A DNA stretch of 64,000 nucleotides. Source: a virus. Taxonomy: Duplodnaviria; Caudoviricetes. The stretch covers positions 3,710 through 67,709 of IMG/VR virus record IMGVR_UViG_3300033072_001056; one strand, written 5' to 3'. This document shows positions 1 through 64,000 of this stretch, one piece after another. The notes beneath the pieces were generated by a model. It had not been told where the DNA came from. It was given only the letters and a program-made list of their open reading frames with translations, and did not search any database. How positions within the stretch are numbered: position 1 is the stretch's first letter; every line of letters starts with the position of its first letter. The position numbers and the translations under genes were made by a program.

Positions 1-1
1 G

Positions 2-136
2 TTCAAAATTCTTTTTCAAAAATGACGTCGGCGCCAATTGGCAAACAGACTCAATTTCATTAAACTTTTCCAAGGCAACCATTTGTTGTTGCTCTATGAT
101 AGCTAATTTGTCGGTTTTGTAGTTATCGCTCTCCAT
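2..136 (-). CDS. N-terminal part of a gene downstream of the replication initiator (runs off the window)
   Basis: ATG at 136 overlaps the initiator stop; frame open to the window edge (MESDNYKTDKLAIIEQ...). Confidence 0.55.
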   Translation of the reverse strand, partial: MESDNYKTDKLAIIEQQQMVALEKFNEIESVCQLAPTSFLKKNFE

Positions 137-1019
137 CGGGTATTGAGTTTAAAAGTGTCATAAAATTTTTCTCTACGGTAGATTTTGGCATTCGTCCAAA
201 AACTTGCTCTTTAGGTTCTGATGGAGTCAAGATTTTGTTTTTGTAATTGTCTTCCAAAATTTTTATAAAATTATTAGGATTCATTACCCAGTCAAATGTA
301 GCCTTCCAATCTACCCCATTCTTTCTTCCGCTAAGATAATCACTTTCAGCGACTTTTTTAAATACCTCTCCCAATGTTTCAAGAGAGTATTCTTTTATTC
401 TTGCGGAAATAGCTTTTTTCCTAGAATCGGTTATTTTTTCAACTTTAGATAAATCACTACAAACAGAATTAAAAATTTGAATGATTTCGTCAAAAGGAAT
501 TTTTGGTTTTTCTCTCATACTCTCTTTTCCAAAATTATTTTCATTTTCACTTTTATATTCACTTTCATATTCAGAGTTTGCTTGAATGTTTGCTTGGCTT
601 TTTGCTTGAGCAAAATCACTTTCGTTTTTTCTCTTTTTTAAAGAGTTGTTTCCACCTTTAGAACCCGCCGAAGCTCTTTTGTCGCTGATTACTCCGTCTT
701 TTCTCATCCTTTTTTGAATAAGCAAATCACCTTCTATATGAATAACTTCTTCAGACAAAAGCTCTTCTAATCCTAATCTTATAGTTTGCAAATCCCAAGG
801 CAAAAACTTAGCTAATTTAAAAGCAAAATTTAAAATTTGCTTCTCGTTTTGCTTGTCTTTTTGCTTAAGCAAAATAGTTCCGTATTCTTCAGATTTGTGC
901 ATAATACACATTATTCTTATGTAAACTCCGGTCGCTAAAGCAGAACATTCAATAAGTTTTTCGTCTGTCAAAAAATCTTGAACGTAAAGAGGTATGTATG
1001 GTTGGTTTCTTAATGCCAT
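123..1019 (-). CDS. Phage replication initiator / replisome organiser (DUF1376/YdaU-like N-terminus)
   Basis: N-terminal PYIPLYVQDFLTD, low-complexity linker, C-terminal WKATFDWVMNPNNFIKILEDNY typical of phage initiators. Confidence 0.7.
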   Translation of the reverse strand: MALRNQPYIPLYVQDFLTDEKLIECSALATGVYIRIMCIMHKSEEYGTILLKQKDKQNEKQILNFAFKLAKFLPWDLQTIRLGLEELLSEEVIHIEGDLLIQKRMRKDGVISDKRASAGSKGGNNSLKKRKNESDFAQAKSQANIQANSEYESEYKSENENNFGKESMREKPKIPFDEIIQIFNSVCSDLSKVEKITDSRKKAISARIKEYSLETLGEVFKKVAESDYLSGRKNGVDWKATFDWVMNPNNFIKILEDNYKNKILTPSEPKEQVFGRMPKSTVEKNFMTLLNSIPDGER

Positions 1020-1052
1020 TTTACTTTTTTGTTACATTTAACACAAAAAAAA

Positions 1053-1211
1053 TCACCTTAGCAATTCTTTTAATCTTGATTCCACATCAAAAGGCATAGC
1101 TCTTATTCCCGATAAGTACGCGGATAATGTAGGTCTGCTTACTGAAATTTGCTGAGCTACCCAGTTTAATTTAAGCCCCTTTTGTTTTATTTTTCTCTTG
1201 TAGCTATTCAT
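1053..1211 (-). CDS. Small Cro/XRE-type HTH protein (52 aa, not in ORF track)
   Basis: Manual translation MNSYKRKIKQKGLKLNWVAQQISVSRPTLSAYLSGIRAMP...; HTH pattern. Confidence 0.7.
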   Translation of the reverse strand: MNSYKRKIKQKGLKLNWVAQQISVSRPTLSAYLSGIRAMPFDVESRLKELLR

Positions 1212-1319
1212 TTTTGTTACAATTTTTCGGTAAGAAAAGCGGTGAGAGTTTTAATCACCGCTTTATTGTCACAAATATAATGAAAATATGTGAATTGCAA
1301 ATTTTTATTTGAAAAAAAA

Positions 1320-1760
1320 TCAGAACGGCAATTCATCTTGATCTTCTTCACTTCCTCCATCAACAAAACTATTCGGCATAGCTGACTGAGGGTATTCTCT
1401 TGGGTTTGTTTGAGTGCTTGGCGCCGGAGTGGAATTTGAGTCTTCTTGTCTGCCTCCGATAAGTTGTATTTCAAAAGCGGTAATTCCATTTACTACTTGA
1501 GCGGTTCCGTCTTCTTTTACCCAAGCACGGTTGTTTACTTTTCCGGAAACAAAAATTTCATTTCCTTTTTTGATGTATTGCGCAACCGAAGTATTGTTTC
1601 CCCATTTGCTAATTTCGAACCAAATTGTATTGGTAACTTTCTCGTTGTTTTTCACGTATGTTTCCGATACGGCAACACTAAAATTTATGACTTGGTTAGT
1701 TCCTAAGTCTTTTACTTCTGCGTCTTGACCGATTCGACCAATGATAGATATGTACTGCAT
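1320..1760 (-). CDS. ssb: Single-stranded DNA-binding protein
   Basis: OB-fold motifs (IIGRIGQDAE, FSVAVSE, IKKG..V.V.G) and acidic C-terminal tail ending DELPF. Confidence 0.93.
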   Translation of the reverse strand: MQYISIIGRIGQDAEVKDLGTNQVINFSVAVSETYVKNNEKVTNTIWFEISKWGNNTSVAQYIKKGNEIFVSGKVNNRAWVKEDGTAQVVNGITAFEIQLIGGRQEDSNSTPAPSTQTNPREYPQSAMPNSFVDGGSEEDQDELPF

Positions 1761-1771
1761 AATTATTTTTT

Positions 1772-2158
1772 TTAAATTACTAAATCGCTTAAATCAACCG
1801 GAACAAAGTTCTCCGGCTTCAAGATTTTCCCGTCCGGATTTCTCAAGACCTTTCCGTCGGCTCCTACTTTGGTCATATTGTTTTCGTGAACTCGGTTAAA
1901 TGCTTCTTCGATTACTCCTTGCAATCCGTGAGTGTTAATTGTGCCGGCCAAGATGTAAAGCATATCAACAACCGCATCAAGTATTTCTACTTTGTCGTTT
2001 TCGGAGTATGCGGTTAGATATTCTGAATTTTCTTCGTTCATTAGCCTGTATCTAAGAACTACATCTTTGTCTTCCCCTATACTTGGCGAATCGGCTACCG
2101 GTTGGTCTGTTGCTTTTTGGAATACTGCAACCTTTTCTAAAATTTCTTGAATTTGCAT
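1772..2158 (-). CDS. MazG-like nucleotide pyrophosphohydrolase (all-alpha NTP-PPase)
   Basis: EENSEY...EILDAVVDMLY; VHENNMTK...RNPDGKILKP. Confidence 0.8.
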   Translation of the reverse strand: MQIQEILEKVAVFQKATDQPVADSPSIGEDKDVVLRYRLMNEENSEYLTAYSENDKVEILDAVVDMLYILAGTINTHGLQGVIEEAFNRVHENNMTKVGADGKVLRNPDGKILKPENFVPVDLSDLVI

Positions 2159-2159
2159 A

Positions 2160-2420
2160 CTATTCTATTGGTTTAAAATTATTTTTAAAATATTCCTCTG
2201 CTACTAACCATTGGTCGTTATGATTTTGCGGGTTTCTAGCTATCATATCACCTATCTTTGGAGAGCCGTTTTTTAAATCAGCATCTGAAATACTTACTTT
2301 AAATTGTGTGTCTATTAATGAATGAATCGCTTTATCACTTTCAAATGCTCTAATATCTGACTGTGTTACCTCTCTCATTTCTGAAATTTGTGTTCTTTGG
2401 TAATTTTTGAATTTGCTCAT
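2160..2420 (-). CDS. Hypothetical phage protein
   Basis: ORF coupled to both neighbours. Confidence 0.6.
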   Translation of the reverse strand: MSKFKNYQRTQISEMREVTQSDIRAFESDKAIHSLIDTQFKVSISDADLKNGSPKIGDMIARNPQNHNDQWLVAEEYFKNNFKPIE

Positions 2421-2761
2421 TATTTTTTTGGTTTTAAATTAAACTTCAACATTTTGTTTTCTTTGGTGTAGAAGTAAAGAACGTTTTCGCTTGTTAGTAG
2501 CATAGAATAAATATATGTTCCATCTGTTGTCGAGTATAAAGCTCCTTGTAAATTTCTTTTTTCGTCAAGCAATAATCTTTTGTTTGTGATTGATAGTACT
2601 TGGTCGAAAAGTTCAATTTGCGAATCGTTAATTTTGAATTTCCCTGATTTGCTAATTGAGAAAAATTCCCCAACCTCATCCCTAACAAAAATCTCTCTAT
2701 ACTCATATTCTTGCCCAAAAGCAAAACTACAAACAAGCAAAAACGTTATCAGCCACTTCAT
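2420..2761 (-). CDS. Hypothetical exported protein
   Basis: N-terminal signal-like MKWLITFLLVCSFAFGQ. Confidence 0.55.
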   Translation of the reverse strand: MKWLITFLLVCSFAFGQEYEYREIFVRDEVGEFFSISKSGKFKINDSQIELFDQVLSITNKRLLLDEKRNLQGALYSTTDGTYIYSMLLTSENVLYFYTKENKMLKFNLKPKK

Positions 2762-3708
2762 TACTTTTGATTAAGAGTTTTCATTTTTTCATACACCTCA
2801 ATCTCTTTTTTGCAAAGGTAAATTCTACACATTAAAACACGTCTTTTGATATGCTCAATGTCTTCTTCTGTGACGGTTACTTCAAATTTTTTCAATCTGA
2901 AAATTGCCGGAACGTCAAAATCGAGTATTTCGTTTTCAAATTGGTAATACGGATAATCTCTTTTGAAAATGTCAATGTCAAAAATCATATTACGCTCAAT
3001 TTGTCTTTTAACTTCTTTCCACTTTTCGTCTTCGTCACTTGGATTTCCGTGAGCGTAAAATTGGCGAGTTATTTCGTTTTTAATATGATGTTCGGGGTTA
3101 TTAACCAATCCGTACATTAATTCTCCTTGAGGATAGTGGTCAAGATTAAAAACGTCTTTGGCAATGAAAGAATATCCTTTGATTTGATAAGAATACAAAG
3201 AAGTAAGCTCTGCTTCGTCATAAGTTTTCATATCATAGTTGGCCTTGGCGTCACGAATTTTACCTTGAAAATTATCCCATTCTCCTTGAAGATAATCGTT
3301 TTCGTATCTGCTACCATTTTTAATGTAGAATTCTCCGTCTAATTGACTTGCCAAATCTAATATATCCTGTTCAACGAGCAGACCCTTGTCGAGATACTTA
3401 TTTGCCAAGTGTCGTCGTCTTCTCCAAAAAACAGCCCGAAAAACATCTTCTAAGTGAGTGATAATTCCCGAAGACAATTCGTCTTCTCCCTTTTCTTTCC
3501 GCTGTAAAGATTTTACTCTCGCTGCTTTAGTATCAGTCCACTTTGTTTTTCTGCCGTTTTCGTTTACACCGGTGTTACATTCTTGAAGCAAATTTGCCAA
3601 TTCAACTTTTTCTTCTTCGCTAATTGGAACTGGCAAATTAGTCATAATATTACCCAAACTAGAGCAACGAGGCTTCCAATTCTTAAATATCAAATTTGAA
3701 TCACTCAT
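2761..3708 (-). CDS. PD-(D/E)XK exonuclease (YqaJ/lambda-Exo-like), partner of RecT
   Basis: RCSSLGNIMT, G...E, GEWD...IRDAK, YQIKGY motifs; adjacent to recT. Confidence 0.7.
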   Translation of the reverse strand: MSDSNLIFKNWKPRCSSLGNIMTNLPVPISEEEKVELANLLQECNTGVNENGRKTKWTDTKAARVKSLQRKEKGEDELSSGIITHLEDVFRAVFWRRRRHLANKYLDKGLLVEQDILDLASQLDGEFYIKNGSRYENDYLQGEWDNFQGKIRDAKANYDMKTYDEAELTSLYSYQIKGYSFIAKDVFNLDHYPQGELMYGLVNNPEHHIKNEITRQFYAHGNPSDEDEKWKEVKRQIERNMIFDIDIFKRDYPYYQFENEILDFDVPAIFRLKKFEVTVTEEDIEHIKRRVLMCRIYLCKKEIEVYEKMKTLNQK

Positions 3709-3709
3709 T

Positions 3710-4690
3710 TTACTTCTTTTTAGGGGTTAGTTCGAGTTTTTTGTCAGCGTAAAGAATAATTAATTCTTCGTCGTCTTCAGATATAGCTGGTAAGCATTTT
3801 CCCAATTCCTCCATGCTTTTTGATTTTTCAATGTGATTTTTCACTCTTTCGCGTTCTTTCGTTTCGTTTACCGCTGTTACATCGAGAGCAACTTCTTCGT
3901 GGTCTACATATTCTGCTTCTACGTCTACCGATTCTCCATTGGTGAAATTGTCATTTTTGATTACCGCTTGGTCGGCCAATACCGCTCTTTGCATTTCAAT
4001 ACTTAACGGAGCGTTTTTAGACAAGTTCAATTTAGTAACTGTCTTCAACGCCATCGCAGAGAATTCGTCTTTCCAAAGCCCGGTTCCAAATTTTTTGTAA
4101 GTCTGAGAATATTTTTTTGCGTGAGCCTCTACTTCTTCGGTTGTCATATAAAAAGACGACTCGAATCCATTAAGCAATTTGAAATAACTCAAATACCCGA
4201 TTACCGGTTTTGATAATCTTTCTTTAGAGTCTTGAATCCATTCGAATTTCATTTCTCCGGACATGCGGTCAAAATACACTAATTCGCCTTGACGAACATC
4301 GGTGTCGTTCATTTTAAGGAATTGGCCGGAACGTTGCGCTAAATTCTTGAAGCCACGATACCCCAATTGAAACTGCGCCACATCTTTAAACGTTCCATCC
4401 GGCTGTTTTGTTTTGTAAGGAACAATGTAGGCAAGCCCTAAATTTGAGTTAATCGGCAAGTCCAAAGAAGCAGCTAAAAGCGCAGCGGTGTAAACAGAAT
4501 TTTGATCCGCTTTCTGTAACAAAGGATTTGAGTTTACGACTGATAGCACAGACGATATAAACCCCACTCCTTTTTGGCCGAGAATTTCGGTAAATTTATT
4601 TTTCACTCCTTCTGAATTCAAAAAAGTTGAAAGAGCTTTAACTCCGGTTGCCGGCGCTTGATTTTGATTTGTTGTCGTTACGTTTGACAT
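3710..4690 (-). CDS. recT: RecT-family single-strand annealing protein
   Basis: LGLAYIVPY, AQFQLGYRGFKNLAQRSGQ, W..EFSAMALKTV. Confidence 0.92.
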   Translation of the reverse strand: MSNVTTTNQNQAPATGVKALSTFLNSEGVKNKFTEILGQKGVGFISSVLSVVNSNPLLQKADQNSVYTAALLAASLDLPINSNLGLAYIVPYKTKQPDGTFKDVAQFQLGYRGFKNLAQRSGQFLKMNDTDVRQGELVYFDRMSGEMKFEWIQDSKERLSKPVIGYLSYFKLLNGFESSFYMTTEEVEAHAKKYSQTYKKFGTGLWKDEFSAMALKTVTKLNLSKNAPLSIEMQRAVLADQAVIKNDNFTNGESVDVEAEYVDHEEVALDVTAVNETKERERVKNHIEKSKSMEELGKCLPAISEDDEELIILYADKKLELTPKKK

Positions 4691-4693
4691 TTT

Positions 4694-4909
4694 CTAAAAT
4701 TTTAATTGGTTACTATTAATTTTTACTTTTCCGTTTTGGTCTTTTTTAGCGGTTATTTTGCCTTTTTCGATGTGAGAGTACACGGTGTTTCTTGACATCT
4801 TGTTTAACTTGGCAAATTCGCTAATTGTGAGCCATTCTTTCACGGCATCATCTGATTGTATGACAACCGTTTCGCCGGGTTTAATTTTGATTATTCTTTC
4901 GTTGCTCAT
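4694..4909 (-). CDS. Excisionase-like winged HTH DNA-binding protein
   Basis: WLTISEFAKLNKMSRNTVYSHIEKGKI pattern. Confidence 0.75.
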   Translation of the reverse strand: MSNERIIKIKPGETVVIQSDDAVKEWLTISEFAKLNKMSRNTVYSHIEKGKITAKKDQNGKVKINSNQLKF

Positions 4910-5084
4910 TTTCGTTTATTTTTTCGATTATACTTCTTTCGGCATTAGCAATAGCAAGAACTAATATTGCCATTATACAAAAATTATCGGGTTGTTCTTT
5001 GAAGAAAATGTATTTTGCCGAAACAATAAGTAACATAATAACAAAAAGGCAAAGTTCTAATATTGCATAAATTGATTTTTTCAT
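4881..5084 (-). CDS. Small two-TM membrane protein
   Basis: Two hydrophobic segments. Confidence 0.5.
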   Translation of the reverse strand: MKKSIYAILELCLFVIMLLIVSAKYIFFKEQPDNFCIMAILVLAIANAERSIIEKINENEQRKNNQN

Positions 5085-5088
5085 ATCC

Positions 5089-6351
5089 TTAAATTTTACG
5101 GGTTGGGCAATTGTAATTTTCTTTTAAAAAATCTAAAAAAACATTTACCTCGGCAGTTTCATTAATCGGAAATGGCTCTTTAAAAAAAGAATAAAATATA
5201 TCGTCCCAAGTCAATTCTTTTTCCGGCATTGGAGTATTTGCTTTTAGTCTTGTTGAAAGACCTTTAGGGTCAACGTCTGCTTCGTGGTAAATTTCAACTT
5301 CAACACCTGTAAGGTCAAAAACATTTTCATTGGCGGATTCATCGGATTCCGTTTCTTCGAATTCAACTTCTTGAGTTACCATCTCGGGTTCTTTTGCTTT
5401 TAAAACAGAATTTTTGAATTCTTCAAAAGATTGGTCGGTGTGATTGAGCAATTTTACTTTTGCGGTGCTTTCAGAATTGTTACACTCAGCCGTTAGATAA
5501 ATTCTCCAATAATCAACGTCAACTAAAAATTTCTTTCTCTCTTGAAACTTAGCTTCTGCTTGTTTTTCTTCGAACTCTCTTTTTTCTTTTTCAAACGCTT
5601 CCTTGGCAAGTCGGATTTTTTCTTCCTCGGCTTTTTGCTTTGCCTCGATAGCCTCACGTTCTTTTCTTTGTTCCTCGGCAATTCTATCGGCTTCGATACG
5701 TTGTTTTTCGCGTTCTTCGGCAAGTCTTATTTGTTCTAAGCGAATTTCTTCTTGCTCGGTAAGGGTTTTGATTCTTGCTTCAAGTAAATTTTGAAGATAA
5801 GAAGCACTGTCATCAAAAAGCACTTCAAACTCTTGATAAATACTTCTGTTGTGCTGATTCAAAACGGCTTTGAAATTTGTTTTTAAACTTTCAATGGTTT
5901 CAAAAGTAAGCATTGAAAACTTATCTTCCCAATATTGACGAAATTCGCCAATTTTCTTTTTGATATTGTCAACTCTCTCTTGCTCCAAGCGTAGCTTTTC
6001 CAATCGCTCGTTTTCTTTGATTTGCTCGTAGCGTTCTACTTCTTCTTGCTGGGTTTTTTCGTATGGTTCCGTAATTGCAATTAGCGAAGCACTCACTTCT
6101 CCAACTCTATTTTTAAAGTTGTTCAGTTTTGACTTAATCGCCTTGTCCGACTTCTCAACATCAGTCCTAAAAGTACGCAAGGCCGTTCTGTTCTTTTTTG
6201 CTAATTCATAAGAAGAATTGTCTTTGATTTCAACAAAAGAACACTCTTTTACAAGTTTCTCGCCTCTTTCTTTGAAATTCGCCAATTCAGGCAATTTGTT
6301 CACGTCGATTTTATCTAAATCGATTACTGCTAATTCTGATTTTTTTGTCAT
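5089..6351 (-). CDS. Long coiled-coil protein heading the recombination operon (DUF1351/Gam-like position)
   Basis: E/K/R-rich heptads; first gene after the leftward promoter. Confidence 0.55.
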   Translation of the reverse strand: MTKKSELAVIDLDKIDVNKLPELANFKERGEKLVKECSFVEIKDNSSYELAKKNRTALRTFRTDVEKSDKAIKSKLNNFKNRVGEVSASLIAITEPYEKTQQEEVERYEQIKENERLEKLRLEQERVDNIKKKIGEFRQYWEDKFSMLTFETIESLKTNFKAVLNQHNRSIYQEFEVLFDDSASYLQNLLEARIKTLTEQEEIRLEQIRLAEEREKQRIEADRIAEEQRKEREAIEAKQKAEEEKIRLAKEAFEKEKREFEEKQAEAKFQERKKFLVDVDYWRIYLTAECNNSESTAKVKLLNHTDQSFEEFKNSVLKAKEPEMVTQEVEFEETESDESANENVFDLTGVEVEIYHEADVDPKGLSTRLKANTPMPEKELTWDDIFYSFFKEPFPINETAEVNVFLDFLKENYNCPTRKI

Positions 6352-6416
6352 TGTATTTAGATTTGATTAATTTTTTGTTTGAAACGGACGTGTAGCCGTT
6401 TGCGTTATTCAATACA

Positions 6417-6448
6417 CAAATGTAATGATTATGTTTAAATTGAACAAA
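6417..6448 (-). promoter_or_regulatory. Bacteroidetes sigma70 promoter for the recombination/replication operon
   Basis: TTTG-N20-TACATTTG on the minus strand. Confidence 0.8.
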
Positions 6449-6458
6449 TATATGTTCA
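6441..6458. promoter_or_regulatory. Operator-like palindrome O1
   Basis: TGAACA-N6-TGTTCA overlapping the -33 box of the leftward promoter. Confidence 0.7.
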
Positions 6459-6565
6459 GAAAAGTGTCGGAATAAAAATTATTTGTTTTTGATTAAATAA
6501 TTGTAATTCAGTAAATTATTATTTGCGATACATAATCGTTTTAGGATTATGTTTTGAACAAATAT

Positions 6566-6583
6566 TGAACAAAAAAGTGTTCA
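6566..6583. promoter_or_regulatory. Operator-like palindrome O2
   Basis: TGAACA-N6-TGTTCA next to the -33 box of the rightward promoter. Confidence 0.7.
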
Positions 6584-6584
6584 G

Positions 6585-6614
6585 TTTGAATATTGATAAA
6601 ATTTTATAACTTTG
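6585..6614 (+). promoter_or_regulatory. Rightward promoter for 6631..6960
   Basis: TTTG-N18-TAACTTTG. Confidence 0.65.
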
Positions 6615-6630
6615 TTCAAACAATTACCGT

Positions 6631-6960
6631 ATGACTGACATCGGATTCTATCGTGCTAAAATAAAAATTTACGGAGCCATTCCAATAATTCAATTGCTTG
6701 AGTATTTTCAAGGCGTTGAAAACTACAGAGAATGTGTTCTGATTTGCCAAGTAATTGACGAAATCAACCACAAAAGCCCTCCTAATTATTTCAAGTTCCC
6801 TAAGCAAATGAGTGAAGAAATTTTTGATTTCGGCTTAATTGAAAGACGTAAAATTGATCCGGACTCAACAATGAGTGATTTGCTAGAGATTATCTCAGAC
6901 AGTTTCGACAAAATACTCAGCGATGTGGCTAAAGAGAATAAAACTCAGTCGCTCAATTAG
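6631..6960 (+). CDS. Hypothetical protein (lone rightward gene in a leftward region)
   Basis: Own promoter; ORF abuts the convergent 6957 gene. Confidence 0.65.
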   Translation: MTDIGFYRAKIKIYGAIPIIQLLEYFQGVENYRECVLICQVIDEINHKSPPNYFKFPKQMSEEIFDFGLIERRKIDPDSTMSDLLEIISDSFDKILSDVAKENKTQSLN

Positions 6961-7331
6961 TGTTGTTTTACGTTGTATTGACGACTTCCCATAAATGATT
7001 GGCAAGGCACGTTTTGATTTCGGAATTCTTTTCTTACTTCGTGGTTTTGAAATACGACTTCGTGAATTGTGTAAATTGGGAACCCGAGAAAATCGACTCC
7101 GACTTGAAACTGAACTTCCCTATGGTCAATTGTTTTTTTGATGTTTTCGTATTGGACGTTTTTGTTTTCCATATCCTTTACTTTTTCGTAGAGTCTTTGC
7201 TCTTTTCCTTGCCAAGTTTCGGATAATAGTTTCTTTCCGTTTTCGGTTATTGGAATTTGCGGATTTCGCAATTGGATTTGATGGGAATATCTATCGATTA
7301 ATTCCTCAAGTGATGGGAGTAGTTTTTTCAT
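6957..7331 (-). CDS. Hypothetical protein
   Basis: ORF track; tight packing. Confidence 0.55.
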   Translation of the reverse strand: MKKLLPSLEELIDRYSHQIQLRNPQIPITENGKKLLSETWQGKEQRLYEKVKDMENKNVQYENIKKTIDHREVQFQVGVDFLGFPIYTIHEVVFQNHEVRKEFRNQNVPCQSFMGSRQYNVKQH

Positions 7332-7334
7332 AGT

Positions 7335-7643
7335 TTAATAAATTATTTTTTGCCCACATTTAACCGATTTATAAAACCTCTCAGTAGTGTAAAGTTTTTT
7401 TTGATGATATTTGTTTGCTAAGAATAAAATGTAAGTAGCTTTTTCAGAATGATGCCGGTGAGGTTGCGGAACTACAACTGGTCTTACAGGGACAAATCCC
7501 GCTTCGCAAATTGTTTTTCTTGAATCGCAACACTCTCCTTTAGGTGTGTACTCTTTATGAATAATATACCAAGTTTCTTTTTGTCTTTCATCACAGCTTA
7601 AAATAAAGCTACATAATCCGATAATAAATAATAGTTTTTTCAT
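7335..7643 (-). CDS. Putative lipoprotein
   Basis: MKKLLFIIGLCSFILSC lipobox. Confidence 0.65.
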   Translation of the reverse strand: MKKLLFIIGLCSFILSCDERQKETWYIIHKEYTPKGECCDSRKTICEAGFVPVRPVVVPQPHRHHSEKATYILFLANKYHQKKLYTTERFYKSVKCGQKIIY

Positions 7644-7810
7644 TGTATTGAATTTAAGTTATTTGCGAATTTACAGATTTTTTTTGGTCAAAGTAGTTCA
7701 TCCAAAACTTTTTGAGTGAAAGCGGAATCGTTTTCCAAGTGTATTTGTGAGCGTCAGGCTCTTGGCCTTCGTTTAGCTTGTTTATTATTTGCTGTTTTCG
7801 GTTCATAATT

Positions 7811-8164
7811 TTAAAATTTGATTTGATAATCTCTTTCCAAGGCGTTTTTGGCGTTTTTAATGTTTAGCGCAGAAACGTAAACACAATTTGGTTTTTGAAT
7901 CACTTTTGTTTTTGAAATCGGATTAGGATTGTAGATGTCAACCGATGCTTTTTTCTTGTAATTTGCCAATGCTTCAAACCAATGAATTTCTTTTCTCGCC
8001 GGTTCGTATTCAGCTAAAGAAAGAACTCCTTTAACGTAATCGTATTCAAAAATAGAGTGATTTTCGTGAGGTATGATTTTCTTCTGAAGAATAAGCGTTT
8101 GCTTTTTCTGTTGCTGTTTTACGATTTCTATTTTGTCTTCTGATTTTGGTTGTAGTTCTTTCAT
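7811..8164 (-). CDS. Hypothetical protein
   Basis: ORF track. Confidence 0.6.
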   Translation of the reverse strand: MKELQPKSEDKIEIVKQQQKKQTLILQKKIIPHENHSIFEYDYVKGVLSLAEYEPARKEIHWFEALANYKKKASVDIYNPNPISKTKVIQKPNCVYVSALNIKNAKNALERDYQIKF

Positions 8165-8175
8165 ATCGATTGGTT

Positions 8176-8478
8176 TTAATTAGCGGATTCGTTGTTTTTT
8201 ATCCAAGAACTTTTTCCATTTTCGTCTATTTTACAGCCTATAAATTCGATTATTGGCGGATTTTCAAATATGACTGATTCGCCAAGTATCATCTCCTCCA
8301 AAATAGCAAGATTATACCCAAACACATTACCGGGAATAACTCCTGTTGATTTATGAACAATCAGCGCATTGGTCAAAAGTTCTCGGTTTTTACGTTTTAT
8401 AGCAAAGCTTTGTTGTATAGGATTTAGCGACTGAAACGCTTTTGTGTTTTCGATTTGGTTTATTGTTATGGTGTTCAT
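8176..8478 (-). CDS. Hypothetical protein
   Basis: ORF track. Confidence 0.55.
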   Translation of the reverse strand: MNTITINQIENTKAFQSLNPIQQSFAIKRKNRELLTNALIVHKSTGVIPGNVFGYNLAILEEMILGESVIFENPPIIEFIGCKIDENGKSSWIKNNESAN

Positions 8479-8484
8479 AGGGTT

Positions 8485-8652
8485 TTAATTGATAACTGAT
8501 TCAACAAATTTTCTGTATTTCGGGAACATCAATTTTATGAAATGCTTTCCGTTTTCTGTTCTATGGGCGATAATTCCTTCGCAAAAGGTTTTTGCTTTTT
8601 TGAATTGCTCAAGTGAAACTTCTACTTTTTGATTGTAAGGTGTTTGTGTCAT
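8485..8652 (-). CDS. Hypothetical protein (55 aa, not in ORF track)
   Basis: Manual translation MTQTPYNQKVEVSLEQFKK...; fills the gap between neighbours. Confidence 0.5.
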   Translation of the reverse strand: MTQTPYNQKVEVSLEQFKKAKTFCEGIIAHRTENGKHFIKLMFPKYRKFVESVIN

Positions 8653-8665
8653 AGGTTTTTAGTTT

Positions 8666-8899
8666 TTAGTTTGCCAAGAATAAATCCTTCAAAGAATATC
8701 CTAAAGCGATTAATAATTTATCGATTGTTTGAAATGTCACGTCTGGCATATTTGCTTTTTCAATTTCGCCAATTGCCGAAGCCCGATAAGGATTCCCAAA
8801 AGCTTTTGTTGATAGCTTGGCAAGAGATAGCTTTTGTTTCTTGCGCTCCTTGTGGATGAATTTGCCAATTGCTAAAATTGTTGTCATAACACAGCCCAA
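8666..8899 (-). CDS. XRE-family HTH transcription regulator
   Basis: IGKFIHKERKKQKLSLAKLS...IGEIEKA...TFQTIDKLLIALG. Confidence 0.8.
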   Translation of the reverse strand: MGCVMTTILAIGKFIHKERKKQKLSLAKLSTKAFGNPYRASAIGEIEKANMPDVTFQTIDKLLIALGYSLKDLFLAN

Positions 8900-8962
8900 A
8901 TTATAATTAATACTATCGCTGCCAAAAAATTATAAAACAGCCCTTCGTTTCTTTCGTTAAGT

Positions 8963-9151
8963 TTAAATCTCATTGATTAGATTTTTAAAATTAGACTTTT
9001 GTGATTGAGATAACTCTATGATTTGCTCATTGAACGCGTCATCGTGAGCGCACGTTGATTTTATCTCGTGGTTAGGTAGTTTCTTTATCGATTCTAATAA
9101 TCGTTGCTCTAAAGCCTTGTTTTTGTCTTTTGCAATTTCCGGAGTTGTCAT
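8963..9151 (-). CDS. Hypothetical protein
   Basis: ORF track. Confidence 0.5.
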   Translation of the reverse strand: MTTPEIAKDKNKALEQRLLESIKKLPNHEIKSTCAHDDAFNEQIIELSQSQKSNFKNLINEI

Positions 9152-9169
9152 TTTTGATCGGGATTAAGA

Positions 9170-9466
9170 TTATTTGTGCATAGGCTTATTGCAGTGTATG
9201 CAATTCCACTCAGCTATATGAGTGTGTTGATTTATTTTAACTGGTTCTGAGCGTTTGTACTCATGCAACCCTCTTCCGCATTTTTTTAACGTCGATTTTG
9301 ATGGTTGTTTTTCATTTAAAAGAGAAGGATAGTTTGTTATTTTAATAGGTTCTTGAAAATCATTTTTTATCATAACAACTTCTTCATCAATAACTTTTTG
9401 TAAAGCCGATGTTAAAGTTGATTTACCATGGTCAAGGTGTCCTACGATTATAATTTTCTCTTTCAT
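9170..9466 (-). CDS. Small protein with an EF-Tu-like G1 P-loop N-terminus and a C-terminal C/H zinc-binding motif
   Basis: IVGHLDHGKSTLTSAL; C...H...CxxC; no G3/G4 motifs. Confidence 0.6.
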   Translation of the reverse strand: MKEKIIIVGHLDHGKSTLTSALQKVIDEEVVMIKNDFQEPIKITNYPSLLNEKQPSKSTLKKCGRGLHEYKRSEPVKINQHTHIAEWNCIHCNKPMHK

Positions 9467-9744
9467 GACAAATGTAACTTCTTTTTAATTTCTTTGATTT
9501 CTTCTTCGGTCGGCGTTGCTTTCGCTGAAAGTATGCTGTTTAATCGATGTTGGTTAATGTAAGTAGCTTTTGATAGTTCAATTATTTCAACTTGCAATTC
9601 TTCCATTTGTTCCTTAACATCATTGGCAAATTCTTTTTTCGAGAAGTTTAAAGAGCTTTCGATAATTTCGAATTTTTCACGCTCTGAGTTAATCGAGCTT
9701 GTAAAGTAAATTTCTTTAAATCTTGGTTTTCTTTTTGTTTTCAT
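9463..9744 (-). CDS. Hypothetical protein
   Basis: ORF track; ATGA coupling. Confidence 0.55.
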   Translation of the reverse strand: MKTKRKPRFKEIYFTSSINSEREKFEIIESSLNFSKKEFANDVKEQMEELQVEIIELSKATYINQHRLNSILSAKATPTEEEIKEIKKKLHLS

Positions 9745-9889
9745 TTGAAATGATTTTAAAATAGCCTTTTAGCATCAAAAATAGCGAAATCGCCAATAGT
9801 AACAAAGCAAAAGGAGGATGTTTTTCAGTAGCACAAAGCCAAATGGAAACAGCAATTAAAAGCGCAGTTCCGGAAATTAGGTTTTTCAT
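9716..9889 (-). CDS. Small membrane protein (57 aa, not in ORF track)
   Basis: Manual translation with two hydrophobic segments. Confidence 0.45.
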   Translation of the reverse strand: MKNLISGTALLIAVSIWLCATEKHPPFALLLLAISLFLMLKGYFKIISNENKKKTKI

Positions 9890-9892
9890 ACT

Positions 9893-10054
9893 TTATTCTT
9901 CTTCAGGGTTGGCGTCTATCGTTGTCGGAAAACCAAACAACCAGCTAATTTCGTCTACAATACAATCTCCGTATTCAGGACAATCATATTTTACTAAAAT
10001 TTCTCTCAATTTTTCGTGAGTTTCTCTTGCTTTTTCTTCTGTTATCTGTGCCAT
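9893..10054 (-). CDS. Small acidic hypothetical protein (53 aa, not in ORF track)
   Basis: Manual translation MAQITEEKARETHEKL... Confidence 0.45.
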   Translation of the reverse strand: MAQITEEKARETHEKLREILVKYDCPEYGDCIVDEISWLFGFPTTIDANPEEE

Positions 10055-10059
10055 GTGGT

Positions 10060-10428
10060 TTAGTTTTTACGTTCAAAAATTAGGTTTTCAATATTCGGGT
10101 AATTTTCAATCGGGTTTTGTGTTTTAAATACGTGATTGAAGCGTTGTTTTATTTCGGAGGCGCGTTGCTTAAATGTGCTTTCTTGGCAAATCGGCAATTT
10201 TAACGCCTTCATCTTTACAAATTGGTCAAACAGATTTTGTTTTGCAATACTGCATAAGTATAGCGGTTTTTTATTGATTTGCCAATAACCGTTGTTTAAG
10301 TCAATGCTTATCGCTTCACTCTTTGCTTCTTCTGCTTCAAATCTTTGCAAATCAATTTCTTTTTGCGCCTCTTTTATTGCGTTTTGTATCAATGACAGTA
10401 CGCTGGATTTTCTTTTTGTCTTTTGCAT
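10060..10428 (-). CDS. Hypothetical early protein
   Basis: ORF track. Confidence 0.6.
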   Translation of the reverse strand: MQKTKRKSSVLSLIQNAIKEAQKEIDLQRFEAEEAKSEAISIDLNNGYWQINKKPLYLCSIAKQNLFDQFVKMKALKLPICQESTFKQRASEIKQRFNHVFKTQNPIENYPNIENLIFERKN

Positions 10429-10442
10429 CGCTTTTGTGTTTT

Positions 10443-10712
10443 TTAAGTTGTTATTATACTTCTAATTGGCAAATGCTTATATTTAAAATCGCTTAACATC
10501 ATTTGTCCGACCGCTTCCGCTTCGTTGATTGCAAAGCAAGTAAAATGAGGAGTGTCGATATTGCTATTGTGAGAGTTTGCTTTTGAGTTATCAACCACAA
10601 TACAAAAAACGCTGCTGACTAAATGACGAATTGTGTTGTAATTTTCGTGAAGTTTTTCAAGTCCTTCGCCTTGCATATATTCTTTTGGTTTAAAGTCTAA
10701 AATTGTACTCAT
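10443..10712 (-). CDS. Hypothetical early protein
   Basis: ORF track. Confidence 0.55.
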   Translation of the reverse strand: MSTILDFKPKEYMQGEGLEKLHENYNTIRHLVSSVFCIVVDNSKANSHNSNIDTPHFTCFAINEAEAVGQMMLSDFKYKHLPIRSIITT

Positions 10713-10725
10713 AGCCTTGTTTTTT

Positions 10726-11553
10726 TTAGTTAGTGTATAGCTCGATTATCTTTTGCGAGAAATTGCCGGAGTTTAAAAACTCTTTGAATTCAGCATTAAA
10801 TTTTGCGTTGTACTCGTCTAAAAATTTCGGGTTGTATTCGTTTTTATCGCGGTACTCGGTGCAAAATGTTTGAATTTTTAAGTGTTGAGTTTTTTCTTCT
10901 TCATCAATCAAACATTCATTGGCTATTTTGTTTCGATCGGCTTCGGTTATCCTTTTGCATTCGGCAGCAGTAATTTTTTCTAATTCGCCAATTGACAATT
11001 TTCGGAGTCCAAAAGGCACGGCATCCAAATCAAAGTCACAAGTATATCCAACACCATTTAAGGCGCGTACTAAGTTTTGACAGTCTTCGTAACTGTTTTC
11101 GCTTTTTTCAAATTTGCCAATTATCGTTTGTACTTCGTCCGGCAGCAAATTTTGGCATTGAAACAAATCAAAATCCGGATTAAATACCTCAAGGTCATAC
11201 CCTACTGAGTTTGTCAATTCAAAATACAAATCAATATATTTATTAAAATGTGCATTTGGACTGTTTAAAAAATCTTTGTGCGCTTGCGAATGTTGGCCAA
11301 TATGCGCATAAGACAAAATACAATTGTTGTTTTCGGGTATTTCAGGAAATAACGCAATCAACTCTTTTATTGGTTGTTCGTCCGCTTCAAATGGTGGGAA
11401 TGTGGCAATTTTGAATATTACTTTTGTTTTCATAGTGTTGTTTTCGAAAGGGTGACAATAAATACATAAATCACAATCTTTTTCTTCTATAAAATTAATT
11501 TCTGATTTTTTAAAGCCGCCGCCGCAGTTTTGACAGTTGTAAGATGTTTTCAT
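10726..11553 (-). CDS. Multi-domain early protein with N-terminal CxxC..CxxC zinc ribbon
   Basis: CQNC...CDLC; central ALFPE...SYAHIGQH segment. Confidence 0.6.
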   Translation of the reverse strand: MKTSYNCQNCGGGFKKSEINFIEEKDCDLCIYCHPFENNTMKTKVIFKIATFPPFEADEQPIKELIALFPEIPENNNCILSYAHIGQHSQAHKDFLNSPNAHFNKYIDLYFELTNSVGYDLEVFNPDFDLFQCQNLLPDEVQTIIGKFEKSENSYEDCQNLVRALNGVGYTCDFDLDAVPFGLRKLSIGELEKITAAECKRITEADRNKIANECLIDEEEKTQHLKIQTFCTEYRDKNEYNPKFLDEYNAKFNAEFKEFLNSGNFSQKIIELYTN

Positions 11554-11584
11554 AGTGTTGAGGTTTTAAATTTTTGCTTTTTTA

Positions 11585-11893
11585 TTAATTGTTTACTAAA
11601 AAACCTCTTTGCAAAGGTTCTTTGCTTTTGTTTTCGTGCGCAAATGGTACAAAGTTTAAAAACGAAGTTTTTTGTTTAACAACATCAAAATAAAATTGAT
11701 TTTTTGCCAATAAATAACCGGCTTTATTTAATTCGCATTTTACAGTTCTTTGAGTGCCTTGTTCATTTTCGTTTTTTGTGACTTCATACATTTTCATTTT
11801 CTTTTTTTCGTCAATTGAAACTAAAATATAATAGCCTTGTTTTTTTAGATTTTCGGCAACTTCTTTTTGTTCTTGAGTTATTTGCGTATTCAT
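11585..11893 (-). CDS. Hypothetical early protein
   Basis: ORF track. Confidence 0.55.
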   Translation of the reverse strand: MNTQITQEQKEVAENLKKQGYYILVSIDEKKKMKMYEVTKNENEQGTQRTVKCELNKAGYLLAKNQFYFDVVKQKTSFLNFVPFAHENKSKEPLQRGFLVNN

Positions 11894-11911
11894 TTTTATA
11901 AGGTTTTAAGA

Positions 11912-12274
11912 TTAAACTACTGTGTTTTCGTAAACTGTTTTTAAAGCTTCTTTTTGCGTATCATTTGCGGAAAGTAAAAGAAGTAAATATATATACTCGT
12001 CAAAATCTACAATACACTCGGACGGATCCGAATAGTAGCGGTTAAATTTACCGTTTAGCGGATTGAAACTAAAAAACGTTTCTTTTCTTATTCCGTCAAT
12101 ATCGCCTACAATACGGCTGTGAATATTTGCTACTTTTATGCTCGGAGTCCACTCGGCCGACAAATAAACAACACCAAAAGGCGTTTTTATTTCGGTGCGC
12201 AAATTGTCATCAAAGCCAACACCATAAGAAGTATATAAGGCTTTTATTTTATCGTTGAATTGCTTTGCGTTCAT
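11912..12274 (-). CDS. Hypothetical early protein
   Basis: ORF track. Confidence 0.55.
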   Translation of the reverse strand: MNAKQFNDKIKALYTSYGVGFDDNLRTEIKTPFGVVYLSAEWTPSIKVANIHSRIVGDIDGIRKETFFSFNPLNGKFNRYYSDPSECIVDFDEYIYLLLLLSANDTQKEALKTVYENTVV

Positions 12275-12382
12275 AACTGTAAATGTTAAATGTTGTTAAT
12301 TTGCTAATTGTTAAAAATCGTTCCCTTTGCCGGTTTTGCTCCGAATGAATTGCCAACTATGCAACAAATGGAATTTAAAAGG

Positions 12383-12577
12383 TTAGTTTTCTCGCCAATC
12401 TTTTGTGCAGCGTGACGAACGATAAACGTTCATTCCAGCCATTTGATATTCGTTAACCATTTGACGCACGTATTTTCTAAATTCTCGCCAATTTTGGTTA
12501 GGTTGCTGAGTAAATTCGTCAACGGTTTCAATACCTTGAGAAGTACGCATATTTAAATAAATTGTTTCGGGTTTCAT
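12383..12577 (-). CDS. Hypothetical early protein
   Basis: ORF track. Confidence 0.6.
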   Translation of the reverse strand: MKPETIYLNMRTSQGIETVDEFTQQPNQNWREFRKYVRQMVNEYQMAGMNVYRSSRCTKDWREN

Positions 12578-12598
12578 TTTCGTAATTTTTAAAGGTTA

Positions 12599-12817
12599 TT
12601 AAATAGGGTTATCGATTTGCTTTGCTAATAAAATCAAATCATATTCTTTGTTTGGTTTTATTCCATTGACTGAAATAATACTTATATGTTCGTGGGTGTC
12701 ATACAATTTATATTGCGCATTTTGGAAATTTTCCGCCTCAACTGTTAAAGTAAATTTTTGACGTTTGCCGATTGCACCGATTTTAACAGCTAATATTTTA
12801 AAGATATATTTTTTCAT
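12599..12817 (-). CDS. Hypothetical early protein
   Basis: ORF track. Confidence 0.55.
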   Translation of the reverse strand: MKKYIFKILAVKIGAIGKRQKFTLTVEAENFQNAQYKLYDTHEHISIISVNGIKPNKEYDLILLAKQIDNPI

Positions 12818-12819
12818 GA

Positions 12820-13053
12820 TTAATTGATTTTAAAGTTAATTTTGTGTACTTCGAACATTGAGTTTAAGTGCTTTTTAGAACATTTTTTTAGTTTGAAATT
12901 AAAAAGCTCCATTATATAAAAATCGTCGTTTTTTTCTAGTTCGTTAGTTAATATTTCCGGAATTGTTTCGAGGTTGCAAACGTATGAACGTGTAAAAAAT
13001 CCGGTTCTAACTATTACAAAAACCCTACATTTATTGTCAACTGTTGTTATCAT
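12820..13053 (-). CDS. Hypothetical early protein
   Basis: ORF track. Confidence 0.55.
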   Translation of the reverse strand: MITTVDNKCRVFVIVRTGFFTRSYVCNLETIPEILTNELEKNDDFYIMELFNFKLKKCSKKHLNSMFEVHKINFKIN

Positions 13054-13065
13054 AATTTTACCTTT

Positions 13066-13401
13066 TTAGCTGTTAATTGATTGGTTTGAAAATTCTAATA
13101 ATAACGCTTTTACTTTTTTCTCTTTTGTTTCGCGTTTGAAAAAATTACTTTCCATTATCTTTTTGGCTTTTGCTTCGAAATGTTTTTCTAGGTCTCTATT
13201 GCTTTTTTTGCCAATTGGCGAATCTCCCGAAGAAAGGCAAAAGTTGCCTATTTCGTAATAATCACACGCCCAACCTTCAACCCTTACGGAATAACCAAAA
13301 GCAGGCGTAAAATAAAGCAGGTTTTTTATTTCTTCGGCATGTACGTGTATAACGTTTAAAAATCTGTTATTGATTTCTTTTTTTGTAAATTTTACTTTCA
13401 T
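13066..13401 (-). CDS. Hypothetical early protein (GW.CDYY motif)
   Basis: ORF track. Confidence 0.6.
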   Translation of the reverse strand: MKVKFTKKEINNRFLNVIHVHAEEIKNLLYFTPAFGYSVRVEGWACDYYEIGNFCLSSGDSPIGKKSNRDLEKHFEAKAKKIMESNFFKRETKEKKVKALLLEFSNQSINS

Positions 13402-13438
13402 AAGTATAAAATGTTCGGTATTAAACCCGTCCCCGTTG

Positions 13439-13648
13439 TTATTGTAAATGAATAAAGTTGATTAAGTCTAAAATGATAAGGAAAACAGCGCAAAGGGCAA
13501 AAGTTAAAAACAAAAGTATTTTGCCCTCGTTTTTAATGTACCAAATTTTAACGGTTCGCCAATTGAAGGAAAACCACAAGGCAAGCCCAAGCCCAAACAC
13601 AAGTATAAAAACCCACAAGCCGACAAAAATAGTTTCGATAGTTCCCAT
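13439..13648 (-). CDS. Small two-TM membrane protein
   Basis: Two hydrophobic helices. Confidence 0.6.
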   Translation of the reverse strand: MGTIETIFVGLWVFILVFGLGLALWFSFNWRTVKIWYIKNEGKILLFLTFALCAVFLIILDLINFIHLQ

Positions 13649-13653
13649 AACTC

Positions 13654-13821
13654 TTAATTTGATAAAATAATAAATTCGACTTGCTCATAAGTGTAAAGAT
13701 CTGTTTCACCAAAACTTTTCGCCCTGTTAAGTGTTTCTTGCTTTTGGCAATTAGCACCCGCAAAAATGCCAAAGACAAAAACAAGGCAAAAACATAATAA
13801 TATTATAAGTGCGTTTTTCAT
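13654..13821 (-). CDS. Small exported/membrane protein, first gene after the early promoter (55 aa, not in ORF track)
   Basis: Manual translation MKNALIILLCFCLVFVFGIFAGANCQKQETL... Confidence 0.55.
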   Translation of the reverse strand: MKNALIILLCFCLVFVFGIFAGANCQKQETLNRAKSFGETDLYTYEQVEFIILSN

Positions 13822-13867
13822 ATAAATAAAGATTAAATTAATATCGTTTTTGTTGTTGTTTCTGTAG

Positions 13868-13897
13868 CAAATTTAGGTAAATGTATATTATACGCAA
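13868..13897 (-). promoter_or_regulatory. Leftward early promoter
   Basis: TTG-N19-TAAATTTG on the minus strand. Confidence 0.8.
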
Positions 13898-14836
13898 TAC
13901 GTTTTTAATCGTTTGTTTCTATTGTATATAATAAAGTATATAAATAAAACTTATACACCAATAAAATCAAGGCTTCGCAAAGGGTTGAAAATTGTAAAAA
14001 ATGAAATTATTTTCAAAAATTGTCGTTTTCAGCGTAAAAAATCAGAATAAAAAAGGGTAAAAATGACAGTTTCAACCGTTAAAAATAGGTTATGAAATGC
14101 CGTAAATGTTGGATTTTATCGATTTGCCAAGTATACAGGCACGGAAGGAACAAACAAAGCAGCGGAACTGCACCAACAAAATAAAATTAAACAGATCAAA
14201 AAAAATAACATTCCCACCCTGTTAACGTTGAATTATTGCAACGTCTAAAAATCAAGCTAAATAAAGACGTTTAAAAGCGGTTAATTAATATTAATAAGAT
14301 AAAGGTTTAAAAATTGCTAATTCGCCAAGAATAAAGGCAAAACAAACACAACAAAACACCAAACACCGGCAAAGCCGGATAAACGCAAACAATAAAAAAA
14401 AATAACACATTTATTATTTACCTAAATTTATAAGTTTCAGAATGTTTTGAAAGTTTAGAAGTAAGGAGATTATCTCTTACAAAAGCCTTAAACCCTTATA
14501 AATAAAGGCTTCAAAGCGTTTTAAAGCTAGATAAAAACAAAAATTTTCGGAATAAAATACAGTTGATGAAATATAAAATCCTAACAATCAATCATTTACA
14601 AATTGGTTTATATAATCATAGTAAGATTAACAATTGATTAAACTAAGCGCGATAAAATCATAAAATTGCCTATTGCTTTTGCGTAACATCCTAAAAATCA
14701 GTTTATTAAAGCCAAAATGTTTTCAGAATAAAATTGAAAAAACACACCCCACCGGATCGAAATTTTCGTTTCCTTTTTGGGCATCGACCGGCTGAGCGGT
14801 AGGAGAATCCCATCCCCTAACACACACTCACTAAAT

Positions 14837-14930
14837 CAAAACGACTGGTAAACAAACGGTAAACTTCTTGTATACTTCAGGTAAACTCAAAGAAAACTTA
14901 AAGTTTACTTGTGGTTTACTTAAAGTTTAC
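14837..14930. repeat. Array of GTWWAC hexamers phased at exactly 11 bp
   Basis: Hexamers at 14848, 14859, 14870, 14881, 14892, 14903, 14914, 14925. Confidence 0.85.
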
Positions 14931-14938
14931 TACATTTG
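14909..14938 (+). promoter_or_regulatory. Rightward promoter
   Basis: TTG-N19-TACATTTG. Confidence 0.8.
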
Positions 14939-14965
14939 CATTGTAATAATTAAAACATTAAAATT

Positions 14966-15274
14966 ATGTCAAGATTAAAAATTCAAAAGAACAAAGAGAA
15001 GATTGTAAAACTTCTAAACGAGAATATTGATTTGGAGTATAAGCTTCTTGTAAAAGGAATGGCGAAAACTTACGATAAGGAAGTGAATGTCGGAACCAAA
15101 AAAGAGCCTAAAATGGTAAATGTTACATTTGGTATGTGGTATGAGTGGTTTAAAGACGAAGACAAACCGAATGAAAAAGGCGTTAAGGTTGAAAGGAATA
15201 TGCCGATTGCAATTAACGGTAAACCATCAAATTATTACGCTCCATTGAGGTATTACACTGTAGAAGATATTTAA
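14966..15274 (+). CDS. Hypothetical protein
   Basis: First gene after the rightward promoter. Confidence 0.65.
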   Translation: MSRLKIQKNKEKIVKLLNENIDLEYKLLVKGMAKTYDKEVNVGTKKEPKMVNVTFGMWYEWFKDEDKPNEKGVKVERNMPIAINGKPSNYYAPLRYYTVEDI

Positions 15275-15286
15275 AATTTATAATTT

Positions 15287-15727
15287 ATGAAAACAAAGAG
15301 CATATTTTACATTTACGGAGAGCCGACGACTACAATATCATTTAAGGTTCCTGAGTCAAAGAGAAAGGAGATAATGGAAGATATTAGGGAGAATGTGCTT
15401 TCCAAGTATGAGAATCCGGCAAGGATTGATATTGAGGTCAAAAAGCGGAAAAATAGCAACGACATTGCTTCTGTGAAACCGGCAGAAAAAAAATCGACCG
15501 CAAGCGGTGATGATTTAAAAGAACAGGCGCCGGCGATTAGTTTCGAAAGGATAGCTAGTTTACCATTAGGAACAGAATTGGTTGAGGGATTCGGATCAAA
15601 AGGCGCGATTAGAAAAGACGAAAATGGCAATTATTACACCAAGCGTACTTATAATGGCAAATTGGAGATATTGAAGCATAATGATTATGATTGTGCGGTT
15701 GTTTATGCAAACGAAAACTTTAAATAG
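15287..15727 (+). CDS. Hypothetical protein with ribbon-helix-helix-like N-terminus
   Basis: TTTISFKVPESKRKEI. Confidence 0.5.
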   Translation: MKTKSIFYIYGEPTTTISFKVPESKRKEIMEDIRENVLSKYENPARIDIEVKKRKNSNDIASVKPAEKKSTASGDDLKEQAPAISFERIASLPLGTELVEGFGSKGAIRKDENGNYYTKRTYNGKLEILKHNDYDCAVVYANENFK

Positions 15728-15729
15728 CT

Positions 15730-15984
15730 ATGAGTATATTTTGCGAATTAGGATTTCACGACTATCAAGAAACGGGTCATGGAATAAGCTGGAGGCTTCA
15801 CGAGAAAAATCAATGGCAAAGATGTCATTTTGGATGGAAAGAATTCAGGAGATGTTCTCGATGCGGTAAAATGCAGTTTAGGGAAATTTCAACTTCTTAC
15901 AGTAGAATTACAAGCGTAAGCAATTGGCTAGAAATGAACAAATCGGCCAAGAAAACTTTGGAAATGTATCAAAACTTTAAATAA
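15730..15984 (+). CDS. Small zinc-ribbon protein
   Basis: FCELGFHDY...RRCSRCG. Confidence 0.55.
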   Translation: MSIFCELGFHDYQETGHGISWRLHEKNQWQRCHFGWKEFRRCSRCGKMQFREISTSYSRITSVSNWLEMNKSAKKTLEMYQNFK

Positions 15985-15991
15985 CAGTATT

Positions 15992-16336
15992 ATGGAATTA
16001 AAAGCTAACAAGTTAAGAATTGGCAATATTTTATTTTGTGCGGAAAGAGATATTCCATATAGAGTTACCGCAGAGGATATTTTAGTAATTGATGATGGAA
16101 GTTCTAAGTCAAGACCAGTGCCTTTGACAGATGAAATGCTTTTGAAGTTTGGATTTTTAAGAGAAGGTGATTTTTTAGAATTACCAATAAATGAAGATTT
16201 AAGTATTATTTGGGTAGGGTATTTAGGGGTTATGATTGGTGGTTATATAAGTTTTTTGATTGACCAAGACAAAATGCACCAACTCCAAAACCTTTACTTC
16301 GCACTAACCAACGCGGAACTAACCGTAAACTTATAG
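15992..16336 (+). CDS. Hypothetical phage protein
   Basis: LRIGN...PVPLTDEMLLKFGF...HQLQNLYFALT. Confidence 0.65.
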   Translation: MELKANKLRIGNILFCAERDIPYRVTAEDILVIDDGSSKSRPVPLTDEMLLKFGFLREGDFLELPINEDLSIIWVGYLGVMIGGYISFLIDQDKMHQLQNLYFALTNAELTVNL

Positions 16337-16339
16337 GCT

Positions 16340-16600
16340 ATGAAAACAGAAAAAAGAGAACACAAATACGAATTCAAGACTTACAACGGCCGAGTTAAAA
16401 TTTATGTAGACGGATATGTGATGTTTTGTTTTAATCAGATTGATTTTGCGGGTTACTACGCGTACAAAGATGATCAAAATTTGTATGGTCTTGATATTTA
16501 CATGAATCGAGAAGGAGCCGGGAAATGCTTAATGGAGATTTACTTTAAGACAAAAGAGAATTGGCTTGGTGTATTGAAGTTGTTAGATGAAAATATGTAG
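16340..16600 (+). CDS. Hypothetical protein
   Basis: ORF track. Confidence 0.6.
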   Translation: MKTEKREHKYEFKTYNGRVKIYVDGYVMFCFNQIDFAGYYAYKDDQNLYGLDIYMNREGAGKCLMEIYFKTKENWLGVLKLLDENM

Positions 16601-16641
16601 GCTATACTTGGCGAATTACTAAAATTTAAACTGAACGAAAT

Positions 16642-16974
16642 ATGAGAAACTATTTAGTAGTAAAAGACGGATTTCAGCAAGTTGTTTCTGCTGATTCAAT
16701 ACACAGGAACATAGAAACTGGGCAAACATACTTTTGCCGAGAAGAACACGACGCGATCATAGCTATATTCCCAAAAGAAGCAATAATTGTAGAGGTAGAA
16801 GACTTAACCGAGTACCAAAAACTTCTTCAAGAAGCAATTAGCTGGCTAGATCACGTTAATCACAATGATAAAGAGATGGATTTAGAAGAATATGGAACGC
16901 TTGATTTTTGGAAAAAACAATTTCAAAGGGATTGGCTAAAACGATTCGAATATCTCTACGAGAAAACCTTATAA
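16642..16974 (+). CDS. Hypothetical protein
   Basis: ORF track. Confidence 0.6.
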   Translation: MRNYLVVKDGFQQVVSADSIHRNIETGQTYFCREEHDAIIAIFPKEAIIVEVEDLTEYQKLLQEAISWLDHVNHNDKEMDLEEYGTLDFWKKQFQRDWLKRFEYLYEKTL

Positions 16975-17015
16975 ACAAATCTTATTGATTCGCAAATTAC
17001 CATAGAGAAATAGTA

Positions 17016-17048
17016 TTTGACTCAAATGGTTATTATAGTGTAGATTTG
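17016..17048 (+). promoter_or_regulatory. Promoter
   Basis: TTTG-N21-TAGATTTG. Confidence 0.6.
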
Positions 17049-17109
17049 TAGAAAATAAATGTGCATAGTGGCGGAGTTGGTAAAAGCACAATTAGCAAAT
17101 TGAAAAAAA

Positions 17110-17391
17110 ATGAAAATATCAAAAGAACTTTTCTGTAGTAGCATCGAAGCACTAAGAAAACAAAATCACGAAGACATAAAAAACGGGGAATTAATAAGAG
17201 AAGCTTTTGGTGCTGAAATAGGTTTGTTGTACAACAATGAGATTTTGATCTGCGCAATGATTGATTTGCTTTCTACTGAATTTGATAGAGAGGAACTTAC
17301 TCATTATTGTTTTTGTTTGAATTTTGGAAGAATTGGCGAAGAAGTAGAAACTACGGAGCAATTTTACGAAAGACTTGTAAACTCAAAATAA
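17110..17391 (+). CDS. Hypothetical protein
   Basis: ORF track. Confidence 0.6.
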   Translation: MKISKELFCSSIEALRKQNHEDIKNGELIREAFGAEIGLLYNNEILICAMIDLLSTEFDREELTHYCFCLNFGRIGEEVETTEQFYERLVNSK

Positions 17392-17397
17392 TCGAAA

Positions 17398-18240
17398 ATG
17401 GCTGAAAGAAAATCAAAAGCGTTCCCGGGAATGAAAAAGTCGCCTTATCCTAAAAGAAGTGTTGACAAACGTAAAAAAAACGGTAGAAAAAAAGGCAGTT
17501 CCAACAAGTTAAAGGGCGAGATAAAAGACAAAGTCAATTTGCCAAATAGCGCAAGAGCCGGATTCCGAAACGAATCAAACATTAACAGCGCTGAGTTTAT
17601 GAAAGTATTGCCCGGTGAAACGCAAGAGGAGTGGGAATTAAGAACGAGAAAGCGAAGAAACAACGTTCACTTTAATAAAAAAATCAAAGTGGCCAAGAAC
17701 GGTTCGCTTCTATTGATAGAAAAAAAACTATCAAAAGTTGGTAGGGATAGAAAAATATCGATGCAAGTAGAATTTATTGAAAGACCACACATTTTCTTGG
17801 AGAATTATGCGTTTGTTATGCGCTGGGCAACGGTCAAATACGATATTTTGAAAGATGATATTGAGTTAGGGATGGTATTTTACCGAAAAAAAACGTTCAC
17901 AAAAGAAGAATTTGATTATGTTTGTTCTCAATTAGGCGCCGTAAGAGGTGTTTGGAGCCGATTTAAGAAGAAAGAATACGTTGTGAATATGTCGATAATG
18001 AGTTCTGATGGCATTATTAAGGAAACCGAGCATTATTCACTTTCTTTGTGGTTTGCCAATGCAATTAAGCGAATTTACGGAATGATTACAAAGACTACTC
18101 CGATAATTCTAAACAAGCGATTGGACTATCCAAGAATGGAAGCCGAACTGATAGAGAAAATAGAGGAGATGAATCAAGAAATCTACGATATACTATCGGG
18201 AAACAAAAAGCCCGATACATTTAACTCATCTAAAATTTAA
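17398..18240 (+). CDS. Hypothetical protein with very basic N-terminus (possible nucleic-acid binder)
   Basis: K/R-rich first 110 aa. Confidence 0.55.
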   Translation: MAERKSKAFPGMKKSPYPKRSVDKRKKNGRKKGSSNKLKGEIKDKVNLPNSARAGFRNESNINSAEFMKVLPGETQEEWELRTRKRRNNVHFNKKIKVAKNGSLLLIEKKLSKVGRDRKISMQVEFIERPHIFLENYAFVMRWATVKYDILKDDIELGMVFYRKKTFTKEEFDYVCSQLGAVRGVWSRFKKKEYVVNMSIMSSDGIIKETEHYSLSLWFANAIKRIYGMITKTTPIILNKRLDYPRMEAELIEKIEEMNQEIYDILSGNKKPDTFNSSKI

Positions 18241-18277
18241 TTTAAACCCGATTGCAAGGTTAAATGCTACCAATAAA

Positions 18278-18457
18278 ATGGAAAAAATCGAACAATTAGA
18301 AGTGTTAGTTGCCGAGGCAAGAGTTGAAGCGACTAAATTTTACGAAAACGGAAACGCATCAGCAGGAACCCGTTTGAGAAAGAAAATGGCAGAAATTCAA
18401 GTTGTGACAAAACAAGTCCGAGTTGAAGTGTCAGAAATCAAAAACGCCGACAAGTAA
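18278..18457 (+). CDS. Histone H1-like Hc1-family protein (59 aa, not in ORF track)
   Basis: MEKIEQLEVLVAEARVEATKFYENGNASAGTRLRKKMAEIQ...; KFY..GN..AGTR.RK signature; TAATG overlap with the next gene. Confidence 0.75.
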   Translation: MEKIEQLEVLVAEARVEATKFYENGNASAGTRLRKKMAEIQVVTKQVRVEVSEIKNADK

Positions 18458-18771
18458 TGAGTAAGTCACTATCATTGGAATCTTTAGACGATTTACGTCA
18501 AGGAAAAGGAAATTTTGGCGACGCAATTTTAGCGGCCAAAGAAGGACACAAGGTGTCAAGAAAAGGTTGGAACGGAAGCGGAATGTTTGCGTACATTGTG
18601 CCGGCCAATAGTTATCCTGCGCAAACAAAAGTTGCTAAGTCTCATTTTGGAGAAAATGCAATGGTTCCGTATCGTGCGTATTGGGCATTAAAGACCGCGC
18701 AAGAAGATGTAGCTACTTGGGCGCCAAGCGGAAGCGATAGTTTAGCTGAAGATTGGTGTGTTATTGAGTAA
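18457..18771 (+). CDS. DUF2829 protein (Tad2-like Thoeris anti-defence sponge family)
   Basis: FGDAI.A.KEG.KVSRKGWNG.GMF...W.PS.SD.LAEDW signature. Confidence 0.8.
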   Translation: MSKSLSLESLDDLRQGKGNFGDAILAAKEGHKVSRKGWNGSGMFAYIVPANSYPAQTKVAKSHFGENAMVPYRAYWALKTAQEDVATWAPSGSDSLAEDWCVIE

Positions 18772-18792
18772 TACAACACCACAACTAAAAAG

Positions 18793-18824
18793 AAAACCCT
18801 CAATCGAAAGAAAGAGGGTTTTTT
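18793..18824. terminator. Bidirectional intrinsic terminator
   Basis: AAAACCCTC...GAGGGTTTT between convergent genes. Confidence 0.8.
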
Positions 18825-18842
18825 ATTTGATGAATTCGCCAA

Positions 18843-19142
18843 TTATAGAACGAGAAGCAAATCCGAATACACTACGCTTTTATACGTCACTCCGTCAATT
18901 GTAATGTCGCTTGATTTGTAGTTGTCGTACATAACGGTACTGCCTTCTTTTATTTTGCTATCAGAAAGCTCGGATTCTATCAAATTGCCAATTGACAAAA
19001 CCGTTCCTTTTCTGTACTTCTCATTCTTCTCAGTAGCAGACGAAAGGTCTAATCCGCCACTTGTCAAATTCTTTGTTTTTTCTTCTCTAATAATCACGTT
19101 GTAATTCAACGCTTGCCCCGGGAAATTATTGCTCGACTCCAT
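18843..19142 (-). CDS. groES: Co-chaperonin GroES
   Basis: VIIREE...TSGGL...KGTVLSIG...KEGSTVMY. Confidence 0.85.
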   Translation of the reverse strand: MESSNNFPGQALNYNVIIREEKTKNLTSGGLDLSSATEKNEKYRKGTVLSIGNLIESELSDSKIKEGSTVMYDNYKSSDITIDGVTYKSVVYSDLLLVL

Positions 19143-20703
19143 AGGTTCCTCTTTTGTTGTAAATGATGTTATCTGTCATAATCAATGTGTTGCTTGCGGA
19201 AACAGCATTAATCAATGCGTGTTTGATTGCTTTTGTAGAGTCTACGATTCCGGCTTCAATCATATCTACTTCTTTGTAGTTTTTAACGTCGTAGCCCATA
19301 GGGTATTTCCCTATTTTAATACTATTGTCTACAGATGCATTTGATAGTATTTTGTTTAAAGGAGCAATTATTGACTCACTTACAATTTTTGATTTGCATA
19401 CAAAAATACTAGAAGCTCTAAAAAGAGCAACTCCGCCTCCCGCTAAAACACCTTCTTCTCTTGCCGAACGAACAGCACAAACGGCATCATCAACGCGATC
19501 AATTTTCTCTTGCAATTCACTTTCGATAATACTGCCTACTTTTATGATGGAAACACCACCTGATAGTTTTGAAATACGTTCTTTGTTGTATTTCTTTTCC
19601 AATTGGCTTTTTGAAGAATTGGCTATTTGCTCAAGTTCGGCAATTTTAGACTTGATTTTGTCTAATACAGCATCAGTCAAATTAGGAGTTACAATAGTAT
19701 CGGTTTTGCCCGAAACAACTTTTTTACAAGTTCCCATAAACTTCGCTTCACGACCTTTAAAGTCGTCACCCGATAATGGTGTGATTAACTGAGTTTCGCA
19801 AATCATAGCAATATCGTTTAGGTAATCTCTGCGTTTGTTTCCGAAACTTGGCGCATTGACAAGCATACAACTTAGTTTTCCTGATATTACATTTTGCAAA
19901 ATCACATTTTTCACGGGGAAAGATTGAGAATCTGACCAATCGGCAATAACCACAATTTGTCTATTGTTTGCCAAGGCAAATTCTAAGAACGGTTGTATTT
20001 GTCTGAACGTTTTAAATGTGATGTTTGCGCAAACAATTAGCGGATTGTCTTCAAATTCGCAAGTTCTGTTCATAAAATTATTGATGAACAACTCATCTGC
20101 CAATGCTCCTTCTACAAGCGTACCGTCAACGTGGTCTAAATACGTTTCTTCATTTACGCTTCTCGAATAAGATACTGAACCGTACTCTCCCGCTTTAATA
20201 AAAGCATCAGCTACAATCTTGGCGATTTCTTCATCTGAATTTGCCGACGTGTGTGCGATGTCGTAGATTAATTTATCGGTAACGGGAATAGAGATTTCGT
20301 CTAAGTATTTAATGATTAAATCTCGGGATTTTTCAATTTCGTTCTTTACGTCAATTGGCGATTTTCCTTCTTTTATTGCCTTTAAAGAGTTTTCAAAAAA
20401 CGCTTGTAAAAGAACTATAGTACAAGTTGTAGAATCACCAGCGTAATCAACCGTTCTTTGGGACGCTTGTTTGGCAATTTCGCAAGCCATAGATTCAACG
20501 GGGTCGTCAAGAAAAATTGATTGAAGTGTTTTGTAGCCGTCTTTCGTAGGCTCAGGAATTCCAAATTGAGATTCGACAAGAACTGTTCTCCCTCTGTAGC
20601 CCATTGTCGAAGAAACGACTTTTGATAATTTAGTAAGACCGCTCAATAGTCTTTCTTTAGCATCTTCATCAGACGCAATAGTTTTGAGAATTCTTTCGCT
20701 CAT
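19126..20703 (-). CDS. groEL: Phage chaperonin GroEL
   Basis: TMGYRGR, TKDG, AGDSTT, ERISKLSGGVS, DDAVCAVRSAREEGVLAGGG, GIVDSTK; no GGM tail. Confidence 0.95.
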   Translation of the reverse strand: MSERILKTIASDEDAKERLLSGLTKLSKVVSSTMGYRGRTVLVESQFGIPEPTKDGYKTLQSIFLDDPVESMACEIAKQASQRTVDYAGDSTTCTIVLLQAFFENSLKAIKEGKSPIDVKNEIEKSRDLIIKYLDEISIPVTDKLIYDIAHTSANSDEEIAKIVADAFIKAGEYGSVSYSRSVNEETYLDHVDGTLVEGALADELFINNFMNRTCEFEDNPLIVCANITFKTFRQIQPFLEFALANNRQIVVIADWSDSQSFPVKNVILQNVISGKLSCMLVNAPSFGNKRRDYLNDIAMICETQLITPLSGDDFKGREAKFMGTCKKVVSGKTDTIVTPNLTDAVLDKIKSKIAELEQIANSSKSQLEKKYNKERISKLSGGVSIIKVGSIIESELQEKIDRVDDAVCAVRSAREEGVLAGGGVALFRASSIFVCKSKIVSESIIAPLNKILSNASVDNSIKIGKYPMGYDVKNYKEVDMIEAGIVDSTKAIKHALINAVSASNTLIMTDNIIYNKRGTYGVEQ

Positions 20704-20733
20704 TTTTATTAAAATTTAAGTTAAAATGTTAAG

Positions 20734-20765
20734 CAAAAGTACATTGAATTAAATTCATAAGCAAA
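20734..20765 (-). promoter_or_regulatory. groEL-groES promoter
   Basis: TTTG-N20-TACTTTTG on the minus strand. Confidence 0.75.
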
Positions 20766-20844
20766 TTTTTAAACACTATCAATTTATTTTATTACTTTTG
20801 TGACTAACATAGAAGAAATTTATAAACCCTAAAATATACACGAT

Positions 20845-21357
20845 ATGTCACAATGGGATTTTACCGCATCGGGCGGTTCATTAGTAAAGACTTTGGTTGA
20901 TTCGGCAAGTTATGTTGCTCCGAGAACAAAGTCATATACCGCTCCAAAATTCGATATGTCACTTGACAAAATCACCATTTTTGAGCAAGGGAAATACGAT
21001 TCTACGATAAAGTTTCACGAAATTAACGAAATCGACGGTGTTCCTCCGACGGATTTAGCTGATGCTTACACAAAATTACTTGCTTTAGTGCCAACAGCAG
21101 GAGGCGGAGGCGGTACTCAGTACAATAATGTTGATGCTTACGATGAAGACGCAACTTTACCACTCACTTTTGGAGCAGGAACAATTCACTCATTCTCAAT
21201 TGTAGCCAAAACAGGAGACACTACAATCACGATTAACGGAGAAGAAACTGTCGTGATTGAGGGGCAATCTGCAACAGTAACGGTAGACGGCTTAATCGCC
21301 GAAGAAATCTCTATTGATTCTACAACAGGAACATTCTTGGCAACAACTTTATCTTAG
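20845..21357 (+). CDS. Putative virion/tail-associated beta-rich protein
   Basis: T/G/D-rich composition; heads the fibre/lysis region. Confidence 0.45.
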   Translation: MSQWDFTASGGSLVKTLVDSASYVAPRTKSYTAPKFDMSLDKITIFEQGKYDSTIKFHEINEIDGVPPTDLADAYTKLLALVPTAGGGGGTQYNNVDAYDEDATLPLTFGAGTIHSFSIVAKTGDTTITINGEETVVIEGQSATVTVDGLIAEEISIDSTTGTFLATTLS

Positions 21358-21363
21358 TAGGTT

Positions 21364-21708
21364 ATGGGAGTTTCAAATCAAAAGTCTTATACAAGACCTT
21401 ATAAATCTTACGTTGCTTTTTTAAATCAGACAAGCACAAATGCTCCAATAGCAACAGTTTTAGAAAACAAAGATAATTTACAAGTTAATTTTTCGTATGA
21501 TTCTCAAGGTCAATATTCTTGTGAAGTAGCTGGGGCTACAAGCGTTTGTTGTTTTATAACAAATAATAATGGAAGTGTCTTTATTTGGGCTATAAACGAA
21601 GGCTCTTTTATTTATTTTAAGGTTTCTACTTTTACTGAGTTTCCTAATATTGATTATGTTGACGACCAACTTGTTGATACTCCTTTTGAAATTCGTGTTT
21701 ACTCATAA
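21364..21708 (+). CDS. Putative tail-fibre-associated protein
   Basis: YKSYVAFLNQTSTNAP..TVLEN motif. Confidence 0.45.
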   Translation: MGVSNQKSYTRPYKSYVAFLNQTSTNAPIATVLENKDNLQVNFSYDSQGQYSCEVAGATSVCCFITNNNGSVFIWAINEGSFIYFKVSTFTEFPNIDYVDDQLVDTPFEIRVYS

Positions 21709-21733
21709 ATTTTACTAATTTGCAAATTACAAT

Positions 21734-22990
21734 ATGTCAAGCGTACACAACTCAATAAATAGAGGCGGAGGAGGCGGAACATCAATTACTGTTGTTGCCA
21801 ATTATTCTGCATTACCCGACCCTACTACTGTATCGGGTCAATTTTATTGGTGTGAAAATAGCCAAGGTACTGCTTGGTTGCCTGGAAGTTTAGGAGGTAC
21901 TTATTACTCTGCCGGAATGTATTATTCTAACGGCGTATCTTGGTCTTTTATCGCTGTTCCTTATCAAGCAACACAAGACGAAGTAAACACGGGTACAAAT
22001 ACTGATAAATTTGTTACGCCAAGCACATTAAGTAATTCTAATTGGGCTTTTACAACAGCTAAAGTATTAGCGACTACACTTAGCGGACTATCTGTTTTAA
22101 CAGGTGGAACAATAGTTAGTACTGACACTGTTTTAGTGGCTTTTGGTAAATTACAAAATCAAATCAATTCACTTCAAAGTGCTTTGGCAGGTAAAGAAAA
22201 TACAATTACAGCGGGAACTACAGCACAATATTACAGAGGTGACAAGACGTTTCAAACGCTTAATGTAGGCGCGGTTAGTGGATTACAGACTGAACTTGAT
22301 TTAAAAGACGTTTTACCCGTTCTTTACGAGAAACACGCTAACGTTCCCGTTTTTGGGAGCGCATCTCTCAACAACTTAGAAGGTGTTGTGTTTGTTCAAT
22401 CGGGAGCAACTGCAAGAACATTTGCTGATACTAACGTTTACACTCGCAGACAAAGAATGGGGCTAACCGTTGCAGTAACAGGTAACTTAGCACAAGCACG
22501 ACAATCAATTACTTATTTCAATAGAAACTCAAACTTAGATATTATTATAGGTGTTGGATTCGCAGAAAACTGTACAAATGCTAACGTAAGGGCTTTTGCT
22601 GGTGTTACATCAAATACCGCTACATTTTCAAACATTGAGCCTACCGCATTAACTAACTGCATCGGTTTAGCAAAGTTAACCACTTCAAACAATTTGCATT
22701 TAATTCACAACGACAGTAGTGGAACGGCAACGGCTATTGATTTAGGTGCAAGTTTCCCAAGTAATACAGTTGAAACCGACTTCTACATTTTACGTTTAAA
22801 AACTAACGGTAGTAATATCGATTATACAGTTACAAGGGTAAACACAGGCGGTTCTACAAGCGGTACTTTAACAACTGATTTGCCAGCTACTACGCAAGCA
22901 TTGAATTTTGGCTATTATGTAGTTCAAAATACGGGGGCAAATACAACTACGGGAATAGATTATTTCGGAACTAACTTAATTAAATCATAA
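21734..22990 (+). CDS. Tail fibre / receptor-binding protein
   Basis: ATQDEVNTGT, DTVLVAFGKLQNQI and KENTITAGTTAQYYRGDKT fibre repeats. Confidence 0.75.
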   Translation: MSSVHNSINRGGGGGTSITVVANYSALPDPTTVSGQFYWCENSQGTAWLPGSLGGTYYSAGMYYSNGVSWSFIAVPYQATQDEVNTGTNTDKFVTPSTLSNSNWAFTTAKVLATTLSGLSVLTGGTIVSTDTVLVAFGKLQNQINSLQSALAGKENTITAGTTAQYYRGDKTFQTLNVGAVSGLQTELDLKDVLPVLYEKHANVPVFGSASLNNLEGVVFVQSGATARTFADTNVYTRRQRMGLTVAVTGNLAQARQSITYFNRNSNLDIIIGVGFAENCTNANVRAFAGVTSNTATFSNIEPTALTNCIGLAKLTTSNNLHLIHNDSSGTATAIDLGASFPSNTVETDFYILRLKTNGSNIDYTVTRVNTGGSTSGTLTTDLPATTQALNFGYYVVQNTGANTTTGIDYFGTNLIKS

Positions 22991-23352
22991 TGGACAAAAA
23001 AAGATTATTAGAAATTGCTCGTGATTTGTTTCACGGTTATTTAGGATTAGCGTTTGTATATTTTGTTTTTACGCTATCGGGAGCAATATTGTTTACTCAA
23101 GACTCAAAGGCTTTTGGCGTTATGTTGATGAGTGCTATTGGTGGATTAGTGCCAAATGTACCGTTTAATTTATTACAAGGCTTATTATTCGGTATTGATT
23201 CCAAAAGAGACGAGTATTATATTGCTGTAATTGGCGGATTAATGGGAGGTTGGGTGTCTTTATTTTACCCTAACAAAGCAGTAGCTATTGTTATGTTAAG
23301 CATCGGTGTTATTGTCGCTGTAATTGATTTAATTCGTACAAAAAAACAATAA
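22990..23352 (+). CDS. Four-TM membrane protein
   Basis: Four hydrophobic segments. Confidence 0.55.
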   Translation: MDKKRLLEIARDLFHGYLGLAFVYFVFTLSGAILFTQDSKAFGVMLMSAIGGLVPNVPFNLLQGLLFGIDSKRDEYYIAVIGGLMGGWVSLFYPNKAVAIVMLSIGVIVAVIDLIRTKKQ

Positions 23353-23837
23353 TGATAATCTACGGTTTAATAGGACTTGCAATTTTAGGTTTTGCGCTAT
23401 TCATTTACAATGGTGTGAAACAGAAAAAAACCGTTTATGTTGAGCCGAAATTTAGTTATCAGCCAATTGTAAAAACCGATTTAAACAAGCAAGAATTTGA
23501 GTTGTTGAATTTGATTAATTCGCATCGAGATTTTTTAGGATTGCCGGCATTGATTCCCGAAGTATTAGCGTGTCAAGTTTGCCGAGAAGCAATAATTGAA
23601 GATTTGAAATTAGGAGAGAAGCCGAGTCATTATCAATGGGAGCAAAGAAAATTGGCTTGCCAAGCGGCTGATGTGAAAGAAATATTAGCCTACAACATGA
23701 GTGACCCAAGAAGTGTTTTAGCAGGATATTTAAGAAGCCACGACCACCGAAGCGTAGTCGAAAACACCGAAAGTACTCATATAGGAATAAGCTACATCAA
23801 TAAAATAAATTACTGCATTTTTACGCGGTATGAATAA
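23352..23837 (+). CDS. Membrane-anchored CAP/SCP-domain protein
   Basis: LLNLINSHR..LGL..L; EILAYN; YLRSHDHR..V; THIGIS. Confidence 0.75.
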   Translation: MIIYGLIGLAILGFALFIYNGVKQKKTVYVEPKFSYQPIVKTDLNKQEFELLNLINSHRDFLGLPALIPEVLACQVCREAIIEDLKLGEKPSHYQWEQRKLACQAADVKEILAYNMSDPRSVLAGYLRSHDHRSVVENTESTHIGISYINKINYCIFTRYE

Positions 23838-23839
23838 AC

Positions 23840-24124
23840 TTGAACAAAATGAGTTTTTGGAGTGATACATTAAAGCCAAAAGGTAGATACGAATTAAAAA
23901 GAGCAATGGCGGTGAATGCGTTCAATTTTGGGACGCTTTACGCTTTTATGCCTTATTTTAAGCCTGAATTTGAAGTGAAAGAGTTTGTGGTATGGGCTTT
24001 TTTTGGATTTGCTGCGGGGTGCATAGGTATTGCGCTAAGCGAAAAAATTAAGTTCAGCAATAATGATGAATTTGCAAATAACAACAATCAACAGCCAATA
24101 GAACAAATACCACCGCAACAATGA
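23840..24124 (+). CDS. Holin-like two-TM protein
   Basis: Two TM segments directly upstream of the endolysin. Confidence 0.45.
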   Translation: MNKMSFWSDTLKPKGRYELKRAMAVNAFNFGTLYAFMPYFKPEFEVKEFVVWAFFGFAAGCIGIALSEKIKFSNNDEFANNNNQQPIEQIPPQQ

Positions 24125-24462
24125 GCACACACGACAACGAAAGACTTGACAGAATAGAGCATCATTTATCATTGCTTAAAAAAAATGACTCCGACCAAAT
24201 GACATTGCTACTAAATATAGAAAACGCATTAATTGGAAGCAAACAAAACGGACACAAAGGAATTGTTACAGACATAAAAGAAATTGAAGAACGAGTAGAC
24301 GACCTTGATGATTTTAAAAAAGAAGCAAGTGTGTATGTACGTCAATCAAAATTTGTTATTGGAGCAATAATTGTTGCGCTAATTGCGTTGCTTTTTAAAG
24401 CATATTCTCCTCAGCAAAAACAATTTCAAAACGATAATCAAGAACAATCTCAAAATAAATAA
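24121..24462 (+). CDS. Holin/antiholin-like protein (coiled coil plus one C-terminal TM)
   Basis: Topology and position before the endolysin. Confidence 0.5.
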   Translation: MSTHDNERLDRIEHHLSLLKKNDSDQMTLLLNIENALIGSKQNGHKGIVTDIKEIEERVDDLDDFKKEASVYVRQSKFVIGAIIVALIALLFKAYSPQQKQFQNDNQEQSQNK

Positions 24463-24464
24463 AA

Positions 24465-25001
24465 ATGGATCAAATATCTCTTGAAAGACTACAAGCATTA
24501 CATCCCAAGATTCGCCAAGAAGCGATAGAGGATTATACTCATATAAACAACAAATTATTTGGTAAAAGAGTAAGGCTTAGAATTGCGTACGCTCGCAGAA
24601 CAAAAGAGGAGCAAACTGCTCTATATGCGCAAGGAAGAACGGTCTTGTTTGATAAAAAAGGAAAGAGATTAGGCAAGGTTACAAACGCCCAATGGTGGCA
24701 AACAATGCATTTCTACTGTTTAGCGATTGACATTGTAGTTCTTTATGATATTGACGGGAACGGAACTTTTGAAGTAGCAAGTTGGGATTTAGTAAAAGAC
24801 ATGGACGCTGACGGACAATCGGATTGGATGGAGGCTGTAAATTATCTTAGAAGTCGAGGATGGGAATGGGGAGGTTCTTGGAAGTTTAAAGACGCGCCTC
24901 ACTTTCAAAAAACATTTGGACATACTTGGCAATCTCTATACAAAAAATGGCAAAATGGTGATACTTTTGTAGAAAATGGAATCACATACGTTAATATTTA
25001 A
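24465..25001 (+). CDS. Endolysin, M15-family (L-Ala-D-Glu-type) peptidase
   Basis: R..EQ..LYAQGRT; MH.Y.LAIDI; WGG.WK.KD.PHFQ. Confidence 0.88.
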   Translation: MDQISLERLQALHPKIRQEAIEDYTHINNKLFGKRVRLRIAYARRTKEEQTALYAQGRTVLFDKKGKRLGKVTNAQWWQTMHFYCLAIDIVVLYDIDGNGTFEVASWDLVKDMDADGQSDWMEAVNYLRSRGWEWGGSWKFKDAPHFQKTFGHTWQSLYKKWQNGDTFVENGITYVNI

Positions 25002-25013
25002 AATAAAATTACA

Positions 25014-25742
25014 ATGACACAAATCAATTTACTTTCAATTTACGAATTTGCCAAGAAATATTCGGGTTGGATTGTTGCTATAATCTTGTTTTTGACAATG
25101 TACACTTGTCAGCCGAATGTTTCTCACGCAGAAATAATTAAAGAACGAGATGCTCAAAACAAAGAGCTTTCAAATAAAATTGAAAATTTGCTAAATGCCA
25201 ATAAGGAAAAAGACAAGAAAATTGCCGAATCCGAAAATGTAATTTTGCAAAAAGAAAAAACCATCAAGAAATTAAATGACGAAATTGCCAAGGAAAAATC
25301 CAAGGGAGAAAAACAAATCGCCCAACAGAAAAAATACAACCTAAAAGATTGGCAAAAGTATTACGTCGAAAAAACGGGCTATACCGAAAAGGAAATATCA
25401 ATCGGGAATAACACGCTAAATATGACCCGAGAACCGCTTATTGCAATCGGTAATCAACTTGTTCAAGCCGACGTAGTAAAAGCTGAATTAAAAATTACAA
25501 ATCAGAAACTTTTAGAGACTCAAAATATTGTTGTTGAGAAAGACAAAATAATTGAAAATCAAGAACAAAAAATTGTAAATTTGCTAAGTGTTAATGAGTC
25601 AAATGACCAAATCAAAAAAAACTTAGTGAAGAACATTGATGATTTGCAAAGTGACTTAAACCGAGCAAAAAAACCAAAATTAGGAACAATAGCCATAAGT
25701 GCGCTCTTAGGTGGAATAGCCGGAGTAATTTTGGCAAAATAA
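25014..25742 (+). CDS. Spanin-like coiled-coil protein
   Basis: N-terminal hydrophobic segment ending MYTC, long coiled coil, C-terminal TM; follows the endolysin. Confidence 0.55.
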   Translation: MTQINLLSIYEFAKKYSGWIVAIILFLTMYTCQPNVSHAEIIKERDAQNKELSNKIENLLNANKEKDKKIAESENVILQKEKTIKKLNDEIAKEKSKGEKQIAQQKKYNLKDWQKYYVEKTGYTEKEISIGNNTLNMTREPLIAIGNQLVQADVVKAELKITNQKLLETQNIVVEKDKIIENQEQKIVNLLSVNESNDQIKKNLVKNIDDLQSDLNRAKKPKLGTIAISALLGGIAGVILAK

Positions 25743-25751
25743 CATATCAAG

Positions 25752-27731
25752 ATGACGAAGATTTCGAACAAAACAGCCTATCCGCAACAGTCACCATTAA
25801 CTCTTAATGACTACTTTCCTATTACGGACGCAAGCACTAGCGGAAAAGTTACAAAAACAACTACGCTTGAAGAAGTACAAAACTTGCTTTTTGCGGGTCT
25901 TTCGCCTGAAATTGGCGGAACTCTAAAAATAACTCCGGTCGATTACAATGGCGAATTAACTTCTCCGGCAGCGGTAGCAAATCAATTAACTCCGGCACTT
26001 ATTATTGCTCAGTATGAAGTTGTCATATTTTCTGTAAATGGCGATAAGTATGTTCTGAAACTTCAAGATTTGACAATTGGTATTGCGCAACCGGCTATTT
26101 CCGATTCTGATTTTATAATGATTTCCGGATTTGCAAAACTTGGAACCGGAATAAATGTTCTTAAAGGATTCAATTCGTCAACCGGTAAACAAGAATTTTA
26201 CGCTATAAAATCAACCGGCTTAGATGTTTCTATTGTTACCGGTGATATTGTGATAGAAAGTAAAGCAGGGGCAAATTTAGGAGTGTCAGGACAAGCAATA
26301 TACAAAGGCTTAAATTCCACTTCTAAAATTCACGAATTCTACAAGATTGATTCTTCTGACTTTACAATTACCTTGGAAGATAATATTGTAAAAATAAACA
26401 ATCCGGTTGTTGTAGACACGCCAAGATTCTATGTAAACAGCGGATATGACATTGGCGGAACTGCTCCGGAAACCGGTAGCCCATCAAAACCTTTCAAGAC
26501 AATACAAGGTGCTATCGATGCGTTTATTGGAGAGGGAACAGCACAAAACCCTGAGTTTGAAGGTTCTGAAATTATAATTCAAAAAGGAATAGGGTATACA
26601 TTTACCGGTGATTTCGTTCTTAACGGAGCCACGATAATTTTAGAAGAAGGTACAGAAGTGACTTCGAACCCCGGCACGGGTACTTGGTTATGTGACTACG
26701 ATACATTATCAACTACTCAATCTGCTGTTTTAAGCATTATTGTAAATCAAGGCGCTTCGCTAATTTTAAACAAGAATGGCTTTAGAAACAAGGGAACATC
26801 TATAAACAACAATGCTTTTGCAGATGTCAAGTTGATAAGAATTTCCGGAACCGGTACAATACTTCAAAATGTTGTAGACACATCTAATTTTAACTATACA
26901 ATTTTAGAATCAAATTACGTTACTACAAATACATTTAAAAACGATTCTTCCGGTGTTTTTGAGATTCAAGGAGTTTCTTTGTCTGCTTTGACACAACAAA
27001 TATACAAAGTGGGAGGAAATAGTTTGCTTGTTTTTGATGAAGTGAATTTCTTTTCCGGAAACGCGGTTCAAAACGTAAACGTAAACTTAAAGTGCTTTGA
27101 TGCAATAGGTGGTGAGGTGAGAAAAAGTTTTTGTTTGATAGGCGCTGCTAACCAAACCGCAAGAGACGTTTTGTACTCTTTGAGTAAATCTTCTTTAATA
27201 CCGTGTACTTTGCTTATAACCGATTCTGTTTTTTCGGCAAATGTAGACACGCTTTTAAAAAACGAGACTTCACTTCAATCAACGGTAAATATGAAGTCTT
27301 GTAAAACAACTCTTTCTTCTGTTGTAGATATTGCAAAATCTCCAAATACAAAATGGATAAACTTATTTGCTTACAATTGTATATTTGACAGCGGTAGCGT
27401 TGACTATAGCGAAGTTGATTTAACAGCAAACAATACCATTAGTTCGTCAAATATTTTTGGCGGTAAACTAACTGAGAGTTTGCAGATTTTTGGATCAAGA
27501 GCGTTAGCAGTTGCCGGAGGATTAGCAAAAGGAAATGTTTTTGTAAACAGAAAAACTGTTAATGCCGGAAGCTTTGTTGTTGGTGTTGAATACCAAATTT
27601 TAACCATTGGAACAACAGACTTTACCGCAATAGGCGCATCAGCAAATACTGTTGGAATAAATTTCACCGCTTCGGGCGTTGGAACAGGAACCGGAACCGC
27701 GTACGCTCACACACTAGACATTTTAATTTAA
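25752..27731 (+). CDS. Tail spike/fibre protein
   Basis: YVNSGY...TGS.SKPFKTIQGAID motif then beta-helix-like region. Confidence 0.7.
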   Translation: MTKISNKTAYPQQSPLTLNDYFPITDASTSGKVTKTTTLEEVQNLLFAGLSPEIGGTLKITPVDYNGELTSPAAVANQLTPALIIAQYEVVIFSVNGDKYVLKLQDLTIGIAQPAISDSDFIMISGFAKLGTGINVLKGFNSSTGKQEFYAIKSTGLDVSIVTGDIVIESKAGANLGVSGQAIYKGLNSTSKIHEFYKIDSSDFTITLEDNIVKINNPVVVDTPRFYVNSGYDIGGTAPETGSPSKPFKTIQGAIDAFIGEGTAQNPEFEGSEIIIQKGIGYTFTGDFVLNGATIILEEGTEVTSNPGTGTWLCDYDTLSTTQSAVLSIIVNQGASLILNKNGFRNKGTSINNNAFADVKLIRISGTGTILQNVVDTSNFNYTILESNYVTTNTFKNDSSGVFEIQGVSLSALTQQIYKVGGNSLLVFDEVNFFSGNAVQNVNVNLKCFDAIGGEVRKSFCLIGAANQTARDVLYSLSKSSLIPCTLLITDSVFSANVDTLLKNETSLQSTVNMKSCKTTLSSVVDIAKSPNTKWINLFAYNCIFDSGSVDYSEVDLTANNTISSSNIFGGKLTESLQIFGSRALAVAGGLAKGNVFVNRKTVNAGSFVVGVEYQILTIGTTDFTAIGASANTVGINFTASGVGTGTGTAYAHTLDILI

Positions 27732-27743
27732 AAAAAATCAAAT

Positions 27744-27986
27744 ATGACATTGCCAAACAAAATCAGAAGAATTTGCATAGGCGTAGAGCCTAAAAATCAA
27801 TTTGTGTATTCAGTAGGCGGAATTTTCCCTCTTACGGTAAATAAAACAAGAAAAGAGGTTGTAATTGAAAACATCGAAGATTCCGAAAAGTATTTCTTGA
27901 TTTATGTAAACACCGGTGGAGAAGTTCAATTGTGGAAGAAGATTCCAAAAAATGAGTTCACGACTATTGAATTTGAAATTGATTAA
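27744..27986 (+). CDS. Hypothetical phage protein
   Basis: IRRICIG...Y.VG...WKK.P; position upstream of the terminase. Confidence 0.6.
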   Translation: MTLPNKIRRICIGVEPKNQFVYSVGGIFPLTVNKTRKEVVIENIEDSEKYFLIYVNTGGEVQLWKKIPKNEFTTIEFEID

Positions 27987-27988
27987 TT

Positions 27989-28549
27989 ATGCAATCAGCG
28001 TTTAAATTTGTAGTAAGCCCGTATCAAGGCAAGCAATACAACGACACAAAAAAAGTCGGAGATGTAGAGCTTATAATTTGCAATTCAATAGAAGAAGCAA
28101 TCGATGTTTCGAGAGTCGCGGTTATTGAGTCTTTGCCACTAAATTACAAAGGAAACGTCAAAGTAGGAGATTTGGCAATTGTCAATCACAATATATTCAG
28201 AATCAATTTTGACCACAAAGGAATCCCTTTGCAATCTGAATGGTATATTTCAGAAAACAAGTTTGCTATTTCGTCAGATATGATTTATATGATTGTGCGA
28301 GAAGGAGAATTTATTCCTACCGACGACAATGTTTTTGTTTTGCCAATGAGAGAAAATGATTTTTGGCTAGGAGAAATAGAAAGCGAAAATGTTGGATTTG
28401 CCAAGTATGTAAATGACGATTTAAAATCAAAAGGCGTAACTCCCGGCTCAAGAATAGCATTCAAGCAAGGCTCAAAATACATCTTTGAAATATTTGGCGA
28501 GAAATTATTTATGATGAAAAGTAGAAGAATTGTAGCCAAGCTAAACTAA
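27989..28549 (+). CDS. Protein with two tandem GroES-like modules
   Basis: VKVGDLAIV and GVTPGSRIAF...IFGEKLFMM..RRIVAKL resemble Cpn10 strands. Confidence 0.5.
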   Translation: MQSAFKFVVSPYQGKQYNDTKKVGDVELIICNSIEEAIDVSRVAVIESLPLNYKGNVKVGDLAIVNHNIFRINFDHKGIPLQSEWYISENKFAISSDMIYMIVREGEFIPTDDNVFVLPMRENDFWLGEIESENVGFAKYVNDDLKSKGVTPGSRIAFKQGSKYIFEIFGEKLFMMKSRRIVAKLN

Positions 28550-28594
28550 AAATAACTACCTTTACACTTTATAAACCCTTTAAACCCTAAAATT

Positions 28595-29197
28595 ATGTCA
28601 CGTATTAAGACGGTCATTCAGACCACATCTAAAACGACAGCAGTAGAATGCAATGGCTACGACGCTATTATTCAAACAGTACCTTTAACTGATTCGGCAG
28701 ATGGCTCATTTAGTTTTACTGTAAACAACTCTTATGTTCAATCGGTTTCGACAATTTTGCTTACGCCGATTTATCCGCTTTTAACCGGTAACACATCGAG
28801 AGCAGTAACTTTAACCGGCACTTCCGGAACCGCAAACATTGTTGTTGGAGGAACAAACTATTTAGCAACATTTACAACAAACTTAACGACTTCAGCAAAC
28901 AACTTTGTGACTTCTCACTCAGCTACATTGTCAGCTTTGGGAATTACGGTTACCGCTAACTCCGGAGTTTTAACTTTTGTTGCCGACACAGACACATTCC
29001 CTACTATTACAGTAGCTAACGTATCAGGTGACTTAGCGGGGACTATTGCTGCTGCTTCCGCTATTTCAACTACCGGAAATGTTCACGTTAATCTTGTTTC
29101 TTCAACAAAAGGCTCTTTTGTGGTAAGAGTAACAAATATCGGAACAAGTGCTTTAAATCATTTTGCTTCTTTTGCATTTAAATTAACGCATAACTAA
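28595..29197 (+). CDS. Putative virion decoration/structural protein
   Basis: T/A/S-rich beta protein; FTVNNS.V...STILLT. Confidence 0.5.
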   Translation: MSRIKTVIQTTSKTTAVECNGYDAIIQTVPLTDSADGSFSFTVNNSYVQSVSTILLTPIYPLLTGNTSRAVTLTGTSGTANIVVGGTNYLATFTTNLTTSANNFVTSHSATLSALGITVTANSGVLTFVADTDTFPTITVANVSGDLAGTIAAASAISTTGNVHVNLVSSTKGSFVVRVTNIGTSALNHFASFAFKLTHN

Positions 29198-29216
29198 ACC
29201 TACAACACTTTTCATT

Positions 29217-29249
29217 AAAAACCGATTCGTAATTGAGTCGGTTTTTTTT
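29217..29249 (+). terminator. Intrinsic terminator (CGTAATTG loop)
   Basis: ACCGATTC-GTAATT-GAGTCGGT plus T8. Confidence 0.8.
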
Positions 29250-29290
29250 ATTGGTATAATTTGTATCTTTGACATTATATTTTAATTCAA

Positions 29291-31951
29291 ATGAAAAATT
29301 TATCAGCAGATATTGAGATTGCTATTAAAGACGCAATTTCCGGAATGAATTTAGACATTAACATCTTAGATGTTGATGATGACAAATTAGCTACATTGAT
29401 GTCTTCTCGATTAGAATCATTTTCAGCCACAAAGGAAATGATAAAGCTTTGGCAAGAATCACCTAACGCGCCAAGCCAAGCAAAACTTAGAAAAAACGCA
29501 GAGGAACTTATAAAATCGGGAGAAAATTCGATAGAAGTACTTCGTCAAGCGCTTAGAAAAAAAATAGCCTTTAGCGAATTAGACACAGAGAAGTACGGAA
29601 AGGCTATTAAGTCCAAGCCCGTAATTTTTAAGGCAATTAACGAGATTAATGCCGGAGTACTATCTTTGAAACTTCAGTTAGACGCAGACCAATTAGACTT
29701 CAAAGAACGCGAATTTCGACGTGGATTTCCCGAGAAATTTGCTTCGCAAGAATTTTTTCCCGCAAAAGATTATCACAAGGAATGGTATGACAAAGAAACC
29801 GATTCGGTAATGATTTGTCCGCTTGGCACAAAAGGGAAAGTGATTACTCTTGACGGATTAAACATTATGCTTCCGGCGCCACCAAAATCAAAAAAGAAAA
29901 TACTTTTCAGTAATTTACCAAAAGAAGAACAGTATTGGCGAAGAATCGAACCTCCTCAAGGGCTTACTCCGGAAAACGAAGATGTGTACTACGATTTTAT
30001 TATCGAGGAATTCCGTAAGCGTAGGGAGGGAGTTTGGTTTATGAATAACGGTGAACCGGTATATCTTACCCCGGCGCATTATATGGCGTTACAATGGGTG
30101 AAAATGTTAGATACCGGCTCGTTTATGGATTTCAGATATGCGCAAGCAGAAATGTTTTACTTCACGCGCGCGTGTGTTTTAGATCCGCGATGTTTAGGAG
30201 AGCTGTTTGTAAAGTCACGTCGTACCGGTTTTACCTATCAGATTATTTGCGAAATGATAAATGACGGAACCGGAACATCAAATGCCAAACTTGGTATGAT
30301 TTCAAAAACCGGTGATGATGCCCAAGAAGCATTTTTAAAAATGACTTATGGTATTCAAAACTTACCATTCTTTTTTATACCGGTAGTCAAAGGCAAAATT
30401 GACAGTAAAACAGAAGTTGAATTTGCCAAGCCTTCAGATTCTAGTAAGGTTGCCAAAAAGAAAAAAGACAATAGTACCGATGATTACTTGAATACTTTGA
30501 TGAATTGGAAAACGACTACTGAATCTGCTTATGACGGACAAAGAATGTATCGTTTGTTAATTGACGAGGCGTCAAAACCACTACCCCCATTTAATCTTGA
30601 AACTTATTGGGGACGTGTATCTCCAACCATTAATAACGGTGGTAGGATTGTAGGTAAAATATACGTTGGTTCAACGGTAAACCCTATGAAACTTGGTGGG
30701 GACAAATTCTTGAGAATGTACAAAGGCGCTATGGTTTCAAAAAGAGACAAGGACACTCAAAGAACACCAAACGGTCTGTACGCCTACTTCTTGCCAGCTC
30801 ATAAAAACATGGAATTATTTACCGATAAATACGGAGTTTGTCATACTGTTGTACAGCCGGGCGAATCGTTTACCAATGTTTACGGAACTGAAATATTTGA
30901 AGGGTCAATTCAATATTTGGAAAATATCCGTCGCCAAAAAAGAAAGCAATCGGACATTTTGTACAATGAGGAATTGCGCGCTAATCCAATGACTGTTGAA
31001 GAAGCATTTAGAGATGAAGCTAAGGCAAGTATGTTTAATCTCGAGAAGATAAATGACCAAATTGCTTATAATGATTCTCAAGATATTGAGCAAAAACAAC
31101 TTGTTCGCGGTAATTTCCAATGGAAAGACGGGCAAAAAGATTCTGTCGTAGAGTGGCATCCAAATCCAAGAGGTAGATTTTTACTAAGTTGGATTCCACC
31201 TAAAGAATTACAGAATAAATGGGAGATGAAAGTCAATATGTTTGGTGGAAGAAGCAAGCATCCGTCTAATGAAGATTTAGGATGTCTTGGTATTGACTCT
31301 TATGATATTAATTCGACAGTTGATTCTAAATTAGAAAACACAGAGAACGGAAGCGAATGGTCGGGAGGTTCTAAAGGAGCAATATCCGGAGTTACTTCTA
31401 AATTCACATTGAAAGATGCCCCGAGCAACTCTTTCTTTTTAGAGTATATTGCCCGACCGGAAACAGCCGAGATGTTTTTTGAAGATTGTTTAATGGCTTG
31501 TGTGTTTTATGGTATGCCGGCGCTTGTCGAAAATAACAAAGCACGATTGCTTTATCACTTTAAAAACAGAGGTTACCGAGGGTTTTGTCTTAGCCGATTT
31601 GACAAGCCTTCTAACAGATTAAGTCCTACCGAAAAAGAAATTGGCGGAATTCCTTCAAACTCCGCGGACGTTATTCAAATGCACTATACTGCAATTGAGG
31701 CTTATGTAGAAAAATACGTTGGGTATTATACTCAAGGAGATGATTTAGCTCCGGTAAGAGAAGAAAATGAAATTGGTTCAATGCCGTTTAACAGAACATT
31801 GCGCGATTGGGCAAGTTTTAATATTTCAGACAGAACAAAATCGGATATTTCAATTGCCTCGGGTTATGCCTTAATGGGTGTAAACAGACATAGTTACAAG
31901 TTTCAAAACGAAGCACCGGCGCCAATTGCTTTTAAAATTCGTTATAATTAG
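29291..31951 (+). CDS. terL: Terminase large subunit with an ~150 aa N-terminal extension
   Basis: Walker A KSRRTGFT, Walker B LLIDEASK, nuclease GIDSYD, C-terminal D..IASGYALM. Confidence 0.9.
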   Translation: MKNLSADIEIAIKDAISGMNLDINILDVDDDKLATLMSSRLESFSATKEMIKLWQESPNAPSQAKLRKNAEELIKSGENSIEVLRQALRKKIAFSELDTEKYGKAIKSKPVIFKAINEINAGVLSLKLQLDADQLDFKEREFRRGFPEKFASQEFFPAKDYHKEWYDKETDSVMICPLGTKGKVITLDGLNIMLPAPPKSKKKILFSNLPKEEQYWRRIEPPQGLTPENEDVYYDFIIEEFRKRREGVWFMNNGEPVYLTPAHYMALQWVKMLDTGSFMDFRYAQAEMFYFTRACVLDPRCLGELFVKSRRTGFTYQIICEMINDGTGTSNAKLGMISKTGDDAQEAFLKMTYGIQNLPFFFIPVVKGKIDSKTEVEFAKPSDSSKVAKKKKDNSTDDYLNTLMNWKTTTESAYDGQRMYRLLIDEASKPLPPFNLETYWGRVSPTINNGGRIVGKIYVGSTVNPMKLGGDKFLRMYKGAMVSKRDKDTQRTPNGLYAYFLPAHKNMELFTDKYGVCHTVVQPGESFTNVYGTEIFEGSIQYLENIRRQKRKQSDILYNEELRANPMTVEEAFRDEAKASMFNLEKINDQIAYNDSQDIEQKQLVRGNFQWKDGQKDSVVEWHPNPRGRFLLSWIPPKELQNKWEMKVNMFGGRSKHPSNEDLGCLGIDSYDINSTVDSKLENTENGSEWSGGSKGAISGVTSKFTLKDAPSNSFFLEYIARPETAEMFFEDCLMACVFYGMPALVENNKARLLYHFKNRGYRGFCLSRFDKPSNRLSPTEKEIGGIPSNSADVIQMHYTAIEAYVEKYVGYYTQGDDLAPVREENEIGSMPFNRTLRDWASFNISDRTKSDISIASGYALMGVNRHSYKFQNEAPAPIAFKIRYN

Positions 31952-31952
31952 T

Positions 31953-31983
31953 TTTGGTAGATTAAAAAATATTACTATATTTG
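31953..31983 (+). promoter_or_regulatory. Promoter of tRNA array 1
   Basis: TTTG-N19-TATATTTG. Confidence 0.85.
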
Positions 31984-32000
31984 CCTCAAATAAAGAAGAA

Positions 32001-32075
32001 ATGAAAAAAATGATTACCATAAAAACGATTGCAAGAGTTGGGGATAATTTTCCAAGCAAGGGGACTATGGTGTAA
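32001..32075 (+). CDS. Leader peptide 1 (MKKMITIKTIARVGDNFPSKGTMV)
   Basis: Short ORF between promoter and terminator; codons 2-16 match the array-1 tRNAs. Confidence 0.8.
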   Translation: MKKMITIKTIARVGDNFPSKGTMV

Positions 32076-32099
32076 ATTTTGTTTAGTTTTAACACATAA

Positions 32100-32137
32100 A
32101 AAATCCCCTAATAACATTAGGGGATTTTTATTTTTTT
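32100..32137 (+). terminator. Attenuator terminator 1
   Basis: ATCCCCTAAT-AAC-ATTAGGGGAT plus T-tract; left arm also pairs with leader AGGGGA (32059-64). Confidence 0.85.
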
Positions 32138-32211
32138 GGGGGCGTATGTTTCAAGGCTGACGACTTTGATTTGCAATCAGAGTGAGGTGATTTCGATTAT
32201 CACCGTCTCCA
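32138..32211 (+). tRNA. tRNA-Ala(UGC)
   Basis: Cloverleaf, loop TT-TGC-AA, G3:U70. Confidence 0.85.
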
Positions 32212-32226
32212 CAACAATAAGACAAT

Positions 32227-32256
32227 ATGAAAACAAGTAAAAAGTTTAAGAAGTAA
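32227..32256 (+). promoter_or_regulatory. Lys-rich minigene MKTSKKFKK upstream of tRNA-Lys
   Basis: 5 of 9 codons are Lys; followed by mutually exclusive hairpins at 32257-32292. Confidence 0.65.
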
Positions 32257-32288
32257 TCTGCTCTCAATGATTGGGAGTAGAAATCTAT

Positions 32289-32361
32289 TCCCTCTAAACA
32301 TTATTGGTGGATGTACCAAACTTTTAATTTGGGAAGCCGTGTTCGAATCACGGAGGGGGAA
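32289..32361 (+). tRNA. tRNA-Lys(UUU)
   Basis: Cloverleaf, loop CT-TTT-AA. Confidence 0.9.
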
Positions 32362-32366
32362 CGAAA

Positions 32367-32439
32367 CGGAATATAGCTCAATTGGTGGAGCAATCGCCTG
32401 ATACGCGAGAGGTTATAGGTTCAAGTCCTTTTATTCCGA
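32367..32439 (+). tRNA. tRNA-Ile(GAU)
   Basis: Cloverleaf, loop CT-GAT-AC. Confidence 0.92.
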
Positions 32440-32445
32440 CAAAAC

Positions 32446-32518
32446 GCGAGTATGGTGTCAATGGTTAACATTAGAGACTTCCAATCTCAAGATGTCAGTT
32501 CGATTCTGACTACTCGCT
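32446..32518 (+). tRNA. tRNA-Gly(UCC)
   Basis: Cloverleaf, loop CT-TCC-AA, U73. Confidence 0.92.
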
Positions 32519-32523
32519 CAAAA

Positions 32524-32596
32524 GGTCTATAGGTCAAATGGGTAAGATGTCCGGCTGTCGCCCGGTACGGAGAGGGTTCGAATCCCTCATAGACCG
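32524..32596 (+). tRNA. tRNA-Asp(GUC)
   Basis: Cloverleaf, loop CT-GTC-GC, G73. Confidence 0.9.
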
Positions 32597-32602
32597 CTAA
32601 AT

Positions 32603-32675
32603 GCTTCTGTAATTCAATTGGTAGAAACCCGCATTTGTAACGCGGAAGTTGCAGGTTCGACTCCTGTCAGAAGCT
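32603..32675 (+). tRNA. tRNA-Thr(UGU)
   Basis: Cloverleaf, loop TT-TGT-AA; A31-C39 mismatch. Confidence 0.88.
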
Positions 32676-32680
32676 CAATT

Positions 32681-32751
32681 GCCCAATTTGCATAACGGAA
32701 GTGCCGTTGTTTTACACGCAACAGCAGGGTGTTCGATTCACTCATTGGGTA
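32681..32751 (+). tRNA. tRNA-Val(UAC)
   Basis: Cloverleaf, loop TT-TAC-AC. Confidence 0.88.
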
Positions 32752-32756
32752 CAAAT

Positions 32757-32827
32757 GTCGGTATAGTTCAACGGAAGAATAAGACCCTTCTAAGGTTTTG
32801 ATGAGAGTTCGAGTCTCTCTACCGATT
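32757..32827 (+). tRNA. tRNA-Arg(UCU)
   Basis: Cloverleaf, loop CT-TCT-AA. Confidence 0.9.
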
Positions 32828-32832
32828 CAATA

Positions 32833-32909
32833 GGGCTTGTATCGCCTCTGACTCATAATCAGTAGAAAGCGTAATCGGTCACACGGCGGTTCAATTCCGT
32901 CCAAGCCCA
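32833..32909 (+). tRNA. Atypical CAU tRNA (Ile2-like) with the D-arm-like hairpin 3' of the anticodon arm
   Basis: Perfect acceptor and T arms; anticodon arm CTGA-CTCATAA-TCAG starts 9 nt after the acceptor strand. Confidence 0.7.
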
Positions 32910-32913
32910 CAAA

Positions 32914-32985
32914 GGAAGTATGGTGAAATGGTATCACGACAGACTGTTAATCTGTTAGTTTCAAGTTCGAGTCTTGATATTTCCG
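32914..32985 (+). tRNA. tRNA-Asn(GUU)
   Basis: Cloverleaf, loop CT-GTT-AA, G73. Confidence 0.92.
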
Positions 32986-32992
32986 CTAAAAA

Positions 32993-33023
32993 TTTGATAA
33001 TTTGAATTTTATTTTTACATTTG
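32993..33023 (+). promoter_or_regulatory. Promoter of tRNA-Met and array 2
   Basis: TTTG-N19-TACATTTG. Confidence 0.85.
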
Positions 33024-33026
33024 CAG

Positions 33027-33098
33027 GGCGTGAAGGTGTAATCGGTTGCATTGGAGTCTCATAAACTCTACGGGGTGGTTCGAATCCACGACACGCTA
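33027..33098 (+). tRNA. tRNA-Met(CAU), elongator type (Ile2 not excluded)
   Basis: Loop CT-CAT-AA, G2:C71 and C3:G70; lacks the initiator GGG/CCC stem. Confidence 0.75.
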
Positions 33099-33112
33099 CA
33101 AAGACATATATT

Positions 33113-33184
33113 ATGAGAAATTTAAGTTTATGTTCGTTTTATTGGTTGTCGTTTAAAAACGACACGGGATATAGCGCGCATTAA
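33113..33184 (+). CDS. Leader peptide 2 (MRNLSLCSFYWLSFKNDTGYSAH)
   Basis: Codons 4-14 match the array-2 tRNAs. Confidence 0.8.
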   Translation: MRNLSLCSFYWLSFKNDTGYSAH

Positions 33185-33210
33185 ATTTACCTTGTAATTA
33201 TTTAAAAGCT

Positions 33211-33239
33211 AATCCCGTTCGAAAGTTCGGGATTTTTTT
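33211..33239 (+). terminator. Attenuator terminator 2
   Basis: AATCCCG...CGGGATT plus T5; left arm pairs alternatively with leader CGGGATATAGC (33165-75). Confidence 0.85.
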
Positions 33240-33242
33240 ATT

Positions 33243-33326
33243 GGGAGTAACGCTCGAATTGGTTAGGCGCTTGACTGTAAATCAGGTAATCTGCATAGAT
33301 AGGTGGTTCGAATCCATCTGCTCCCA
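33243..33326 (+). tRNA. tRNA-Tyr(GUA)
   Basis: Loop CT-GTA-AA, long variable arm. Confidence 0.9.
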
Positions 33327-33332
33327 CAAAAT

Positions 33333-33406
33333 AGCTGTATGGCGGAACGGTAGACGCATCAGACTTAAAATCTGTACAACTGTGGGTTCGACTCCCACTA
33401 CAGCCA
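33333..33406 (+). tRNA. tRNA-Leu(UAA) lacking the long variable arm
   Basis: Loop CT-TAA-AA; 6-nt variable region; A1-C72 mismatch. Confidence 0.85.
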
Positions 33407-33414
33407 CAAAAAAA

Positions 33415-33501
33415 GGAGGTATAACCCAAGTTGGTCTAAGGGGCGCTGTCTTGAAAACAGTTGGTCGTAATGGCGTGTAAGTTCGAGTCTTACTGCCTCC
33501 G
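33415..33501 (+). tRNA. tRNA-Ser(UGA)
   Basis: Loop CT-TGA-AA, long variable arm, G73. Confidence 0.92.
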
Positions 33502-33507
33502 CAAAAT

Positions 33508-33591
33508 GGAGAGTAAACTAATCAGGTGGTTAGACTTGTTTGCTAAACAATGGGTGGGTAAAACCTTGGGAATCGTGTTCTCTGCTCTCCG
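33508..33591 (+). tRNA. tRNA-Ser(GCU)
   Basis: Loop TT-GCT-AA, long variable arm, non-canonical T-loop ATCGTGT. Confidence 0.85.
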
Positions 33592-33600
33592 CTATAAATT

Positions 33601-33671
33601 GCTTCTCAGCGTAGGTTGTGCCAATCGGTCTCCAAAACCGTATTGTAAAGGTTCGAATCCTTTGAGTCGCG
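33601..33671 (+). tRNA. tRNA-Trp(CCA), degenerate acceptor and short D arm
   Basis: Loop CT-CCA-AA, canonical T arm, two acceptor mismatches. Confidence 0.72.
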
Positions 33672-33676
33672 CAAAA

Positions 33677-33749
33677 GGAAATTTGGCAGATAAGGTTATT
33701 GCGCTCGACTGAAAATCGAGAGGGCTCGGATCGTTACCGAGAATTTCCA
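33677..33749 (+). tRNA. tRNA-Phe(GAA)
   Basis: Loop CT-GAA-AA; T-loop ATCGTTA. Confidence 0.88.
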
Positions 33750-33754
33750 CAAAC

Positions 33755-33825
33755 GACAAGAAGCCTGACGGAGAAGGGTGCGGTCTGCAAAACCAAACAT
33801 CGCGGTTCGATTCCGCGTCTTGTCT
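33755..33825 (+). tRNA. tRNA-Cys(GCA)
   Basis: Loop CT-GCA-AA, U73. Confidence 0.88.
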
Positions 33826-33833
33826 CAAATTAG

Positions 33834-33905
33834 AACGCAATGCAAGATTCGAACTTGCGTCTTTTGGTTCGTAGCCAAAGATTTTTCCAATTAAACTAAT
33901 CGCGC
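33834..33905 (-). tRNA. tRNA-Arg(ACG)
   Basis: Loop CT-ACG-AA on the minus strand. Confidence 0.9.
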
Positions 33906-33910
33906 ATTTG

Positions 33911-33991
33911 TACGGACGAGAGGACTTGAACCTCCAAAGCTAACGGGTCTAAACCGCCAAGATGTGCCATTCTCAATAAAGCCACGTCCGC
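33911..33991 (-). tRNA. Atypical tRNA-Leu(UAG): enlarged D region, no long variable arm
   Basis: Acceptor and T arms intact; loop TT-TAG-AC; ~26-nt D region. Confidence 0.72.
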
Positions 33992-33996
33992 AATTG

Positions 33997-34068
33997 GGTG
34001 TTTTCGGGTCTCGAACCCTGTTCTCCGGATTCACAGTCCGGCACTTTACCTGTTAAGCTAAAAACACC
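33997..34068 (-). tRNA. tRNA-His(GUG)
   Basis: Loop CT-GTG-AA; encoded G-1:C73. Confidence 0.88.
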
Positions 34069-34074
34069 ATATAG

Positions 34075-34147
34075 TTTCTTTGTCAAGACTCGAACTTGAA
34101 CAACGAGAGTCAAAGTCTCGTATGCTAACCAATTACATCACAAAGAA
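34075..34147 (-). tRNA. tRNA-Gln(UUG)
   Basis: Loop CT-TTG-AC; U1:A72. Confidence 0.9.
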
Positions 34148-34153
34148 TTTTAG

Positions 34154-34225
34154 TAACGCATACGGGATTCGAACCCGTGATTAGAAATAGAAAGTTTCTT
34201 GTGCTGACCACTACACTAATGCGTC
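34154..34225 (-). tRNA. tRNA-Glu(UUC)
   Basis: Loop CT-TTC-TA (U at position 37). Confidence 0.88.
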
Positions 34226-34230
34226 TTTTG

Positions 34231-34307
34231 TCTAGTTGGCAGGAATCGAACCTGCGTAACTCCCGCTTCCAAGGCGGGCGAGTATATCCATCTGCTCCGA
34301 CAACTAG
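34231..34307 (-). tRNA. tRNA-Pro(UGG)
   Basis: Loop CT-TGG-AA; C1:G72, A73. Confidence 0.9.
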
Positions 34308-34311
34308 AAAT

Positions 34312-34340
34312 AAAAAAAGCCTCCCAATTACGGAAGGCTT
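34312..34340 (-). terminator. Attenuator terminator 3
   Basis: AAGCCTTCCG-TAAT-TGGGAGGCTT plus T-tract; left arm pairs alternatively with leader CGGGAGG (34379-85). Confidence 0.85.
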
Positions 34341-34365
34341 TAGCTAATATATTTTATTTACATAT

Positions 34366-34440
34366 TTACACGCTTGTTCCTCCCGATAAAATATCCGGCT
34401 CTTGAAGACGTTGTTCAGTATGTAATTTTAATCTTTTCAT
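34366..34440 (-). CDS. Leader peptide 3 (MKRLKLHTEQRLQEPDILSGGTSV)
   Basis: Codons 7-15 match the array-3 tRNAs; near-leaderless ATG. Confidence 0.8.
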   Translation of the reverse strand: MKRLKLHTEQRLQEPDILSGGTSV

Positions 34441-34444
34441 ATTG

Positions 34445-34474
34445 CAAATATATGAATACTTTTTAAGTCTGCAA
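34445..34474 (-). promoter_or_regulatory. Promoter of tRNA array 3
   Basis: TTG-N19-TATATTTG on the minus strand. Confidence 0.85.
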
Positions 34475-34484
34475 GTATTTATAG

Positions 34485-34531
34485 AAAAATAATATGAATT
34501 CTACAACTTATATAAAGTTTTTCTATCTTTG
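34485..34531 (+). promoter_or_regulatory. Late-class promoter (portal)
   Basis: AAAAATAATAT box starting 39 nt before TATCTTTG. Confidence 0.65.
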
Positions 34532-34554
34532 TTGTGTAAATATTTATCAGACAA

Positions 34555-36984
34555 ATGGATAATAGTAAGAACGGCAATTTCAATATAAGCCCAATGGTTA
34601 GTTTTCCAAGTCAATTGGAGCCATTCGAAGTAAAAAAAACTAAAGAGTGGGGGCTAAGATTGGCTCAGTCAATACAAAGCGATTGGTTTTACGGGATGAA
34701 TACCGGAAACTTTTTGTCTTCTCAATTCAATTTGCAAAGACGTGATTTTTTACAAAGACGTTTATACGCAAAAGGATTGCAGTCAATGGACAAATACATA
34801 GAGCAATTCAAATCAGACGGAGACAAGTCGTTCTTAAACCTTCCAACTAAACCGATTAGTATTATCCCTAAATTAGTTGATGTGGTTGTTAATGGGATGG
34901 CCGACAGAGGTTATTCTATTCGTGCTACTTCAATTGACCCGATTGGTCACAAAGAAAGAGTAGCTTACAGAGAGCAGATTGAAACCGACGTTCTTTCAAA
35001 AGACATAATTGTTCAAGCAAAAGAAAAATTAGGCGTAGATGTGGCTAGTATGCCACTAGAACAACTTCCGGAGACCGACGAAGAATTGAACTTGCACATG
35101 GAACTTGAGTACAAGCAATCTATCGAGCTTTCTCAAGAATTGGCAATTGAGCAAGTAATGAATGACAACCGGTACAACGACAAAATAGACAGAATGGTTA
35201 AAAAAGACCTAACTATTTTGGGAGTTTCTTGGGTTAAACATCGTTTTGTTCCGGACAAAGGAATTGTAATCGAGTATGTAAATCCGGAAAACAAAGTGCA
35301 ATCATATACCGACGACCCTTATTTTGAAGATTGCTATTACCACGGAGAATTTAAGACGGTTCCGCTAACTCAAATTTATACGGATTACCAATGGCTTAAT
35401 CTTCCGGAAAACGCAGATATAAAAGCGCAAGTTGAATATTCAGCAAACGGATGGTGGGAATACAATTTGATTGCAAGCAACGACAGAATTAAAGGAGTTG
35501 CCAATTTGCTTTATTTTACATACAAAACCACAAGACCAAAGCAAAGAAAGATAAAACTCAAAGCCACCGGTGAGAAAAGAATTATCCCAATGGAATACAA
35601 AGGGAATCCGGACAAAAACCCAAACATTAAAATAACAACCGTAGAGGAAGAAGTTTTAATGGAAGGAGTTTATGTTTTAGGAACAGACATAATGCTTAAA
35701 TGGGAAGTTGCCGAATCTATGGTTAGACCAAAGTCTAACAGACAAAAGGTAATTGACCAATACATAGGTGTTGCTCCTAATATGGAAAGAGGTTATATTG
35801 ATTCGCCGGTTGCTAGAATGATACCTGTAGAAGACCAATTAAACATACTCGAATTAAAAGGCGCTCAAATCATTCAGAAAATACAACCTGACGGGTTTAT
35901 GATTGATGTGGATGCAATTGCCGAGTTAGATTTAGGAAACGGCTCCAAATTAACCGTTCAAAATGTTGTAGATATGTTTTGGCAAACCGGTAGTATTTTC
36001 ACTAGAAGTTTCGGAGCAAGTGGCGACCCAATGTATTCTAAGCCTATTACTGAATTAAGAACCGGAGACTCTATAACTAAACTACAAGCACTTACCGCTC
36101 AAAAAGCGCAGTATATGGATCAGATGCGTGACGTTATCGGATTAAACAAAGTTTCCGATGCTTCAACACCTGATAAAGATTCTTTAGTAGGAGTTCAAAA
36201 GCTTGCTTCTTTAAATTCAAATATTGCGACTCGTCATATTTTAGATGGGGCTTCTGACATAACAAAAAGAATTGCATTAGCTATTACATATCGAATTCAC
36301 GACTTATTAAAGTTCACCGAATTAAAAGAAGATTTTTCAAGAAAAATAGGTTCGACATCGGTTAAGACGTTAGAGTCTGTAAAAGATTTGCATTTGCACG
36401 ATTTCGCAATTTACTTAGATTTACATTTAGACGATGAGGAACGCGCGAAATTAGAACAAGATATGTCATTGGCAATTGACAAAGGGATGATGAGCATTCA
36501 AGATAAATACAAGGTTTTGAATATTAAAAACTTCAAACTTGCGTTGTCTTATATGACAATTTTGGTCAATAAATATCAGAAAAAACAACAAGAGCAAAAA
36601 GCCCAAGAGTACAAGATACAAGCCGATGAGAACATACGTGCTGCACAAAGCGCAGAGCAAGCTCGTCAGCAAACGGCTCAAATGATTAGTCAATTTGATA
36701 TGGCCAAGCAACAATTGGTTAATGACGGATTGATACAAAAAGAGCAAGTCAAAGGACAGGAAGACCGTTCTACATTGGAAATTAAAATCGAAGGAGATTT
36801 GATGGTTGCCCAAGCACAATCAGGTGTTAAAATGCAGATTCAAGAAGAAATGGAAAACCGTAAGGATGAAAGAGAGAATCTTAGATACACCAATCAAAGC
36901 AAGGAAAACTACAAAAAAGAAACCGGCGGTGCGCCAATTGACTTCACTCAAAACGATGAAATAAACGAAGTGTTTAAAATGTAA
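34555..36984 (+). CDS. Portal protein (crAss/phi14:2-like)
   Basis: Size and position after terL; FPSQ...K...EWG, RRLYAKG.Q, PISIIPK.VDVVVNGM motifs. Confidence 0.85.
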   Translation: MDNSKNGNFNISPMVSFPSQLEPFEVKKTKEWGLRLAQSIQSDWFYGMNTGNFLSSQFNLQRRDFLQRRLYAKGLQSMDKYIEQFKSDGDKSFLNLPTKPISIIPKLVDVVVNGMADRGYSIRATSIDPIGHKERVAYREQIETDVLSKDIIVQAKEKLGVDVASMPLEQLPETDEELNLHMELEYKQSIELSQELAIEQVMNDNRYNDKIDRMVKKDLTILGVSWVKHRFVPDKGIVIEYVNPENKVQSYTDDPYFEDCYYHGEFKTVPLTQIYTDYQWLNLPENADIKAQVEYSANGWWEYNLIASNDRIKGVANLLYFTYKTTRPKQRKIKLKATGEKRIIPMEYKGNPDKNPNIKITTVEEEVLMEGVYVLGTDIMLKWEVAESMVRPKSNRQKVIDQYIGVAPNMERGYIDSPVARMIPVEDQLNILELKGAQIIQKIQPDGFMIDVDAIAELDLGNGSKLTVQNVVDMFWQTGSIFTRSFGASGDPMYSKPITELRTGDSITKLQALTAQKAQYMDQMRDVIGLNKVSDASTPDKDSLVGVQKLASLNSNIATRHILDGASDITKRIALAITYRIHDLLKFTELKEDFSRKIGSTSVKTLESVKDLHLHDFAIYLDLHLDDEERAKLEQDMSLAIDKGMMSIQDKYKVLNIKNFKLALSYMTILVNKYQKKQQEQKAQEYKIQADENIRAAQSAEQARQQTAQMISQFDMAKQQLVNDGLIQKEQVKGQEDRSTLEIKIEGDLMVAQAQSGVKMQIQEEMENRKDERENLRYTNQSKENYKKETGGAPIDFTQNDEINEVFKM

Positions 36985-37001
36985 CAAAATATTTTCTTGA
37001 G

Positions 37002-37044
37002 AAAAAGCCGATTTCGAGTCTAAGCGACTGACTTCGGCTTTTTT
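37002..37044 (+). terminator. Intrinsic terminator after the portal gene
   Basis: AAAAAGCCGA...TCGGCTTTTT. Confidence 0.75.
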
Positions 37045-37150
37045 GTTATAACAAAAATCTATAACTTTCTAAATAACAACACTTTTTACTTATACTGCAT
37101 ACAAGTTACAATAGAATTGCCTACTTTTGAATAACTTTAAATAAATCTTT

Positions 37151-38356
37151 ATGGCTTCTATTTGGCGTCCTTACGACAAAATCATAAAAGAACTTCTTTT
37201 AAAACACCAAAACGACAATCCTAAACCTCCTTACACTTTTTACGCAAAAATAATTCTCGGAACCCGAGACGGCTCTACTATCGACAATAGAGTCGCAGAG
37301 TTGGCGAGGTACATTGGTAGAAACGAAAAGGCTATTCTCGATATGCACGAGGGGATATTTTTAGCCACTGAAAATTTAGACGTGGCAAATCAGAACGTAA
37401 AGCATATGTGGATTAAAGACAAAGGCGCTTCGTTGTTTATTAAAAATCCGAATTACACAGACCCAGAGCAAGATGTAAAAGAAATTGATTTTTTATCAAT
37501 TTTCAAAGAAAGCATAACTCCGGTAGAAGTTAATAAAAAGCAAAATCAATTTGGGGGCGCTATTTTTGATAGATTAGTGATAGCTGATGTTCATATTGGC
37601 ATGGACGTAAACAAGGACGGTTACGCTCTTTATGATGGTAAATGGGACGAAGTGACACTATTCGAAAGACTAGACGCTTTAGTAAACCACACCTTGCAAC
37701 ATCAAAAATCAAGAACATTAATCATTCACGACTTAGGAGATTATCTTGACGGATTCGACGGACTCACCACAAGGGGCGGGCATCAATTGCCTCAGAATAT
37801 GGATAACCAAATGATGTTTGATGTCGGTTTAAAATTCAAAGTGAAATTAGTAGATTCGCTAATTCCGTATTTTGATAAAATTCAGTTTGTAAATATTTGT
37901 AACGATAATCACGCCGGAAGTTTTGGGTACATAGTAAATTCAGCATTTAAAGCCTACATAGAGTTAAAGTATAAATCCGGAATAGAGGTGATTAATCAAA
38001 GAAAGTTTATAGACCACTATATTTTTGAAAACCGGTGCTTCATTTTAACTCACGGTAAGGACGATAAAAGTTTGAAGTTTGGATTTAAGCCAATTCTTGA
38101 TAGTTCGCAAATTGAAAAAATCAAAAACTACATTGACGAACATAAAATACACTCTCATAAAATTGAATTCAGCAAAGGAGATAGCCATCAATTAATATTA
38201 GACTTTACAAGTTCGACAAGTTTTGAATATCAAAATTTTGGAGCATTTAGTCCTCCGTCGGATTGGGTGAAAACAAATTTTAAAAACAGCATTAGTTGTT
38301 TCACTCACTTTAATTATTACGCGGATCAAAAATCAATAAACAATTACATATTTTAA
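37151..38356 (+). CDS. Calcineurin-like metallophosphoesterase
   Basis: ADVHIG, GDYLDG, NDNH, THG motifs. Confidence 0.8.
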   Translation: MASIWRPYDKIIKELLLKHQNDNPKPPYTFYAKIILGTRDGSTIDNRVAELARYIGRNEKAILDMHEGIFLATENLDVANQNVKHMWIKDKGASLFIKNPNYTDPEQDVKEIDFLSIFKESITPVEVNKKQNQFGGAIFDRLVIADVHIGMDVNKDGYALYDGKWDEVTLFERLDALVNHTLQHQKSRTLIIHDLGDYLDGFDGLTTRGGHQLPQNMDNQMMFDVGLKFKVKLVDSLIPYFDKIQFVNICNDNHAGSFGYIVNSAFKAYIELKYKSGIEVINQRKFIDHYIFENRCFILTHGKDDKSLKFGFKPILDSSQIEKIKNYIDEHKIHSHKIEFSKGDSHQLILDFTSSTSFEYQNFGAFSPPSDWVKTNFKNSISCFTHFNYYADQKSINNYIF

Positions 38357-38371
38357 TCAAATTAATCAATT

Positions 38372-38713
38372 ATGACAAAAGAAGACCAAGAGAAGCATTT
38401 TAACCAAATGACAGAACAAATGCGTACAATCCTTTTATCGAAAGGAGATGATTACGCGAACACAGACCGTTTGAGCAATTTTAAATTAGCCGGTAGTATA
38501 TCAGGGCTAAATGCTGAATTAAATTGCTTGTCGCTTATCTCTACAAAGGTGGCTAGGTTAGGAGTATTGTTAAACTCGGATAAAACGCCGAATAACGAAA
38601 GTGTTTTGGATAGCGTTTTAGACTTGGCGAATTACTCGATTCTGCTGAGTATGATTTTGAAAGACAAAAACAAGCAGATTCACGAAGAATATTTTGCAGA
38701 ACACAATGGATAG
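38372..38713 (+). CDS. Nucleotide-modification-associated domain (DUF1599/Nmad1-like) protein
   Basis: KGDDYA...NF...K..RL...NES..DS..DLANYS. Confidence 0.55.
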   Translation: MTKEDQEKHFNQMTEQMRTILLSKGDDYANTDRLSNFKLAGSISGLNAELNCLSLISTKVARLGVLLNSDKTPNNESVLDSVLDLANYSILLSMILKDKNKQIHEEYFAEHNG

Positions 38714-38954
38714 ACTAAAATTATTCATAACCGGCTTTACGCAAGTGTTTTTCGTAGCAATCAACACGTATTTTTTAAGCAAAGAATATTACGTAGGAGT
38801 ATTTATTTGTGGAACAATTATTTCTCTCATTTGGTCATGGAATGTTAAGAAAGTAGCTTTTGGCACTTTGCAAGACAGATTGTTTTACGCTTTTGGAGCC
38901 GGATTCGGAAGTCTGTTCGGGTTAATTGTATCAATTTTATTTTTCAAATTATGA
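38694..38954 (+). CDS. Small three-TM membrane protein
   Basis: Hydrophobic segments. Confidence 0.6.
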   Translation: MQNTMDRLKLFITGFTQVFFVAINTYFLSKEYYVGVFICGTIISLIWSWNVKKVAFGTLQDRLFYAFGAGFGSLFGLIVSILFFKL

Positions 38955-39097
38955 GACCGCTTGAAGAAAGAATAGCCGAGATTCAAAAGAAAATGGACAA
39001 GAAACTTGATTGCGGATGTAATGATGAACGTTTAAATAGCCGATACAGAGAGTTGCTTAAGCAGAAATTTGTAAATTACCCAACTAGTCAAAAGTAA
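38951..39097 (+). CDS. Small hypothetical protein (48 aa, not in ORF track)
   Basis: MRPLEERIAEIQKKMDKK...; overlaps the previous stop. Confidence 0.5.
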   Translation: MRPLEERIAEIQKKMDKKLDCGCNDERLNSRYRELLKQKFVNYPTSQK

Positions 39098-39123
39098 CTT
39101 ATAAGTTACCAATATTTAATAAC

Positions 39124-39153
39124 AAAACCCGTAGCAATTAAGTTACGGGTTTT
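39124..39153 (+). terminator. Intrinsic terminator
   Basis: AAAACCCGTAGC...GTTACGGGTTTT. Confidence 0.75.
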
Positions 39154-39199
39154 GTTTTGCTTAAAACTTTGAAATACAAAGTTCTTTCAAATACTATAA

Positions 39200-39246
39200 A
39201 AAAATAATATCATTTTGCAAAGCGTAATAGATTTTTTCTATCTTTG
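39200..39246 (+). promoter_or_regulatory. Late-class promoter (scaffold-capsid)
   Basis: AAAAATAATAT starting 39 nt before TATCTTTG. Confidence 0.65.
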
Positions 39247-39282
39247 CGTATAATTACTATTTTAAATCTAAATCAAAATACA

Positions 39283-40425
39283 ATGAACACAGAATTAGAA
39301 AATCCCGAAGAAACAGCGGAAGACTTGCAGGGCAAGATTGAAAACGCTGAATCTCAAGAGCAAGAACAAGTTGTAAGATGGAATATTGTAGACGAAAATC
39401 AAGTTGAAAAACCATTTGTTCCTGCTACTGAAGAAGCACCGAAAGAGGAAGAAGAAAAGCCGGAAGAAACCGTAGAAACTGTTGAGGCTGAAAAAGAGGT
39501 TGTTGAAACCGTTGAAGTTGTAGAAGAAAAAAATGTCGTTCCGCAAATTGACGAGCAATCAGTAATCAACTTCTTAAAGGAAAACGGAATAAACGCAAAC
39601 ACTCTTGACGAATTAAAGCCAAAAGAGCAAGAAGCGTTAGACCCTGAAACAGAGGCTTATTTAAAGTTTCGAAAAGAAACCGGCAGAGGTTACCAAGATT
39701 TTATGCAAACGCAAAAAGATTGGAGCCAAGAAGCCCAAGAAGAAGTTCTTAAACAAGTTTTGAAAATGAAATATCCTGACTTGGATGAAGACGAAATCGA
39801 ATTCAAGTTCAAGAAACAATATAGTTTTGACCCTGACTTTGACGACGAAGATGTCGTTATGGAAAAGAAGATTAACTTAAAAACCGATTATCGAGAAGGT
39901 TTAAAGCTTTTAGAAAGTCAAAAAGAACAGTATATGACTCGCAGAAGTTCTGATGAGTTTGTTCCGGAAGACTACAAGAAAGCAAAAGAATTCTTGGATA
40001 ATTACAATAAACAATTAGAAGAAAATCAAACTGTTCACGAACAGCTAAGGTCAGACTTCGAGCAAAAAACAAATGAATTGTTCTCTGAAAAATTTGAAGG
40101 TTTCAAATTTAAAGTAGGTGACCAAGAGTTTGTAGTAAAGCCCGAAGATGTGCAGCAAGCAAAAACCTTATTGTCTGACGTAAGCAATTTTGACAAAAAG
40201 TTCTTTGAAGAAACAGGAAAGTTAAAAGACCCACAAGGTTACTATAAGGCGTTGTACTTAGGTATGAACGCTGATAAAATGGCAGAGCATTTCATTAATT
40301 TAGGAATGGCAATGCAAGCCGAAAAAGAGGAGCGAGAATCTAAAAATATTCCTTTACCGGGAACGAAGCAGGTTCAATCTCCACTTAGTAATTCGTCTAA
40401 ACCTTGGACTGTTGTAAAAGACTAA
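39283..40425 (+). CDS. Acidic scaffolding-like capsid assembly protein
   Basis: E-rich; directly upstream of the MCP; ATG at 39283 preferred over the TTG start in the ORF track. Confidence 0.65.
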   Translation: MNTELENPEETAEDLQGKIENAESQEQEQVVRWNIVDENQVEKPFVPATEEAPKEEEEKPEETVETVEAEKEVVETVEVVEEKNVVPQIDEQSVINFLKENGINANTLDELKPKEQEALDPETEAYLKFRKETGRGYQDFMQTQKDWSQEAQEEVLKQVLKMKYPDLDEDEIEFKFKKQYSFDPDFDDEDVVMEKKINLKTDYREGLKLLESQKEQYMTRRSSDEFVPEDYKKAKEFLDNYNKQLEENQTVHEQLRSDFEQKTNELFSEKFEGFKFKVGDQEFVVKPEDVQQAKTLLSDVSNFDKKFFEETGKLKDPQGYYKALYLGMNADKMAEHFINLGMAMQAEKEERESKNIPLPGTKQVQSPLSNSSKPWTVVKD

Positions 40426-40483
40426 TTTTTCTTCTAGTTGTGTGAGAACAAAAAGAATAACACAACCCTAAAAATTAGAAACA

Positions 40484-41788
40484 ATGAGCGTACAAGTCTC
40501 TCCGGGCGTATTACTTACCCCGACACCAACAAAAACCCCTACTCCTACGAATTACATTAGTGATTCCGAGTACAACTTGCTTACTCAGTACATTCCTGAG
40601 TTAGAAGAAAGAATTGTAGACCGTTTCGGTACACAAAACATTACCGGTATGCTTGAGGCATTAGGTAAAGAATCTCCATTCCAAGCGGATTTAATCAAAT
40701 GGAATGAAGAAGGAAGATTGACACAATTAGCAGAAGGAGTTACTCGTTCTTCTAACGTGTTTACGTCAAACTCTCACACTTTCCGTGTTGGAGAAACGAT
40801 TGTGGTTAGAACTGCCAATGGTGCAGATTTACGTCAAGGACAAATTACCGCTGTAACAACCAACACCTTTACTGCTTTATGTGGTAACGCTGCTGGATGG
40901 ACAGGAACAAGCGGATTAACCGTTTATGCTGACTCTAACGAATTCCAAAAAGGAACAACCGGTCTTGAAGTAGGATTGAATTCTCAAGTTCAACAATTTA
41001 CTCAAAAACCGATTATCATCAAAGAATTCCTTGAAGAAACAGGCTCTAACTTAGCGTTAAGAACTTGGGTTGATACCGGTGAAGGTTTCTTGTGGTATTT
41101 CAAAAACTTGAAAGATACCAAAATGCGTTTCAACAATGCTATCGAGAACAAATTAATTATGGGTAAACTTTGGGAAGGTGACTTAGCTGGCGCCGGAGTT
41201 CAAGGTACTCAAGGTTTATTCTCTGCTGCTGAAGAAGGAAATATTTTCTCCGGCCAAGCAACTGACTTAGACGATTTTGATGAAATCATCGATAGAATGA
41301 ACGCTCAAGGTGGTATTTCTGAAAACTATTTGTATATCACATCTGCTCAAAGTAGAGTTATTGACAGAATGTTAAAAGCGGAAAACGTTACTGGTGTATC
41401 TTGGGGAGAATTCTCTAATGAAGCAGAAATGTTGAAATTAGGATTCGAAGCTTTCAAATACGGTGGTTACCAATTCAAAAAATCGCTTTGGAGATTCTTG
41501 GACAATCCTACAACTGAAGGTTCTGCTACCGGAGCAACTAAGTATCACGGAATTATGATTCCTATGGGGTCTAAAAAAGTGTACGACGTTATGACTGGTA
41601 ATACAGCGACTAACCCTATCTTACACGTGAAATATCGTGCTAGCCAAGCTACTAACCGTAAGTACAAAATGGCTATCAGAGATTGGGATAACGGAACCAA
41701 CGCTGAAGACGCTCGTATTACAGAGTTCATCACAGAAAGAGCTTTGTGTTTAGCAGCGAGAAATAACGTGATGGTATTCAAAGGGTAA
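40484..41788 (+). CDS. Major capsid protein (crAss-like HK97 fold)
   Basis: 434 aa; QY.PEL, W.EEGRL, GTQGLF.A.E..GN, ERALC motifs; position. Confidence 0.85.
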   Translation: MSVQVSPGVLLTPTPTKTPTPTNYISDSEYNLLTQYIPELEERIVDRFGTQNITGMLEALGKESPFQADLIKWNEEGRLTQLAEGVTRSSNVFTSNSHTFRVGETIVVRTANGADLRQGQITAVTTNTFTALCGNAAGWTGTSGLTVYADSNEFQKGTTGLEVGLNSQVQQFTQKPIIIKEFLEETGSNLALRTWVDTGEGFLWYFKNLKDTKMRFNNAIENKLIMGKLWEGDLAGAGVQGTQGLFSAAEEGNIFSGQATDLDDFDEIIDRMNAQGGISENYLYITSAQSRVIDRMLKAENVTGVSWGEFSNEAEMLKLGFEAFKYGGYQFKKSLWRFLDNPTTEGSATGATKYHGIMIPMGSKKVYDVMTGNTATNPILHVKYRASQATNRKYKMAIRDWDNGTNAEDARITEFITERALCLAARNNVMVFKG

Positions 41789-41814
41789 TCCTTAGAAGAA
41801 ATCACAAACAAGTT

Positions 41815-41847
41815 AAAGGGCTTGGATTTATTTCAAGCCCTTTTTTT
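41815..41847 (+). terminator. Intrinsic terminator after the MCP gene
   Basis: AAAGGGCTTG...CAAGCCCTTTTTTT. Confidence 0.8.
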
Positions 41848-41877
41848 AAATAAAATCTAACTTTAAATTGAATAAAA

Positions 41878-42876
41878 ATGGGAAACAACAATTGGAAGCC
41901 GTTCGGGAGCAATAATTCCGGACAGCAAAAAAATGAAAATCAGTCAAAAGAAAGTCAAGAAGTTGATGAAAAAACAACGACTGAAGAACCAAAAATCCTT
42001 ATGACACCTTCTGAAATAGAAGCGTTGTTAGAAAAAAAGCTTGAAGAAAAACTTCAGAACACTTCAAAGCCTGAGCCGGTACAAGAGAAAGTTATTACTC
42101 AGATCAAAAACACAAATACCGACGAAATTCCCGAATTGAGAAATTTTGTTCCTAAAGAACGTATTTACGTTTTAACCAATGGAACTAAACCTATTTCTCA
42201 CGGATTACAAACAAGACACAAGCCGGGAAGTCCGCTTCAGTACATTAATCCGGAAACAAAAGAAGTACACGCTTTATTTTATTCATTGACCGAGACGTCT
42301 TTTTTCAAAGACAAACATAAGGGCGATGCAAGAGTAGAACACGTTCACTTCAAAGACGGTATGCTAAAGACTTATGAGCAAGACATCAAATTGCAAAAGT
42401 TCTTAGCTATTCACCCGGGCAACAAAGCAATGGGTGGTACTTTATTTGAGGAGTACAATCCTTCAAAAGAAGCAGAAACCACATTAGAGCAAGAAGAATT
42501 ATTATTCAAGGCAATGGAAGTTTCAAGAAGCATCAGCTTTGTTAAGTTAGACGCAGTAGCGAGATTATTGTGTTCTGATTACAAAGAAACTTGGGAGCCG
42601 GCAGAAGTTAAAAAAGCAGTTTACTTGGAGGTTAAAAAACAACCGACAAATTTCCTTAAATTGGCAAATGACCCAGTTTTAGAGATGAAAGGAATTGCAA
42701 AAACCGCTGTTGACAGAGGATTGATTACTTACAAAAACTACCGATTCTTAAACGATAAAGGAGAAGTAATTTGCGAAGTATCAAGAAACCAAGACGAGTA
42801 CGATGCTATTTGTGAGTATTTCTTAACCGGTAATGGAAGAACAACATACGAGTTTCTTCGTAACGCAATCAGTTAA
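41878..42876 (+). CDS. Virion structural protein following the MCP
   Basis: R.Y.L...PL.Y...F..G.L...LQKFL..HP pattern. Confidence 0.6.
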   Translation: MGNNNWKPFGSNNSGQQKNENQSKESQEVDEKTTTEEPKILMTPSEIEALLEKKLEEKLQNTSKPEPVQEKVITQIKNTNTDEIPELRNFVPKERIYVLTNGTKPISHGLQTRHKPGSPLQYINPETKEVHALFYSLTETSFFKDKHKGDARVEHVHFKDGMLKTYEQDIKLQKFLAIHPGNKAMGGTLFEEYNPSKEAETTLEQEELLFKAMEVSRSISFVKLDAVARLLCSDYKETWEPAEVKKAVYLEVKKQPTNFLKLANDPVLEMKGIAKTAVDRGLITYKNYRFLNDKGEVICEVSRNQDEYDAICEYFLTGNGRTTYEFLRNAIS

Positions 42877-42895
42877 TACTGTTTGATTATAAATT

Positions 42896-42924
42896 AAAAG
42901 CGCTTCAATCGAGGCGCTTTTTTT
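42896..42924 (+). terminator. Intrinsic terminator
   Basis: AAAAGCGCTTC-AATC-GAGGCGCTTTT. Confidence 0.75.
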
Positions 42925-42974
42925 ATTAAATGTATTGTAAAAATATTTATCTTTGCTATGTAAATTAGCAAGTT

Positions 42975-43712
42975 ATGATTTCTGTAAATCAGGTTAGAAA
43001 TGTTGTGATGTTTTTTTTAGCGAAGAACAACCGCGGTTATCTTGGTGTAGACGAATTTAATTCGTTTTGCCAATTAGCGCAATTGGATATTTTTGAGAAC
43101 TTATTCTACCAATACAACCAATTTCTAAATAAAGAAAACAAAAGGTTGACCGGTACTGAATACGCAAACATTCCTAAAAACTTACGCGAACAAATTGACA
43201 TTTTTGCCGAGTACACTACAGAATCAAACTTTACATACGACGGAGCAACTAATCTTTGGACTTACACGGGTAATGATTTATACAGAGCAGAGAACTTGTC
43301 ATTAGTAGAAACTGCTACTCAGAAAAAGATTGACATTCAAGAGGTTCAAAAAAGAGATTTGAATATTTTGAAGAATTCGCCAATGACGGCGCCAAGTTTA
43401 TTATTCCCTTACTATGTTCGTAAAGGAGTTGGATTTGAGATTTCGCCAATTGTTCCGAGCGATTATTATGCGGAGCTTTTCTACATTAGAACGCCTAAAG
43501 CGCCGAAGTGGACTTATGTGCTTGTTCAAGGCAATCCGCAATATAACGGCTCCGCAAGTGATTTGCAAAACATCGAACTTCACGAAAGTTTATTTGAAAA
43601 AGTTGTAGCCAAGGTATTGTCTTACGCTGGCTTGTCAATTCGTGAGGCAGAAGTGATTCAAGCAGCGAATTCAGAAGAAATGAATACTTGGCAAATGCAA
43701 AATCAACCATAA
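42975..43712 (+). CDS. Tail ring / head-tail adaptor protein
   Basis: V...V...L.KNNRGYL...EFN...AQLDIFE; YIR.PK.PKW.Y. Confidence 0.7.
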   Translation: MISVNQVRNVVMFFLAKNNRGYLGVDEFNSFCQLAQLDIFENLFYQYNQFLNKENKRLTGTEYANIPKNLREQIDIFAEYTTESNFTYDGATNLWTYTGNDLYRAENLSLVETATQKKIDIQEVQKRDLNILKNSPMTAPSLLFPYYVRKGVGFEISPIVPSDYYAELFYIRTPKAPKWTYVLVQGNPQYNGSASDLQNIELHESLFEKVVAKVLSYAGLSIREAEVIQAANSEEMNTWQMQNQP

Positions 43713-43723
43713 AAATTTAAGAG

Positions 43724-44617
43724 ATGCCATTAAGTCAAACCGACCAACAATATTACGAAAACGATGATTTGCACGGAAATTACCAATTTATCGGCATAGA
43801 AGACCTTGTGAATAATTTTCTTCAAAACTACACTGGTGACGAAACACTTCTTGGTTACGTGCCAAGACAAAAAGTTGTTTATCAAGTAAAGCAAGCAATT
43901 CGCGAATTTTCAATAGGATTTTTAAACCAAGTCCGAGTAGTTGAATTAGAATTAAACGATGCCAACAATATTATTTTGCCGCCGGATTATGTCAACTACG
44001 TCAGAATATCTTGGGTAAACAAAAAAACGGGCAGAATTCAACCGATGTCTCAAAACAAACATCATCCGCTAGGAATCGCTTATTTGCAAGATAACACCGG
44101 AGACATACTTTTTGACAACAACAGAGAAATCTTAGAAGGCACGACAGCTATAGAAGCGATAAACGACGCAATAGATGTTCCTTCAATAGAAAGTTTTGAT
44201 GCGAGTTTGTTTCCTAATTTTCCTTATGGATATTTTGGAGGTTACACAAGGTATCAAATCAACCCTATTTACAATTACGACACTACAATTAATACCAACG
44301 GGACTTTCGATATAAACGACAAAAGAATACATTTTGGTTCGGATAGTGTAGAAAGAATAATCCTTTTAGAATACATTTCTGACGGTCTTCAAGTAGCGGA
44401 ATCAGAAATGAAAGTTCACAAATTTGCCGAGCAATCGGTTTATGATTATGTTCACTACAATTTGGCAAGAACGTCAATCAGGGTTGCGGATTACGAAAAA
44501 AGAAATCTTAAAAAAGCATACGACACATCCTCTCGAAACGCAAAAGTAAGAATGTTGGGCATAAAACCTCAAGAGTTTTTGCAGTTATGGAAACAAGGGA
44601 AAACGACAATACGATAG
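43724..44617 (+). CDS. Tail ring / structural protein
   Basis: LP.DYVNYVRISW; I.LEYISDG; VHKFAE..VY.Y. Confidence 0.7.
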   Translation: MPLSQTDQQYYENDDLHGNYQFIGIEDLVNNFLQNYTGDETLLGYVPRQKVVYQVKQAIREFSIGFLNQVRVVELELNDANNIILPPDYVNYVRISWVNKKTGRIQPMSQNKHHPLGIAYLQDNTGDILFDNNREILEGTTAIEAINDAIDVPSIESFDASLFPNFPYGYFGGYTRYQINPIYNYDTTINTNGTFDINDKRIHFGSDSVERIILLEYISDGLQVAESEMKVHKFAEQSVYDYVHYNLARTSIRVADYEKRNLKKAYDTSSRNAKVRMLGIKPQEFLQLWKQGKTTIR

Positions 44618-44620
44618 TCA

Positions 44621-47600
44621 ATGAAAATTCAAAATAATTTTACGCAAGCAGTAATTGATAATGATAGAGATGAGCGCTTTACAAACGGCGCTCTTGTTGG
44701 TACGCCTAAAAACGTTACCATTTTTACGTCAAATGGAAATGACTCCGGCGTTTTAAAAAATGTTCCGGGCAACATCAAAAAATCCAATTACGCAAACGAC
44801 GTAAATTATTCTTATGCCGGCGCAAGAACTATTGGCGTGGGAAGAAACGACGCAAACAACAAACTTTATCATTTTGTAAAAGCTACCGGTTTTGATTATG
44901 TTATTGAGTTTGATACTTTGACATTTCAATCTACAAGAATTCTTGGCGCAACGACCGGCGGTATTTTAAATTTTCAAGACAGAATACCAAACGTTGACAT
45001 TTTCATTGATGCAGTTTCGCAAGATGTGATATTGTTTTGGTCGGGAGATAACAATCCGCCAAGATGTGTAAACGTAGAAACCGCTAAAACTTGGACAATT
45101 GACGGATTTACAAATGATGAAATATCAGTAATGAAGCCTTCTCCAATATTCGCTCCGTCAATAAACCTTACTACAAGCGTAGAAGGAGTTCAAAATAATT
45201 TTATCGAAGACAAAATGCTTTGTTTTGCTTATCGATACAAATACAGCGATGGTTATTATTCGGCGCCAAGTTCTTGGTCAAAAGTTGCTTTTACGCCAAG
45301 GGCATTTAATTTAGACTATCAGACCTATGAAAATTTAGGTATGCTTAATTTATCGAACGCGGTTGATGTTAATTTCAATACGGGCGCTAGAGATGTTAAG
45401 CAAATAGATTTGCTTTTTAGAAAAAGTGATTCCACGATTATTTATGTAATTGAGGAATTCGTAAAAGAAGAAGAAGGTTGGGCGGACAACACAACACAAA
45501 CTTTTCAATTTAGCAAATCAAAAATATACACGACATTAACCGACGATCAATTTTTCAGAAACTTTGATAACGTTCCGTTAATCGCTCGTGCGCAAACAAT
45601 TATCGGAAACAGAATTGCTTATGCTAATTTTGTTGAGGGTAGAGATTTAGGAGTTGTTGTAGATTTTGAAGTAGATATTTTAACTGAAGAACCTTTCTCT
45701 AGTGAGATTGAAGGAGAATCTGCAAATTACGATGGAAGTGTTGACTACTCTAACGTCGTGGATTTTGAACAAGGCACAAAAACTCAAGGTTCTGTTCTTG
45801 GCGACCAAATGGATTTTGCGACAAATACTGTTGAAATAGATTTAGCTGTCTTAAGCGCCGACCAAGCGGATTTTTTAGTAACAATTACTCCTAAAGCAGG
45901 ATTTTCAACTGTGCCATATACGGTTACTTTTAAGGAAGGCGCCACGGTGTTACAACAAACTACGGGATTAGTAGGTACGGAGCAAGTCATTTATCAAGTA
46001 GGTTCGGATAAAGACGTTCAGATTTACGTAACGTCTGACGAAGGATTGATTTATGATTGTGATTTAATATACAGACTTGAACTTCTCGGAGGCGATTTAT
46101 CGACTTATTTGTATCAAGGATTTCATCAATTAGCATTTCCAAAACAAGGAGGATATGGCTCTACTCTTGTTGGAGACATTGTAATTGACCAATTGGCGGA
46201 ATTTGATATGACGGGATATGAGTTTTTGGCGGGCAGTCAAATAAGAATCAATTTAGACCTGCAATCTTCTTTAGTTGAAGACCATACTCCGTCAGTAACT
46301 TTTTTCTATAATTTAACGGCTAACTATACTGATTTAACTGATTTCTTGACGAATTCGGGATTTTCATATCAGCTAGAAACCGTTTTTACAGAAACTTTCA
46401 AAAACAATTTTCAAAGTGGCGCGGGAACATTTGTGTCTATAACCAATTTTGATGTTTCTCAAAGTGGCGACACATTAATTGTTAGAACACCAATCATTGT
46501 TTACAATGTAACCGAGCCAAGCGGTGTTACAGAAAACAAAAACGAATTTTACTTAGTCGTTTCTTCTAATTTGCAAACTGTTGACCAAAACGCGTTTACA
46601 TCATTACATTCAAACAGAGATTATGAAGTAGGGCTTATTTATATGGACGAGCAAGGAAGAAAAACCACAATCCTTAATTGTCCAAACAATACGGTTCACA
46701 TACCTGCTGACAATTCAGATTTAACAAATAGGCTTGGCGTAACAATTAATAACGCTCCGCCGACTTGGGCTAAGTATTACAAATTTGCAATTAAGCAAGT
46801 CAAAAAAGAATACGACATAATCTACGGAAACAAGGTTTACACCGATGGAATTTATCGATGGATAAAACTTGAAGGACAAAGCAAAAACAAAGTGAAAGAA
46901 GGCGATTTGCTTACTTTGAAATCTGATTATTCAGGTGTTTTGTCGGAGGTTAGAAAGGTTGAAGTTTTAGAAGTTGTAAATCAAGACAAAAACTTTATAT
47001 CTGGCAATTTGCTTGCTAATGGTGACGAGCTTTTAGAAGAAGCGGGATTATACTTTAAGATTAAACAAGGTAATTTCAATATCAATGTTGTAGAGCAAGG
47101 ATTTCAGACTTATGAAGGACAAGCGGGTTATAATAGATTTGCTGAAACAAAACCTAAATTCGGAGAATATGATGGCGCTACTTGGATTCCTACTGCTTTA
47201 AATGCGGGTGCGCAAGTTACTATTACTATACTCGTTAGAGCTACTGCACTTAGCCAATCAAACGAAACTTACGTTGGAGTGTTCAACTTGCAAGATGACT
47301 ATCCTGATGTAGAAACTTGGTTTGCCGCAGAAGTAGAAAACGACCCTGAATTTTCATTGTTTGCTTCAAACTATTTAATTTCTTGGGAATTCACAACCGA
47401 CGGAGCTACTTTTAGAGCAAAAGGAGATACACTTCCTGTTTTATCAGCTAATTTAGCGACAAAAATTACTTTTGACATTAATTTCTCGGGCGGATTATTG
47501 ATTTTTGAAACAGAGCCAATTGAGCAATTAGAATCTCCATTTTTTGAAACGCCTGAAACATTTACTATTACCGCTGGCGCACACGAATTCACTCAGCACG

Positions 47601-48985
47601 TTTTAACCGACGCGTTCAATTGTTTTTCATTTGGAAACGGGGTAGAAAGTTACAAGGTAAGAGATTCGGCAACGGGTGACAGTTTCAGCATTGATTCAAA
47701 CCCGTCCGACATTAACAAAGAAGGCTATCGTCAATTAAACCGATTTGCGGATATTACTTATTCAGAAATTTACAATTCAAACACGAACGTAAACAGACTG
47801 AATGAATTTAACTTGTCGCTTGCAAATTACAAAGATGACGTAGAGAAGATTTACGGTTCTATTCAAAAAATAAAAGGAAAAGACACCAATCTCGATGTGT
47901 ACCAAGAAGACAAGGTGAGTATTGTTTATTATGGAAAAGACTTGTTGTTTAATGCCGATGGAACAACAAACCTTACAGGTGTACCTCAAGTTCTTGGCCA
48001 ACAAAAAACATACAATTCCGAATATGGAATTTCAGAAAATCCGCAAAGTTTAGACTACTACGCCACCAATGCCTATTTTACAGATGTAAAAAGAGGTGTG
48101 GTACTAAAGAAGAACGAAAGCAACGGATTGTTTGAAATATCAAACCAAGGAATGAGAAGTTATTTCAAAGAGTTATTCCGAGATAACGCGATCAATTTTA
48201 TCCGCGGACAATACGACCAATATTACGACATTTTCATTTTGAATATCCAAATGAACGATGACGAGTATGTAACGTGGATTTATAGCGACAAAGATAACGG
48301 TTGGTTAAGCTCTCAAACTTTTAATCCCGAAGAAATGATTAGAGTGAACGGAAACCTATTCTCGTTTAAAAACGGAGAAGTTTACATTCATAATCAAGAA
48401 TTCGATGGCTCAAATACTAATTACAACATCTTCTACGGAGAAAGTTTTCCTAGCGAGGCAAGTTTTAACTATAGCCAAGAAGCAAGCGTTCGTAAAAACT
48501 ACAAGACAATCGAAATAGAAGGCAGTACAGCGGTTCAAATCGGATTAACAACAGATTTAGACCGAGGATATGTAAACTTGGCGGATTTCGATAAAAAAGA
48601 AGGTGTGTTCGTGGCATACACAAGATACGACAATGGAGTTGTAAACACAGAGTTGTTGTCTTATCAAGGAATTGGCCAAGCAACAATATCCGGACTTACT
48701 TTAAATTTTGGATTTGAAATCGACCCTATTATTTCTGTTGGGGATTTGATTTTAAATTCGAATTTGCAAATTGTCGGAACTATTGTTTCAAAAACAGCGA
48801 ATTCGTTAACATTGAATACGGTAAACAACTTGTCCTCGGGAGATTTTGTATTGGCAAGCAAACCTAAAAGTGTACAACAACAAGGATTGACAGGTTATTA
48901 TATGCGAGTAGATATGTCTTTTGAAAGTAATAGGCGAGAGGAAATTTATGCGGTATCAAGCCAAGTTTTCAAATCTTTTATGTAA
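44621..48985 (+). CDS. Tail stabilization / muzzle protein (P22 gp10-like)
   Basis: 1454 aa; FAYRYKY.DG.YSA.S.WS, LHSNRDYEVG..Y.D..GR, YF.D..RG.VL. Confidence 0.75.
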   Translation: MKIQNNFTQAVIDNDRDERFTNGALVGTPKNVTIFTSNGNDSGVLKNVPGNIKKSNYANDVNYSYAGARTIGVGRNDANNKLYHFVKATGFDYVIEFDTLTFQSTRILGATTGGILNFQDRIPNVDIFIDAVSQDVILFWSGDNNPPRCVNVETAKTWTIDGFTNDEISVMKPSPIFAPSINLTTSVEGVQNNFIEDKMLCFAYRYKYSDGYYSAPSSWSKVAFTPRAFNLDYQTYENLGMLNLSNAVDVNFNTGARDVKQIDLLFRKSDSTIIYVIEEFVKEEEGWADNTTQTFQFSKSKIYTTLTDDQFFRNFDNVPLIARAQTIIGNRIAYANFVEGRDLGVVVDFEVDILTEEPFSSEIEGESANYDGSVDYSNVVDFEQGTKTQGSVLGDQMDFATNTVEIDLAVLSADQADFLVTITPKAGFSTVPYTVTFKEGATVLQQTTGLVGTEQVIYQVGSDKDVQIYVTSDEGLIYDCDLIYRLELLGGDLSTYLYQGFHQLAFPKQGGYGSTLVGDIVIDQLAEFDMTGYEFLAGSQIRINLDLQSSLVEDHTPSVTFFYNLTANYTDLTDFLTNSGFSYQLETVFTETFKNNFQSGAGTFVSITNFDVSQSGDTLIVRTPIIVYNVTEPSGVTENKNEFYLVVSSNLQTVDQNAFTSLHSNRDYEVGLIYMDEQGRKTTILNCPNNTVHIPADNSDLTNRLGVTINNAPPTWAKYYKFAIKQVKKEYDIIYGNKVYTDGIYRWIKLEGQSKNKVKEGDLLTLKSDYSGVLSEVRKVEVLEVVNQDKNFISGNLLANGDELLEEAGLYFKIKQGNFNINVVEQGFQTYEGQAGYNRFAETKPKFGEYDGATWIPTALNAGAQVTITILVRATALSQSNETYVGVFNLQDDYPDVETWFAAEVENDPEFSLFASNYLISWEFTTDGATFRAKGDTLPVLSANLATKITFDINFSGGLLIFETEPIEQLESPFFETPETFTITAGAHEFTQHVLTDAFNCFSFGNGVESYKVRDSATGDSFSIDSNPSDINKEGYRQLNRFADITYSEIYNSNTNVNRLNEFNLSLANYKDDVEKIYGSIQKIKGKDTNLDVYQEDKVSIVYYGKDLLFNADGTTNLTGVPQVLGQQKTYNSEYGISENPQSLDYYATNAYFTDVKRGVVLKKNESNGLFEISNQGMRSYFKELFRDNAINFIRGQYDQYYDIFILNIQMNDDEYVTWIYSDKDNGWLSSQTFNPEEMIRVNGNLFSFKNGEVYIHNQEFDGSNTNYNIFYGESFPSEASFNYSQEASVRKNYKTIEIEGSTAVQIGLTTDLDRGYVNLADFDKKEGVFVAYTRYDNGVVNTELLSYQGIGQATISGLTLNFGFEIDPIISVGDLILNSNLQIVGTIVSKTANSLTLNTVNNLSSGDFVLASKPKSVQQQGLTGYYMRVDMSFESNRREEIYAVSSQVFKSFM

Positions 48986-48986
48986 T

Positions 48987-49017
48987 AAAAAGCCTCTCGT
49001 AATTGAGAGGCTTTTTT
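48987..49017. terminator. Bidirectional terminator (CGTAATTG loop)
   Basis: AAAAAGCCTCTC-GTAATT-GAGAGGCTTTTT. Confidence 0.85.
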
Positions 49018-49027
49018 ATTTAAAACG

Positions 49028-49354
49028 CTAATAAATTGTCTCGTTGCATTTTTTGCATCTATACCAACTTCCATCTAAATAGATTTCTTTGTGTTCGCAC
49101 TTGTTTTTTACATCATCATTTGTTTCTTTTTTTAAATAAATTTTTTCTGTCTCAAACACCGTTCTTTTGCCTCCAAAATGACAACAGGTTTCAGGATGAC
49201 ATCCGCAATATACTTCTTTGGTTATGTTTTTTATTTTGTATTTGCCATTTTCATCCTCATATATTTTTCTTGAAGTGCTTGATTTATAATAACAACTGTC
49301 AATTGCATCATTTAATTCAAATTGATTTTCTAATATTCTAAAAACGCTATTCAT
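49028..49354 (-). CDS. Hypothetical Cys-rich protein (antisense moron)
   Basis: CGCHPETCCH and C-terminal CxxC. Confidence 0.55.
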   Translation of the reverse strand: MNSVFRILENQFELNDAIDSCYYKSSTSRKIYEDENGKYKIKNITKEVYCGCHPETCCHFGGKRTVFETEKIYLKKETNDDVKNKCEHKEIYLDGSWYRCKKCNETIY

Positions 49355-49420
49355 AATATTTATATGTTATAAATTTTAAGCCAAAATAAAACTTTTTTCC
49401 TATTCCGCAATACAGCATAG

Positions 49421-49467
49421 AAAAATAATATCAATTCGCCAAGTGTTATCAAAATTTTCTATCTTTG
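49421..49467 (+). promoter_or_regulatory. Late-class promoter (ejection-protein operon)
   Basis: AAAAATAATAT starting 39 nt before TATCTTTG. Confidence 0.65.
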
Positions 49468-49485
49468 CTAATAAATTGAATCAAA

Positions 49486-49884
49486 ATGCAATACACAGTA
49501 AAGAAACATTCAAAAGATGAGTTTTACGAAACTTTTTGCAAATGGTTAATTTCTCAGAAATTCCCTTTGCTGAACAAAGAAGTATTACCCGAGAATGTTT
49601 TTGTGATGTATGCAGATGAAATCCCATCATATTGTATTTGGGTTTATTTTACAGATTCGAAATTAGCGTGGATAGCGTTTCCTGCTTCTAATAAAAATGT
49701 TTCTTACGCAAAGAAAAAAGGCGGATTGAGATTTTTGATAAATTACGTTTGCGATTACTTGAAGAAAAAAGGAATTTTGACAGTCTTCACAACAAGCGGA
49801 ACTGAAAATGTAGAAGAAGCATTATTGAGTAACGATTTTCAAATTGGCGACCAAAACACGTCGCATTATATTAAAAAACTATAA
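49486..49884 (+). CDS. GNAT-like protein preceding the ejection proteins
   Basis: CIWVYFTDSKLAW...LINYVCDYLKKKG...FTT; position. Confidence 0.5.
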   Translation: MQYTVKKHSKDEFYETFCKWLISQKFPLLNKEVLPENVFVMYADEIPSYCIWVYFTDSKLAWIAFPASNKNVSYAKKKGGLRFLINYVCDYLKKKGILTVFTTSGTENVEEALLSNDFQIGDQNTSHYIKKL

Positions 49885-49886
49885 CA

Positions 49887-50555
49887 ATGGGAGTAGCAAG
49901 TGCAGTAGCAGGAGGTCTTGGTGTAATTGGGGGTATCAGTAATATCATTTCTGGCGCCAAACAATCAAATGATGCAAAAAGAGCATTGGAAGATTACCAA
50001 AGACAAGACCTAAACAATGTTGCAGAAGGTCTTCAAGTATCAACTTTAGGTTCTGATTTGCAAAGAGAAGAACAATCAAGATTAGCTTCAAACCAAGTTC
50101 AAGCATTGCGAGAAGGAGGTACTAGAGGAATGGTCGGAGGATTAGGTCGTGTAACGCAAGGAAATCAAATGGTGAATCGCCAAATTGCAGCAGATTTAGA
50201 CGCTCAACAAAAGGCTATTGACCAAATGAGAGCGGAAGATGAAGCAAGAATACGTGCTATTCGAGAAAACCGAGAAATTGCCGACGTAGGCGCTTTGTCA
50301 AGTCAAATAAACGCAGGAGAGCAAACAAGAGTTAACGGAATCTCTCAAGGTATTCAGGGCTTGTCAACTCTTGGCAACACATTTACTCCTAGATACGGAG
50401 GAGAAACGCCTCAAGTTGAAGAATTAGAAAATCAATTAACTCCTCAAGGAACCGTTTCTGTGCCTAATTATGGTGCTAGAATAACAAGCACATTGCCTTT
50501 AAGTTATTACGGAGGTTTAAATAGAAATAACTATATTCAACCAACAAAAAGATAA
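49887..50555 (+). CDS. Small ejection (cargo) protein
   Basis: G/A/Q-rich with hydrophobic glycine-rich N-terminus. Confidence 0.6.
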   Translation: MGVASAVAGGLGVIGGISNIISGAKQSNDAKRALEDYQRQDLNNVAEGLQVSTLGSDLQREEQSRLASNQVQALREGGTRGMVGGLGRVTQGNQMVNRQIAADLDAQQKAIDQMRAEDEARIRAIRENREIADVGALSSQINAGEQTRVNGISQGIQGLSTLGNTFTPRYGGETPQVEELENQLTPQGTVSVPNYGARITSTLPLSYYGGLNRNNYIQPTKR

Positions 50556-50557
50556 TT

Positions 50558-52114
50558 ATGGCTATTGGAAATCGCGGAACATACGCAACACTACAAGCAC
50601 CAAATGACCCTTTGTTGGGTACGCTTCAAAATATTGAGCAAGTTGGCTTTCAAAAAAGAGCCGAAGATAGGCTTATTGCCGACAAGAAAAAAGCCGAAGA
50701 AGCTAAACAATTAGCCGAAGACGTTGCTTGGGATGGTAAATTTGACCCTACAATTGTCGGAAACAGCAAAATTGACGACCCAATGCTATCTATGGCTTTT
50801 CAAGCAAAAGACCAAGTTGGGAAAATCAGACGTGAGTTAAAAAACCCTAATTTATCTTATGATGAAAAAGTAAGACTTAATTCAAAACTAAATCGTATTT
50901 CTCAATCTTTTGACGTAGCAAATCAAACTCCTAAAATCATATTGGAAAAAGCCAAGGAAATCGCCAAGAATATTGATAAGTACGACCCTGATAGCGTAAA
51001 TCTTATTGAAGGAATTGCAAAGCAACTTGAAACCGGAAAGTACGAAGCTTATTATGATGAAAATGGAACAGCAAGAGTTAAAATTTATAATACTGACGAA
51101 TCCGGAAAACCGATCGGGATTTTAAAAGAAACCACAATTGCTGATTTAGCTAACGAGTTTCAGCCAAGACAAAAGTCAAAATATACTGATTTGCTTGAAG
51201 ACGCCGTTAAAAACACAGCGGTTAGCGATATTACGACTCAAAAAGGGGCAAGAATATTGCAAACAAAAGGTGTTAAACCTGAGATAGCGGAAGCAAAAGG
51301 AGATGCTTTAGCAAGATTAATTGTGTCTAATCCTGATGAGGTTTACGCTGTTGCTAAACGTTTCCAAATCGACCAAAATGATAAAGAGGCTATTTACAAA
51401 GCGGTAAAAGAAGATTATAAAAACTCGCTTGACAAATTAGTTAAGGAAGATATTGATTCTGCATTGCTTGCCGAACAAAGACAAGCAAGAAAACAAGCTA
51501 AAGAAGACTCTGAAAAAGAAATAATAATAGGTCGCCCAACTGAAATTAAAGATGATGAAAAATATGCTTCTGGTGTTAAAATGCAAAAAGGAACCAAATC
51601 TCACCCATTAGGAAATGTCATCATTGATTCCGGCCAAGGTAAAAAACAAAAAGCCACCAATGTTTATGTTTCTCCGGGCGGTAAAATGTATTTGAGAGTT
51701 GAAGAAACGGGATTTGAAGGGAAAAGCGAAAATCAAAAAGTTCCAAACGAATCAGGTATAAGAAAATTAAACTCAATAAATCCAAAAACCAAAAAGAAAT
51801 ATACGGAAGACGAATTGTTTGCTGAAGACTTTAAAACTGTAACCGTTTCGGACAAAAAACCTGTTGTAAAAATGCTTGATTTTGGTAAAGACCAAAATGA
51901 AATCGGTAGATTTGCATTGAAAATGGGTTATGATGGAGCCAAGTCATTAATGATGGATTTCATTGAGCGCTCAGGTGGTGATGATTTTATTGTTACGCCT
52001 GATGAAAGAAAAAATAAAAAATACTCGACTCGCCAAGAACAAGCGATACAAGCTGCTATAAAAGCAAATCCGGGATATTCAAGAGAAGAAATTATTAAAG
52101 CACTAGGACTATAA
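50558..52114 (+). CDS. Ejection (cargo) protein
   Basis: Helical, K/E-rich; position. Confidence 0.5.
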   Translation: MAIGNRGTYATLQAPNDPLLGTLQNIEQVGFQKRAEDRLIADKKKAEEAKQLAEDVAWDGKFDPTIVGNSKIDDPMLSMAFQAKDQVGKIRRELKNPNLSYDEKVRLNSKLNRISQSFDVANQTPKIILEKAKEIAKNIDKYDPDSVNLIEGIAKQLETGKYEAYYDENGTARVKIYNTDESGKPIGILKETTIADLANEFQPRQKSKYTDLLEDAVKNTAVSDITTQKGARILQTKGVKPEIAEAKGDALARLIVSNPDEVYAVAKRFQIDQNDKEAIYKAVKEDYKNSLDKLVKEDIDSALLAEQRQARKQAKEDSEKEIIIGRPTEIKDDEKYASGVKMQKGTKSHPLGNVIIDSGQGKKQKATNVYVSPGGKMYLRVEETGFEGKSENQKVPNESGIRKLNSINPKTKKKYTEDELFAEDFKTVTVSDKKPVVKMLDFGKDQNEIGRFALKMGYDGAKSLMMDFIERSGGDDFIVTPDERKNKKYSTRQEQAIQAAIKANPGYSREEIIKALGL

Positions 52115-52115
52115 T

Positions 52116-54524
52116 ATGTTACAACCAAAAAGACCTTTAGATTTAACTTCTGCAAAGCAAATTTTAGAAGAAGACCAAAGAAAGCCATTGGACTTATCTT
52201 CTGCTGAAGCTATCTTAAAAAAAAAAGATGGTACGAAACCTCAGTCACCATCTACTACTCCTTCGGTAAATACGGAATCGGTACAGACGAGTGGTTCTTT
52301 GGGTATATTTCCAAAACCGAAAATAAATAACGAAAGAGAAGAAGCATCGGTTAAAAAGGATGTTGTAGAATTTAAACAACCTAGAAAAATAACTACTACT
52401 GAAAAAGACCTGATTAAAGAGGGAGAAGCTTTCCGCCAATTAGCAAATCAAAAAGTAAAAAATTATCGACAAGCCACAAAGGTAACGCCTCAAGAAAAAG
52501 AAGCGGTTGTCCTTGATTTGGAATCAAAAAAAGAAAAACAAGGTGTTTTAAACGGAATAAAATCCGGACTTAAAGAAGGCTGGAACGCTTTTGTTGATGT
52601 TATCGGTGTTGGAGGTAGCGAAGAAACTAAAAACGCTTGGAAATCAGACATAGAACCTTTGCAAGAAGAAAAAAAAGAAGCTATTGACTTTTTTAAATCT
52701 CAAAAGATAAAACCTACTCCTGAGCAAATTGACAAAAAAGCAGATGAGCTTTACGTCAATAAGAAAACTTTACAAATAAAGCAAGATAAAATAAATGATT
52801 ATTTATCGTCTTTAGACGAACAAGAAAAAACTTATTTAGAAGTAGACGCTCAAAATCGATTGAAAAAAGTTTCGAAAGAAAGACAAGACGCTTTTAATAG
52901 AATTTCTTTAAACGAAAAGTATTTGTTAAGTCTTTTGGATGAACAAAATAAGGCTATGACCTTAGAAGATAAGAAATTAATTTCTTCTGAAATTGACAAA
53001 ATTGCCAAATATCTTGACGAAGACCAAAAACTAATCAATAAATCAGAAAGCGGATTAGGAACTGCTGAAGAAGAATTAGAAATTTTCAAGAAAAACTACA
53101 ATGTTATTGATAATATAGGTGCAAGAATAGCGTCTTCAATCGGTGAAGGAGCCGTTTCTTTTTTTGAAGGTTTAGAGTACTTAGGTACTCTTGGAGGAAA
53201 TTTAGACCCTACAAATAACGTTGAAAAAGTTCTTGCTCAAACAGGCAAAGCAAAACAAGGTATTCAAGAATTTAGACAAGAATTCAGACCTGAAAACGAA
53301 GAAATAACATTGGACAACTTTCTTCAGTATTCTGCCGATTTGCTTTCGAACCAATCAGGCACTTTACTAACTATGGCATCTGCCGGTTCTACCGGCGGGG
53401 CATCTATATTGGGGCTTGGACAAGCTGGGCAGACTTACTCTGAAATGTATAAAGAAAACAAGAAGTCGGCAAAGTACACTCCCGCTCAAATGGCACTGGC
53501 TCCTTTCGTTAGTGGTGTTTCTACCGGAGTTTTAAGCGCATCTCCTACTTTTGAAACTTTGAAAAATGCCGGAAATGTTTGGAAAGCAACATTAAAAGGC
53601 TCTGCCACAAAAGAATTGGCCGACCAAGCAATAAAAAACACTACTAAAAAAGTTTTGTCTCAAATAGGGAAAGATACTCAAAAAGAAGTTGCGACAGAAT
53701 TGCTTGACAATACAATTCAAAATGCAGTAAAAAGAGATATTTTAGGAGATAAGTCTGTTGGCTATTTTGATAATTCTTGGAAAGTAATCAAAGATACTGC
53801 GTTACTCACAGGATTGTTAAACTCGGGCGCTTTGCCTCAAGTTACAATGTCGGCCGTAAAAATGTTTACGCCTTCAGAAATGAATAAAATTTTAGATTCA
53901 AACGGATCAAAAATAATCGAGCTTTCAAAACAACTTGACAACATAAATTTGGACGATAATGCTAAAAAATTGGTTGAAAATCAAATCTCTGAATTAACGA
54001 AATCAAGTGAGAAAATAATTGACAACACAATTAAAAAAATTGATGGCTTGACAGAAGAAGAGGTTAAGAAAGTCGTTCAATACGAAAGCAGAAAGCAAAA
54101 GATTTTAAATCAAGCGGAAGAAATTAAAGAAAATCCTGAATTGAGTATAAAAAGTAAAAAAACTGTGCTTGACGGATCGTCTGAAGAATATAAAAACGTA
54201 GTAGAAAAATCAAATGAAATTATAGATGCGGAAATCAAAAAACCAATTGTTCAAGAGAAACAAGAATCACAACCACAAGCCGAAGAACAAGCGCAAGTCA
54301 CAGAAGTAGAATTATCTGTGCCGGATAAATTCAAAAAATCCGTAGATTTGTTTAATCAAATAAATGAAGCGGATGGGGGTTCTAAAAAACGAGAATTGGC
54401 AAGACAGAGAAAAGAGTTTTTAGAGCAGAATCCGACCATTAAATTTGTTGATGACAACATTAGAGAAATAACAAGACAGCTTGAAGAACGAGGCGAATTA
54501 CAAAAAAAAGGCGATTGCCCATAA
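52116..54524 (+). CDS. Large ejection (cargo) protein
   Basis: Helical with central G/A-rich hydrophobic segments. Confidence 0.5.
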   Translation: MLQPKRPLDLTSAKQILEEDQRKPLDLSSAEAILKKKDGTKPQSPSTTPSVNTESVQTSGSLGIFPKPKINNEREEASVKKDVVEFKQPRKITTTEKDLIKEGEAFRQLANQKVKNYRQATKVTPQEKEAVVLDLESKKEKQGVLNGIKSGLKEGWNAFVDVIGVGGSEETKNAWKSDIEPLQEEKKEAIDFFKSQKIKPTPEQIDKKADELYVNKKTLQIKQDKINDYLSSLDEQEKTYLEVDAQNRLKKVSKERQDAFNRISLNEKYLLSLLDEQNKAMTLEDKKLISSEIDKIAKYLDEDQKLINKSESGLGTAEEELEIFKKNYNVIDNIGARIASSIGEGAVSFFEGLEYLGTLGGNLDPTNNVEKVLAQTGKAKQGIQEFRQEFRPENEEITLDNFLQYSADLLSNQSGTLLTMASAGSTGGASILGLGQAGQTYSEMYKENKKSAKYTPAQMALAPFVSGVSTGVLSASPTFETLKNAGNVWKATLKGSATKELADQAIKNTTKKVLSQIGKDTQKEVATELLDNTIQNAVKRDILGDKSVGYFDNSWKVIKDTALLTGLLNSGALPQVTMSAVKMFTPSEMNKILDSNGSKIIELSKQLDNINLDDNAKKLVENQISELTKSSEKIIDNTIKKIDGLTEEEVKKVVQYESRKQKILNQAEEIKENPELSIKSKKTVLDGSSEEYKNVVEKSNEIIDAEIKKPIVQEKQESQPQAEEQAQVTEVELSVPDKFKKSVDLFNQINEADGGSKKRELARQRKEFLEQNPTIKFVDDNIREITRQLEERGELQKKGDCP

Positions 54525-54536
54525 AACTTAGAAACC

Positions 54537-55037
54537 ATGATTACATTAAAAAAATTACCGAAAGAAGTAGTTGAATTGTTTTTAGCGAGGCTAAAAGACG
54601 AATTGAAAGCATTTCACTTTTACAAAAACGCTAGAAATTGGTGCGCAAACGAAGGTTATTTGATTGCTTCAAAATACTTTGAGAACGAGTCGAATGACGA
54701 ACTTAGCCACGGACAGATACTTGAAGATTTCTTGAACGATTGGAATGAGTTTTATGACGTTCCGCAAATTGACAAAAATCCGTTGACTTTTAAAAACTTG
54801 GCAGACGTGATACAGCAAGCTTATGTTATGGAGTACAAGCTGTATGAAGAATACGAAGATACTTCTGTAAAAGTGTTTAAAATGGGTGATATTTGCGCGT
54901 TTGACATTCTTAAATTCCACAGAGAGGTTCAAAATAAATCGGTAGCTGAATATGCTACTATGGTTAATAAATTGACAGGAGTTGATTTAAGCGACAAATG
55001 CGCTATGCTTTTGTTGGAACCGACATTATTTCAATAA
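54537..55037 (+). CDS. Ferritin-like protein (non-haem ferritin type)
   Basis: ELKAFHFY...W...GY...YF..ESNDELSH; QAY.ME; F..EVQ..S..E. Confidence 0.85.
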   Translation: MITLKKLPKEVVELFLARLKDELKAFHFYKNARNWCANEGYLIASKYFENESNDELSHGQILEDFLNDWNEFYDVPQIDKNPLTFKNLADVIQQAYVMEYKLYEEYEDTSVKVFKMGDICAFDILKFHREVQNKSVAEYATMVNKLTGVDLSDKCAMLLLEPTLFQ

Positions 55038-55050
55038 CAAAATTTAAGCT

Positions 55051-58000
55051 ATGGCAAATCCTTGTGTTTATACCTATAAAGGTAAAGATTATACTTATGA
55101 TGAATTTGCGACATTGATGCACGATGGAGAATTGGCAAATTTGTCAAATTCAGGTGCTATAAAAGGCGATTTTCTTAATTCTATGCCAAAAGAATTGACA
55201 TCTGTTAAAGAAACTGTTTCTGATACGCCTATTGCGCCAAAAGAAAACGACGAGGTTATTTTAGATTTAAAAATAGCAAAAAAAACACCAGAAAAGTTTG
55301 TTGTTGATAAAATTTCTGAATTAAAAAAAGAAATTTCTTCTGTTAAAAGATATATTTCAAACGCAAAAAAAACAGGCAAAAATTTAGATTTTATTCAAGT
55401 TTGGGAATCATCAATTGCTGATGCTAATTCTAAAATAGAATTTCTTAAAAACGAAAAACAAGCCTCTATAGACAAATCTATGTATTCATCAGAAAAAGAT
55501 GAAAACGGAAATAATTTATCAAAAAAATACTCTAAAGAATTAAAAGACACTAAAGTTAGAAATGAAAAAGGGCAAATAATTCCTGTTTATCACGGGACAA
55601 ATTCCGAATTTGATGTTTTTGATAAAACAAAAAGAAGCAATTATTCAAGCGGAGCCTTTGACATTGGAAACTATGGGTACAACTTCAGTTCGAATATTGA
55701 AGTGGCAAAATCTTTTCAAGGAGGAGTTAAAGGTCAAGTAAAAGAAGTTTATCTTGATATTAAAAACCCGTTAATTTTAAATTATAAAGAATTAATAGGT
55801 AAGCGTCAATCAGAAGTAAAGGATATGGTTGACAAAAAATTAAAAGAAGGAGAATACGACGGAATTATAATTAAAAATGCTAACGAAAAAGGGTTTTTAG
55901 GAGATAATTATATTGTTTTTGATTCAAAACAAATTAGAAATTCTTTTGATGATTCTACAATTGAACAAATAAATGAAACACAAACGCAAGGAGATGTTGT
56001 TGCTGATGGAAACATTCGACCTACAACTGAGCAAGTCGGAGAAGTGGCTGTTACAGAACAACCAACCGCAAAAGTTACTGAAACAAAAGTTGTGGAACCC
56101 ACCGTTGAACCTAGAGCAAGTAAAGGATTTACTGATGCAAAAGTAATCAATAGAGATTACGCTAAAATAAAGGCAAAATTAGGAGACAAAAAAGCAAAGC
56201 AGTATTTTGACCAAGTAGATAAACTTTTTGACCCAAACAATACAGAGGTTGTTGAATATAGGACAAACGGTGTTGTCACTAAACAAGGTGAAGACTTTGT
56301 TTTTAATGCTTTATCAGGAATGGACACTAAAAATTGGCGAATTGCTTTTTCTTCAAACATAAACGAGCAATTTACTGAACCAACCCGCAAAGAAATCCGA
56401 ATAAAAGCAACCGAGGCTAAAATTGACGAAATCGCCAATTCAATAAAAGGACTTGAAAGCGTATTCGGAATTAAAATAAAAGCCGATACAAACGGAGAAA
56501 ACATTCAAGGAACATCTCGTGACCAATTAATTGATTTCATTGCTAAAACCGCCAAGGAAATTGCAAAAACAGGAATCACAATTGACGAGGCTATTCGTTC
56601 TGTAATTTCCGAATTGAAAAAATCATACGACGTCGATATAGAAATTGACGAGGTAAAAAAAGTTGCTGAGCCGGCGCAAGAACCAAGAGAAACTTTTATC
56701 GCTGAAAAAGGCAAACATTCGGTGCTATTGAGATTATCTAAAGGGGATAATCCGCAAAGAGAAATTGACGCTATCAATCGTGCTGATTTTGATTACGATG
56801 TAAGAAATCAAGAAAAGGTAAACAGAGAGGCAGAAAACTTCGTAAAAGACGTTGGTATTTCTCAAGCTTACAAAGCGCTTAAAGAAGGCAAGATTGAAAA
56901 GTTTGATACGGTAGCGTTAATTTACAACGCAATACTTCAGCAAATGCCAAAAGACCACGATGCGCTAATTTCAGAAATGACAAATGAAGACGATATTATG
57001 AGAGCAGAAGAAGCGTATGCTAATGAATTTGCTCAAGTAAGTAAAGATTTTTCTGTTTTTGAAACAAGAATGGGTCAAGGTATTTCAGTAATGAATTACA
57101 TCTACAACAAAAACGAAAACATTCGATACGAATTGTCTCGTCAAAAAGAAGCCTACAAAGCATCAAACAACGGTGTGATTCCGCAAGATGTTTTGGAGAA
57201 ATACGATAAAGCTTCAAAAAGACTTGAAGAAGTAAACAAACTCATCAAGGAAAAAGAAGTGGAACTTGCTGAAATTGAAAATACTGTTTTGGTTCAAGAG
57301 ATTGAAAAATCAATAAAACGTCAAAAACAAACGGCTCAGAAATCAAAAACTTCTTTAAGCGAAACGGAATTAAAAAGAAAAAGACAATTGTCTAAGAAGT
57401 TTTTTAGAGCCAACGACATAACTTCTTTTGCTACAATACTTTTAGACCCAGAGTTTAGAGAATATCTTGGATTAAGTTTTAAAGAAGCTAAGGGAGATTT
57501 AGAAGCTTTTACTAAAAGGGTTTTAAAAGAGATAGGAAATGCTTACAAACCACACATTTCTGAAATGTTTGATGTTGCTAATGAAGCAAACGAACAATCA
57601 CAAGCAAATAGCATAAAACTTTCAAAAGATGGAAGAATAACTGTTCCGAAATCGGTTGTAGAAAACTTAATCGAAAGAGGTTTTGATAACATTAATTCCA
57701 TATCCGAAGAAGTATTGAGGATTATGAAAGAAAAACATCCGGAACTTACTTTAAGACAGGTTAAGGAGTCTATTGTAGGTTACGGGCGTGATGTTTCTAA
57801 GACAAGAACGGATATTGAAATTGAAATTGGCAGATTGAAAAGAATCGGTCAATTGGAATTGGAGATAGAAGATTTGGAAAATGGAATCGTTAAAGTTAAA
57901 AACGAAAAAAAGCAAATCCAGCAATCTTCAAAAATTCAAGATTTAAGAGCAAGAAAACGACAATTGGAAGATGAGTTAGGTATAACCGAAGAAAAGCGAA

Positions 58001-59643
58001 CTGAGCGAACAAAAGGATATGCCAAAAGAAGAATAGCCGAATTAAAGAAACGTATTTCTGAAGGAGATTTTGCCAAGAAAGAAGTTAAGCCAGTAAAACA
58101 AGACGCAGAGCTTAGAAGACTTCGTATGGAAAAAATTGAACTCCAAGAAATCTTTGATAAAGAAAGATACAAGTTGGAGTTGAAAAACAGAAGCAAGGCA
58201 AGAAAGTTGTTTGACAGTATGTTTGATATTTTAAACATAAAAAGAGTTGGTCTTACCACGGGGGAGTTTTCACCAATGTTTGTTCAAGGTGGAGCGCTTA
58301 CGGTTAGAAATATACTTAGAAACCCAAAACAATTCTTGGCAGATTTAAAAACAATGATGAAGTCAATTGCTAGTACTGAATACTACAAACAGACGGAGCA
58401 AGACATTAAATCATCTGATATTTTTGATATTATCCGAGATGCGAAATTAGGAATAGTAGAAACCGACACTAAGCAATCCGCCAAGGAAGAATTGTTCCAA
58501 CATCAAATATTAGAAAGCGTTTTTGATTACGGCGCCGAGCAAGTAGTCAAGTTAATAAAGCCTCAGCTAACCGAAAAATACGGAGAGAAAAGAGCAGAGG
58601 AAATTGCCAATAATATTGAAAAGATAACCAAAGAATACGTTTTAATACTTAGACCATTTGAAAGAGCTAACAACGCTTATATGAACAGTCTTCGTTACAA
58701 CAGATTCAAAGAGGGTGTAGAAATGTTACAAGCAGAAGGCAAAAACCCTATTGATAACTTAGAAGACTATAAAAGAGTTGCAAGTGCAATTAATACCTTG
58801 ACCGGGCGTTCTAATTTAGGCGCGCTTGAACAATACAAACAAGGTCTTGGATTAATATTCTTCTCCGCAAAACTAATGGCTTCTACTTGGCAAAAAGTAA
58901 ATCCTATGCACTATTGGGCGCTTCGTGATTCTGAGAATTGGAAAAAACCAAGTGTTGCTCAGAAAATGCTTTTTGTTGACGCTTTAACTCATTATGCTTT
59001 TATGGCAAGCGTAACGTTATTAATGAAAGCAGCTTACAATGCTATTAAAGACGATGATGAAGAAGAAGCAACAGTAGAAATTGATCCGCGAAGTTCTGAT
59101 TTTATGAAATTCAAAGTTGGAAATGCGAGATTGGATTATTTTGGTACGGGATTAGCGCCATTTGTTTTGTTTTCAAGATTATACACAGAAGAAGTGATGA
59201 AAGCCGATGGCCAAGTATATAAAATGGGCGAATCAGGAACAAAGTCAAGAGGAGAATATGTTGGAAATTACTTCGTAAATAAGTTAAATCCTCTTACGGC
59301 CGGCGTTTACAAATATGCAAACACTACCAAAAAAGAATTCGAAGGAGAAACCTTCAGAGAAGATGATTGGGGCAGAGATTTTGATTACGTTGATTATATG
59401 ACTGATATTATGCCTATCATTTACGGAACTGGGAAAGAAGTGTTAGAAGAACAGCCAAATTTATTTGGCGGGCTAATTATGCTTCAAGCAGCATTTGGAG
59501 TTAACCCTAGTGTCTATGGAAATGAAGACAAAGGAATAAAAAACGAGCCTGATTTAGACGAGCAAGGAAACCCAAGAGAAAAAAGTAATTTTCGACAAAG
59601 ACCAACTCGCCCAAGTATGCCGAAAAGACCTGAAAGACCATAA
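55051..59643 (+). CDS. Large polyvalent ejection protein with an ART-PolyVal-like ADP-ribosyltransferase domain
   Basis: VYHGT...F..FD...GYNFS...VAKSF...EVYL.IKNP...YDGIII.N; C-terminal DPRSSDF.K motif. Confidence 0.65.
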   Translation: MANPCVYTYKGKDYTYDEFATLMHDGELANLSNSGAIKGDFLNSMPKELTSVKETVSDTPIAPKENDEVILDLKIAKKTPEKFVVDKISELKKEISSVKRYISNAKKTGKNLDFIQVWESSIADANSKIEFLKNEKQASIDKSMYSSEKDENGNNLSKKYSKELKDTKVRNEKGQIIPVYHGTNSEFDVFDKTKRSNYSSGAFDIGNYGYNFSSNIEVAKSFQGGVKGQVKEVYLDIKNPLILNYKELIGKRQSEVKDMVDKKLKEGEYDGIIIKNANEKGFLGDNYIVFDSKQIRNSFDDSTIEQINETQTQGDVVADGNIRPTTEQVGEVAVTEQPTAKVTETKVVEPTVEPRASKGFTDAKVINRDYAKIKAKLGDKKAKQYFDQVDKLFDPNNTEVVEYRTNGVVTKQGEDFVFNALSGMDTKNWRIAFSSNINEQFTEPTRKEIRIKATEAKIDEIANSIKGLESVFGIKIKADTNGENIQGTSRDQLIDFIAKTAKEIAKTGITIDEAIRSVISELKKSYDVDIEIDEVKKVAEPAQEPRETFIAEKGKHSVLLRLSKGDNPQREIDAINRADFDYDVRNQEKVNREAENFVKDVGISQAYKALKEGKIEKFDTVALIYNAILQQMPKDHDALISEMTNEDDIMRAEEAYANEFAQVSKDFSVFETRMGQGISVMNYIYNKNENIRYELSRQKEAYKASNNGVIPQDVLEKYDKASKRLEEVNKLIKEKEVELAEIENTVLVQEIEKSIKRQKQTAQKSKTSLSETELKRKRQLSKKFFRANDITSFATILLDPEFREYLGLSFKEAKGDLEAFTKRVLKEIGNAYKPHISEMFDVANEANEQSQANSIKLSKDGRITVPKSVVENLIERGFDNINSISEEVLRIMKEKHPELTLRQVKESIVGYGRDVSKTRTDIEIEIGRLKRIGQLELEIEDLENGIVKVKNEKKQIQQSSKIQDLRARKRQLEDELGITEEKRTERTKGYAKRRIAELKKRISEGDFAKKEVKPVKQDAELRRLRMEKIELQEIFDKERYKLELKNRSKARKLFDSMFDILNIKRVGLTTGEFSPMFVQGGALTVRNILRNPKQFLADLKTMMKSIASTEYYKQTEQDIKSSDIFDIIRDAKLGIVETDTKQSAKEELFQHQILESVFDYGAEQVVKLIKPQLTEKYGEKRAEEIANNIEKITKEYVLILRPFERANNAYMNSLRYNRFKEGVEMLQAEGKNPIDNLEDYKRVASAINTLTGRSNLGALEQYKQGLGLIFFSAKLMASTWQKVNPMHYWALRDSENWKKPSVAQKMLFVDALTHYAFMASVTLLMKAAYNAIKDDDEEEATVEIDPRSSDFMKFKVGNARLDYFGTGLAPFVLFSRLYTEEVMKADGQVYKMGESGTKSRGEYVGNYFVNKLNPLTAGVYKYANTTKKEFEGETFREDDWGRDFDYVDYMTDIMPIIYGTGKEVLEEQPNLFGGLIMLQAAFGVNPSVYGNEDKGIKNEPDLDEQGNPREKSNFRQRPTRPSMPKRPERP

Positions 59644-59646
59644 AAA

Positions 59647-59675
59647 CAAAACCCTCATATTACTGAGGGTTTTTT
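59647..59675. terminator. Bidirectional terminator
   Basis: AAAACCCTCA-TATTAC-TGAGGGTTTT. Confidence 0.8.
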
Positions 59676-59727
59676 GGTGTTACTACTTCGGGGTCTAATA
59701 CTTCGATTTCTTCAATTGGCGGGTTTG

Positions 59728-60246
59728 TCATTTTTCAACTGTTTTAGAATTGGCGGATTCGTTAGATTTTAACTGAGGAAACATTTTTTCAATAAATTCT
59801 ATCTTGTCTTTCGTCTTGTAAAAGTAAAGTTTTTGAAAAAGCAAAAGATAATTACTTAACATTGGCGCCGGATTTTCTTTCATTAAAACGCATTTTACCG
59901 CCATTTGATGAAATTCCAATAACGAATCTACTAATGCATCTGCTTTTTTATCTTCCAACATATCAAATTTCAGAAGTTCGTCTTTGTTTTGTAATTGCTC
60001 AAACGTTCTTGGCGCAGTGGTGTTTGTAAAAGAAGGGTTTAGCCTTTGTATTTGCTCCATTTCGTGAGGAAACAGGTATCTTGGCGAATCAGCATCTTTT
60101 AAGAAATCAAAATTTCCAAAAATAATTTTCTCTGATTCGCCAATTACATTTTCCACCAAGCAATCAAGCAAAAACTCTCTACGCTTTTCTTTTGAGTCAA
60201 GTCCTTTTAAATAAGCAATTTGCTCGGTATTAAGATTTAAGTTCAT
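59728..60246 (-). CDS. Hypothetical protein
   Basis: ORF track. Confidence 0.55.
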   Translation of the reverse strand: MNLNLNTEQIAYLKGLDSKEKRREFLLDCLVENVIGESEKIIFGNFDFLKDADSPRYLFPHEMEQIQRLNPSFTNTTAPRTFEQLQNKDELLKFDMLEDKKADALVDSLLEFHQMAVKCVLMKENPAPMLSNYLLLFQKLYFYKTKDKIEFIEKMFPQLKSNESANSKTVEK

Positions 60247-60261
60247 AATATTCGATTTAAG

Positions 60262-60462
60262 TTAATTTTTCTTTACTGACGTGTGTTCTAAAAATTTAGA
60301 AAGAGTGAAATTTTCATAATGTTCTCGAATTCTTTTTCCAATAGCCGATTCTTTAACTTTAAATATAAATTCTCTGCTAATGCACGGAGTTTCAAGTATG
60401 AATTGTTTTTGAGCAATTTCACGCTTAAAATCCTCTAATTCATTTACATTCTTACTTTCCAT
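60262..60462 (-). CDS. Hypothetical protein
   Basis: ORF coupled to the integrase stop. Confidence 0.5.
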   Translation of the reverse strand: MESKNVNELEDFKREIAQKQFILETPCISREFIFKVKESAIGKRIREHYENFTLSKFLEHTSVKKN

Positions 60463-61705
60463 TTTCCCAATATTTTTGAAGTTTGTCAGCGTGTTCTTTT
60501 TTCGTTGTCTGAACGTATTTTAGTAGCATTGACGGATTTGACCATCCAAGTACTGCCATTATAGAATTATCCGGTATTTTACCGTATAAATTAGACGCCA
60601 TTGAGCGACGGCAAATATGCGTGGTGAATAATTCATATCTCTTGTAATACCCGATTTCTTTTCTTTTAGTTTTGGAATTCCACTTTTTACCATAGACTAA
60701 ATTGTCAAATCCGCAAATCATCCCAATAGTCTTTATTGCTTTCCCAAATTCATACTCATTCATCTTAGGCGGTAATTGACCAAATCGACTTGCTATAATC
60801 TCCTTTACAATTCTGTGCAATGGTATCACTACTTTAGTCTTTGTTTTTTGAGTAGTAATGGTAATGTAGTCATCTTTGATATTCGACAAGTCTAATCTCG
60901 TTAAGTAATCAGACACACGAAGCCCAGTAAATATACCTATCAATAAATTGTCTTTGGCAACTTGAAGTTTTTCGTCAAAACTAAAATCGGTAGTGTAAAT
61001 AACTTCTACTTCTTTTTCATTCAAATAAACACCGTCAATATCTTCTTCTTTTTCAAGGTAGATTCTTTTGTTGTAAGCTGATGATATTTTGATTCCTTTT
61101 TCACTTGCACGGTTGCAAAAGAATTTCAATCTGCCGATAATTCTGTCAATGGTAGAAACGTTGTAGTCAAGATGTTCTTGGAGATAATTGACAAATTCGT
61201 AAAAATCGTCAACATCAATATCCTTCATCAAAATTTTTCGATTTGTAAATCGTTCAAATTCAACAAGCAAACCCACGGCATTTTGATATTGACCAAGCAT
61301 TGTTTTACCGATTACTTTGTTATGAGATACCTTCCAAGCCTTACCATCTGTTTTTAACCATTCATTTGCAAATGCGGATAAGTAAATATTTGCGTCAGAA
61401 TTGACTAATTTCTTTTCTCCCGACGGTCTGTCAAAAACATCTGAGATAATCGATTGTAGCCAACGTTTGCCAATGATTTGTCCTGTCACATAGCTATTGT
61501 TGTATTCTGATAGTATGGTTTTCTTTAATTCGAGAAGTTTCTCGTTCACAATTGGCGAATTCGTCAATAATTGCAGTTCAGAATCCCAACCATCAGCCTC
61601 CACAAATATCTCAAGCGCACAAGAAATATCCAAGTCTTTTTTCTGACATCGGACAATAACTCTCGATTGCTTTTTGGTTTGGTAAAGTTTGAAAGATACA
61701 TTCAT
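60452..61705 (-). CDS. int: Tyrosine recombinase / phage integrase (Bacteroidetes type)
   Basis: TGLRVSD, QKT, THICRRS, LGWSNPSMLLKY catalytic motifs; ATG at 61705. Confidence 0.9.
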   Translation of the reverse strand: MNVSFKLYQTKKQSRVIVRCQKKDLDISCALEIFVEADGWDSELQLLTNSPIVNEKLLELKKTILSEYNNSYVTGQIIGKRWLQSIISDVFDRPSGEKKLVNSDANIYLSAFANEWLKTDGKAWKVSHNKVIGKTMLGQYQNAVGLLVEFERFTNRKILMKDIDVDDFYEFVNYLQEHLDYNVSTIDRIIGRLKFFCNRASEKGIKISSAYNKRIYLEKEEDIDGVYLNEKEVEVIYTTDFSFDEKLQVAKDNLLIGIFTGLRVSDYLTRLDLSNIKDDYITITTQKTKTKVVIPLHRIVKEIIASRFGQLPPKMNEYEFGKAIKTIGMICGFDNLVYGKKWNSKTKRKEIGYYKRYELFTTHICRRSMASNLYGKIPDNSIMAVLGWSNPSMLLKYVQTTKKEHADKLQKYWENGK

Positions 61706-61715
61706 AATTACTGAT

Positions 61716-61889
61716 TTACTTTTTGATTTCAAATTGTTTTCTCATAGCAAGAATTACCTGCTTGAAATTTTCTTTTTGTTTGCTTGGAACTTGAATAGAT
61801 AAAATCACACCAAAATCGTCAATATAAATTGTTGGTCGGCCGGCATTTGATTTTTTTTCAGCTCCTTTATTCGTGAGTTGTTTGCCCAT
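61716..61889 (-). CDS. Small basic protein with AGRP motif (57 aa, not in ORF track)
   Basis: MGKQLTNKGAEKKSNAGRPTIY...LSIQVPSKQKENFK. Confidence 0.5.
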   Translation of the reverse strand: MGKQLTNKGAEKKSNAGRPTIYIDDFGVILSIQVPSKQKENFKQVILAMRKQFEIKK

Positions 61890-62580
61890 TGTTAAATTCT
61901 TTTATTAGTTTATCCAATCCTTTTTTCTTCAATACAAATCGTTTTGTTTTAATATCTCTGCGATTTATGGTGATTATTTCGTAAATTGTCTTGGCATATC
62001 CCATTTCTTCTGCATAGCGAGTTGATGATGTTCCATTGGTTTCTTTCACGGTCTTCCATTTCTTTCTTTCCAATAATCCGCAAAGAGTTGTTCTGCCGAT
62101 ATTTAAAATATCACTTACCGAATCAAGAGTGTAAGTGTTGGCCGAATCAATTACATTTTCAAAAGCGATTACCTTTGGCGCTTGTTCAGAAATCAATAAA
62201 GATTGTCTTTCGATTTGCTCCGCTTGCTCACTTGCTAATCTTAGCGCTTCGGAATAAGTTTGGGGTATTCTCGGTGTTTTTGACTCTAATTCATTTAATC
62301 GATTTAAAACACCCTTACGGACTGTTCTGCTTTCGCTCATCAGCATTAACATACATTCGTCTTTTGGCAAATTGTAGCATTTATATACCTGATTATTAGA
62401 CGCTTTGTATTCACTACGAAATTTTTCACAGTCATCATCAAGCTCTTTTTCTATTTTCGCCATAAAGTCGATGTGGCGAACCATAGTAGAGTTACCTTCA
62501 AATCTTCGATATTCATTAATAACATCTACTAATTGAACACTACTCATAGTCGTTTCCTGCTTCGGAATTAAATTATTCAT
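61867..62580 (-). CDS. Rha-like / antirepressor protein with KilAC domain
   Basis: TMSSVQL...H.DF..KI; PQTYSEALRLA...QAPKV. Confidence 0.8.
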   Translation of the reverse strand: MNNLIPKQETTMSSVQLVDVINEYRRFEGNSTMVRHIDFMAKIEKELDDDCEKFRSEYKASNNQVYKCYNLPKDECMLMLMSESRTVRKGVLNRLNELESKTPRIPQTYSEALRLASEQAEQIERQSLLISEQAPKVIAFENVIDSANTYTLDSVSDILNIGRTTLCGLLERKKWKTVKETNGTSSTRYAEEMGYAKTIYEIITINRRDIKTKRFVLKKKGLDKLIKEFNNGQTTHE

Positions 62581-62655
62581 ATTGTTTATATTTAAAATTC
62601 TCTACAAAGATATAAATAATTATAACAAATACAAATAAATTATAAAAAAATGTTT

Positions 62656-63027
62656 TTAAGCTATTTTAATAGTGAATTCTATTCTCGGATTTTCTTTGTC
62701 GATAAACTTACGGGCGTGGATTAGTGAGCAATTATTATCGTTCTTGATGACTTTTGACTTCTGTAAGCAGTCTAAAACGACTTTGAAACTATTGTCTAAA
62801 TCAGACCTTTTTGATGGGTAAAATACGTCAATATAAAACTCAAAAGGCACGTCAATCATTAAATCTCTTAATGAGCCGACTTGCCAAAAAAATGATTCTT
62901 CGTATTTTTTGAGTGTTGTAGTCTTTGCTAATGATGCGTGTTTGCCAAGTGTTATAATCTTATAGCAATTGCTTTTTGAAGGAGTATTGCCTAGTATCTT
63001 GGCCGAATATTCTTTTTTCTGTTCCAT
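62656..63027 (-). CDS. rusA: RusA-family Holliday junction resolvase
   Basis: PSKSN; DLDNSFKVVLDCLQ..VIKNDN; NPRIEF. Confidence 0.85.
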   Translation of the reverse strand: MEQKKEYSAKILGNTPSKSNCYKIITLGKHASLAKTTTLKKYEESFFWQVGSLRDLMIDVPFEFYIDVFYPSKRSDLDNSFKVVLDCLQKSKVIKNDNNCSLIHARKFIDKENPRIEFTIKIA

Positions 63028-63470
63028 TATTTTTGATTGTTTCTAATTGAATATCCGAGCTTATAAGATTCTTCCGGATTGTCTTCTATCCACAAATGTC
63101 CTTCGTGGCTTACAGCGAGCCAAAAACGAGTATCAAGGTACAATGTTATTCCGCTGTCTCTTGCCCAATCGTCGGCATAGCCTCTGCGTTTTCTTTTATG
63201 GTGTATTTCTGTTGTCGGCCAACCGGTTATAGGGCAAATTTTATTTTCCGGCCGAGACAAAAATTCTTCGCGCAAAACTCTATACTGAGCGTCTTCTTTT
63301 TCTCTTTTGGCCGAAACTTTATTTATCGGCCGGAGCGATTTTAATCTCAAATCAATCTTCTTCAAAGCCTTGTGACATTCTTGACTACAAGCGCGCGGGT
63401 ATTTACTGTTTGATTCGATGTATTCGTCACCACAATTTTTGCAATTGGCAAATTTAATTTCGGCCGACAT
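63027..63470 (-). CDS. NinG-like / HNH-type recombination endonuclease
   Basis: CxxC...C...C zinc motif; CPITG...EIHHKR...WLAVSHEGH. Confidence 0.65.
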   Translation of the reverse strand: MSAEIKFANCKNCGDEYIESNSKYPRACSQECHKALKKIDLRLKSLRPINKVSAKREKEDAQYRVLREEFLSRPENKICPITGWPTTEIHHKRKRRGYADDWARDSGITLYLDTRFWLAVSHEGHLWIEDNPEESYKLGYSIRNNQK

Positions 63471-63642
63471 AAGGAACTTTTGATTTTATTTCTGTTTTGT
63501 AGATGTTTCGACGAGTTTCCTTGGCAAGTTGCTCGGCTTTTTCGTCAGATTCCGCAATGACAGTAGTTGTCATAAATTCTTTTTCGTCATTACCATGCCT
63601 AAACCAGCATTCAATGGTGTAAGTAAATAATTTTGTTTTCAT
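63454..63642 (-). CDS. Hypothetical protein
   Basis: ORF track. Confidence 0.55.
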   Translation of the reverse strand: MKTKLFTYTIECWFRHGNDEKEFMTTTVIAESDEKAEQLAKETRRNIYKTEIKSKVPYVGRN

Positions 63643-63998
63643 AAGTTTTCGTTTTCTAATAAGTCAAATATACTTACTTGGCTTTGTTTTGATTGATTGC
63701 TTATTTCTAAGGCTATTTGAAATATTGTTTTACCGGCTTCGTAATCTACTAAATTTCGAGCTATTTTTACTTTTGGTTGTTTTCCTTGGTAATTTTTAAA
63801 ATCGTAATCATGAAAATCACATAAGTTTTTAAATTCATTTTTGCCCCTTTCAATAGCTACATCATGTCTATTGCTTAAAGTATTTGGCAATAAAAAATTT
63901 GCCCAATATAAATGACGTCCTCTTTTATTTGCATAAATTAATGTTTCGTAATATCCTGATACGTTTTCAACAACAAATTTACCCTTATAAAAATTTTG
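63639..63998 (-). CDS. C-terminal part of a DNA (cytosine-5) methyltransferase (5' end outside the window)
   Basis: Frame open to the window edge: KGKFVVENVSGYYETLI...RGRHLYWANF...RNLVDYEAG (motif VI ENV). Confidence 0.65.
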   Translation of the reverse strand, partial: QNFYKGKFVVENVSGYYETLIYANKRGRHLYWANFLLPNTLSNRHDVAIERGKNEFKNLCDFHDYDFKNYQGKQPKVKIARNLVDYEAGKTIFQIALEISNQSKQSQVSIFDLLENENL

Positions 63999-64000
63999 AA

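Follow-up and report, generated by a model that had tools for sequence, protein, structure and literature searches.

In the trp and his attenuators it is established that ribosome stalling reports charged tRNA. In E. coli, attenuation by the pheM leader controls pheST, a gene of the translation machinery. The tRNA arrays of T4/T5-like phages, vibriophages and mycobacteriophages have been proposed to offset tRNA degradation or the action of anticodon nucleases. No account of trp-operon-style attenuation of tRNA genes and no regulatory leader for compensatory phage tRNA arrays were found in the literature searched, which agrees with the claim, made in a preliminary description of the locus studied here, that such control had not been described for phage tRNA genes.

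We have analyzed a window of 64,000 nucleotides, the whole stretch considered in this work, from a complete viral contig of 67.7 kb that belongs to an uncultured freshwater/wastewater phage. An accessory cassette of 2.5 kb (31952-34473), flanked by the terminase and portal genes of this flavobacterial phage, carries 24 tRNA genes sorted into three arrays, which together form a near-complete set for all 20 amino acids. Each array is preceded by an ORF of 23-24 codons, a spacer of 24-26 nt and an intrinsic terminator. The three units are likely to be ribosome-mediated transcription attenuators gating the tRNA genes of the phage itself; no expression, Term-seq or ribosome data are available.

As in the trpL, hisL, leuL, pheL, thrL and ilvL attenuators, the promoter is followed at once by a short ORF whose regulatory codons match what the regulated genes supply, the 5' arm of an intrinsic terminator is able to pair with an upstream segment instead, and the stop codon lies where a ribosome finishing translation would block antiterminator pairing; mixed-codon sensing is shared with the multivalent ilv and thr leaders. 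Unlike amino-acid operon attenuators, they are carried by a phage, have Bacteroidota promoters and, probably, leaderless mRNAs, rely on a sensor of 6-10 codon families with 1-4 codons each rather than a single-codon run, and regulate tRNAs instead of enzymes, so that the product would feed directly back on the sensor. A classical amino-acid operon leader was rejected, as tRNAs rather than biosynthetic enzyme genes lie downstream, the sequences are unrelated and no Rfam leader family was matched, the best score (Phe_leader, 27.8 bits vs. a gathering score of 55) being below threshold and covering the terminator of unit 3 only. The pheM leader peptide likewise senses decoding and governs a part of the decoding machinery that serves the amino acid sensed, whereas pheST is cellular, responds to one amino acid and encodes a synthetase rather than tRNAs. 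T-box riboswitches also bring about transcription antitermination according to the state of a specific tRNA and read a codon-like specifier, but they bind the uncharged tRNA directly without a ribosome and have one specifier codon and a conserved T-box motif, in contrast with the ATG-to-stop ORFs of many codons in the phage units. A T-box identity was rejected, since no Rfam T-box model matched at E <= 1 across 31500-35000. The T4/T5-like, vibriophage and mycobacteriophage arrays resemble the present ones in their near-complete tRNA set (all 20 amino acids) and accessory cassette, but the accounts given of them concern the tRNAs themselves.

Organization of the three units

The features of the cassette are listed in Table 1. 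The layout of short ORF, spacer, terminator and tRNAs put forward in the preliminary description held for all three units, each in its proposed place, whereas the promoter assumed before every leader held for units 1 and 3 and failed for leader 2, which has none of its own. A further correction is that six of the 24 cassette tRNAs escape ARAGORN when it is run at default settings. The sorting of tRNAs into arrays followed the first base of the codon (UNN, CNN, and ANN/GNN).

Table 1. Positions in the window of the elements of units 1, 2, and 3.
Feature	Position	Strand	Remarks
-7 box TAnnTTTG, Bacteroidota-type promoter, unit 1	31976..31983	+	read from sequence
Possible -33 element TTTG, unit 1	31953-31956	+	read from sequence
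Leader ORF 1, 24 codons	32001..32075	+	kept in L007, L136, L140
Antiterminator segment, unit 1 (ORF nt 58-65)	32058..32065	+	pairs with terminator 5' arm, duplex -10.9 kcal/mol
Intrinsic terminator 1, 14-bp stem	32099..32137 (hairpin 32099-32129, T run to 32137)	+	terminator scan and fold
tRNA array 1: Ala, Lys, Ile, Gly, Asp, Thr, Val, Arg(UCU), odd CAU tRNA, Asn	32138..32986	+	
Nested Lys-rich mini-ORF, 9 codons	32227-32256	+	with its hairpin, directly 5' of tRNA-Lys
11-bp hairpin after Lys mini-ORF	32257-32281	+	directly upstream of tRNA-Lys
Odd CAU tRNA, array 1	32833-32909	+	
-7 box heading transcript that carries leader 2	33016..33023	+	
tRNA-Met(CAU)	33027-33099	+	13 nt upstream of leader ORF 2
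Leader ORF 2, 23 codons	33113..33184	+	
Antiterminator segment, unit 2 (ORF nt 52-59)	33164..33171	+	
Intrinsic terminator 2, 7-bp stem, 10-nt loop	33211..33241 (hairpin 33211-33234, then T run)	+	fold
tRNA array 2: Tyr, Leu(UAA), Ser(UGA), Ser(GCU), Trp, Phe, Cys	33243..33826	+	
-7 promoter box, unit 3	34445..34452	-	ends 4 nt before leader 3 ATG
Leader ORF 3, 24 codons	34366..34440	-	
Antiterminator segment, unit 3 (ORF nt 55-63)	34378..34386	-	
Intrinsic terminator 3, 11-bp stem	34308..34341 (stem 34341-34316, then T run)	-	terminator scan and fold
tRNA array 3: Pro, Glu, Gln, His, Leu(UAG), Arg(ACG)	33833..34307	-	Leu(UAG) anticodon taken from Infernal alignment

For comparison, 24 units from nine phages of at least six lineages were curated by us (uncultured relatives, the Cellulophaga phages phi38:1/Calle, phi4:1, phi10:1, and phi19:1, and Maribacter phage Panino). 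These units are phylogenetically related, and the assignment of a few odd tRNAs was manual. Their leader ORFs span 20-32 codons. The TAnnTTTG box lies 4 nt upstream of the ATG in nine units, which come from several phage lineages, or 12-32 nt upstream of it (17-26 nt in all type-1 leaders of relatives), and for W-group leader 2 it is found upstream of tRNA-Met. The short distance in unit 3 probably implies a leaderless mRNA, an inference from sequence. The box and tRNA-Met ahead of leader 2, whose layout is identical in L007, L136, and L140, would represent the unattenuated head of the leader 2 transcript, a reading inferred from sequence alone. The Lys mini-ORF and its hairpin are kept in L007 and L136 and are missing, along with tRNA-Lys, in L140.

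Leader codons and downstream tRNAs

Within the window, every tRNA species of each array had at least one cognate codon in its own leader and codons for the other two arrays were few, the diagonal of the own/other matrix being 19/23, 13/22, and 8/23 for leaders 1, 2, and 3, respectively. Codons 2-16 of leader 1 are all read by array 1 and codons 4-14 of leader 2 are all read by array 2, with its seven tRNAs covered; codons 7-15 of leader 3 hold His, Glu, Gln, Arg(CGT), Leu(CTT), and Pro. The leader codons that sample a given tRNA number only 1-4. The synonymous boxes fit the anticodons present (Arg AGA vs. CGT, Leu TTR vs. CTT, Ser AGT and TCG), and the codon match that had been claimed down to this level for Arg, Leu and Ser therefore held.

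It could be argued that the short ORFs are micropeptide genes or remain untranslated, that the terminators only insulate the arrays, and that the match arises from composition or chance. In favor of this, among the 301 short six-frame ORFs in the window 2-3% cover all the tRNAs of an array, the length of the matched-codon run alone is not unique, and no translation data exist. Random ORFs with phage codon usage attained full coverage at frequencies of 0.036, 0.0007, and 0.005 for the three arrays. Three full-coverage matches at three fixed positions are unlikely by chance, and it is the comparative data, not the window alone, that are decisive.

Across the 24 units, 242 of 336 codons at positions 2-15 were read by the leader's own array, vs. 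100 ± 19 under array permutation (p ~1e-5) and 219 ± 4.8, with a maximum of 240, when permutation was restricted to leaders of the same type (p ~1e-5). A codon in the own leader was present for 172 of 174 tRNA species, both misses being Met with the start codon excluded. Leader codons followed when a tRNA moved between arrays or was lost (24 units, nine phages). A test of covariation with the downstream tRNA set in related phages, which the preliminary description had put forward as able to refute its reading, was thus run and passed. L140 has no tRNA-Lys and no Lys codon in its leader-1 core; in Calle, phi38:1, and phi4:1, tRNA-Asn lies in array 2 and leader 2 has gained four Asn codons and lost Leu. 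Where Leu(UAA) belongs to array 3 (Calle, phi4:1, and Panino), leader 3 has TTA plus CTN, vs. CTN only in the W-group leader-3 cores. phi10:1 has tRNAs for Tyr, Trp, Phe, Ser, and Cys alone, the same five that make up its leader core; in L006 (tRNAs Tyr, Leu, Ser, Ser, and Leu) the core is restricted to S, L, and Y; phi19:1 and L022 have neither tRNA-Glu nor Glu in the leader core. Mismatches were Leu codons in the L022 core without a Leu tRNA and one AGT in phi10:1 without Ser(GCU), and the first 3-7 codons of type-3 leaders were unmatched. The order of sensor codons was shuffled among homologues while the set was retained, which argues that the codons rather than the peptide are functional. 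Nothing comparable appeared in three non-flavobacterial tRNA-rich phages subjected to the same scan as a control.

The ORFs, their codon match and its covariation are thus shown by sequence and comparison. The micropeptide or chance explanation is very unlikely given the permutation tests (p ~1e-5), conservation of the codon set but not of codon order or peptide sequence, covariation reaching the synonymous boxes, promoters 4 nt from the ATG in nine units, and control phages without such ORFs.

A different objection accepts the same hardware and changes the signal, the leaders reporting general translation or amino-acid status (starvation, growth rate, or infection stage) and timing tRNA synthesis instead of responding to shortage of particular tRNAs. 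Since stalling reports charged tRNA, a missing tRNA cannot be distinguished from a missing amino acid, and a sensor spanning 6-10 amino acids at once would be a good general gauge of translation. Against this, the match, which reaches synonymous boxes and follows single tRNAs as they are gained, lost or transferred between arrays, points to the supply of exactly these tRNAs as the controlled variable, and three different leaders would be superfluous in a general gauge. We therefore regard this alternative as unlikely.

Terminators and antiterminator pairing

In every unit, the hairpin and T run end 5-10 nt before the first tRNA. Terminator 2 was not detected by the scan tool because its loop exceeds 8 nt. 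The 3' segment of the ORF, located at nt ~50-65 in 22/24 units, formed a duplex of -9.7 kcal/mol with the 5' arm of its own terminator vs. -6.3 kcal/mol with foreign arms (p ~5e-6), a result that also holds for 14 non-redundant units; for the 5' part of the ORF the value was -2.3 kcal/mol. In all but one of the 24 units (23/24), 21-29 nt separate the stop codon from the terminator arm. The GGGG/CCCC pairing of unit 1 in the window becomes GAGG/CCTC in L007 and L136, and in L136, L140, and L022 a change in the segment of unit 3 is matched by one in the terminator arm. Terminators, covarying antiterminator pairing and constant geometry are thus shown as well, the pairing in silico.

Regarding the preliminary description, its G-rich segment complementary to the terminator arm held and co-varies across relatives. 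The competing hairpin it placed before this segment was confirmed in part, as unit 3 is the only one in which the two overlap, the hairpin adjoining the segment in units 1 and 2; an anti-antiterminator (1:2) was clear only in some units (L007_3, L136_1/3, L140_1/3, and L022_3).

In co-transcriptional folds the antiterminator formed when nt 1-39 or 1-48 were masked, but not with the ribosome at the stop codon. The full-length minimum-energy fold of unit 2 adopts antiterminator or terminator depending on which bases the ribosome masks, so it switches even at equilibrium. In units 1 and 3 the terminator (-16 to -17 kcal/mol) is more stable than the antiterminator (around -11 kcal/mol), which would therefore win only kinetically, as in trp. 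Untranslated full-length leaders folded better than shuffled sequences (z of -4.0, -2.9, and -2.6) and gave the terminator together with a closed 5' domain. When truncated, the three window units formed the antiterminator even in the absence of a ribosome, so that the untranslated default state is ambiguous.

The leaders might also be translated and codon-matched and yet act through Rho-dependent polarity, through pausing, or at the level of RNA processing or tRNA-precursor stability, the hairpins being constitutive terminators or processing signals. This is supported by the greater stability of terminators 1 and 3 relative to their own antiterminators, and by the Lys mini-ORF, whose hairpin has no U tract, so that at least one codon-matched ORF of the cassette is not coupled to a canonical terminator. 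However, neither the covariation of ORF 3' segment and terminator arm (24 units) nor the fixed stop-to-terminator spacing of 21-29 nt is needed for Rho or processing control, and we consider this possibility very improbable.

Proposed feedback circuit

The attenuator reading stands on comparative evidence, as leader codons and antiterminator co-vary in relatives. This supports the interpretation of the preliminary description; leader translation, stall-dependent read-through and the physiological trigger remain inferred, and the locus occurs in no RNA run. According to this model, host RNA polymerase would start at the Bacteroidota-type promoter and a ribosome would load immediately on the short leader, whose first ~15 codons would be a sample of those read by the downstream tRNAs. 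If all were decoded fast, the ribosome would reach the stop codon, which precedes the terminator by 24-26 nt, and cover ORF nt ~50-65, the terminator hairpin would form and transcription would end. If any one codon were slow, charged tRNA being scarce, the ribosome would stall upstream, the segment would pair with the terminator 5' arm and the polymerase would enter the array; newly charged tRNAs would then speed leader translation and close the gate again. The net circuit would be a negative feedback loop in which slow decoding by any one of 6-10 tRNA species suffices, as in an OR-gate. The phage thus probably makes each tRNA block only when its codons are decoded slowly, as inferred from sequence and comparison, and attenuators of this kind would give demand-driven feedback on phage tRNA synthesis. 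A point against this reading is that amino-acid starvation would open the gate too, a situation in which extra tRNA is useless.

In a bolder version, which is possible but for which there are no data on a link to anti-phage tRNA nucleases, the cassette would be a counter-defence module, self-contained and able to move horizontally. Each leader would act as a tripwire for loss of host tRNA through anticodon nucleases or phage- or host-induced tRNA decay, and resistant replacement tRNAs would be switched on only under attack. Were this true, the UNN, CNN, and ANN/GNN sorting and the Lys mini-ORF would mirror nuclease target classes. Defence-related tRNA cleavage had been named as the trigger in the preliminary description; it remains an inference on which no evidence presented here bears.

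Codon-matched small ORFs were also seen before annotated terminators ahead of a tRNA block in the Caulobacter phage phiCbK, with a different host and promoters and with longer leaders of ~30-45 codons.

Organization and setting of the tRNA cassette

The window represents most of a complete viral contig of 67.7 kb, in which a block of 2.5 kb between the large terminase and portal genes was devoid of long ORFs and harbored 24 tRNA genes, the whole set corresponding to all 20 amino acids. Three arrays were distinguished, each located behind a short ORF (the leader), an AT-rich spacer and a hairpin followed by a T run (see table). A spacer of 25-27 nt had been proposed in the preliminary description; its AT-rich character held and the measured length was 24-26 nt. 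ARAGORN detected 18 tRNAs at default settings and 22 at a lower threshold, and the Rfam tRNA model added a tRNA-Tyr, an odd CAU tRNA and a tRNA-Leu(UAG). The last of these displayed an enlarged D region of 21 nt and a short variable loop; an ARAGORN call of tRNA-Pro at 33910-33991 was rejected in favor of Leu(UAG) by Infernal alignment.

Features of the viral contig (window positions)
Feature	Position	Strand	Remarks
RecT and exonuclease genes	2761-4690		
GroEL-like chaperonin gene	19126-20703	-	
Large terminase gene	29291-31951		
Leader ORF 1	32001-32075	+	
Terminator hairpin and T run, unit 1	32099-32137		
Array 1 tRNAs			Ala, Lys, Ile, Gly, Asp, Thr, Val, Arg-UCU, CAU, Asn
Lys-rich mini-ORF and hairpin	32227-32281		between tRNA-Ala and tRNA-Lys
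Odd CAU tRNA	32833-32909		Rfam
tRNA-Met(CAU) with its -7 box	33016-33099		
Leader ORF 2	33113-33184	+	
Terminator hairpin and T run, unit 2	33211-33241		
tRNA-Tyr	33243-33326		Rfam
tRNA-Leu(UAG)	33911-33991	-	Rfam
Terminator hairpin and T run, unit 3	34341-34308		
Leader ORF 3	34440-34366	-	
Portal gene	34555-36984		
Integrase gene	60452-61732	-	

The presence of the cassette varied among related phages. In a sibling phage (L003) with a 99% identical terminase, this gene was joined directly to the portal gene, with about 17 nt in place of the cassette, and a single tRNA gene was found in 68.7 kb; in the comparison of window 31952-34473 with positions 9650-9700 of L003, the entire cassette was an indel. 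The cassette was inverted in another relative, L007. Among 80 loci related to the capsid protein of Cellulophaga phage phi10:1, only phi10:1 itself carried an array behind a leader, which identifies the arrays as accessory cassettes of sporadic occurrence. The cassette of the window recurred in near-identical form in other freshwater and wastewater assemblies (four DNA contig sets), in which no informative joints around the copies were found.

Array membership in the window (32138-34307) followed the first base of the codon: ANN and GNN in array 1, UNN (plus Ser AGY) in array 2 and CNN (plus Glu GAR) in array 3. Apart from a few relocated tRNAs, this three-way grouping was found again in Calle_1/phi38:1, phi4:1 and Maribacter phage Panino. 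At 33826-33833, arrays 2 and 3 are convergent, with about 6 nt and no terminator between their last genes, and this layout was kept in the relatives L007, L136 and L140; read-through from either side would be predicted to yield antisense tRNA transcripts.

Agreement between leader codons and downstream tRNAs

Every one of codons 2-16 of leader 1 (KKMITIKTIARVGDN) was read by array 1. Codons 4-14 of leader 2 (LSLCSFYWLSF) were all read by array 2, touching its seven tRNAs and both Ser boxes, and codons 7-15 of leader 3 (HTEQRLQEP) included all the amino acids of array 3, with CGT for Arg and CTT for Leu. The matrix of leaders by arrays was strongly diagonal, so that the earlier claim that the central codons of each leader are those of its own tRNAs, down to the synonymous box, held in the window. 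With respect to a match by chance, the tRNA set of a whole array was covered by 2-3% of 301 short six-frame ORFs of the window, and the probability of full coverage in random ORFs drawn from the phage codon usage was 0.036, 0.0007, and 0.005. Chance is thus an unlikely explanation for the window alone, yet the evidence is not overwhelming. Run length was discarded as a statistic, as stretches of 11 matched codons for array 2, or 7 for array 3, also appeared at other six-frame positions of this AT-rich window; coverage and permutation tests were used instead.

Relatives were collected through the terminase gene (L007, L006, and L022), the leader-1 DNA pattern (L136 and L140) and, for cultured phages, matching tRNAs (Cellulophaga phages phi19:1, phi10:1, Calle_1/phi38:1, and phi4:1, and Maribacter phage Panino). 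All of them contained leader/terminator/array units, and the curated set comprised 24 units from nine non-identical phages of at least six lineages; arrays were curated by the author, a few odd tRNAs being assigned by hand. Codons at positions 2-15 read by the own array amounted to 242 of 336, vs. 100 ± 19 when arrays were permuted. Permutation within leader type only (types 1, 2, and 3 heading the corresponding kinds of array), which strips the coarse three-group structure and tests fine covariation, gave 219 ± 4.8 with a maximum of 240 (P about 1e-5). These units share descent and the permutation tests ignore phylogeny; between lineages, tRNA sequences and leader peptides were very divergent, and the leader still tracked its array in each case. 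The leader of the respective array included a codon for 172 of 174 tRNA species; both exceptions were Met, when the start codon was left out.

Changes in the arrays were accompanied by changes in the leaders. Thus, L140 lacked tRNA-Lys and any Lys codon in the core of leader 1, and phi19:1 and L022 had neither tRNA-Glu nor Glu in the core, L022 showing in addition an extra tRNA-Tyr together with a Tyr codon. Calle_1, phi38:1, and phi4:1 presented tRNA-Asn in array 2 and a leader-2 core with four Asn codons and no Leu (YNNFSWYSNCSFSSYN). These three phages and Panino had Leu(UAA) in array 3 and both TTA and CTN in leader 3; leader-3 cores from the group of the window phage used only CTN for Leu. 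In phi10:1, with tRNAs for Tyr, Trp, Phe, Ser, and Cys only, the core was WSYSCFSYSF, and in L006 (Tyr, Leu, Ser, Ser, Leu) it was SLYLLLSYSL. The codon box in the leader matched the tRNA present for Leu, Arg, and Ser. The order of sensor codons differed among homologs while the set was kept, which argues for a constraint on codons and not on the peptide. The covariation of leader codons with the tRNA set, put forward in the preliminary description as a check in related phages, was therefore found, and both this covariation and the anatomy of the units are shown by these data.

Outside this set, the same scan detected no codon-matched leader ORFs in a crAss-like phage, a T4-like phage and an Acinetobacter phage with large arrays. 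A degenerate leader-2 pattern retrieved 27 stretches from IMG/VR, only phi10:1 itself and L006 being real; leader peptides 1 and 2 had no tblastn match among cultured phages, and blastn of the leader regions matched tRNAs only. In a partial check of Caulobacter phage phiCbK, small ORFs rich in the amino acids of the block preceded annotated terminators and tRNA blocks, as in the case of an ORF containing YRQFVRQIQVV ahead of Tyr, Phe, Val, Ile, Ile, Val, Gln, and Gln. Leaders were unannotated or recorded as "hypothetical protein" in databases. Full-text literature searches revealed no account of tRNA genes, whether of phages or otherwise, being controlled by attenuation, in agreement with the preliminary description, and a transcriptome paper on phi38:1 limits its tRNA discussion to host tRNA genes (PMC5335546).

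Alternative pairing, transcription signals, and proposed control

Every unit contained, at about nt 50-65 of the ORF, a segment with complementarity to the terminator 5' arm, and it changed along with that arm. Segment/arm pairs were GGGAGG/CCTTCC, GGAGG/CCTCC, GGGTGG/CCACTC, and GAGTGG/CCACTT in type 3 units and ranged from GGGG/CCCC to GAGG/CCTC in type 1. The mean duplex energy was -9.7 kcal/mol with the own arm vs. -6.3 with foreign arms (permutation P about 5e-6), the own arm being favored also in 14 non-redundant units; for the 5' part of the ORF the value was -2.3 kcal/mol. Transcripts were folded after being cut ahead of the 3' arm of the terminator, with the nucleotides covered by the ribosome masked. 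Masking nt 1-39 or 1-48, thus mimicking a stalled ribosome, led the segment to pair with the terminator arm, and no such pairing formed with the mask set for a ribosome at the stop codon. The distance from stop codon to terminator arm was 21-29 nt in 23 of the 24 units. Alternative pairing is thus shown in silico, and the earlier claim that the leader end pairs with the left arm of the terminator held at this level, with covariation across units; the competing hairpin claimed for each leader held only in part, a clean anti-antiterminator being found in some units only.

Even the full-length minimum-energy fold of unit 2 displayed the switch. The stability of the terminator (-16 to -17) exceeded that of the antiterminator (about -11) in units 1 and 3, where the choice must therefore be kinetic; minimum free energy alone was dropped as an argument, since the equilibrium fold of the whole leader favors the terminator in these two units. 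The trp leader likewise chooses kinetically. Untranslated leaders formed a closed 5' domain plus the terminator and folded better than shuffles (z = -4.0, -2.9, and -2.6).

Exactly 4 nt separated the end of the Bacteroidota -7 motif TAnnTTTG from the ATG in nine units from several phage lineages, window unit 3 included, which implies leaderless mRNAs and ribosome loading once the 5' end emerges. The motif lay 17-26 nt upstream of the ATG in type 1 units and, in type 2 units of the group of the window phage, before the tRNA-Met gene 13 nt ahead of the leader; a promoter preceding each ORF, as initially described, was therefore only partly supported. A sigma-70 promoter scan was uninformative for Bacteroidota promoters. 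The scan of ten larger ORFs identified RecT, exonuclease, a GroEL-like chaperonin, and an integrase. Host-type promoters and terminators are consistent with transcription by the host polymerase; a phage RNA polymerase remains possible, as the scan did not include the two ORFs of greatest length (1454 and 1530 aa).

Leader translation, stall-dependent read-through, and the trigger are all inferred from sequence alone, without experimental or RNA data. The leader would report the charged cognate tRNA, whatever its source, and, because the regulated product is the tRNA sensed, control would amount to a direct negative feedback loop in which the array members are the inputs of an OR-gate. The virus thus appears to gauge decoding speed per codon, replenishing exactly the tRNAs in short supply, without any protein and with about 130 nt of RNA for each array. 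The usual trigger could be host codon-usage mismatch, an anticodon nuclease or the decay of tRNAs in the course of infection, among which the sequence does not discriminate; the trigger originally suggested, cleavage or uncharging of host tRNAs, is inference only. To our knowledge, tRNA genes are not known to be controlled by attenuation; their control is thought to reside in promoters (growth rate, stringent response) and processing. If the proposal is true, it would bring a new target of regulation and a new type of logic (product-to-sensor feedback and a multi-codon OR-gate) to a textbook mechanism. It would also explain how phages afford large tRNA sets and move them between hosts with different tRNA pools, provide a readable genomic signature of the tRNAs that a phage expects to lose, and offer compact, programmable sensors of codon-specific decoding capacity. 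A direct test is feasible because the units occur in cultured pairs, namely Cellulophaga baltica with phi38:1, phi4:1, phi10:1, or phi19:1.

Additional elements and unusual tRNAs

A nested mini-ORF of nine codons (MKTSKKFKK) was the only one among 325 short ORFs of the window with at least five Lys; behind it lay an 11-bp hairpin lacking a U tract. The element was retained in L007 and L136, where Lys codons had changed synonymously, and was missing, along with tRNA-Lys, in L140; a separate Lys-specific control of unknown mechanism is possible.

The odd CAU tRNA had 4 nt in place of a normal D arm and a variable region of 18 nt; it may correspond to Ile2, since an ATA codon is conserved in type 1 leaders. 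The tRNA-Met(CAU), which has its own -7 box and is located 13 nt upstream of leader 2, lay outside any attenuator and had no initiator features (the three G:C pairs of the anticodon stem were absent); the same layout of tRNA-Met and leader 2 appeared in L007, L136, and L140. In phi19:1 and L022, a conserved element of 57-58 nt, not recognized as a tRNA by ARAGORN or Rfam, occupied the site between tRNA-Pro and tRNA-Gln where other phages have tRNA-Glu.

The phi19:1 leader and leader 2 of phi4:1, of different types, shared a C-terminal extension ending in GSDGLIG past the antiterminator segment, with a similar end (GVDGY) in leader 3 of Panino. The tRNA features in the Calle_1 record (MT732432.1) were off by 52 nt from the sequence, the CDS coordinates being correct. 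A conserved gene for a small hydrophobic protein of 48-49 residues was located between promoter and leader 1 in Calle_1 (L024, 2653-2799) and Panino (L142, 4269-4418).

Follow-up and report, generated by a model that had tools for sequence, protein, structure and literature searches.

Codon-matched leader ORFs before three phage tRNA arrays: likely multivalent transcription attenuators that sense decoding supply

Introduction

Why, and when, do phages use their tRNA genes? The question is open, and the ideas on offer are compensation for codon usage, replacement of degraded host tRNAs, and escape from defences that target tRNAs. The locus described here gives this question a concrete form: a short ORF stands before an array of tRNA genes, its codons call for the tRNAs that the array encodes, and a terminator hairpin lies between the two. 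Is this arrangement a coincidence? Or does the translation of the leader decide if the array is transcribed?

The answer proposed is that this ORF, leader 1, is likely one of three multivalent, ribosome-mediated transcription attenuators that gate three tRNA arrays by sensing decoding supply; no expression data are available to support this reading. The window, i.e., the whole stretch of DNA that was analysed, is 64,000 nucleotides long and represents most of a phage genome of ∼69 kb.

The tRNA island

The terminase DNA is ∼65% identical to the terminases of Flavobacterium Elemovirus phages, and a Flavobacterium-type phage can be inferred from sequence alone. Between the large terminase and the portal gene lies an island of 2.6 kb (31952-34554) without long ORFs, in which 24 tRNA genes were identified with ARAGORN, at default and relaxed settings, and with Rfam. 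The anatomy of the island is shown: the leader 1 unit is one of three such units in the window (Table 1).

The island is absent from the Elemovirus Flavobacterium phages and from the IMG/VR contigs L002, L004, and L005, which are related to the window phage by portal protein or DNA; in these, the terminase adjoins the portal. These close relatives therefore permit no leader comparison, and contigs L001 and L003 are the same phage as the window. Relative to the Elemovirus and IMG/VR relatives, the whole tRNA island with its putative attenuators is an insertion between the terminase and portal genes.

Table 1. Features of the tRNA island and its flanks, with one leader from a further contig. Energies and pairings are predicted; promoter boxes are putative.
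Feature	Coordinates	Strand	Remarks
Large terminase	29291-31951		
-7 promoter box of unit 1, TATATTTG	31976..31983	+	Bacteroidota-type; called by consensus and position
Leader ORF 1	32001..32075	+	24 codons, peptide MKKMITIKTIARVGDNFPSKGTMV then stop
Regulatory codon run of leader 1	32004..32048	+	codons 2-16, 15 codons; 11/11 array 1 decoding classes
Small hairpin in leader ORF 1	32038..32055	+	in minimum-energy fold of RNA cut at terminator loop
Antiterminator 1	32059..32109	+	5' strand 32059-32071 (leader codons 20-24) with 32092-32109; about -13.7 kcal/mol
Intrinsic terminator 1 and T-run	32099..32137	+	stem 32099-32129, 14 bp, -16.0 kcal/mol
tRNA array 1	32138..32986	+	Ala-UGC (32138), Lys-UUU, Ile-GAU, Gly-UCC, Asp-GUC, Thr-UGU, Val-UAC, Arg-UCU, CAU tRNA, Asn-GUU
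CAU tRNA of array 1	32833-32909	+	Rfam 33.7 bits; loop CUCAUAA
-7 box before CAU tRNA 33027, TACATTTG	33016-33023	+	
Separate CAU tRNA (tRNA-Met)	33027-33099	+	without its own leader
Leader ORF 2	33113..33184	+	peptide MRNLSLCSFYWLSFKNDTGYSAH
Regulatory run of leader 2	33122-33154	+	codons 4-14, LSLCSFYWLSF; 7/7 array 2 classes
Antiterminator 2	33164..33218	+	33164-33175 (leader codons 18-21, has ACGGGAT) with 33208-33218 (has ATCCCGT, terminator 5' arm)
Intrinsic terminator 2 and T-run	33206..33240	+	-10.3 kcal/mol; two bases before tRNA-Tyr
tRNA array 2	33243..33826	+	Tyr-GUA, Leu-UAA, Ser-UGA, Ser-GCU (33508-33592), Trp-CCA (33601-33672), Phe-GAA, Cys-GCA (33755-33826)
tRNA array 3	33833..34307	-	Pro-UGG, Glu-UUC, Gln-UUG, His-GUG, odd Leu-UAG-like tRNA, Arg-ACG
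Intrinsic terminator 3 and T-run	34309..34341	-	11-bp stem, -15.1 kcal/mol; directly before tRNA-Pro
Antiterminator 3	34332..34384	-	GGGAGG 34384..34379 (leader codons 19-21) with CCTTCC 34337..34332 (terminator 5' arm)
Leader ORF 3	34366..34440 (ATG at 34440)	-	peptide MKRLKLHTEQRLQEPDILSGGTSV
Regulatory run of leader 3	34422..34396	-	codons 7-15, HTEQRLQEP; 6/6 array 3 classes, one foreign codon (Thr)
-7 box of unit 3, TATATTTG	34445..34452	-	four bases before leader 3 ATG
Portal gene	34555-36984		
Leader MKTNKPTYKPTDAKAKGCDCGYDSCDCRDTFVS and terminator of contig L019	4035-4245 (contig numbering)	+	terminator -20.9 kcal/mol; 3'-arm core GTCGAG repeated at ORF end

Some of the tRNA genes are unusual in themselves. 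In the CAU tRNA of array 1, only 4 nt stand in place of the 15-nt D arm of the Rfam model, and the variable region carries an 18-nt insert. It is possible that this gene encodes the reader of AUA, as the same slot is occupied by an Ile-UAU tRNA in phage Calle_1 and in contig L012. In array 3, an odd tRNA-like gene (33991..33910, minus strand) is 82 nt long with an over-long 5'/D region; ARAGORN calls it Pro-UGG, but its counterparts by alignment in related arrays are the Leu-UAG tRNAs, and its loop is TTTAGAC. Arrays 2 and 3, on the plus and minus strands, converge with 6 nt between their last genes (33826-33833) and with no terminator between them.

As for the first gene of array 1, the gene that follows terminator A is always an Ala-UGC tRNA with G3:U70 (32138-32212 here, and likewise in L007, L008, and L012). 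A 21-nt search pattern from its anticodon arm is unchanged in the window phage and the Cellulophaga-type arrays, and the remainder of the gene differs. When the gene is searched with Rfam, a tmRNA-like fragment (20.7 bits, below threshold) scores above tRNA. The spacer between tRNA-Ala and tRNA-Lys (32213-32288) is 76 nt long and contains a nine-codon ORF (MKTSKKFKK) and a small hairpin; at the same position, the spacer of Calle_1 has only 27 nt.

Codon content of the leaders

How closely does each leader match the array behind it? To count the match, Leu, Arg, and Ser were split by codon box and ATA was treated separately. Codons 2-16 of leader 1 read K K M I(ATT) T(ACC) I(ATA) K T(ACG) I A(GCA) R(AGA) V(GTT) G(GGG) D N; array 1 can decode all 15, arrays 2 and 3 can decode none of them (0/15), and foreign codons begin only at codon 17. 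The run of leader 2 calls for Leu(UUR), Ser (both AGY and UCN), Cys, Phe, Tyr, and Trp. In leader 3, the Arg codon is CGT and the Leu codon is CTT, i.e., the boxes read by the Arg-ACG and Leu-UAG-like tRNAs of array 3. Over codons 2-16, the proportion decodable by the leader's own array is 11/15 for leader 2 and 8/15 for leader 3, and every class of the own array is present in each case (11/11, 7/7, and 6/6 for leaders 1, 2, and 3).

The background for run length was a set of 4415 in-frame 23-codon windows taken from the 32 long ORFs of the phage. The longest own-array runs in leaders 1, 2, and 3 are 15, 11, and 7 codons (8 with one mismatch), with empirical p values of 9e-4, <2e-4, and 1.4e-3 (<2e-4 with one mismatch). 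A run of at least 15 codons for array 1 occurs in 0.09% of the windows. When the leaders were instead paired with the arrays of the other units, all six combinations gave p values of 0.46-0.99 against the same background, none of them significant. Given in-set codons, the probability that every class is covered is 0.004, 0.026, and 0.028 for leaders 1, 2, and 3. Finally, 249 ORFs that begin with ATG and span 18-45 codons were scored over the six frames, and for every array the top rank fell to the ORF standing directly before it. Chance is excluded for the codon match of leader 1.

An earlier note, made without database searches, had placed leader 1 at 32001-32137 with its terminator, read codons 2-16 as a 15-codon match to array 1 that includes every specificity, and found no foreign codon before codon 17. 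All of this held (11/11 classes), as did the CAU tRNA in array 1 and the tRNA-Met at 33027, which is a further CAU tRNA. The note had also proposed a permutation test of the match against windows of the genome, and this test was passed (0.09% of 4415; coverage 0.004; rank 1/249).

The match is one of amino acid and codon box, not of exact anticodon, and extended U34 wobble is required to read ACC and GTT. Foreign codons occur at the flanks of leaders 2 and 3, and a single Thr codon lies inside the run of leader 3. Each tRNA class is sampled by just 1-3 codons, to be compared with the 7 His codons of hisL. This point counts against the attenuator reading, since the sensitivity to any one tRNA could be low.

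Promoters, start contexts, and variants

Leader ORFs of 23-24 codons begin with ATG at 32001, 33113, and 34440 (minus strand), and units 1 and 3 have an upstream -7 box and an A-rich or leaderless start. The sequence TATATTTG is taken to be the -7 box of Bacteroidota promoters, the consensus of which is TAnnTTTG. This sequence is not enriched across the window (7 found versus 4.1 expected), so that the promoter calls rest on position only and the promoters remain inferred. A scan for sigma-70 promoters was set aside as uninformative for a Bacteroidota host.

For unit 1, the expected start is near 31987-31988, which would give the transcript a short 5' UTR rich in A. The box of unit 3 stands so close to the ATG that the mRNA of leader 3 is probably leaderless, with the transcription start again an inference. 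Unit 2 has no -7 box directly before leader 2; one can suppose that this leader is fed by the box at 33016-33023 before tRNA-Met, or by read-through of array 1. That box ends 3 nt before the first base of tRNA-Met, which suggests a tRNA transcript without a 5' leader.

Strain differences in the leader and terminator segments were looked for in four DNA metagenome runs, and only a handful were found, too few to count as evidence. They include a change in a terminator loop (32116), two T-runs with inserted T residues, and a T>C change at 33109, just before the ATG of leader 2. Leader 2 itself has a synonymous GAC>GAT at 33163 and H23R at 33180. In unit 3, a change at 34323 turns a U.G pair of the terminator 3 stem into U-A, and T22I is found at 34376. 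Inside the regulatory runs there were 0 strain differences in the same four runs, with the same small numbers.

Alternative folds and geometry

Can the leader RNA choose between two structures? The full-length minimum-energy fold of unit 1 contains the terminator. When the RNA is cut at the terminator loop, the minimum-energy fold pairs 32059-64 with 32104-09 and 32066-71 with 32092-98, and the 3' strand of this antiterminator takes in TCCCCT, the 5' arm of terminator 1. The alternative pairing is shown for the three units as a matter of computed folds: with the RNA cut at the terminator loop or the 3' arm blocked, the terminator 5' arm pairs with the G-rich leader codons 19-22 (3/3 units), and the G-rich antiterminator stretch repeats the core of the terminator 3' arm (3/3). 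The duplex of antiterminator 2 reaches -16.0 kcal/mol (z -4.6). The small hairpin upstream, inside leader ORF 1, might serve as a pause or anti-antiterminator element, a possibility that has only the sequence behind it.

The spacing of the units is equally regular. From the first base of the last regulatory codon to the antiterminator strand there are 13, 12, and 14 nt in units 1, 2, and 3. Given the known size of the ribosome footprint, 12-14 nt corresponds approximately to the leading edge of a ribosome stalled at the last regulatory codon. The antiterminator strand would then begin just beyond the reach of the stalled ribosome, and this inference explains why the first foreign codon of leader 1 falls at codon 17. 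At the other end, each T-run stops 0-2 nt before the first tRNA of its array (3/3 units); that of terminator 1 ends at 32137 and abuts tRNA-Ala at 32138. Read-through is consequently the only way to transcribe at least arrays 1 and 2. The terminase stop is 150 nt before terminator 1, and terminator 2 is located after array 1 and tRNA-Met.

Terminator 1 (-16.0 kcal/mol) exceeds antiterminator 1 (about -13.7 kcal/mol) in stability, and the switch must therefore be kinetic and co-transcriptional, as in trp. In the absence of a ribosome, the predicted nascent fold is the antiterminator, so that untranslated transcripts would read through, unlike those of trp.

These folds bear on the remaining claims of the earlier note. 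Its antiterminator (32059-73 with 32092-109) and its upstream hairpin (32038-55) both held in the fold of the truncated RNA. It had stated that an antiterminator unable to compete with the terminator would refute the reading; this is not what the nascent-RNA fold gives, although the terminator is still the more stable structure at equilibrium. The leader-peptide attenuator reading is supported by the permutation test, the nascent fold, the two further units, the homologous units, and the tracking of array content by leader composition (see below). That slow decoding leads to read-through is unproven.

The polarity of the switch is thus an inference, and a rival reading turns it around: translation would be needed for array expression, e.g., by preventing the action of Rho or by opening structure, or else the elements would serve RNase P/E processing or precursor stability. 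In favor of the opposite polarity are the fact that the direction is inferred only and the ribosome-free nascent fold, which already favours the antiterminator. In favor of a processing role, hairpin terminators adjoining tRNAs affect processing in E. coli (PMC2241853). Against the former, the 5' strand of the antiterminator sits in the 3' end of the ORF just past the reach of a stalled ribosome, which is the classical geometry of stall-induced read-through; against the latter, the codon matching is left unexplained. Both variants of this rival are considered very unlikely, and attenuation with read-through upon stalling remains the preferred reading.

Homologous units in other phages

Homologous arrays with partly conserved gene order are found in the Cellulophaga phages phi38:1 and Calle_1 (Pervagoviridae), phi19:1 and phi10:1 (Assiduviridae), and in the uncultured contigs L012, L013, and L017, which come from IMG/VR and metagenomes. 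All of them have units made of promoter box, leader, terminator, and array, with three such units each in phi38:1 and Calle_1.

Calle_1 illustrates the correspondence. In its unit A, the leader MKTIMNIATDIRTKGVK... precedes Ala, Lys, Ile, Gly, Met, Asp, Thr, Val, Arg-UCU, and Ile-UAU; in unit B, the leader ...YNNFSWYSNCSFSSYN... precedes Tyr, Ser, Ser, Asn, Trp, Phe, and Cys; and in unit C, the leader ...LLHQEPLEQLRLP... precedes Pro, Glu, Gln, His, Leu, Leu, and Arg-ACG. Similarly, phi19:1 has a leader ...HIQRLPQP... before Pro, Gln, His, Leu-UAG, and Arg-ACG, and phi10:1 has ...WSYSCFSYSF... before Tyr, Trp, Phe, Ser, and Cys. Over 11 units, 78 of the 81 array classes occur in codons 2-16 of the leader of the same unit (p 1e-35 by Fisher test, on units that are not independent). 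Such cross-phage counts overstate independence because homologous units share ancestry.

Related leaders conserve their composition and not the order of their residues. Glu codons are present in the leader only where the array has a tRNA-Glu, and there are none in phi19:1, which has no such tRNA; CUN-Leu codons follow array content just as cleanly. UUR-Leu codons are concentrated in leader 2 of the window phage, where Leu-UAA belongs to array 2, and in leader C of Calle_1 and L012, where it belongs to array C. Asn is enriched in leader B of the same two, where array B has a tRNA-Asn. For UUR-Leu and Asn this is a tendency only, as both also occur in some leaders whose array lacks the tRNA in question. 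Most strays fall within a few codons of the start, a stretch in which A-rich codons are frequent. Leader composition, then, largely follows array content, with a clean fit for two classes (Glu and CUN-Leu) and no more than a tendency for the other two (UUR-Leu and Asn).

The structures are shared as well. The same antiterminator appears in the truncated-RNA fold of 9 of the 11 units; in the other two, unit C of L012 and that of phi19:1, the antiterminator strand lies upstream of the 39-nt tail window and was missed, as these ORFs are longer. On average, a leader tail is predicted to pair with its own terminator arm at -11.9 kcal/mol and with the arms of other units at -8.7 kcal/mol, a difference reached in 0 of 20000 permutations (p<5e-5). 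Conservation with co-variation is shown: antiterminator and terminator sequences change together across phage lineages. The presence of homologous regulated arrays in unrelated genome contexts of Pervagoviridae and Assiduviridae suggests that the units travel as a mobile cassette.

More distant arrays give a mixed picture. In the metagenomic contig L019 (WLWF01001051.1), the amino acids are partitioned differently: a leader rich in K, P, Y, D, A, G, and C precedes tRNA blocks of Tyr/Glu/Gly, Pro x2/Asp x2/Gly/Ala/Cys, and Lys x3. In L016 (IAS virus, crAss-like), an array of 18 tRNAs has several internal gaps of 160-250 nt, and no codon-matched mini-ORF with terminator was found in it; the design is therefore not universal among Bacteroidota phages.

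Two mini-ORFs were also seen before tRNAs of L015 (LR745206.1), a 634-kb uncultured phage, in the oriented segments 1436-1759 and 2400-2720. One, ...SYESYYEEG..., stands before Glu x3/Tyr x2 tRNAs; the other, ...ISIAVIGNGAGAI..., is accompanied by a terminator of -15.7 kcal/mol before Ile-UAU, Gly, Met, and Gly. The leader design is apparently the same in this very large phage.

Could the leaders nevertheless be something simpler? They might be chance ORFs or independent micropeptide genes, the hairpins ordinary terminators of the units upstream, and the arrays driven by unrecognised promoters. Terminators 1 and 2 are indeed placed where they could end upstream transcripts (of the terminase, and of array 1 with tRNA-Met), and some of the homologous ORFs are annotated as hypothetical proteins in GenBank. 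Against this, the 0-2 nt between T-run and tRNA leave no room for a promoter, the codon match is array-specific and far beyond chance, and antiterminator and terminator co-vary. Furthermore, the conservation of composition without residue order is what leader peptides display and functional peptides do not. This rival is regarded as very unlikely, and the leaders are read in what follows as parts of attenuators.

A proposed mechanism

How would such an attenuator work? Host RNA polymerase would start at the Bacteroidota-type promoter, and a ribosome would translate the leader of 23-24 codons. If the whole run is decoded fast, the ribosome would reach the end of the ORF and cover the G-rich 5' strand of the antiterminator (codons ∼19-22). 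With this strand masked, the terminator hairpin would form and transcription would end immediately short of the first tRNA. A shortage of any one tRNA class of the array would instead stall the ribosome inside the run and leave the antiterminator strand free. The free strand would capture the emerging 5' arm of the terminator, and the polymerase would read into the array. The outcome would be a negative feedback on decoding supply, set separately for three amino-acid groups. The trigger might be a host tRNA pool that fits poorly, the shut-off of the host, or a tRNA-cleaving defence. Translation of the leaders, coupling of ribosome and polymerase in this host, and the physiological trigger are all inferred.

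The same hardware could answer to another signal, namely amino-acid starvation or general translation stress, perceived through uncharged tRNA and not through tRNA abundance. It is established for classical attenuators that the ribosome stalls alike whether the tRNA is absent or uncharged, and many amino acids at 1-3 codons each are what a general sensor might display. However, a general sensor needs neither three mutually exclusive leaders, each matched to its own array, nor leaders that track array content across phages. The logic is also weak because more tRNA does not relieve amino-acid starvation. This alternative is thus judged unlikely, and the supply of decoding tRNAs is retained as the signal.

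Relation to known systems

The features expected of a leader attenuator at the sequence level, i.e., a short ORF, cognate codons beyond chance, a terminator, and an exclusive antiterminator, are met according to the models used, while translation and read-through are inferred. The enterobacterial amino-acid attenuators are well known and have been modelled (PMC1183508). As in ilvGMEDA (Leu/Val/Ile), thr (Thr/Ile), trpL, hisL, pheL, and leuL, the phage units have a leader ORF with regulatory codons and a terminator directly before the genes. As in those systems too, the antiterminator shares the 5' arm of the terminator, and its other strand would be masked by a ribosome that finishes the leader. 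The multivalent ilv and thr attenuators respond, moreover, to several amino acids at once.

The differences are also clear. The enterobacterial products are biosynthetic enzymes, whereas those of the phage units are tRNAs; the former use runs of one to three amino acids, the latter 6-11 decoding classes at 1-3 codons each. The phage units are encoded by a virus, have Bacteroidota-type promoter contexts, are probably in part leaderless, and show no obvious 1:2 anti-antiterminator.

Closer in function is pheST of E. coli, in which the well-characterized pheM leader controls phenylalanyl-tRNA synthetase: here too a leader attenuator acts on the translation apparatus via cognate codons, but the gene is that of a synthetase, a single amino acid is involved, and the system is bacterial, not viral. 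T-box riboswitches, too, switch between terminator and antiterminator, and they control translation-related genes according to the state of a specific tRNA; unlike the phage units, which would sense by translation of an ORF, they bind uncharged tRNA directly via a specifier codon, without a ribosome.

A search of 31000-36000 gave no Rfam match at E<=1 to a T-box or any other riboswitch family. Two sub-threshold Rfam matches were treated as hairpin noise: Phe_leader over terminator 3 (27.8 bits versus a threshold of 55) and MicC over terminator 1 (35.7 versus 90 bits). With this sub-threshold Phe_leader as the only match to a leader family, no sequence or Rfam family relationship to known leaders was found.

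In the literature searched, the coverage of which is incomplete, no description of leader-peptide control of tRNA genes was found, and a publication may exist. The transcriptome paper on phi38:1 (PMC5335546) mentions tRNA for host genes only and has nothing on the regulation of phage tRNAs.

Concluding remarks

A bolder reading goes beyond the single locus. In it, the units would be demand-controlled tRNA cassettes whose leaders act as supply sensors; a block of tRNAs would be made only when its codons decode too slowly, and the cassette, leaders and arrays together, would move between unrelated phage families as a module. The balance of evidence tips slightly towards this reading. If it is true, the occasions for making the tRNAs would be a mismatched host, the period after host shut-off, or the triggering of a tRNA-cleaving defence.

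If the finding holds, leader-peptide attenuation would be extended from amino-acid and synthetase genes to tRNA genes, and 15 codons would sample as many as 11 classes, a valency without parallel in the classical systems. A compact natural part for tRNA-responsive gene control would become available. For annotation, the rule would be that short ORFs directly before phage tRNA arrays are probably regulatory and not hypothetical proteins.

As for why and when phages use their tRNA genes, the question would become directly testable, since these units also occur in Cellulophaga phages that are in culture and already have RNA-seq data from infection (phi38:1, PMC5335546). If the reading holds, a decoding-speed sensor specific to each array would imply that these phages express their tRNAs conditionally and homeostatically.

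Follow-up and report, generated by a model that had tools for sequence, protein, structure and literature searches.

The window, a stretch of 64,000 nucleotides, belongs to a freshwater, Flavobacteriia-type phage whose 67.7-kb genome has a G+C content of 35%. Inside the late structural module it carries a tRNA cassette of about 2.5 kb, composed of 24 tRNA genes and three promoter–leader–terminator units. That 24 tRNA genes occupy positions 32138 to 34307 was the original prediction, and the count stands when ARAGORN, Rfam and homology are combined. Default ARAGORN reports 18 tRNA genes in this interval, relaxed settings also pick up Ser-GCU, Trp-CCA and Cys-GCA, and CAU tRNA #1, Tyr-GUA and Leu-UAG are called from Rfam and homologues. 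Rfam itself detects 18 genes at the gathering score and 22 at E ≤ 10, with tRNA-Ala scored as a tmRNA-like tRNA domain. Relaxed ARAGORN names 33911 to 33991 Pro-UGG, a call rejected in favor of Leu-UAG on homologues and alignment. No further tRNA genes were found elsewhere in the 67.7-kb genome. The genes are given below; the evidence is ARAGORN, Rfam and homologue alignment unless stated otherwise.

31953–34478, no strand assigned: whole cassette, between terminase stop codon and portal promoter
32138–32212, plus: tRNA-Ala (UGC), G3:U70 present (ARAGORN; 11 stem pairs with double changes, six homologues)
32289–32362, plus: tRNA-Lys (UUU) (ARAGORN; Rfam at E ≤ 10; homologue alignment)
32367–32440, plus: tRNA-Ile (GAU)
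32446–32519, plus: tRNA-Gly (UCC)
32524–32597, plus: tRNA-Asp (GUC), G37 versus A37 in hosts
32603–32676, plus: tRNA-Thr (UGU)
32681–32752, plus: tRNA-Val (UAC)
32757–32828, plus: tRNA-Arg (UCU)
32833–32909, plus: CAU tRNA #1, probably tRNA-Ile2 (AUA) (Rfam 33.7 bits; homologues; fold)
32914–32986, plus: tRNA-Asn (GUU)
33027–33099, plus: CAU tRNA #2, Met tRNA of initiator descent; G1:U72, G2:C71, C3:G70, A73
33243–33326, plus: tRNA-Tyr (GUA), long variable arm (Rfam 36.6 bits; homologue alignment)
33333–33407, plus: tRNA-Leu (UAA), without long variable arm
33415–33502, plus: tRNA-Ser (UGA)
33508–33592, plus: tRNA-Ser (GCU), T loop with A54/U58 (relaxed ARAGORN only; 12 double-change pairs, seven homologues; cloverleaf-like fold, z = −2.7)
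33601–33672, plus: tRNA-Trp (CCA), two acceptor-stem mismatches, also in L030 and L032 (Rfam 24.1 bits; relaxed ARAGORN)
33677–33750, plus: tRNA-Phe (GAA)
33755–33826, plus: tRNA-Cys (GCA) (Rfam 33.6 bits; relaxed ARAGORN; homologue alignment)
33833–33905, minus: tRNA-Arg (ACG), A37 versus G37 in hosts
33911–33991, minus: tRNA-Leu (UAG), enlarged D region, without long variable arm, A37 (Rfam 28.7 bits; homologues called Leu-UAG by ARAGORN; 16 double-change pairs)
33996–34068, minus: tRNA-His (GUG), G−1:C73, A37 (ARAGORN, Rfam)
34074–34147, minus: tRNA-Gln (UUG), A37 (ARAGORN, Rfam)
34153–34225, minus: tRNA-Glu (UUC), U37 (ARAGORN, Rfam)
34230–34307, minus: tRNA-Pro (UGG), A37 (ARAGORN; Rfam at E ≤ 10; homologue alignment)

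Across seven related cassettes, whose tRNAs are 65–77% identical, every one of the 24 slots has 6–18 stem pairs with double compensatory changes. This argues that none is a pseudogene. The weakest genes are Trp (24 bits), Ser-GCU (without an Rfam match) and CAU tRNA #1 (without a normal D arm); these three and Leu-UAG are structurally odd and may function poorly in this phage.

Codon coverage and order of the set

The 24 anticodons provide one tRNA per codon box or half-box, for all 20 amino acids and with zero duplicates. As originally described, U34 serves seven family boxes, ACG reads Arg CGN, two tRNAs carry CAU, Trp has CCA, and each half-box has a single tRNA. The published minimum for the standard code is 25 tRNA species including fMet (PMC3499367); 24 is this minimum less one CAU species, which places the set at the fewest able to read the code. 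The claim of a complete decoding set holds for the amino acids and for non-redundancy but falls one codon short: since an I34 tRNA does not read CGG under standard rules, 60 of 61 codons are covered. CGG is the rarest codon of the phage (0.6 per 1000). In addition, 17% of phage codons would depend on U34 tRNAs reading all four codons of a box, a mode of decoding that works inefficiently for some boxes.

The three transcription units track rows of the codon table: codons that start with A or G fall to array 1, those that start with U, plus Ser-AGY, to array 2, and those that start with C, plus Glu, to array 3. This grouping by first codon base, also predicted originally, has a mutual information of 1.20 bits, a value that none of 1,000,000 permutations attained, and no grouping by second codon base was seen in the same kind of test. 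Despite the divergence of the tRNAs, the same slots persist (23–24 in the six complete cassettes).

Counting against full decoding, only two CAU tRNAs are present to initiate, to insert Met during elongation and to read AUA. CAU tRNA #1 has a D-loop-like stretch after the anticodon arm in place of a normal D arm, and its anticodon stem differs from that of the related cassette G004 by two compensatory pairs. Its slot in Cellulophaga phage phi38:1 holds a tRNA-Ile(UAU), and it is probably a tRNA-Ile2 reading AUA. CAU tRNA #2 is 60% identical to the Flavobacteriaceae initiator, 55% to elongator Met and 48% to Ile2. The corresponding tRNAs of two cassettes are 78–80% identical to the initiator and retain A11:U24, and in seven of seven cassettes the 1:72 pair is weak or mismatched; by these comparisons, CAU tRNA #2 is descended from initiators. 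In this phage, it has lost the hallmarks of an initiator, the three G:C pairs and A11:U24. The assertion that the set has no initiator is therefore not borne out as written and is doubtful, given a tRNA nearest to the initiator yet without its hallmarks.

Positions 74–76 are CAA in 17 genes, CTA in six and CGA in one, that is, C74-N-A76 in all 24. The prediction that none encodes CCA is correct, whereas the special dependence on the host attached to it falls away, because tRNA genes of the host clade equally lack CCA (encoded in 0 of 39 distinct Flavobacterium genes and about three of 41 in Flagellimonas). With host-clade genera as a stand-in, identity to host isoacceptors is 57–73%, while two host genera share 78–100%. 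Position 37 is unlike that of host-clade tRNAs in six of six array-3 tRNAs, one of 11 in array 1 and none of seven in array 2. In array 3, host G37 is replaced by A37 in five tRNAs, and Glu carries U37. The divergence and this switch in the C row would fit selection to escape, or not to depend on, host anticodon-loop factors.

Leaders, terminators and mobility

Each unit is predicted to have a promoter of host type, a short leader ORF that uses the codons of that unit's own tRNAs and a terminator abutting the first tRNA; in unit 2, the promoter box precedes CAU tRNA #2, which lies upstream of leader 2 and hence outside attenuator control. The −7 boxes come from motif searches.

31976–31983, plus: −7 box of unit 1, Bacteroidota type (TAnnTTTG), kept upstream of leader 1 in G004 and phi38:1
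32001–32075, plus: leader ORF 1, 24 codons; codons 2–16 are array-1-read codons only, including ATA and AGA
32099–32129, plus: terminator hairpin 1, separated from tRNA-Ala by 8 nt; pairing possible between its 5′ arm and the final codons of the leader
32227–32256, plus: Lys-rich mini-ORF in the tRNA-Ala/tRNA-Lys gap, kept in G004, L028, L032 and L034
33016–33023, plus: −7 box of the unit 2 promoter, directly upstream of CAU tRNA #2, kept in G004
33113–33184, plus: leader ORF 2, 23 codons, with an 11-codon run readable only by array-2 tRNAs
33203–33240, plus: terminator hairpin 2, ending 2–3 nt before tRNA-Tyr (RNAfold −11.7 kcal/mol); antiterminator alternative present
34316–34341, minus: terminator hairpin 3, shortly upstream of tRNA-Pro; unchanged in G004, L032 and L034
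34366–34440, minus: leader ORF 3, 24 codons, with a His/Glu/Gln/Arg-CGN/Leu-CUN/Pro run
34445–34452, minus: −7 box of unit 3, separated from the leader ATG by 4 nt

In predicted folds of the nascent RNA, the 5′ arm of each of the three terminators pairs with the last leader codons, so that an antiterminator is available. Leader codons follow block membership across the seven cassettes, including the moved Asn and Leu-UAA of phi38:1 and the absent Lys of L030. Single row blocks, each with its own matching leader and terminator, occur in two Assiduviridae phages: phi19:1 has a C-row block (Pro, Gln, His, Leu-UAG and Arg-ACG) in which the Glu tRNA is absent and the leader run is without a Glu codon, and phi10:1 has a U-row block (Tyr, Trp, Phe, Ser-UGA and Cys).

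One relative, whose genome is rated 100% complete and matches this phage at about 95% identity across shared regions, lacks the cassette: 16 bp stand where it would be, terminase abuts portal, and the whole genome gives one tRNA-like match. L028/L030 and L034 carry the cassette at other intergenic sites, and it is also found in phi38:1, a member of another virus family; tRNA alleles are mosaic among the cassettes. Genome comparison indicates that the cassette is accessory and mobile, and its absence from a close relative makes it dispensable, with a benefit that is conditional or small.

A proposed spare decoder set and its rivals

From its sequence, we consider it rather probable that the cassette is a self-contained, movable, demand-gated spare decoder set. 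Maturation of its tRNAs would fall to host enzymes, with RNase P and RNase Z excising them, the CCA-adding enzyme completing their 3′ ends and others modifying and charging them; no processing, CCA-adding, modifying or charging enzyme was found among the phage ORFs of at least 120 aa that were searched. When the tRNAs of one row become scarce, its leader codons would be read slowly and the stalled ribosome would leave the antiterminator free, letting transcription continue into the tRNA genes of that row and yield replacement tRNAs on demand. Possible causes of such a shortage are host defences that cleave or deplete tRNAs, tRNA decay set off by infection, and starvation of the host; phage tRNAs do overcome tRNA-cleaving defences (PMC11464382, PMC11555353, PMC10264068). 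Because the set would still rely fully on the host for its synthetases, its modification enzymes, RNase P and Z and CCA addition, it would be no defence against attacks on any of these. Leader stalling would also be expected under amino-acid starvation, where added tRNA gives no help, which counts against the proposal. No RNA run was found to include this stretch.

Alternatively, the cassette could be a general booster that supplies more tRNA for the late-protein burst in slow-growing, tRNA-poor freshwater hosts, with the leaders as homeostats and no attack on host tRNAs. Its place in the late structural module, the mere 40–50 or so tRNA genes of the host clade and the capacity of a leader attenuator to sense any slowing, whatever the cause, speak for this. 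So does a MazG-like pyrophosphohydrolase encoded by the phage; such enzymes have been proposed in other phages to blunt the stringent response. A booster should, however, favor the most-used codons, for example with G34 for abundant U-ending family-box codons, and permit duplicates, whereas the exact one-per-box set is retained across deep divergence, and the position-37 switch and the solitary rows in other phages are left unexplained. We therefore regard it as unlikely. Still less likely is a selfish or near-neutral array moved by recombination among co-infecting phages with little benefit to the carrier. Presence and absence between near-identical genomes, varied insertion sites, mosaic alleles, a related 11-tRNA array in a Flagellimonas chromosome and the known horizontal spread of L-arrays (PMC8421152) agree with it, but no homing endonuclease or recombinase was found in or beside the cassette, and purifying selection on 24 structures, the exact full set and leader–array co-variation are hard to explain without function.

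Codon-bias compensation, the classical explanation of phage tRNAs, in which they serve codons used more by phage than by host, is largely refuted and very improbable, even though the phage is AT-rich and A-ending codons are those that a U34-only set reads best. All boxes are covered without preference, Flavobacteriaceae are AT-rich themselves, and the cassette-less relative has the same codon usage as this phage. The U-ending codon is the commonest in four of the seven family boxes (Val, Leu, Ser and Pro), yet the U34 tRNA alone is kept, and no codon bias relative to its hosts is seen in phi38:1, a cultured carrier (PMC5335546). With the leader/terminator gating, the relative, the U34-only boxes and phi38:1 form four lines of sequence and literature support for the original preference for a backup over codon-bias supplementation, which fits better; the function itself is what we infer, and codon-bias adjustment would have no part in it. 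A decaying remnant with pseudogenes and an incomplete set, as six genes below default detection thresholds, the Trp mismatches and the missing D arm of CAU tRNA #1 might suggest, is likewise very improbable, since the Trp mismatches and the Ser-GCU T loop each recur in three cassettes (here and in two others) and stem changes are compensatory, including those in the anticodon stem of CAU tRNA #1.

Comparison with known systems

The closest known counterparts of the cassette are the tRNA clusters of Cellulophaga phages (group G12; Morgado & Vicente, 2019; PMC6409571), such as phi38:1 (Callevirus, Pervagoviridae), which has a homologous cassette with the same slots and leader–terminator units. 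Its order is that seen here (Ala-Lys-Ile-Gly-…-Arg; Tyr-Ser-Ser-…-Cys; Pro-Glu-Gln-His-Leu-Arg), and about 24–25 tRNAs were counted in this analysis against 16 annotated in the public record. It differs in that Asn and Leu-UAA lie in other blocks, tRNA-Ile(UAU) decodes AUA, block 3 shares the strand of the other blocks and there are protein genes between the blocks. For G12, a conserved central isotype block has been described, not a minimal complete set or codon-row sorting.

Leader attenuators of amino-acid operons (thr, ilvGMEDA, trp, his and phe) likewise combine a short ORF of regulatory codons, an intrinsic terminator and a ribosome-masked alternative pairing, but here the controlled genes are the tRNAs themselves; we found no paper on leader-peptide attenuation of tRNA genes. 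Many clustered phage tRNAs are also known from T5 (23), mycobacteriophages of cluster C1 and XacN1 (56). The T5 region is dispensable, and single Lys or Tyr tRNAs rescue phages from tRNA-cleaving defences through anticodon stem-loop changes (PMC11464382, PMC11555353, PMC10264068). No literature report of these three sets as a one-per-box minimum was found, and codon-row sorting and codon-matched leader gating are not described for them; in the present phage, the genome is only 68 kb and the link to defence is proposed by analogy.

The L-array of Anabaena (23 tRNAs) is, like this cassette, horizontally spread, supernumerary and near-complete. Normal growth leaves it silent, impaired translation induces it, and similar arrays occur in plasmids and phages (PMC8421152). 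Its control is ascribed to a protein repressor, TrcR (PMC10272220), in contrast to the leader peptides here, and a minimal or row-sorted state is not reported in these accounts. In the superwobble sets of plastids, mycoplasmas and mitochondria, too, each family box is served by one U34 tRNA, Arg CGN is read by ACG, and the total is at the theoretical floor (Alkatib et al., 2012; PMC3499367). These sets are the sole tRNAs of a cell or organelle and arose through genome reduction, whereas the phage set is an addition beside that of the host, which comprises 33 anticodon species in the Flagellimonas genome examined.

Gene content and decoding capacity

The 64-kb window covers most of a 67.7-kb phage genome, in which 24 tRNA genes are packed within 2.2 kb of the terminase-portal interval as a phage-borne tRNA gene cluster; the rest of the genome holds none. 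The features referred to below are, in window coordinates:

29291-31951, large terminase, 5' flank of the tRNA region
32833-32909 (+), first tRNA with anticodon CAU (CAU#1)
33027-33099 (+), second tRNA with anticodon CAU (CAU#2)
34555-36984, portal gene, 3' flank of the tRNA region
60452-61732 and 61867-62580, tyrosine integrase and Ant-like anti-repressor

Default ARAGORN reports 18 tRNAs, and Rfam gives 18 at its gathering score and 22 at a relaxed threshold, with the Ala gene scored as a tmRNA-like tRNA domain. Ser-GCU, Trp-CCA and Cys-GCA are gained with relaxed ARAGORN, and the union of the methods is 24 genes; together with the homologues, it returns the number and the anticodon list of the original prediction. 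A "Pro-UGG" called by relaxed ARAGORN at 33911-33991 was rejected in favor of Leu-UAG on the basis of homologues and alignment.

Homologous cassettes from viral metagenomes (G004/L007, L028, L030, L032 and L034) and from the cultured Cellulophaga phage phi38:1 (L001, NC_021796.1) have the same slots in the same order, at a tRNA identity of only 65-77%. Across 6-7 cassettes, double compensatory changes affect 6-18 stem pairs in each of the 24 slots, and because these pairs change on both sides, the cloverleaf is under selection in all 24 genes. The weakly scoring genes are conserved in the same way, which speaks against several of them being non-functional, the outcome that had been named as fatal to the prediction. 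Several window tRNAs are odd enough that their function is only predicted. Independent cassettes repeat the mismatched Trp acceptor stem, a Ser-GCU T loop with A54/U58, a Leu-UAG with enlarged D region and two Leu tRNAs that lack long arms; as judged by sequence comparison, the odd features are stable variants and not decay. T loops that depart from the usual TTCGA/TTCAA motif are present in Asp, Val, Asn, Ile and Thr of G004 and in Ser-GCU and Phe of the window (for example, AGCGTTA, AGCATAA and ATCGTGT), and in several of them positions 54 and 58 are swapped together from T/A to A/T, suggesting that the reverse-Hoogsteen pair is kept. One metagenome contig (run X5) joins across tRNA-Ser(UGA) (33414-33504), a hint of a natural variant without this gene; being single and of low depth, it was set aside as too weak.

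The set is free of duplicates and has U34 in each family box (ACG for Arg), one tRNA per half-box and no more than 25 species, making it a minimal (superwobble) set and bearing out the expectation of one tRNA per box. According to published work, at least 25 tRNA species, initiator included, are needed for the standard code (PMC3499367), and the window set equals this minimum minus one CAU species. Complete decoding, as originally claimed, holds for the 20 amino acids and their boxes but not for every codon: standard rules give 60 of the 61 sense codons, the exception being CGG, the rarest phage codon (0.6 per 1000), which I34 does not read. The reading of AUA hinges on CAU#1 being an Ile2 tRNA. 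Watson-Crick pairing serves 49% of the phage codons, and 17% need four-way reading by U34; four-codon reading by U34, deamination of A34 and lysidinylation of C34 in Ile2 are predicted steps.

As had been noticed, none of the 24 genes encodes CCA: position 74 is always C and position 76 always A, and position 75 is never C. The special dependence on the host drawn from this does not follow, because host-clade genes look alike: CCA is encoded in none of the 39 distinct tRNA genes of a Flavobacterium chromosome, which mostly have CAA, CTA or CGA, and in about 3 of the 41 of a Flagellimonas chromosome. A PHROGs search of 40 window ORFs of at least 120 aa, which covered all but four ORFs of this size, found no CCA-adding enzyme, RNA ligase, TilS or tRNA-processing/modification gene. 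Genes that are present include a chaperonin pair, RecT, exonuclease genes, a MazG-like gene, the integrase and the anti-repressor; the last two may hint at a temperate phage, which would be unusual alongside a full tRNA set.

Bacteroidota-type promoters and the hosts of the terminase relatives point to a host among the Flavobacteriia. Flavobacterium "elemo" podoviruses have terminases that share 56% identity with the one in the window, further relatives come from phages of Cellulophaga, Tenacibaculum and Maribacter, and a terminase scan of 185,579 species genomes for prophage relatives that might name the host gave no match. The metagenomes holding the stretch are labeled freshwater and wastewater, and no RNA dataset is among the listed holders. 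Among the contigs of four metagenomes, the order terminase-cassette-portal recurs at about 98% identity in at least one independent freshwater sample.

The two tRNAs with anticodon CAU

Flavobacteriaceae have three CAU types: an initiator with C1xU72, A11:U24 and GGG:CCC at 29-31:39-41, an elongator Met tRNA with U32, and an Ile2 type with C4:G69 and C5:G68. The nearest host tRNA of CAU#2 is the initiator (60% identity); the copies of CAU#2 in L030 and L034 match the host initiator at 78-80% identity and keep A11:U24. The top of the CAU#2 acceptor stem (G2:C71, C3:G70, U72, A73) is that of the host initiator, and pair 1:72 is either mismatched or weak throughout the cassettes. The window copy itself lacks the bacterial initiator hallmarks, with G1:U72, U11:A24 and one G:C among 29-31:39-41. 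The statement that the set has no initiator is therefore not safe: CAU#2 descends from initiators, though the hallmarks are lost, and is read here as a Met tRNA of initiator descent, perhaps dual-purpose. It follows immediately on a promoter box of its own and precedes the second leader ORF, and so would escape attenuator control. Such an ungated site is what an initiator would need, since a stalling sensor could not report its lack.

CAU#1 is probably an Ile2 tRNA. It has C4:G69, and C4:G69 is a TilS determinant in Escherichia coli; in phi38:1 its slot is occupied by tRNA-Ile(UAU), the nearest host tRNA of the L028-type copies is Ile-GAU (62-69%), and leader 1 has a conserved ATA codon in the window, G004 and phi38:1. 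CAU#1 is without a normal D arm, its anticodon hairpin being nested in a short helix that is followed by a D-loop-like strand, and it differs from the G004 copy by two compensatory changes in the anticodon stem. An exact-pattern scan for this build returned G004 as the sole match. The same build, in which the acceptor strand leads almost straight into the anticodon hairpin and the variable region is replaced by a D-loop-like TAATCGG stretch, is seen in CAU#1 (window and G004) and in Arg-UCU of G004 (G004:C1:4554-4633), and its presence in two isoacceptors suggests a workable alternative fold.

Codon-row units, leader ORFs and position 37

The predicted sorting by first codon base is strong: array membership and first base share 1.20 bits, a value that none of 1,000,000 permutations reaches, and the second base gives no signal. 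Recent duplication does not explain the sorting, because tRNAs of the same array are only 1-2 points more identical to each other than to those of other arrays.

By their sequence features, the three arrays are separate transcription units, each with a TAnnTTTG promoter-like box of the Bacteroidota type, a leader ORF and a hairpin with a T-run. The leader ORFs have 23-24 codons, their central run consists only of codons read by the tRNAs downstream, and the terminator hairpins end 2-8 nt ahead of the first tRNA. This attenuator arrangement, a short ORF of sensed codons upstream of an intrinsic terminator, is found in the three units of the window, in six further cassettes and in the Cellulophaga phages phi19:1 and phi10:1. 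In seven cassettes, the codons of a leader track the tRNAs of its array: phi38:1 has Asn and Leu-UAA in other arrays and their leader codons have moved with them, and L030 lacks Lys together with its leader codons. In nascent-RNA folds of all three units, the 5' arm of the terminator pairs with the last leader codons, and in equilibrium folds the terminator wins in units 1 and 3. An antiterminator that competes with the terminator would have to be masked by a ribosome at the leader stop codon; for leader 1 it is supported by one compensatory change between G004 and the window, read by eye. The leader-terminator units look like sensors of their own tRNAs, a role predicted from these features. 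A Lys-rich mini-ORF, MKTSKKFKK (32227-32256), between tRNA-Ala and tRNA-Lys and conserved in G004, L028, L032 and L034, may be a fourth sensor, for a single tRNA.

The units also exist singly. Phage phi19:1, a member of the Assiduviridae, has only a leader, a terminator and the tRNAs Pro, Gln, His, Leu-UAG and Arg-ACG, the complete C row, with neither a Glu tRNA nor a Glu codon in the leader run; phi10:1 has only a leader, a terminator and the tRNAs Tyr, Trp, Phe, Ser-UGA and Cys. Since rows are owned singly or together, the first-base sorting reflects functional units.

The first codon base is read by anticodon position 36, and position 36 in turn sets the chemistry of its neighbor, position 37. 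The five C-row decoders uniformly carry G37 in both host genera and A37 in the window phage, in five other cassettes and in phi19:1; the window Glu tRNA has U37, and G004 keeps the host pattern. Position 37 differs from the hosts in 6 of 6 array-3 tRNAs vs. 1 of 18 elsewhere (Asp). These changes might, but need not, act like the anti-defense differences of T5 tRNA-Lys and tRNA-Tyr, which affect a nuclease recognition or cleavage site in the anticodon stem-loop. In some U-row tRNAs of other cassettes, A37 is swapped for G37. The pattern would fit selection for tRNAs that are independent of, or invisible to, something acting through position 37.

A mobile cassette and its possible role

In G001, a relative whose completeness is rated at 100% and whose shared regions are about 95% identical, just 16 unrelated bases separate the terminase stop codon from the portal promoter. 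The second clean indel relative to this genome, window 37062-38370, carries an ORF of 401 aa (37151-38356; phrog_22398) with a weak match to a DNA repair exonuclease. The 68.7 kb of G001 contain one tRNA-like hit, G001:C1:55254-55324 (Rfam 33.7 bits; Ile-AAU in relaxed ARAGORN), which adjoins DNA homologous to window ~16971-17071 and has no counterpart in the window. Another complete relative has no tRNA gene. The cassette lies beside the terminase in L032, as in the window, after the capsid genes in L034, between homologues of the window genes 41878-42876 and 42975-43712 in L028 and L030, and in the genome of a different virus family in phi38:1. The cassette is of the L-array type, a long operon-like series of supernumerary tRNAs: of near-identical genomes some carry it and others lack it, its site varies, and it is found in three virus families. 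L-arrays of bacteria that spread horizontally and are induced when translation is under stress have been described (PMC8421152). Individual tRNA alleles occur in mosaic combinations across the cassettes. Identity between phage tRNAs and host isoacceptors is 57-73%, whereas the two host genera share 78-100%; the phage tRNAs are old phage lineages and not recent captures. The chromosome of Flagellimonas sp. S174 has a tight array of 11 tRNA genes (L155, G006:C1:2620285-2621250: Tyr, Trp, Ser-GCU, Cys, Glu, Lys, Leu-UAG, Leu-UAA, Gln, Phe, Arg-ACG) that look phage-like, with a Leu-UAA resembling the L028 copy and a Glu with U37; upstream of it there is no codon-matched leader.

The reason why phages carry tRNAs has been debated for some 50 years. 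Here, the evidence favors a conditional, demand-gated spare decoding set, in line with the backup role first proposed. A plain supply booster and a counter-measure to tRNA depletion both fit the data; the strict economy of one tRNA per box, the switch at position 37 and the rows that occur alone tip the balance toward a counter-measure. Among known phage tRNAs, some defeat defenses that cleave tRNAs (PMC11464382, PMC11555353, PMC10264068). Compensation for codon bias is very unlikely, as the cassette-less G001 has a codon usage indistinguishable from that of the window. Being exactly complete, non-redundant and optional between near-identical phages, the cassette is a clean natural case against such compensation. 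It moves as a unit, with an apparent sensor of its own tRNAs in every row block, which raises the question of what makes tRNAs fail by codon-table row in a Flavobacteriia cell; the C-row change at position 37 directs attention to tRNA modification, or to nucleases that read this layer.

A more specific and rather doubtful proposal is that interchangeable codon-row modules of Flavobacteriia phages together form the smallest complete decoder, that rows exist since host tRNAs fail by row, and that the phage copies are rebuilt. Each module would comprise promoter, leader ORF and terminator plus every tRNA whose codons share a first base (anticodon position 36). Rows could fail when the modification that position 36 dictates at position 37 (m1G37 with C-first codons, i6A37 with U-first codons, t6A37 with A-first codons) is lost or offers a route of attack, and the phage copies would have been rebuilt free of this dependence, for example by G37 to A37 across the C row. 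With a homologous cassette in the cultured phage phi38:1 of Cellulophaga baltica, these ideas are open to bench testing. A natural 24-tRNA set beside a full host set may also be of interest for minimal or orthogonal translation systems.

Known phage tRNA clusters, some of them near-complete, include those of T5 (23), XacN1 (56) and mycobacteriophages (34-36), and Cellulophaga phage clusters have been cataloged as sharing a central block of isotypes (PMC6409571). In the literature, nothing was found on an exactly minimal phage set, codon-row modules or leader-peptide control of tRNA genes. Public records under-annotate such clusters: phi38:1 has 16 listed tRNAs vs. about 24-25, and in the stretch read, phi10:1 (L222) has 2 listed vs. 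5 and phi19:1 (L221) 4 vs. 5.
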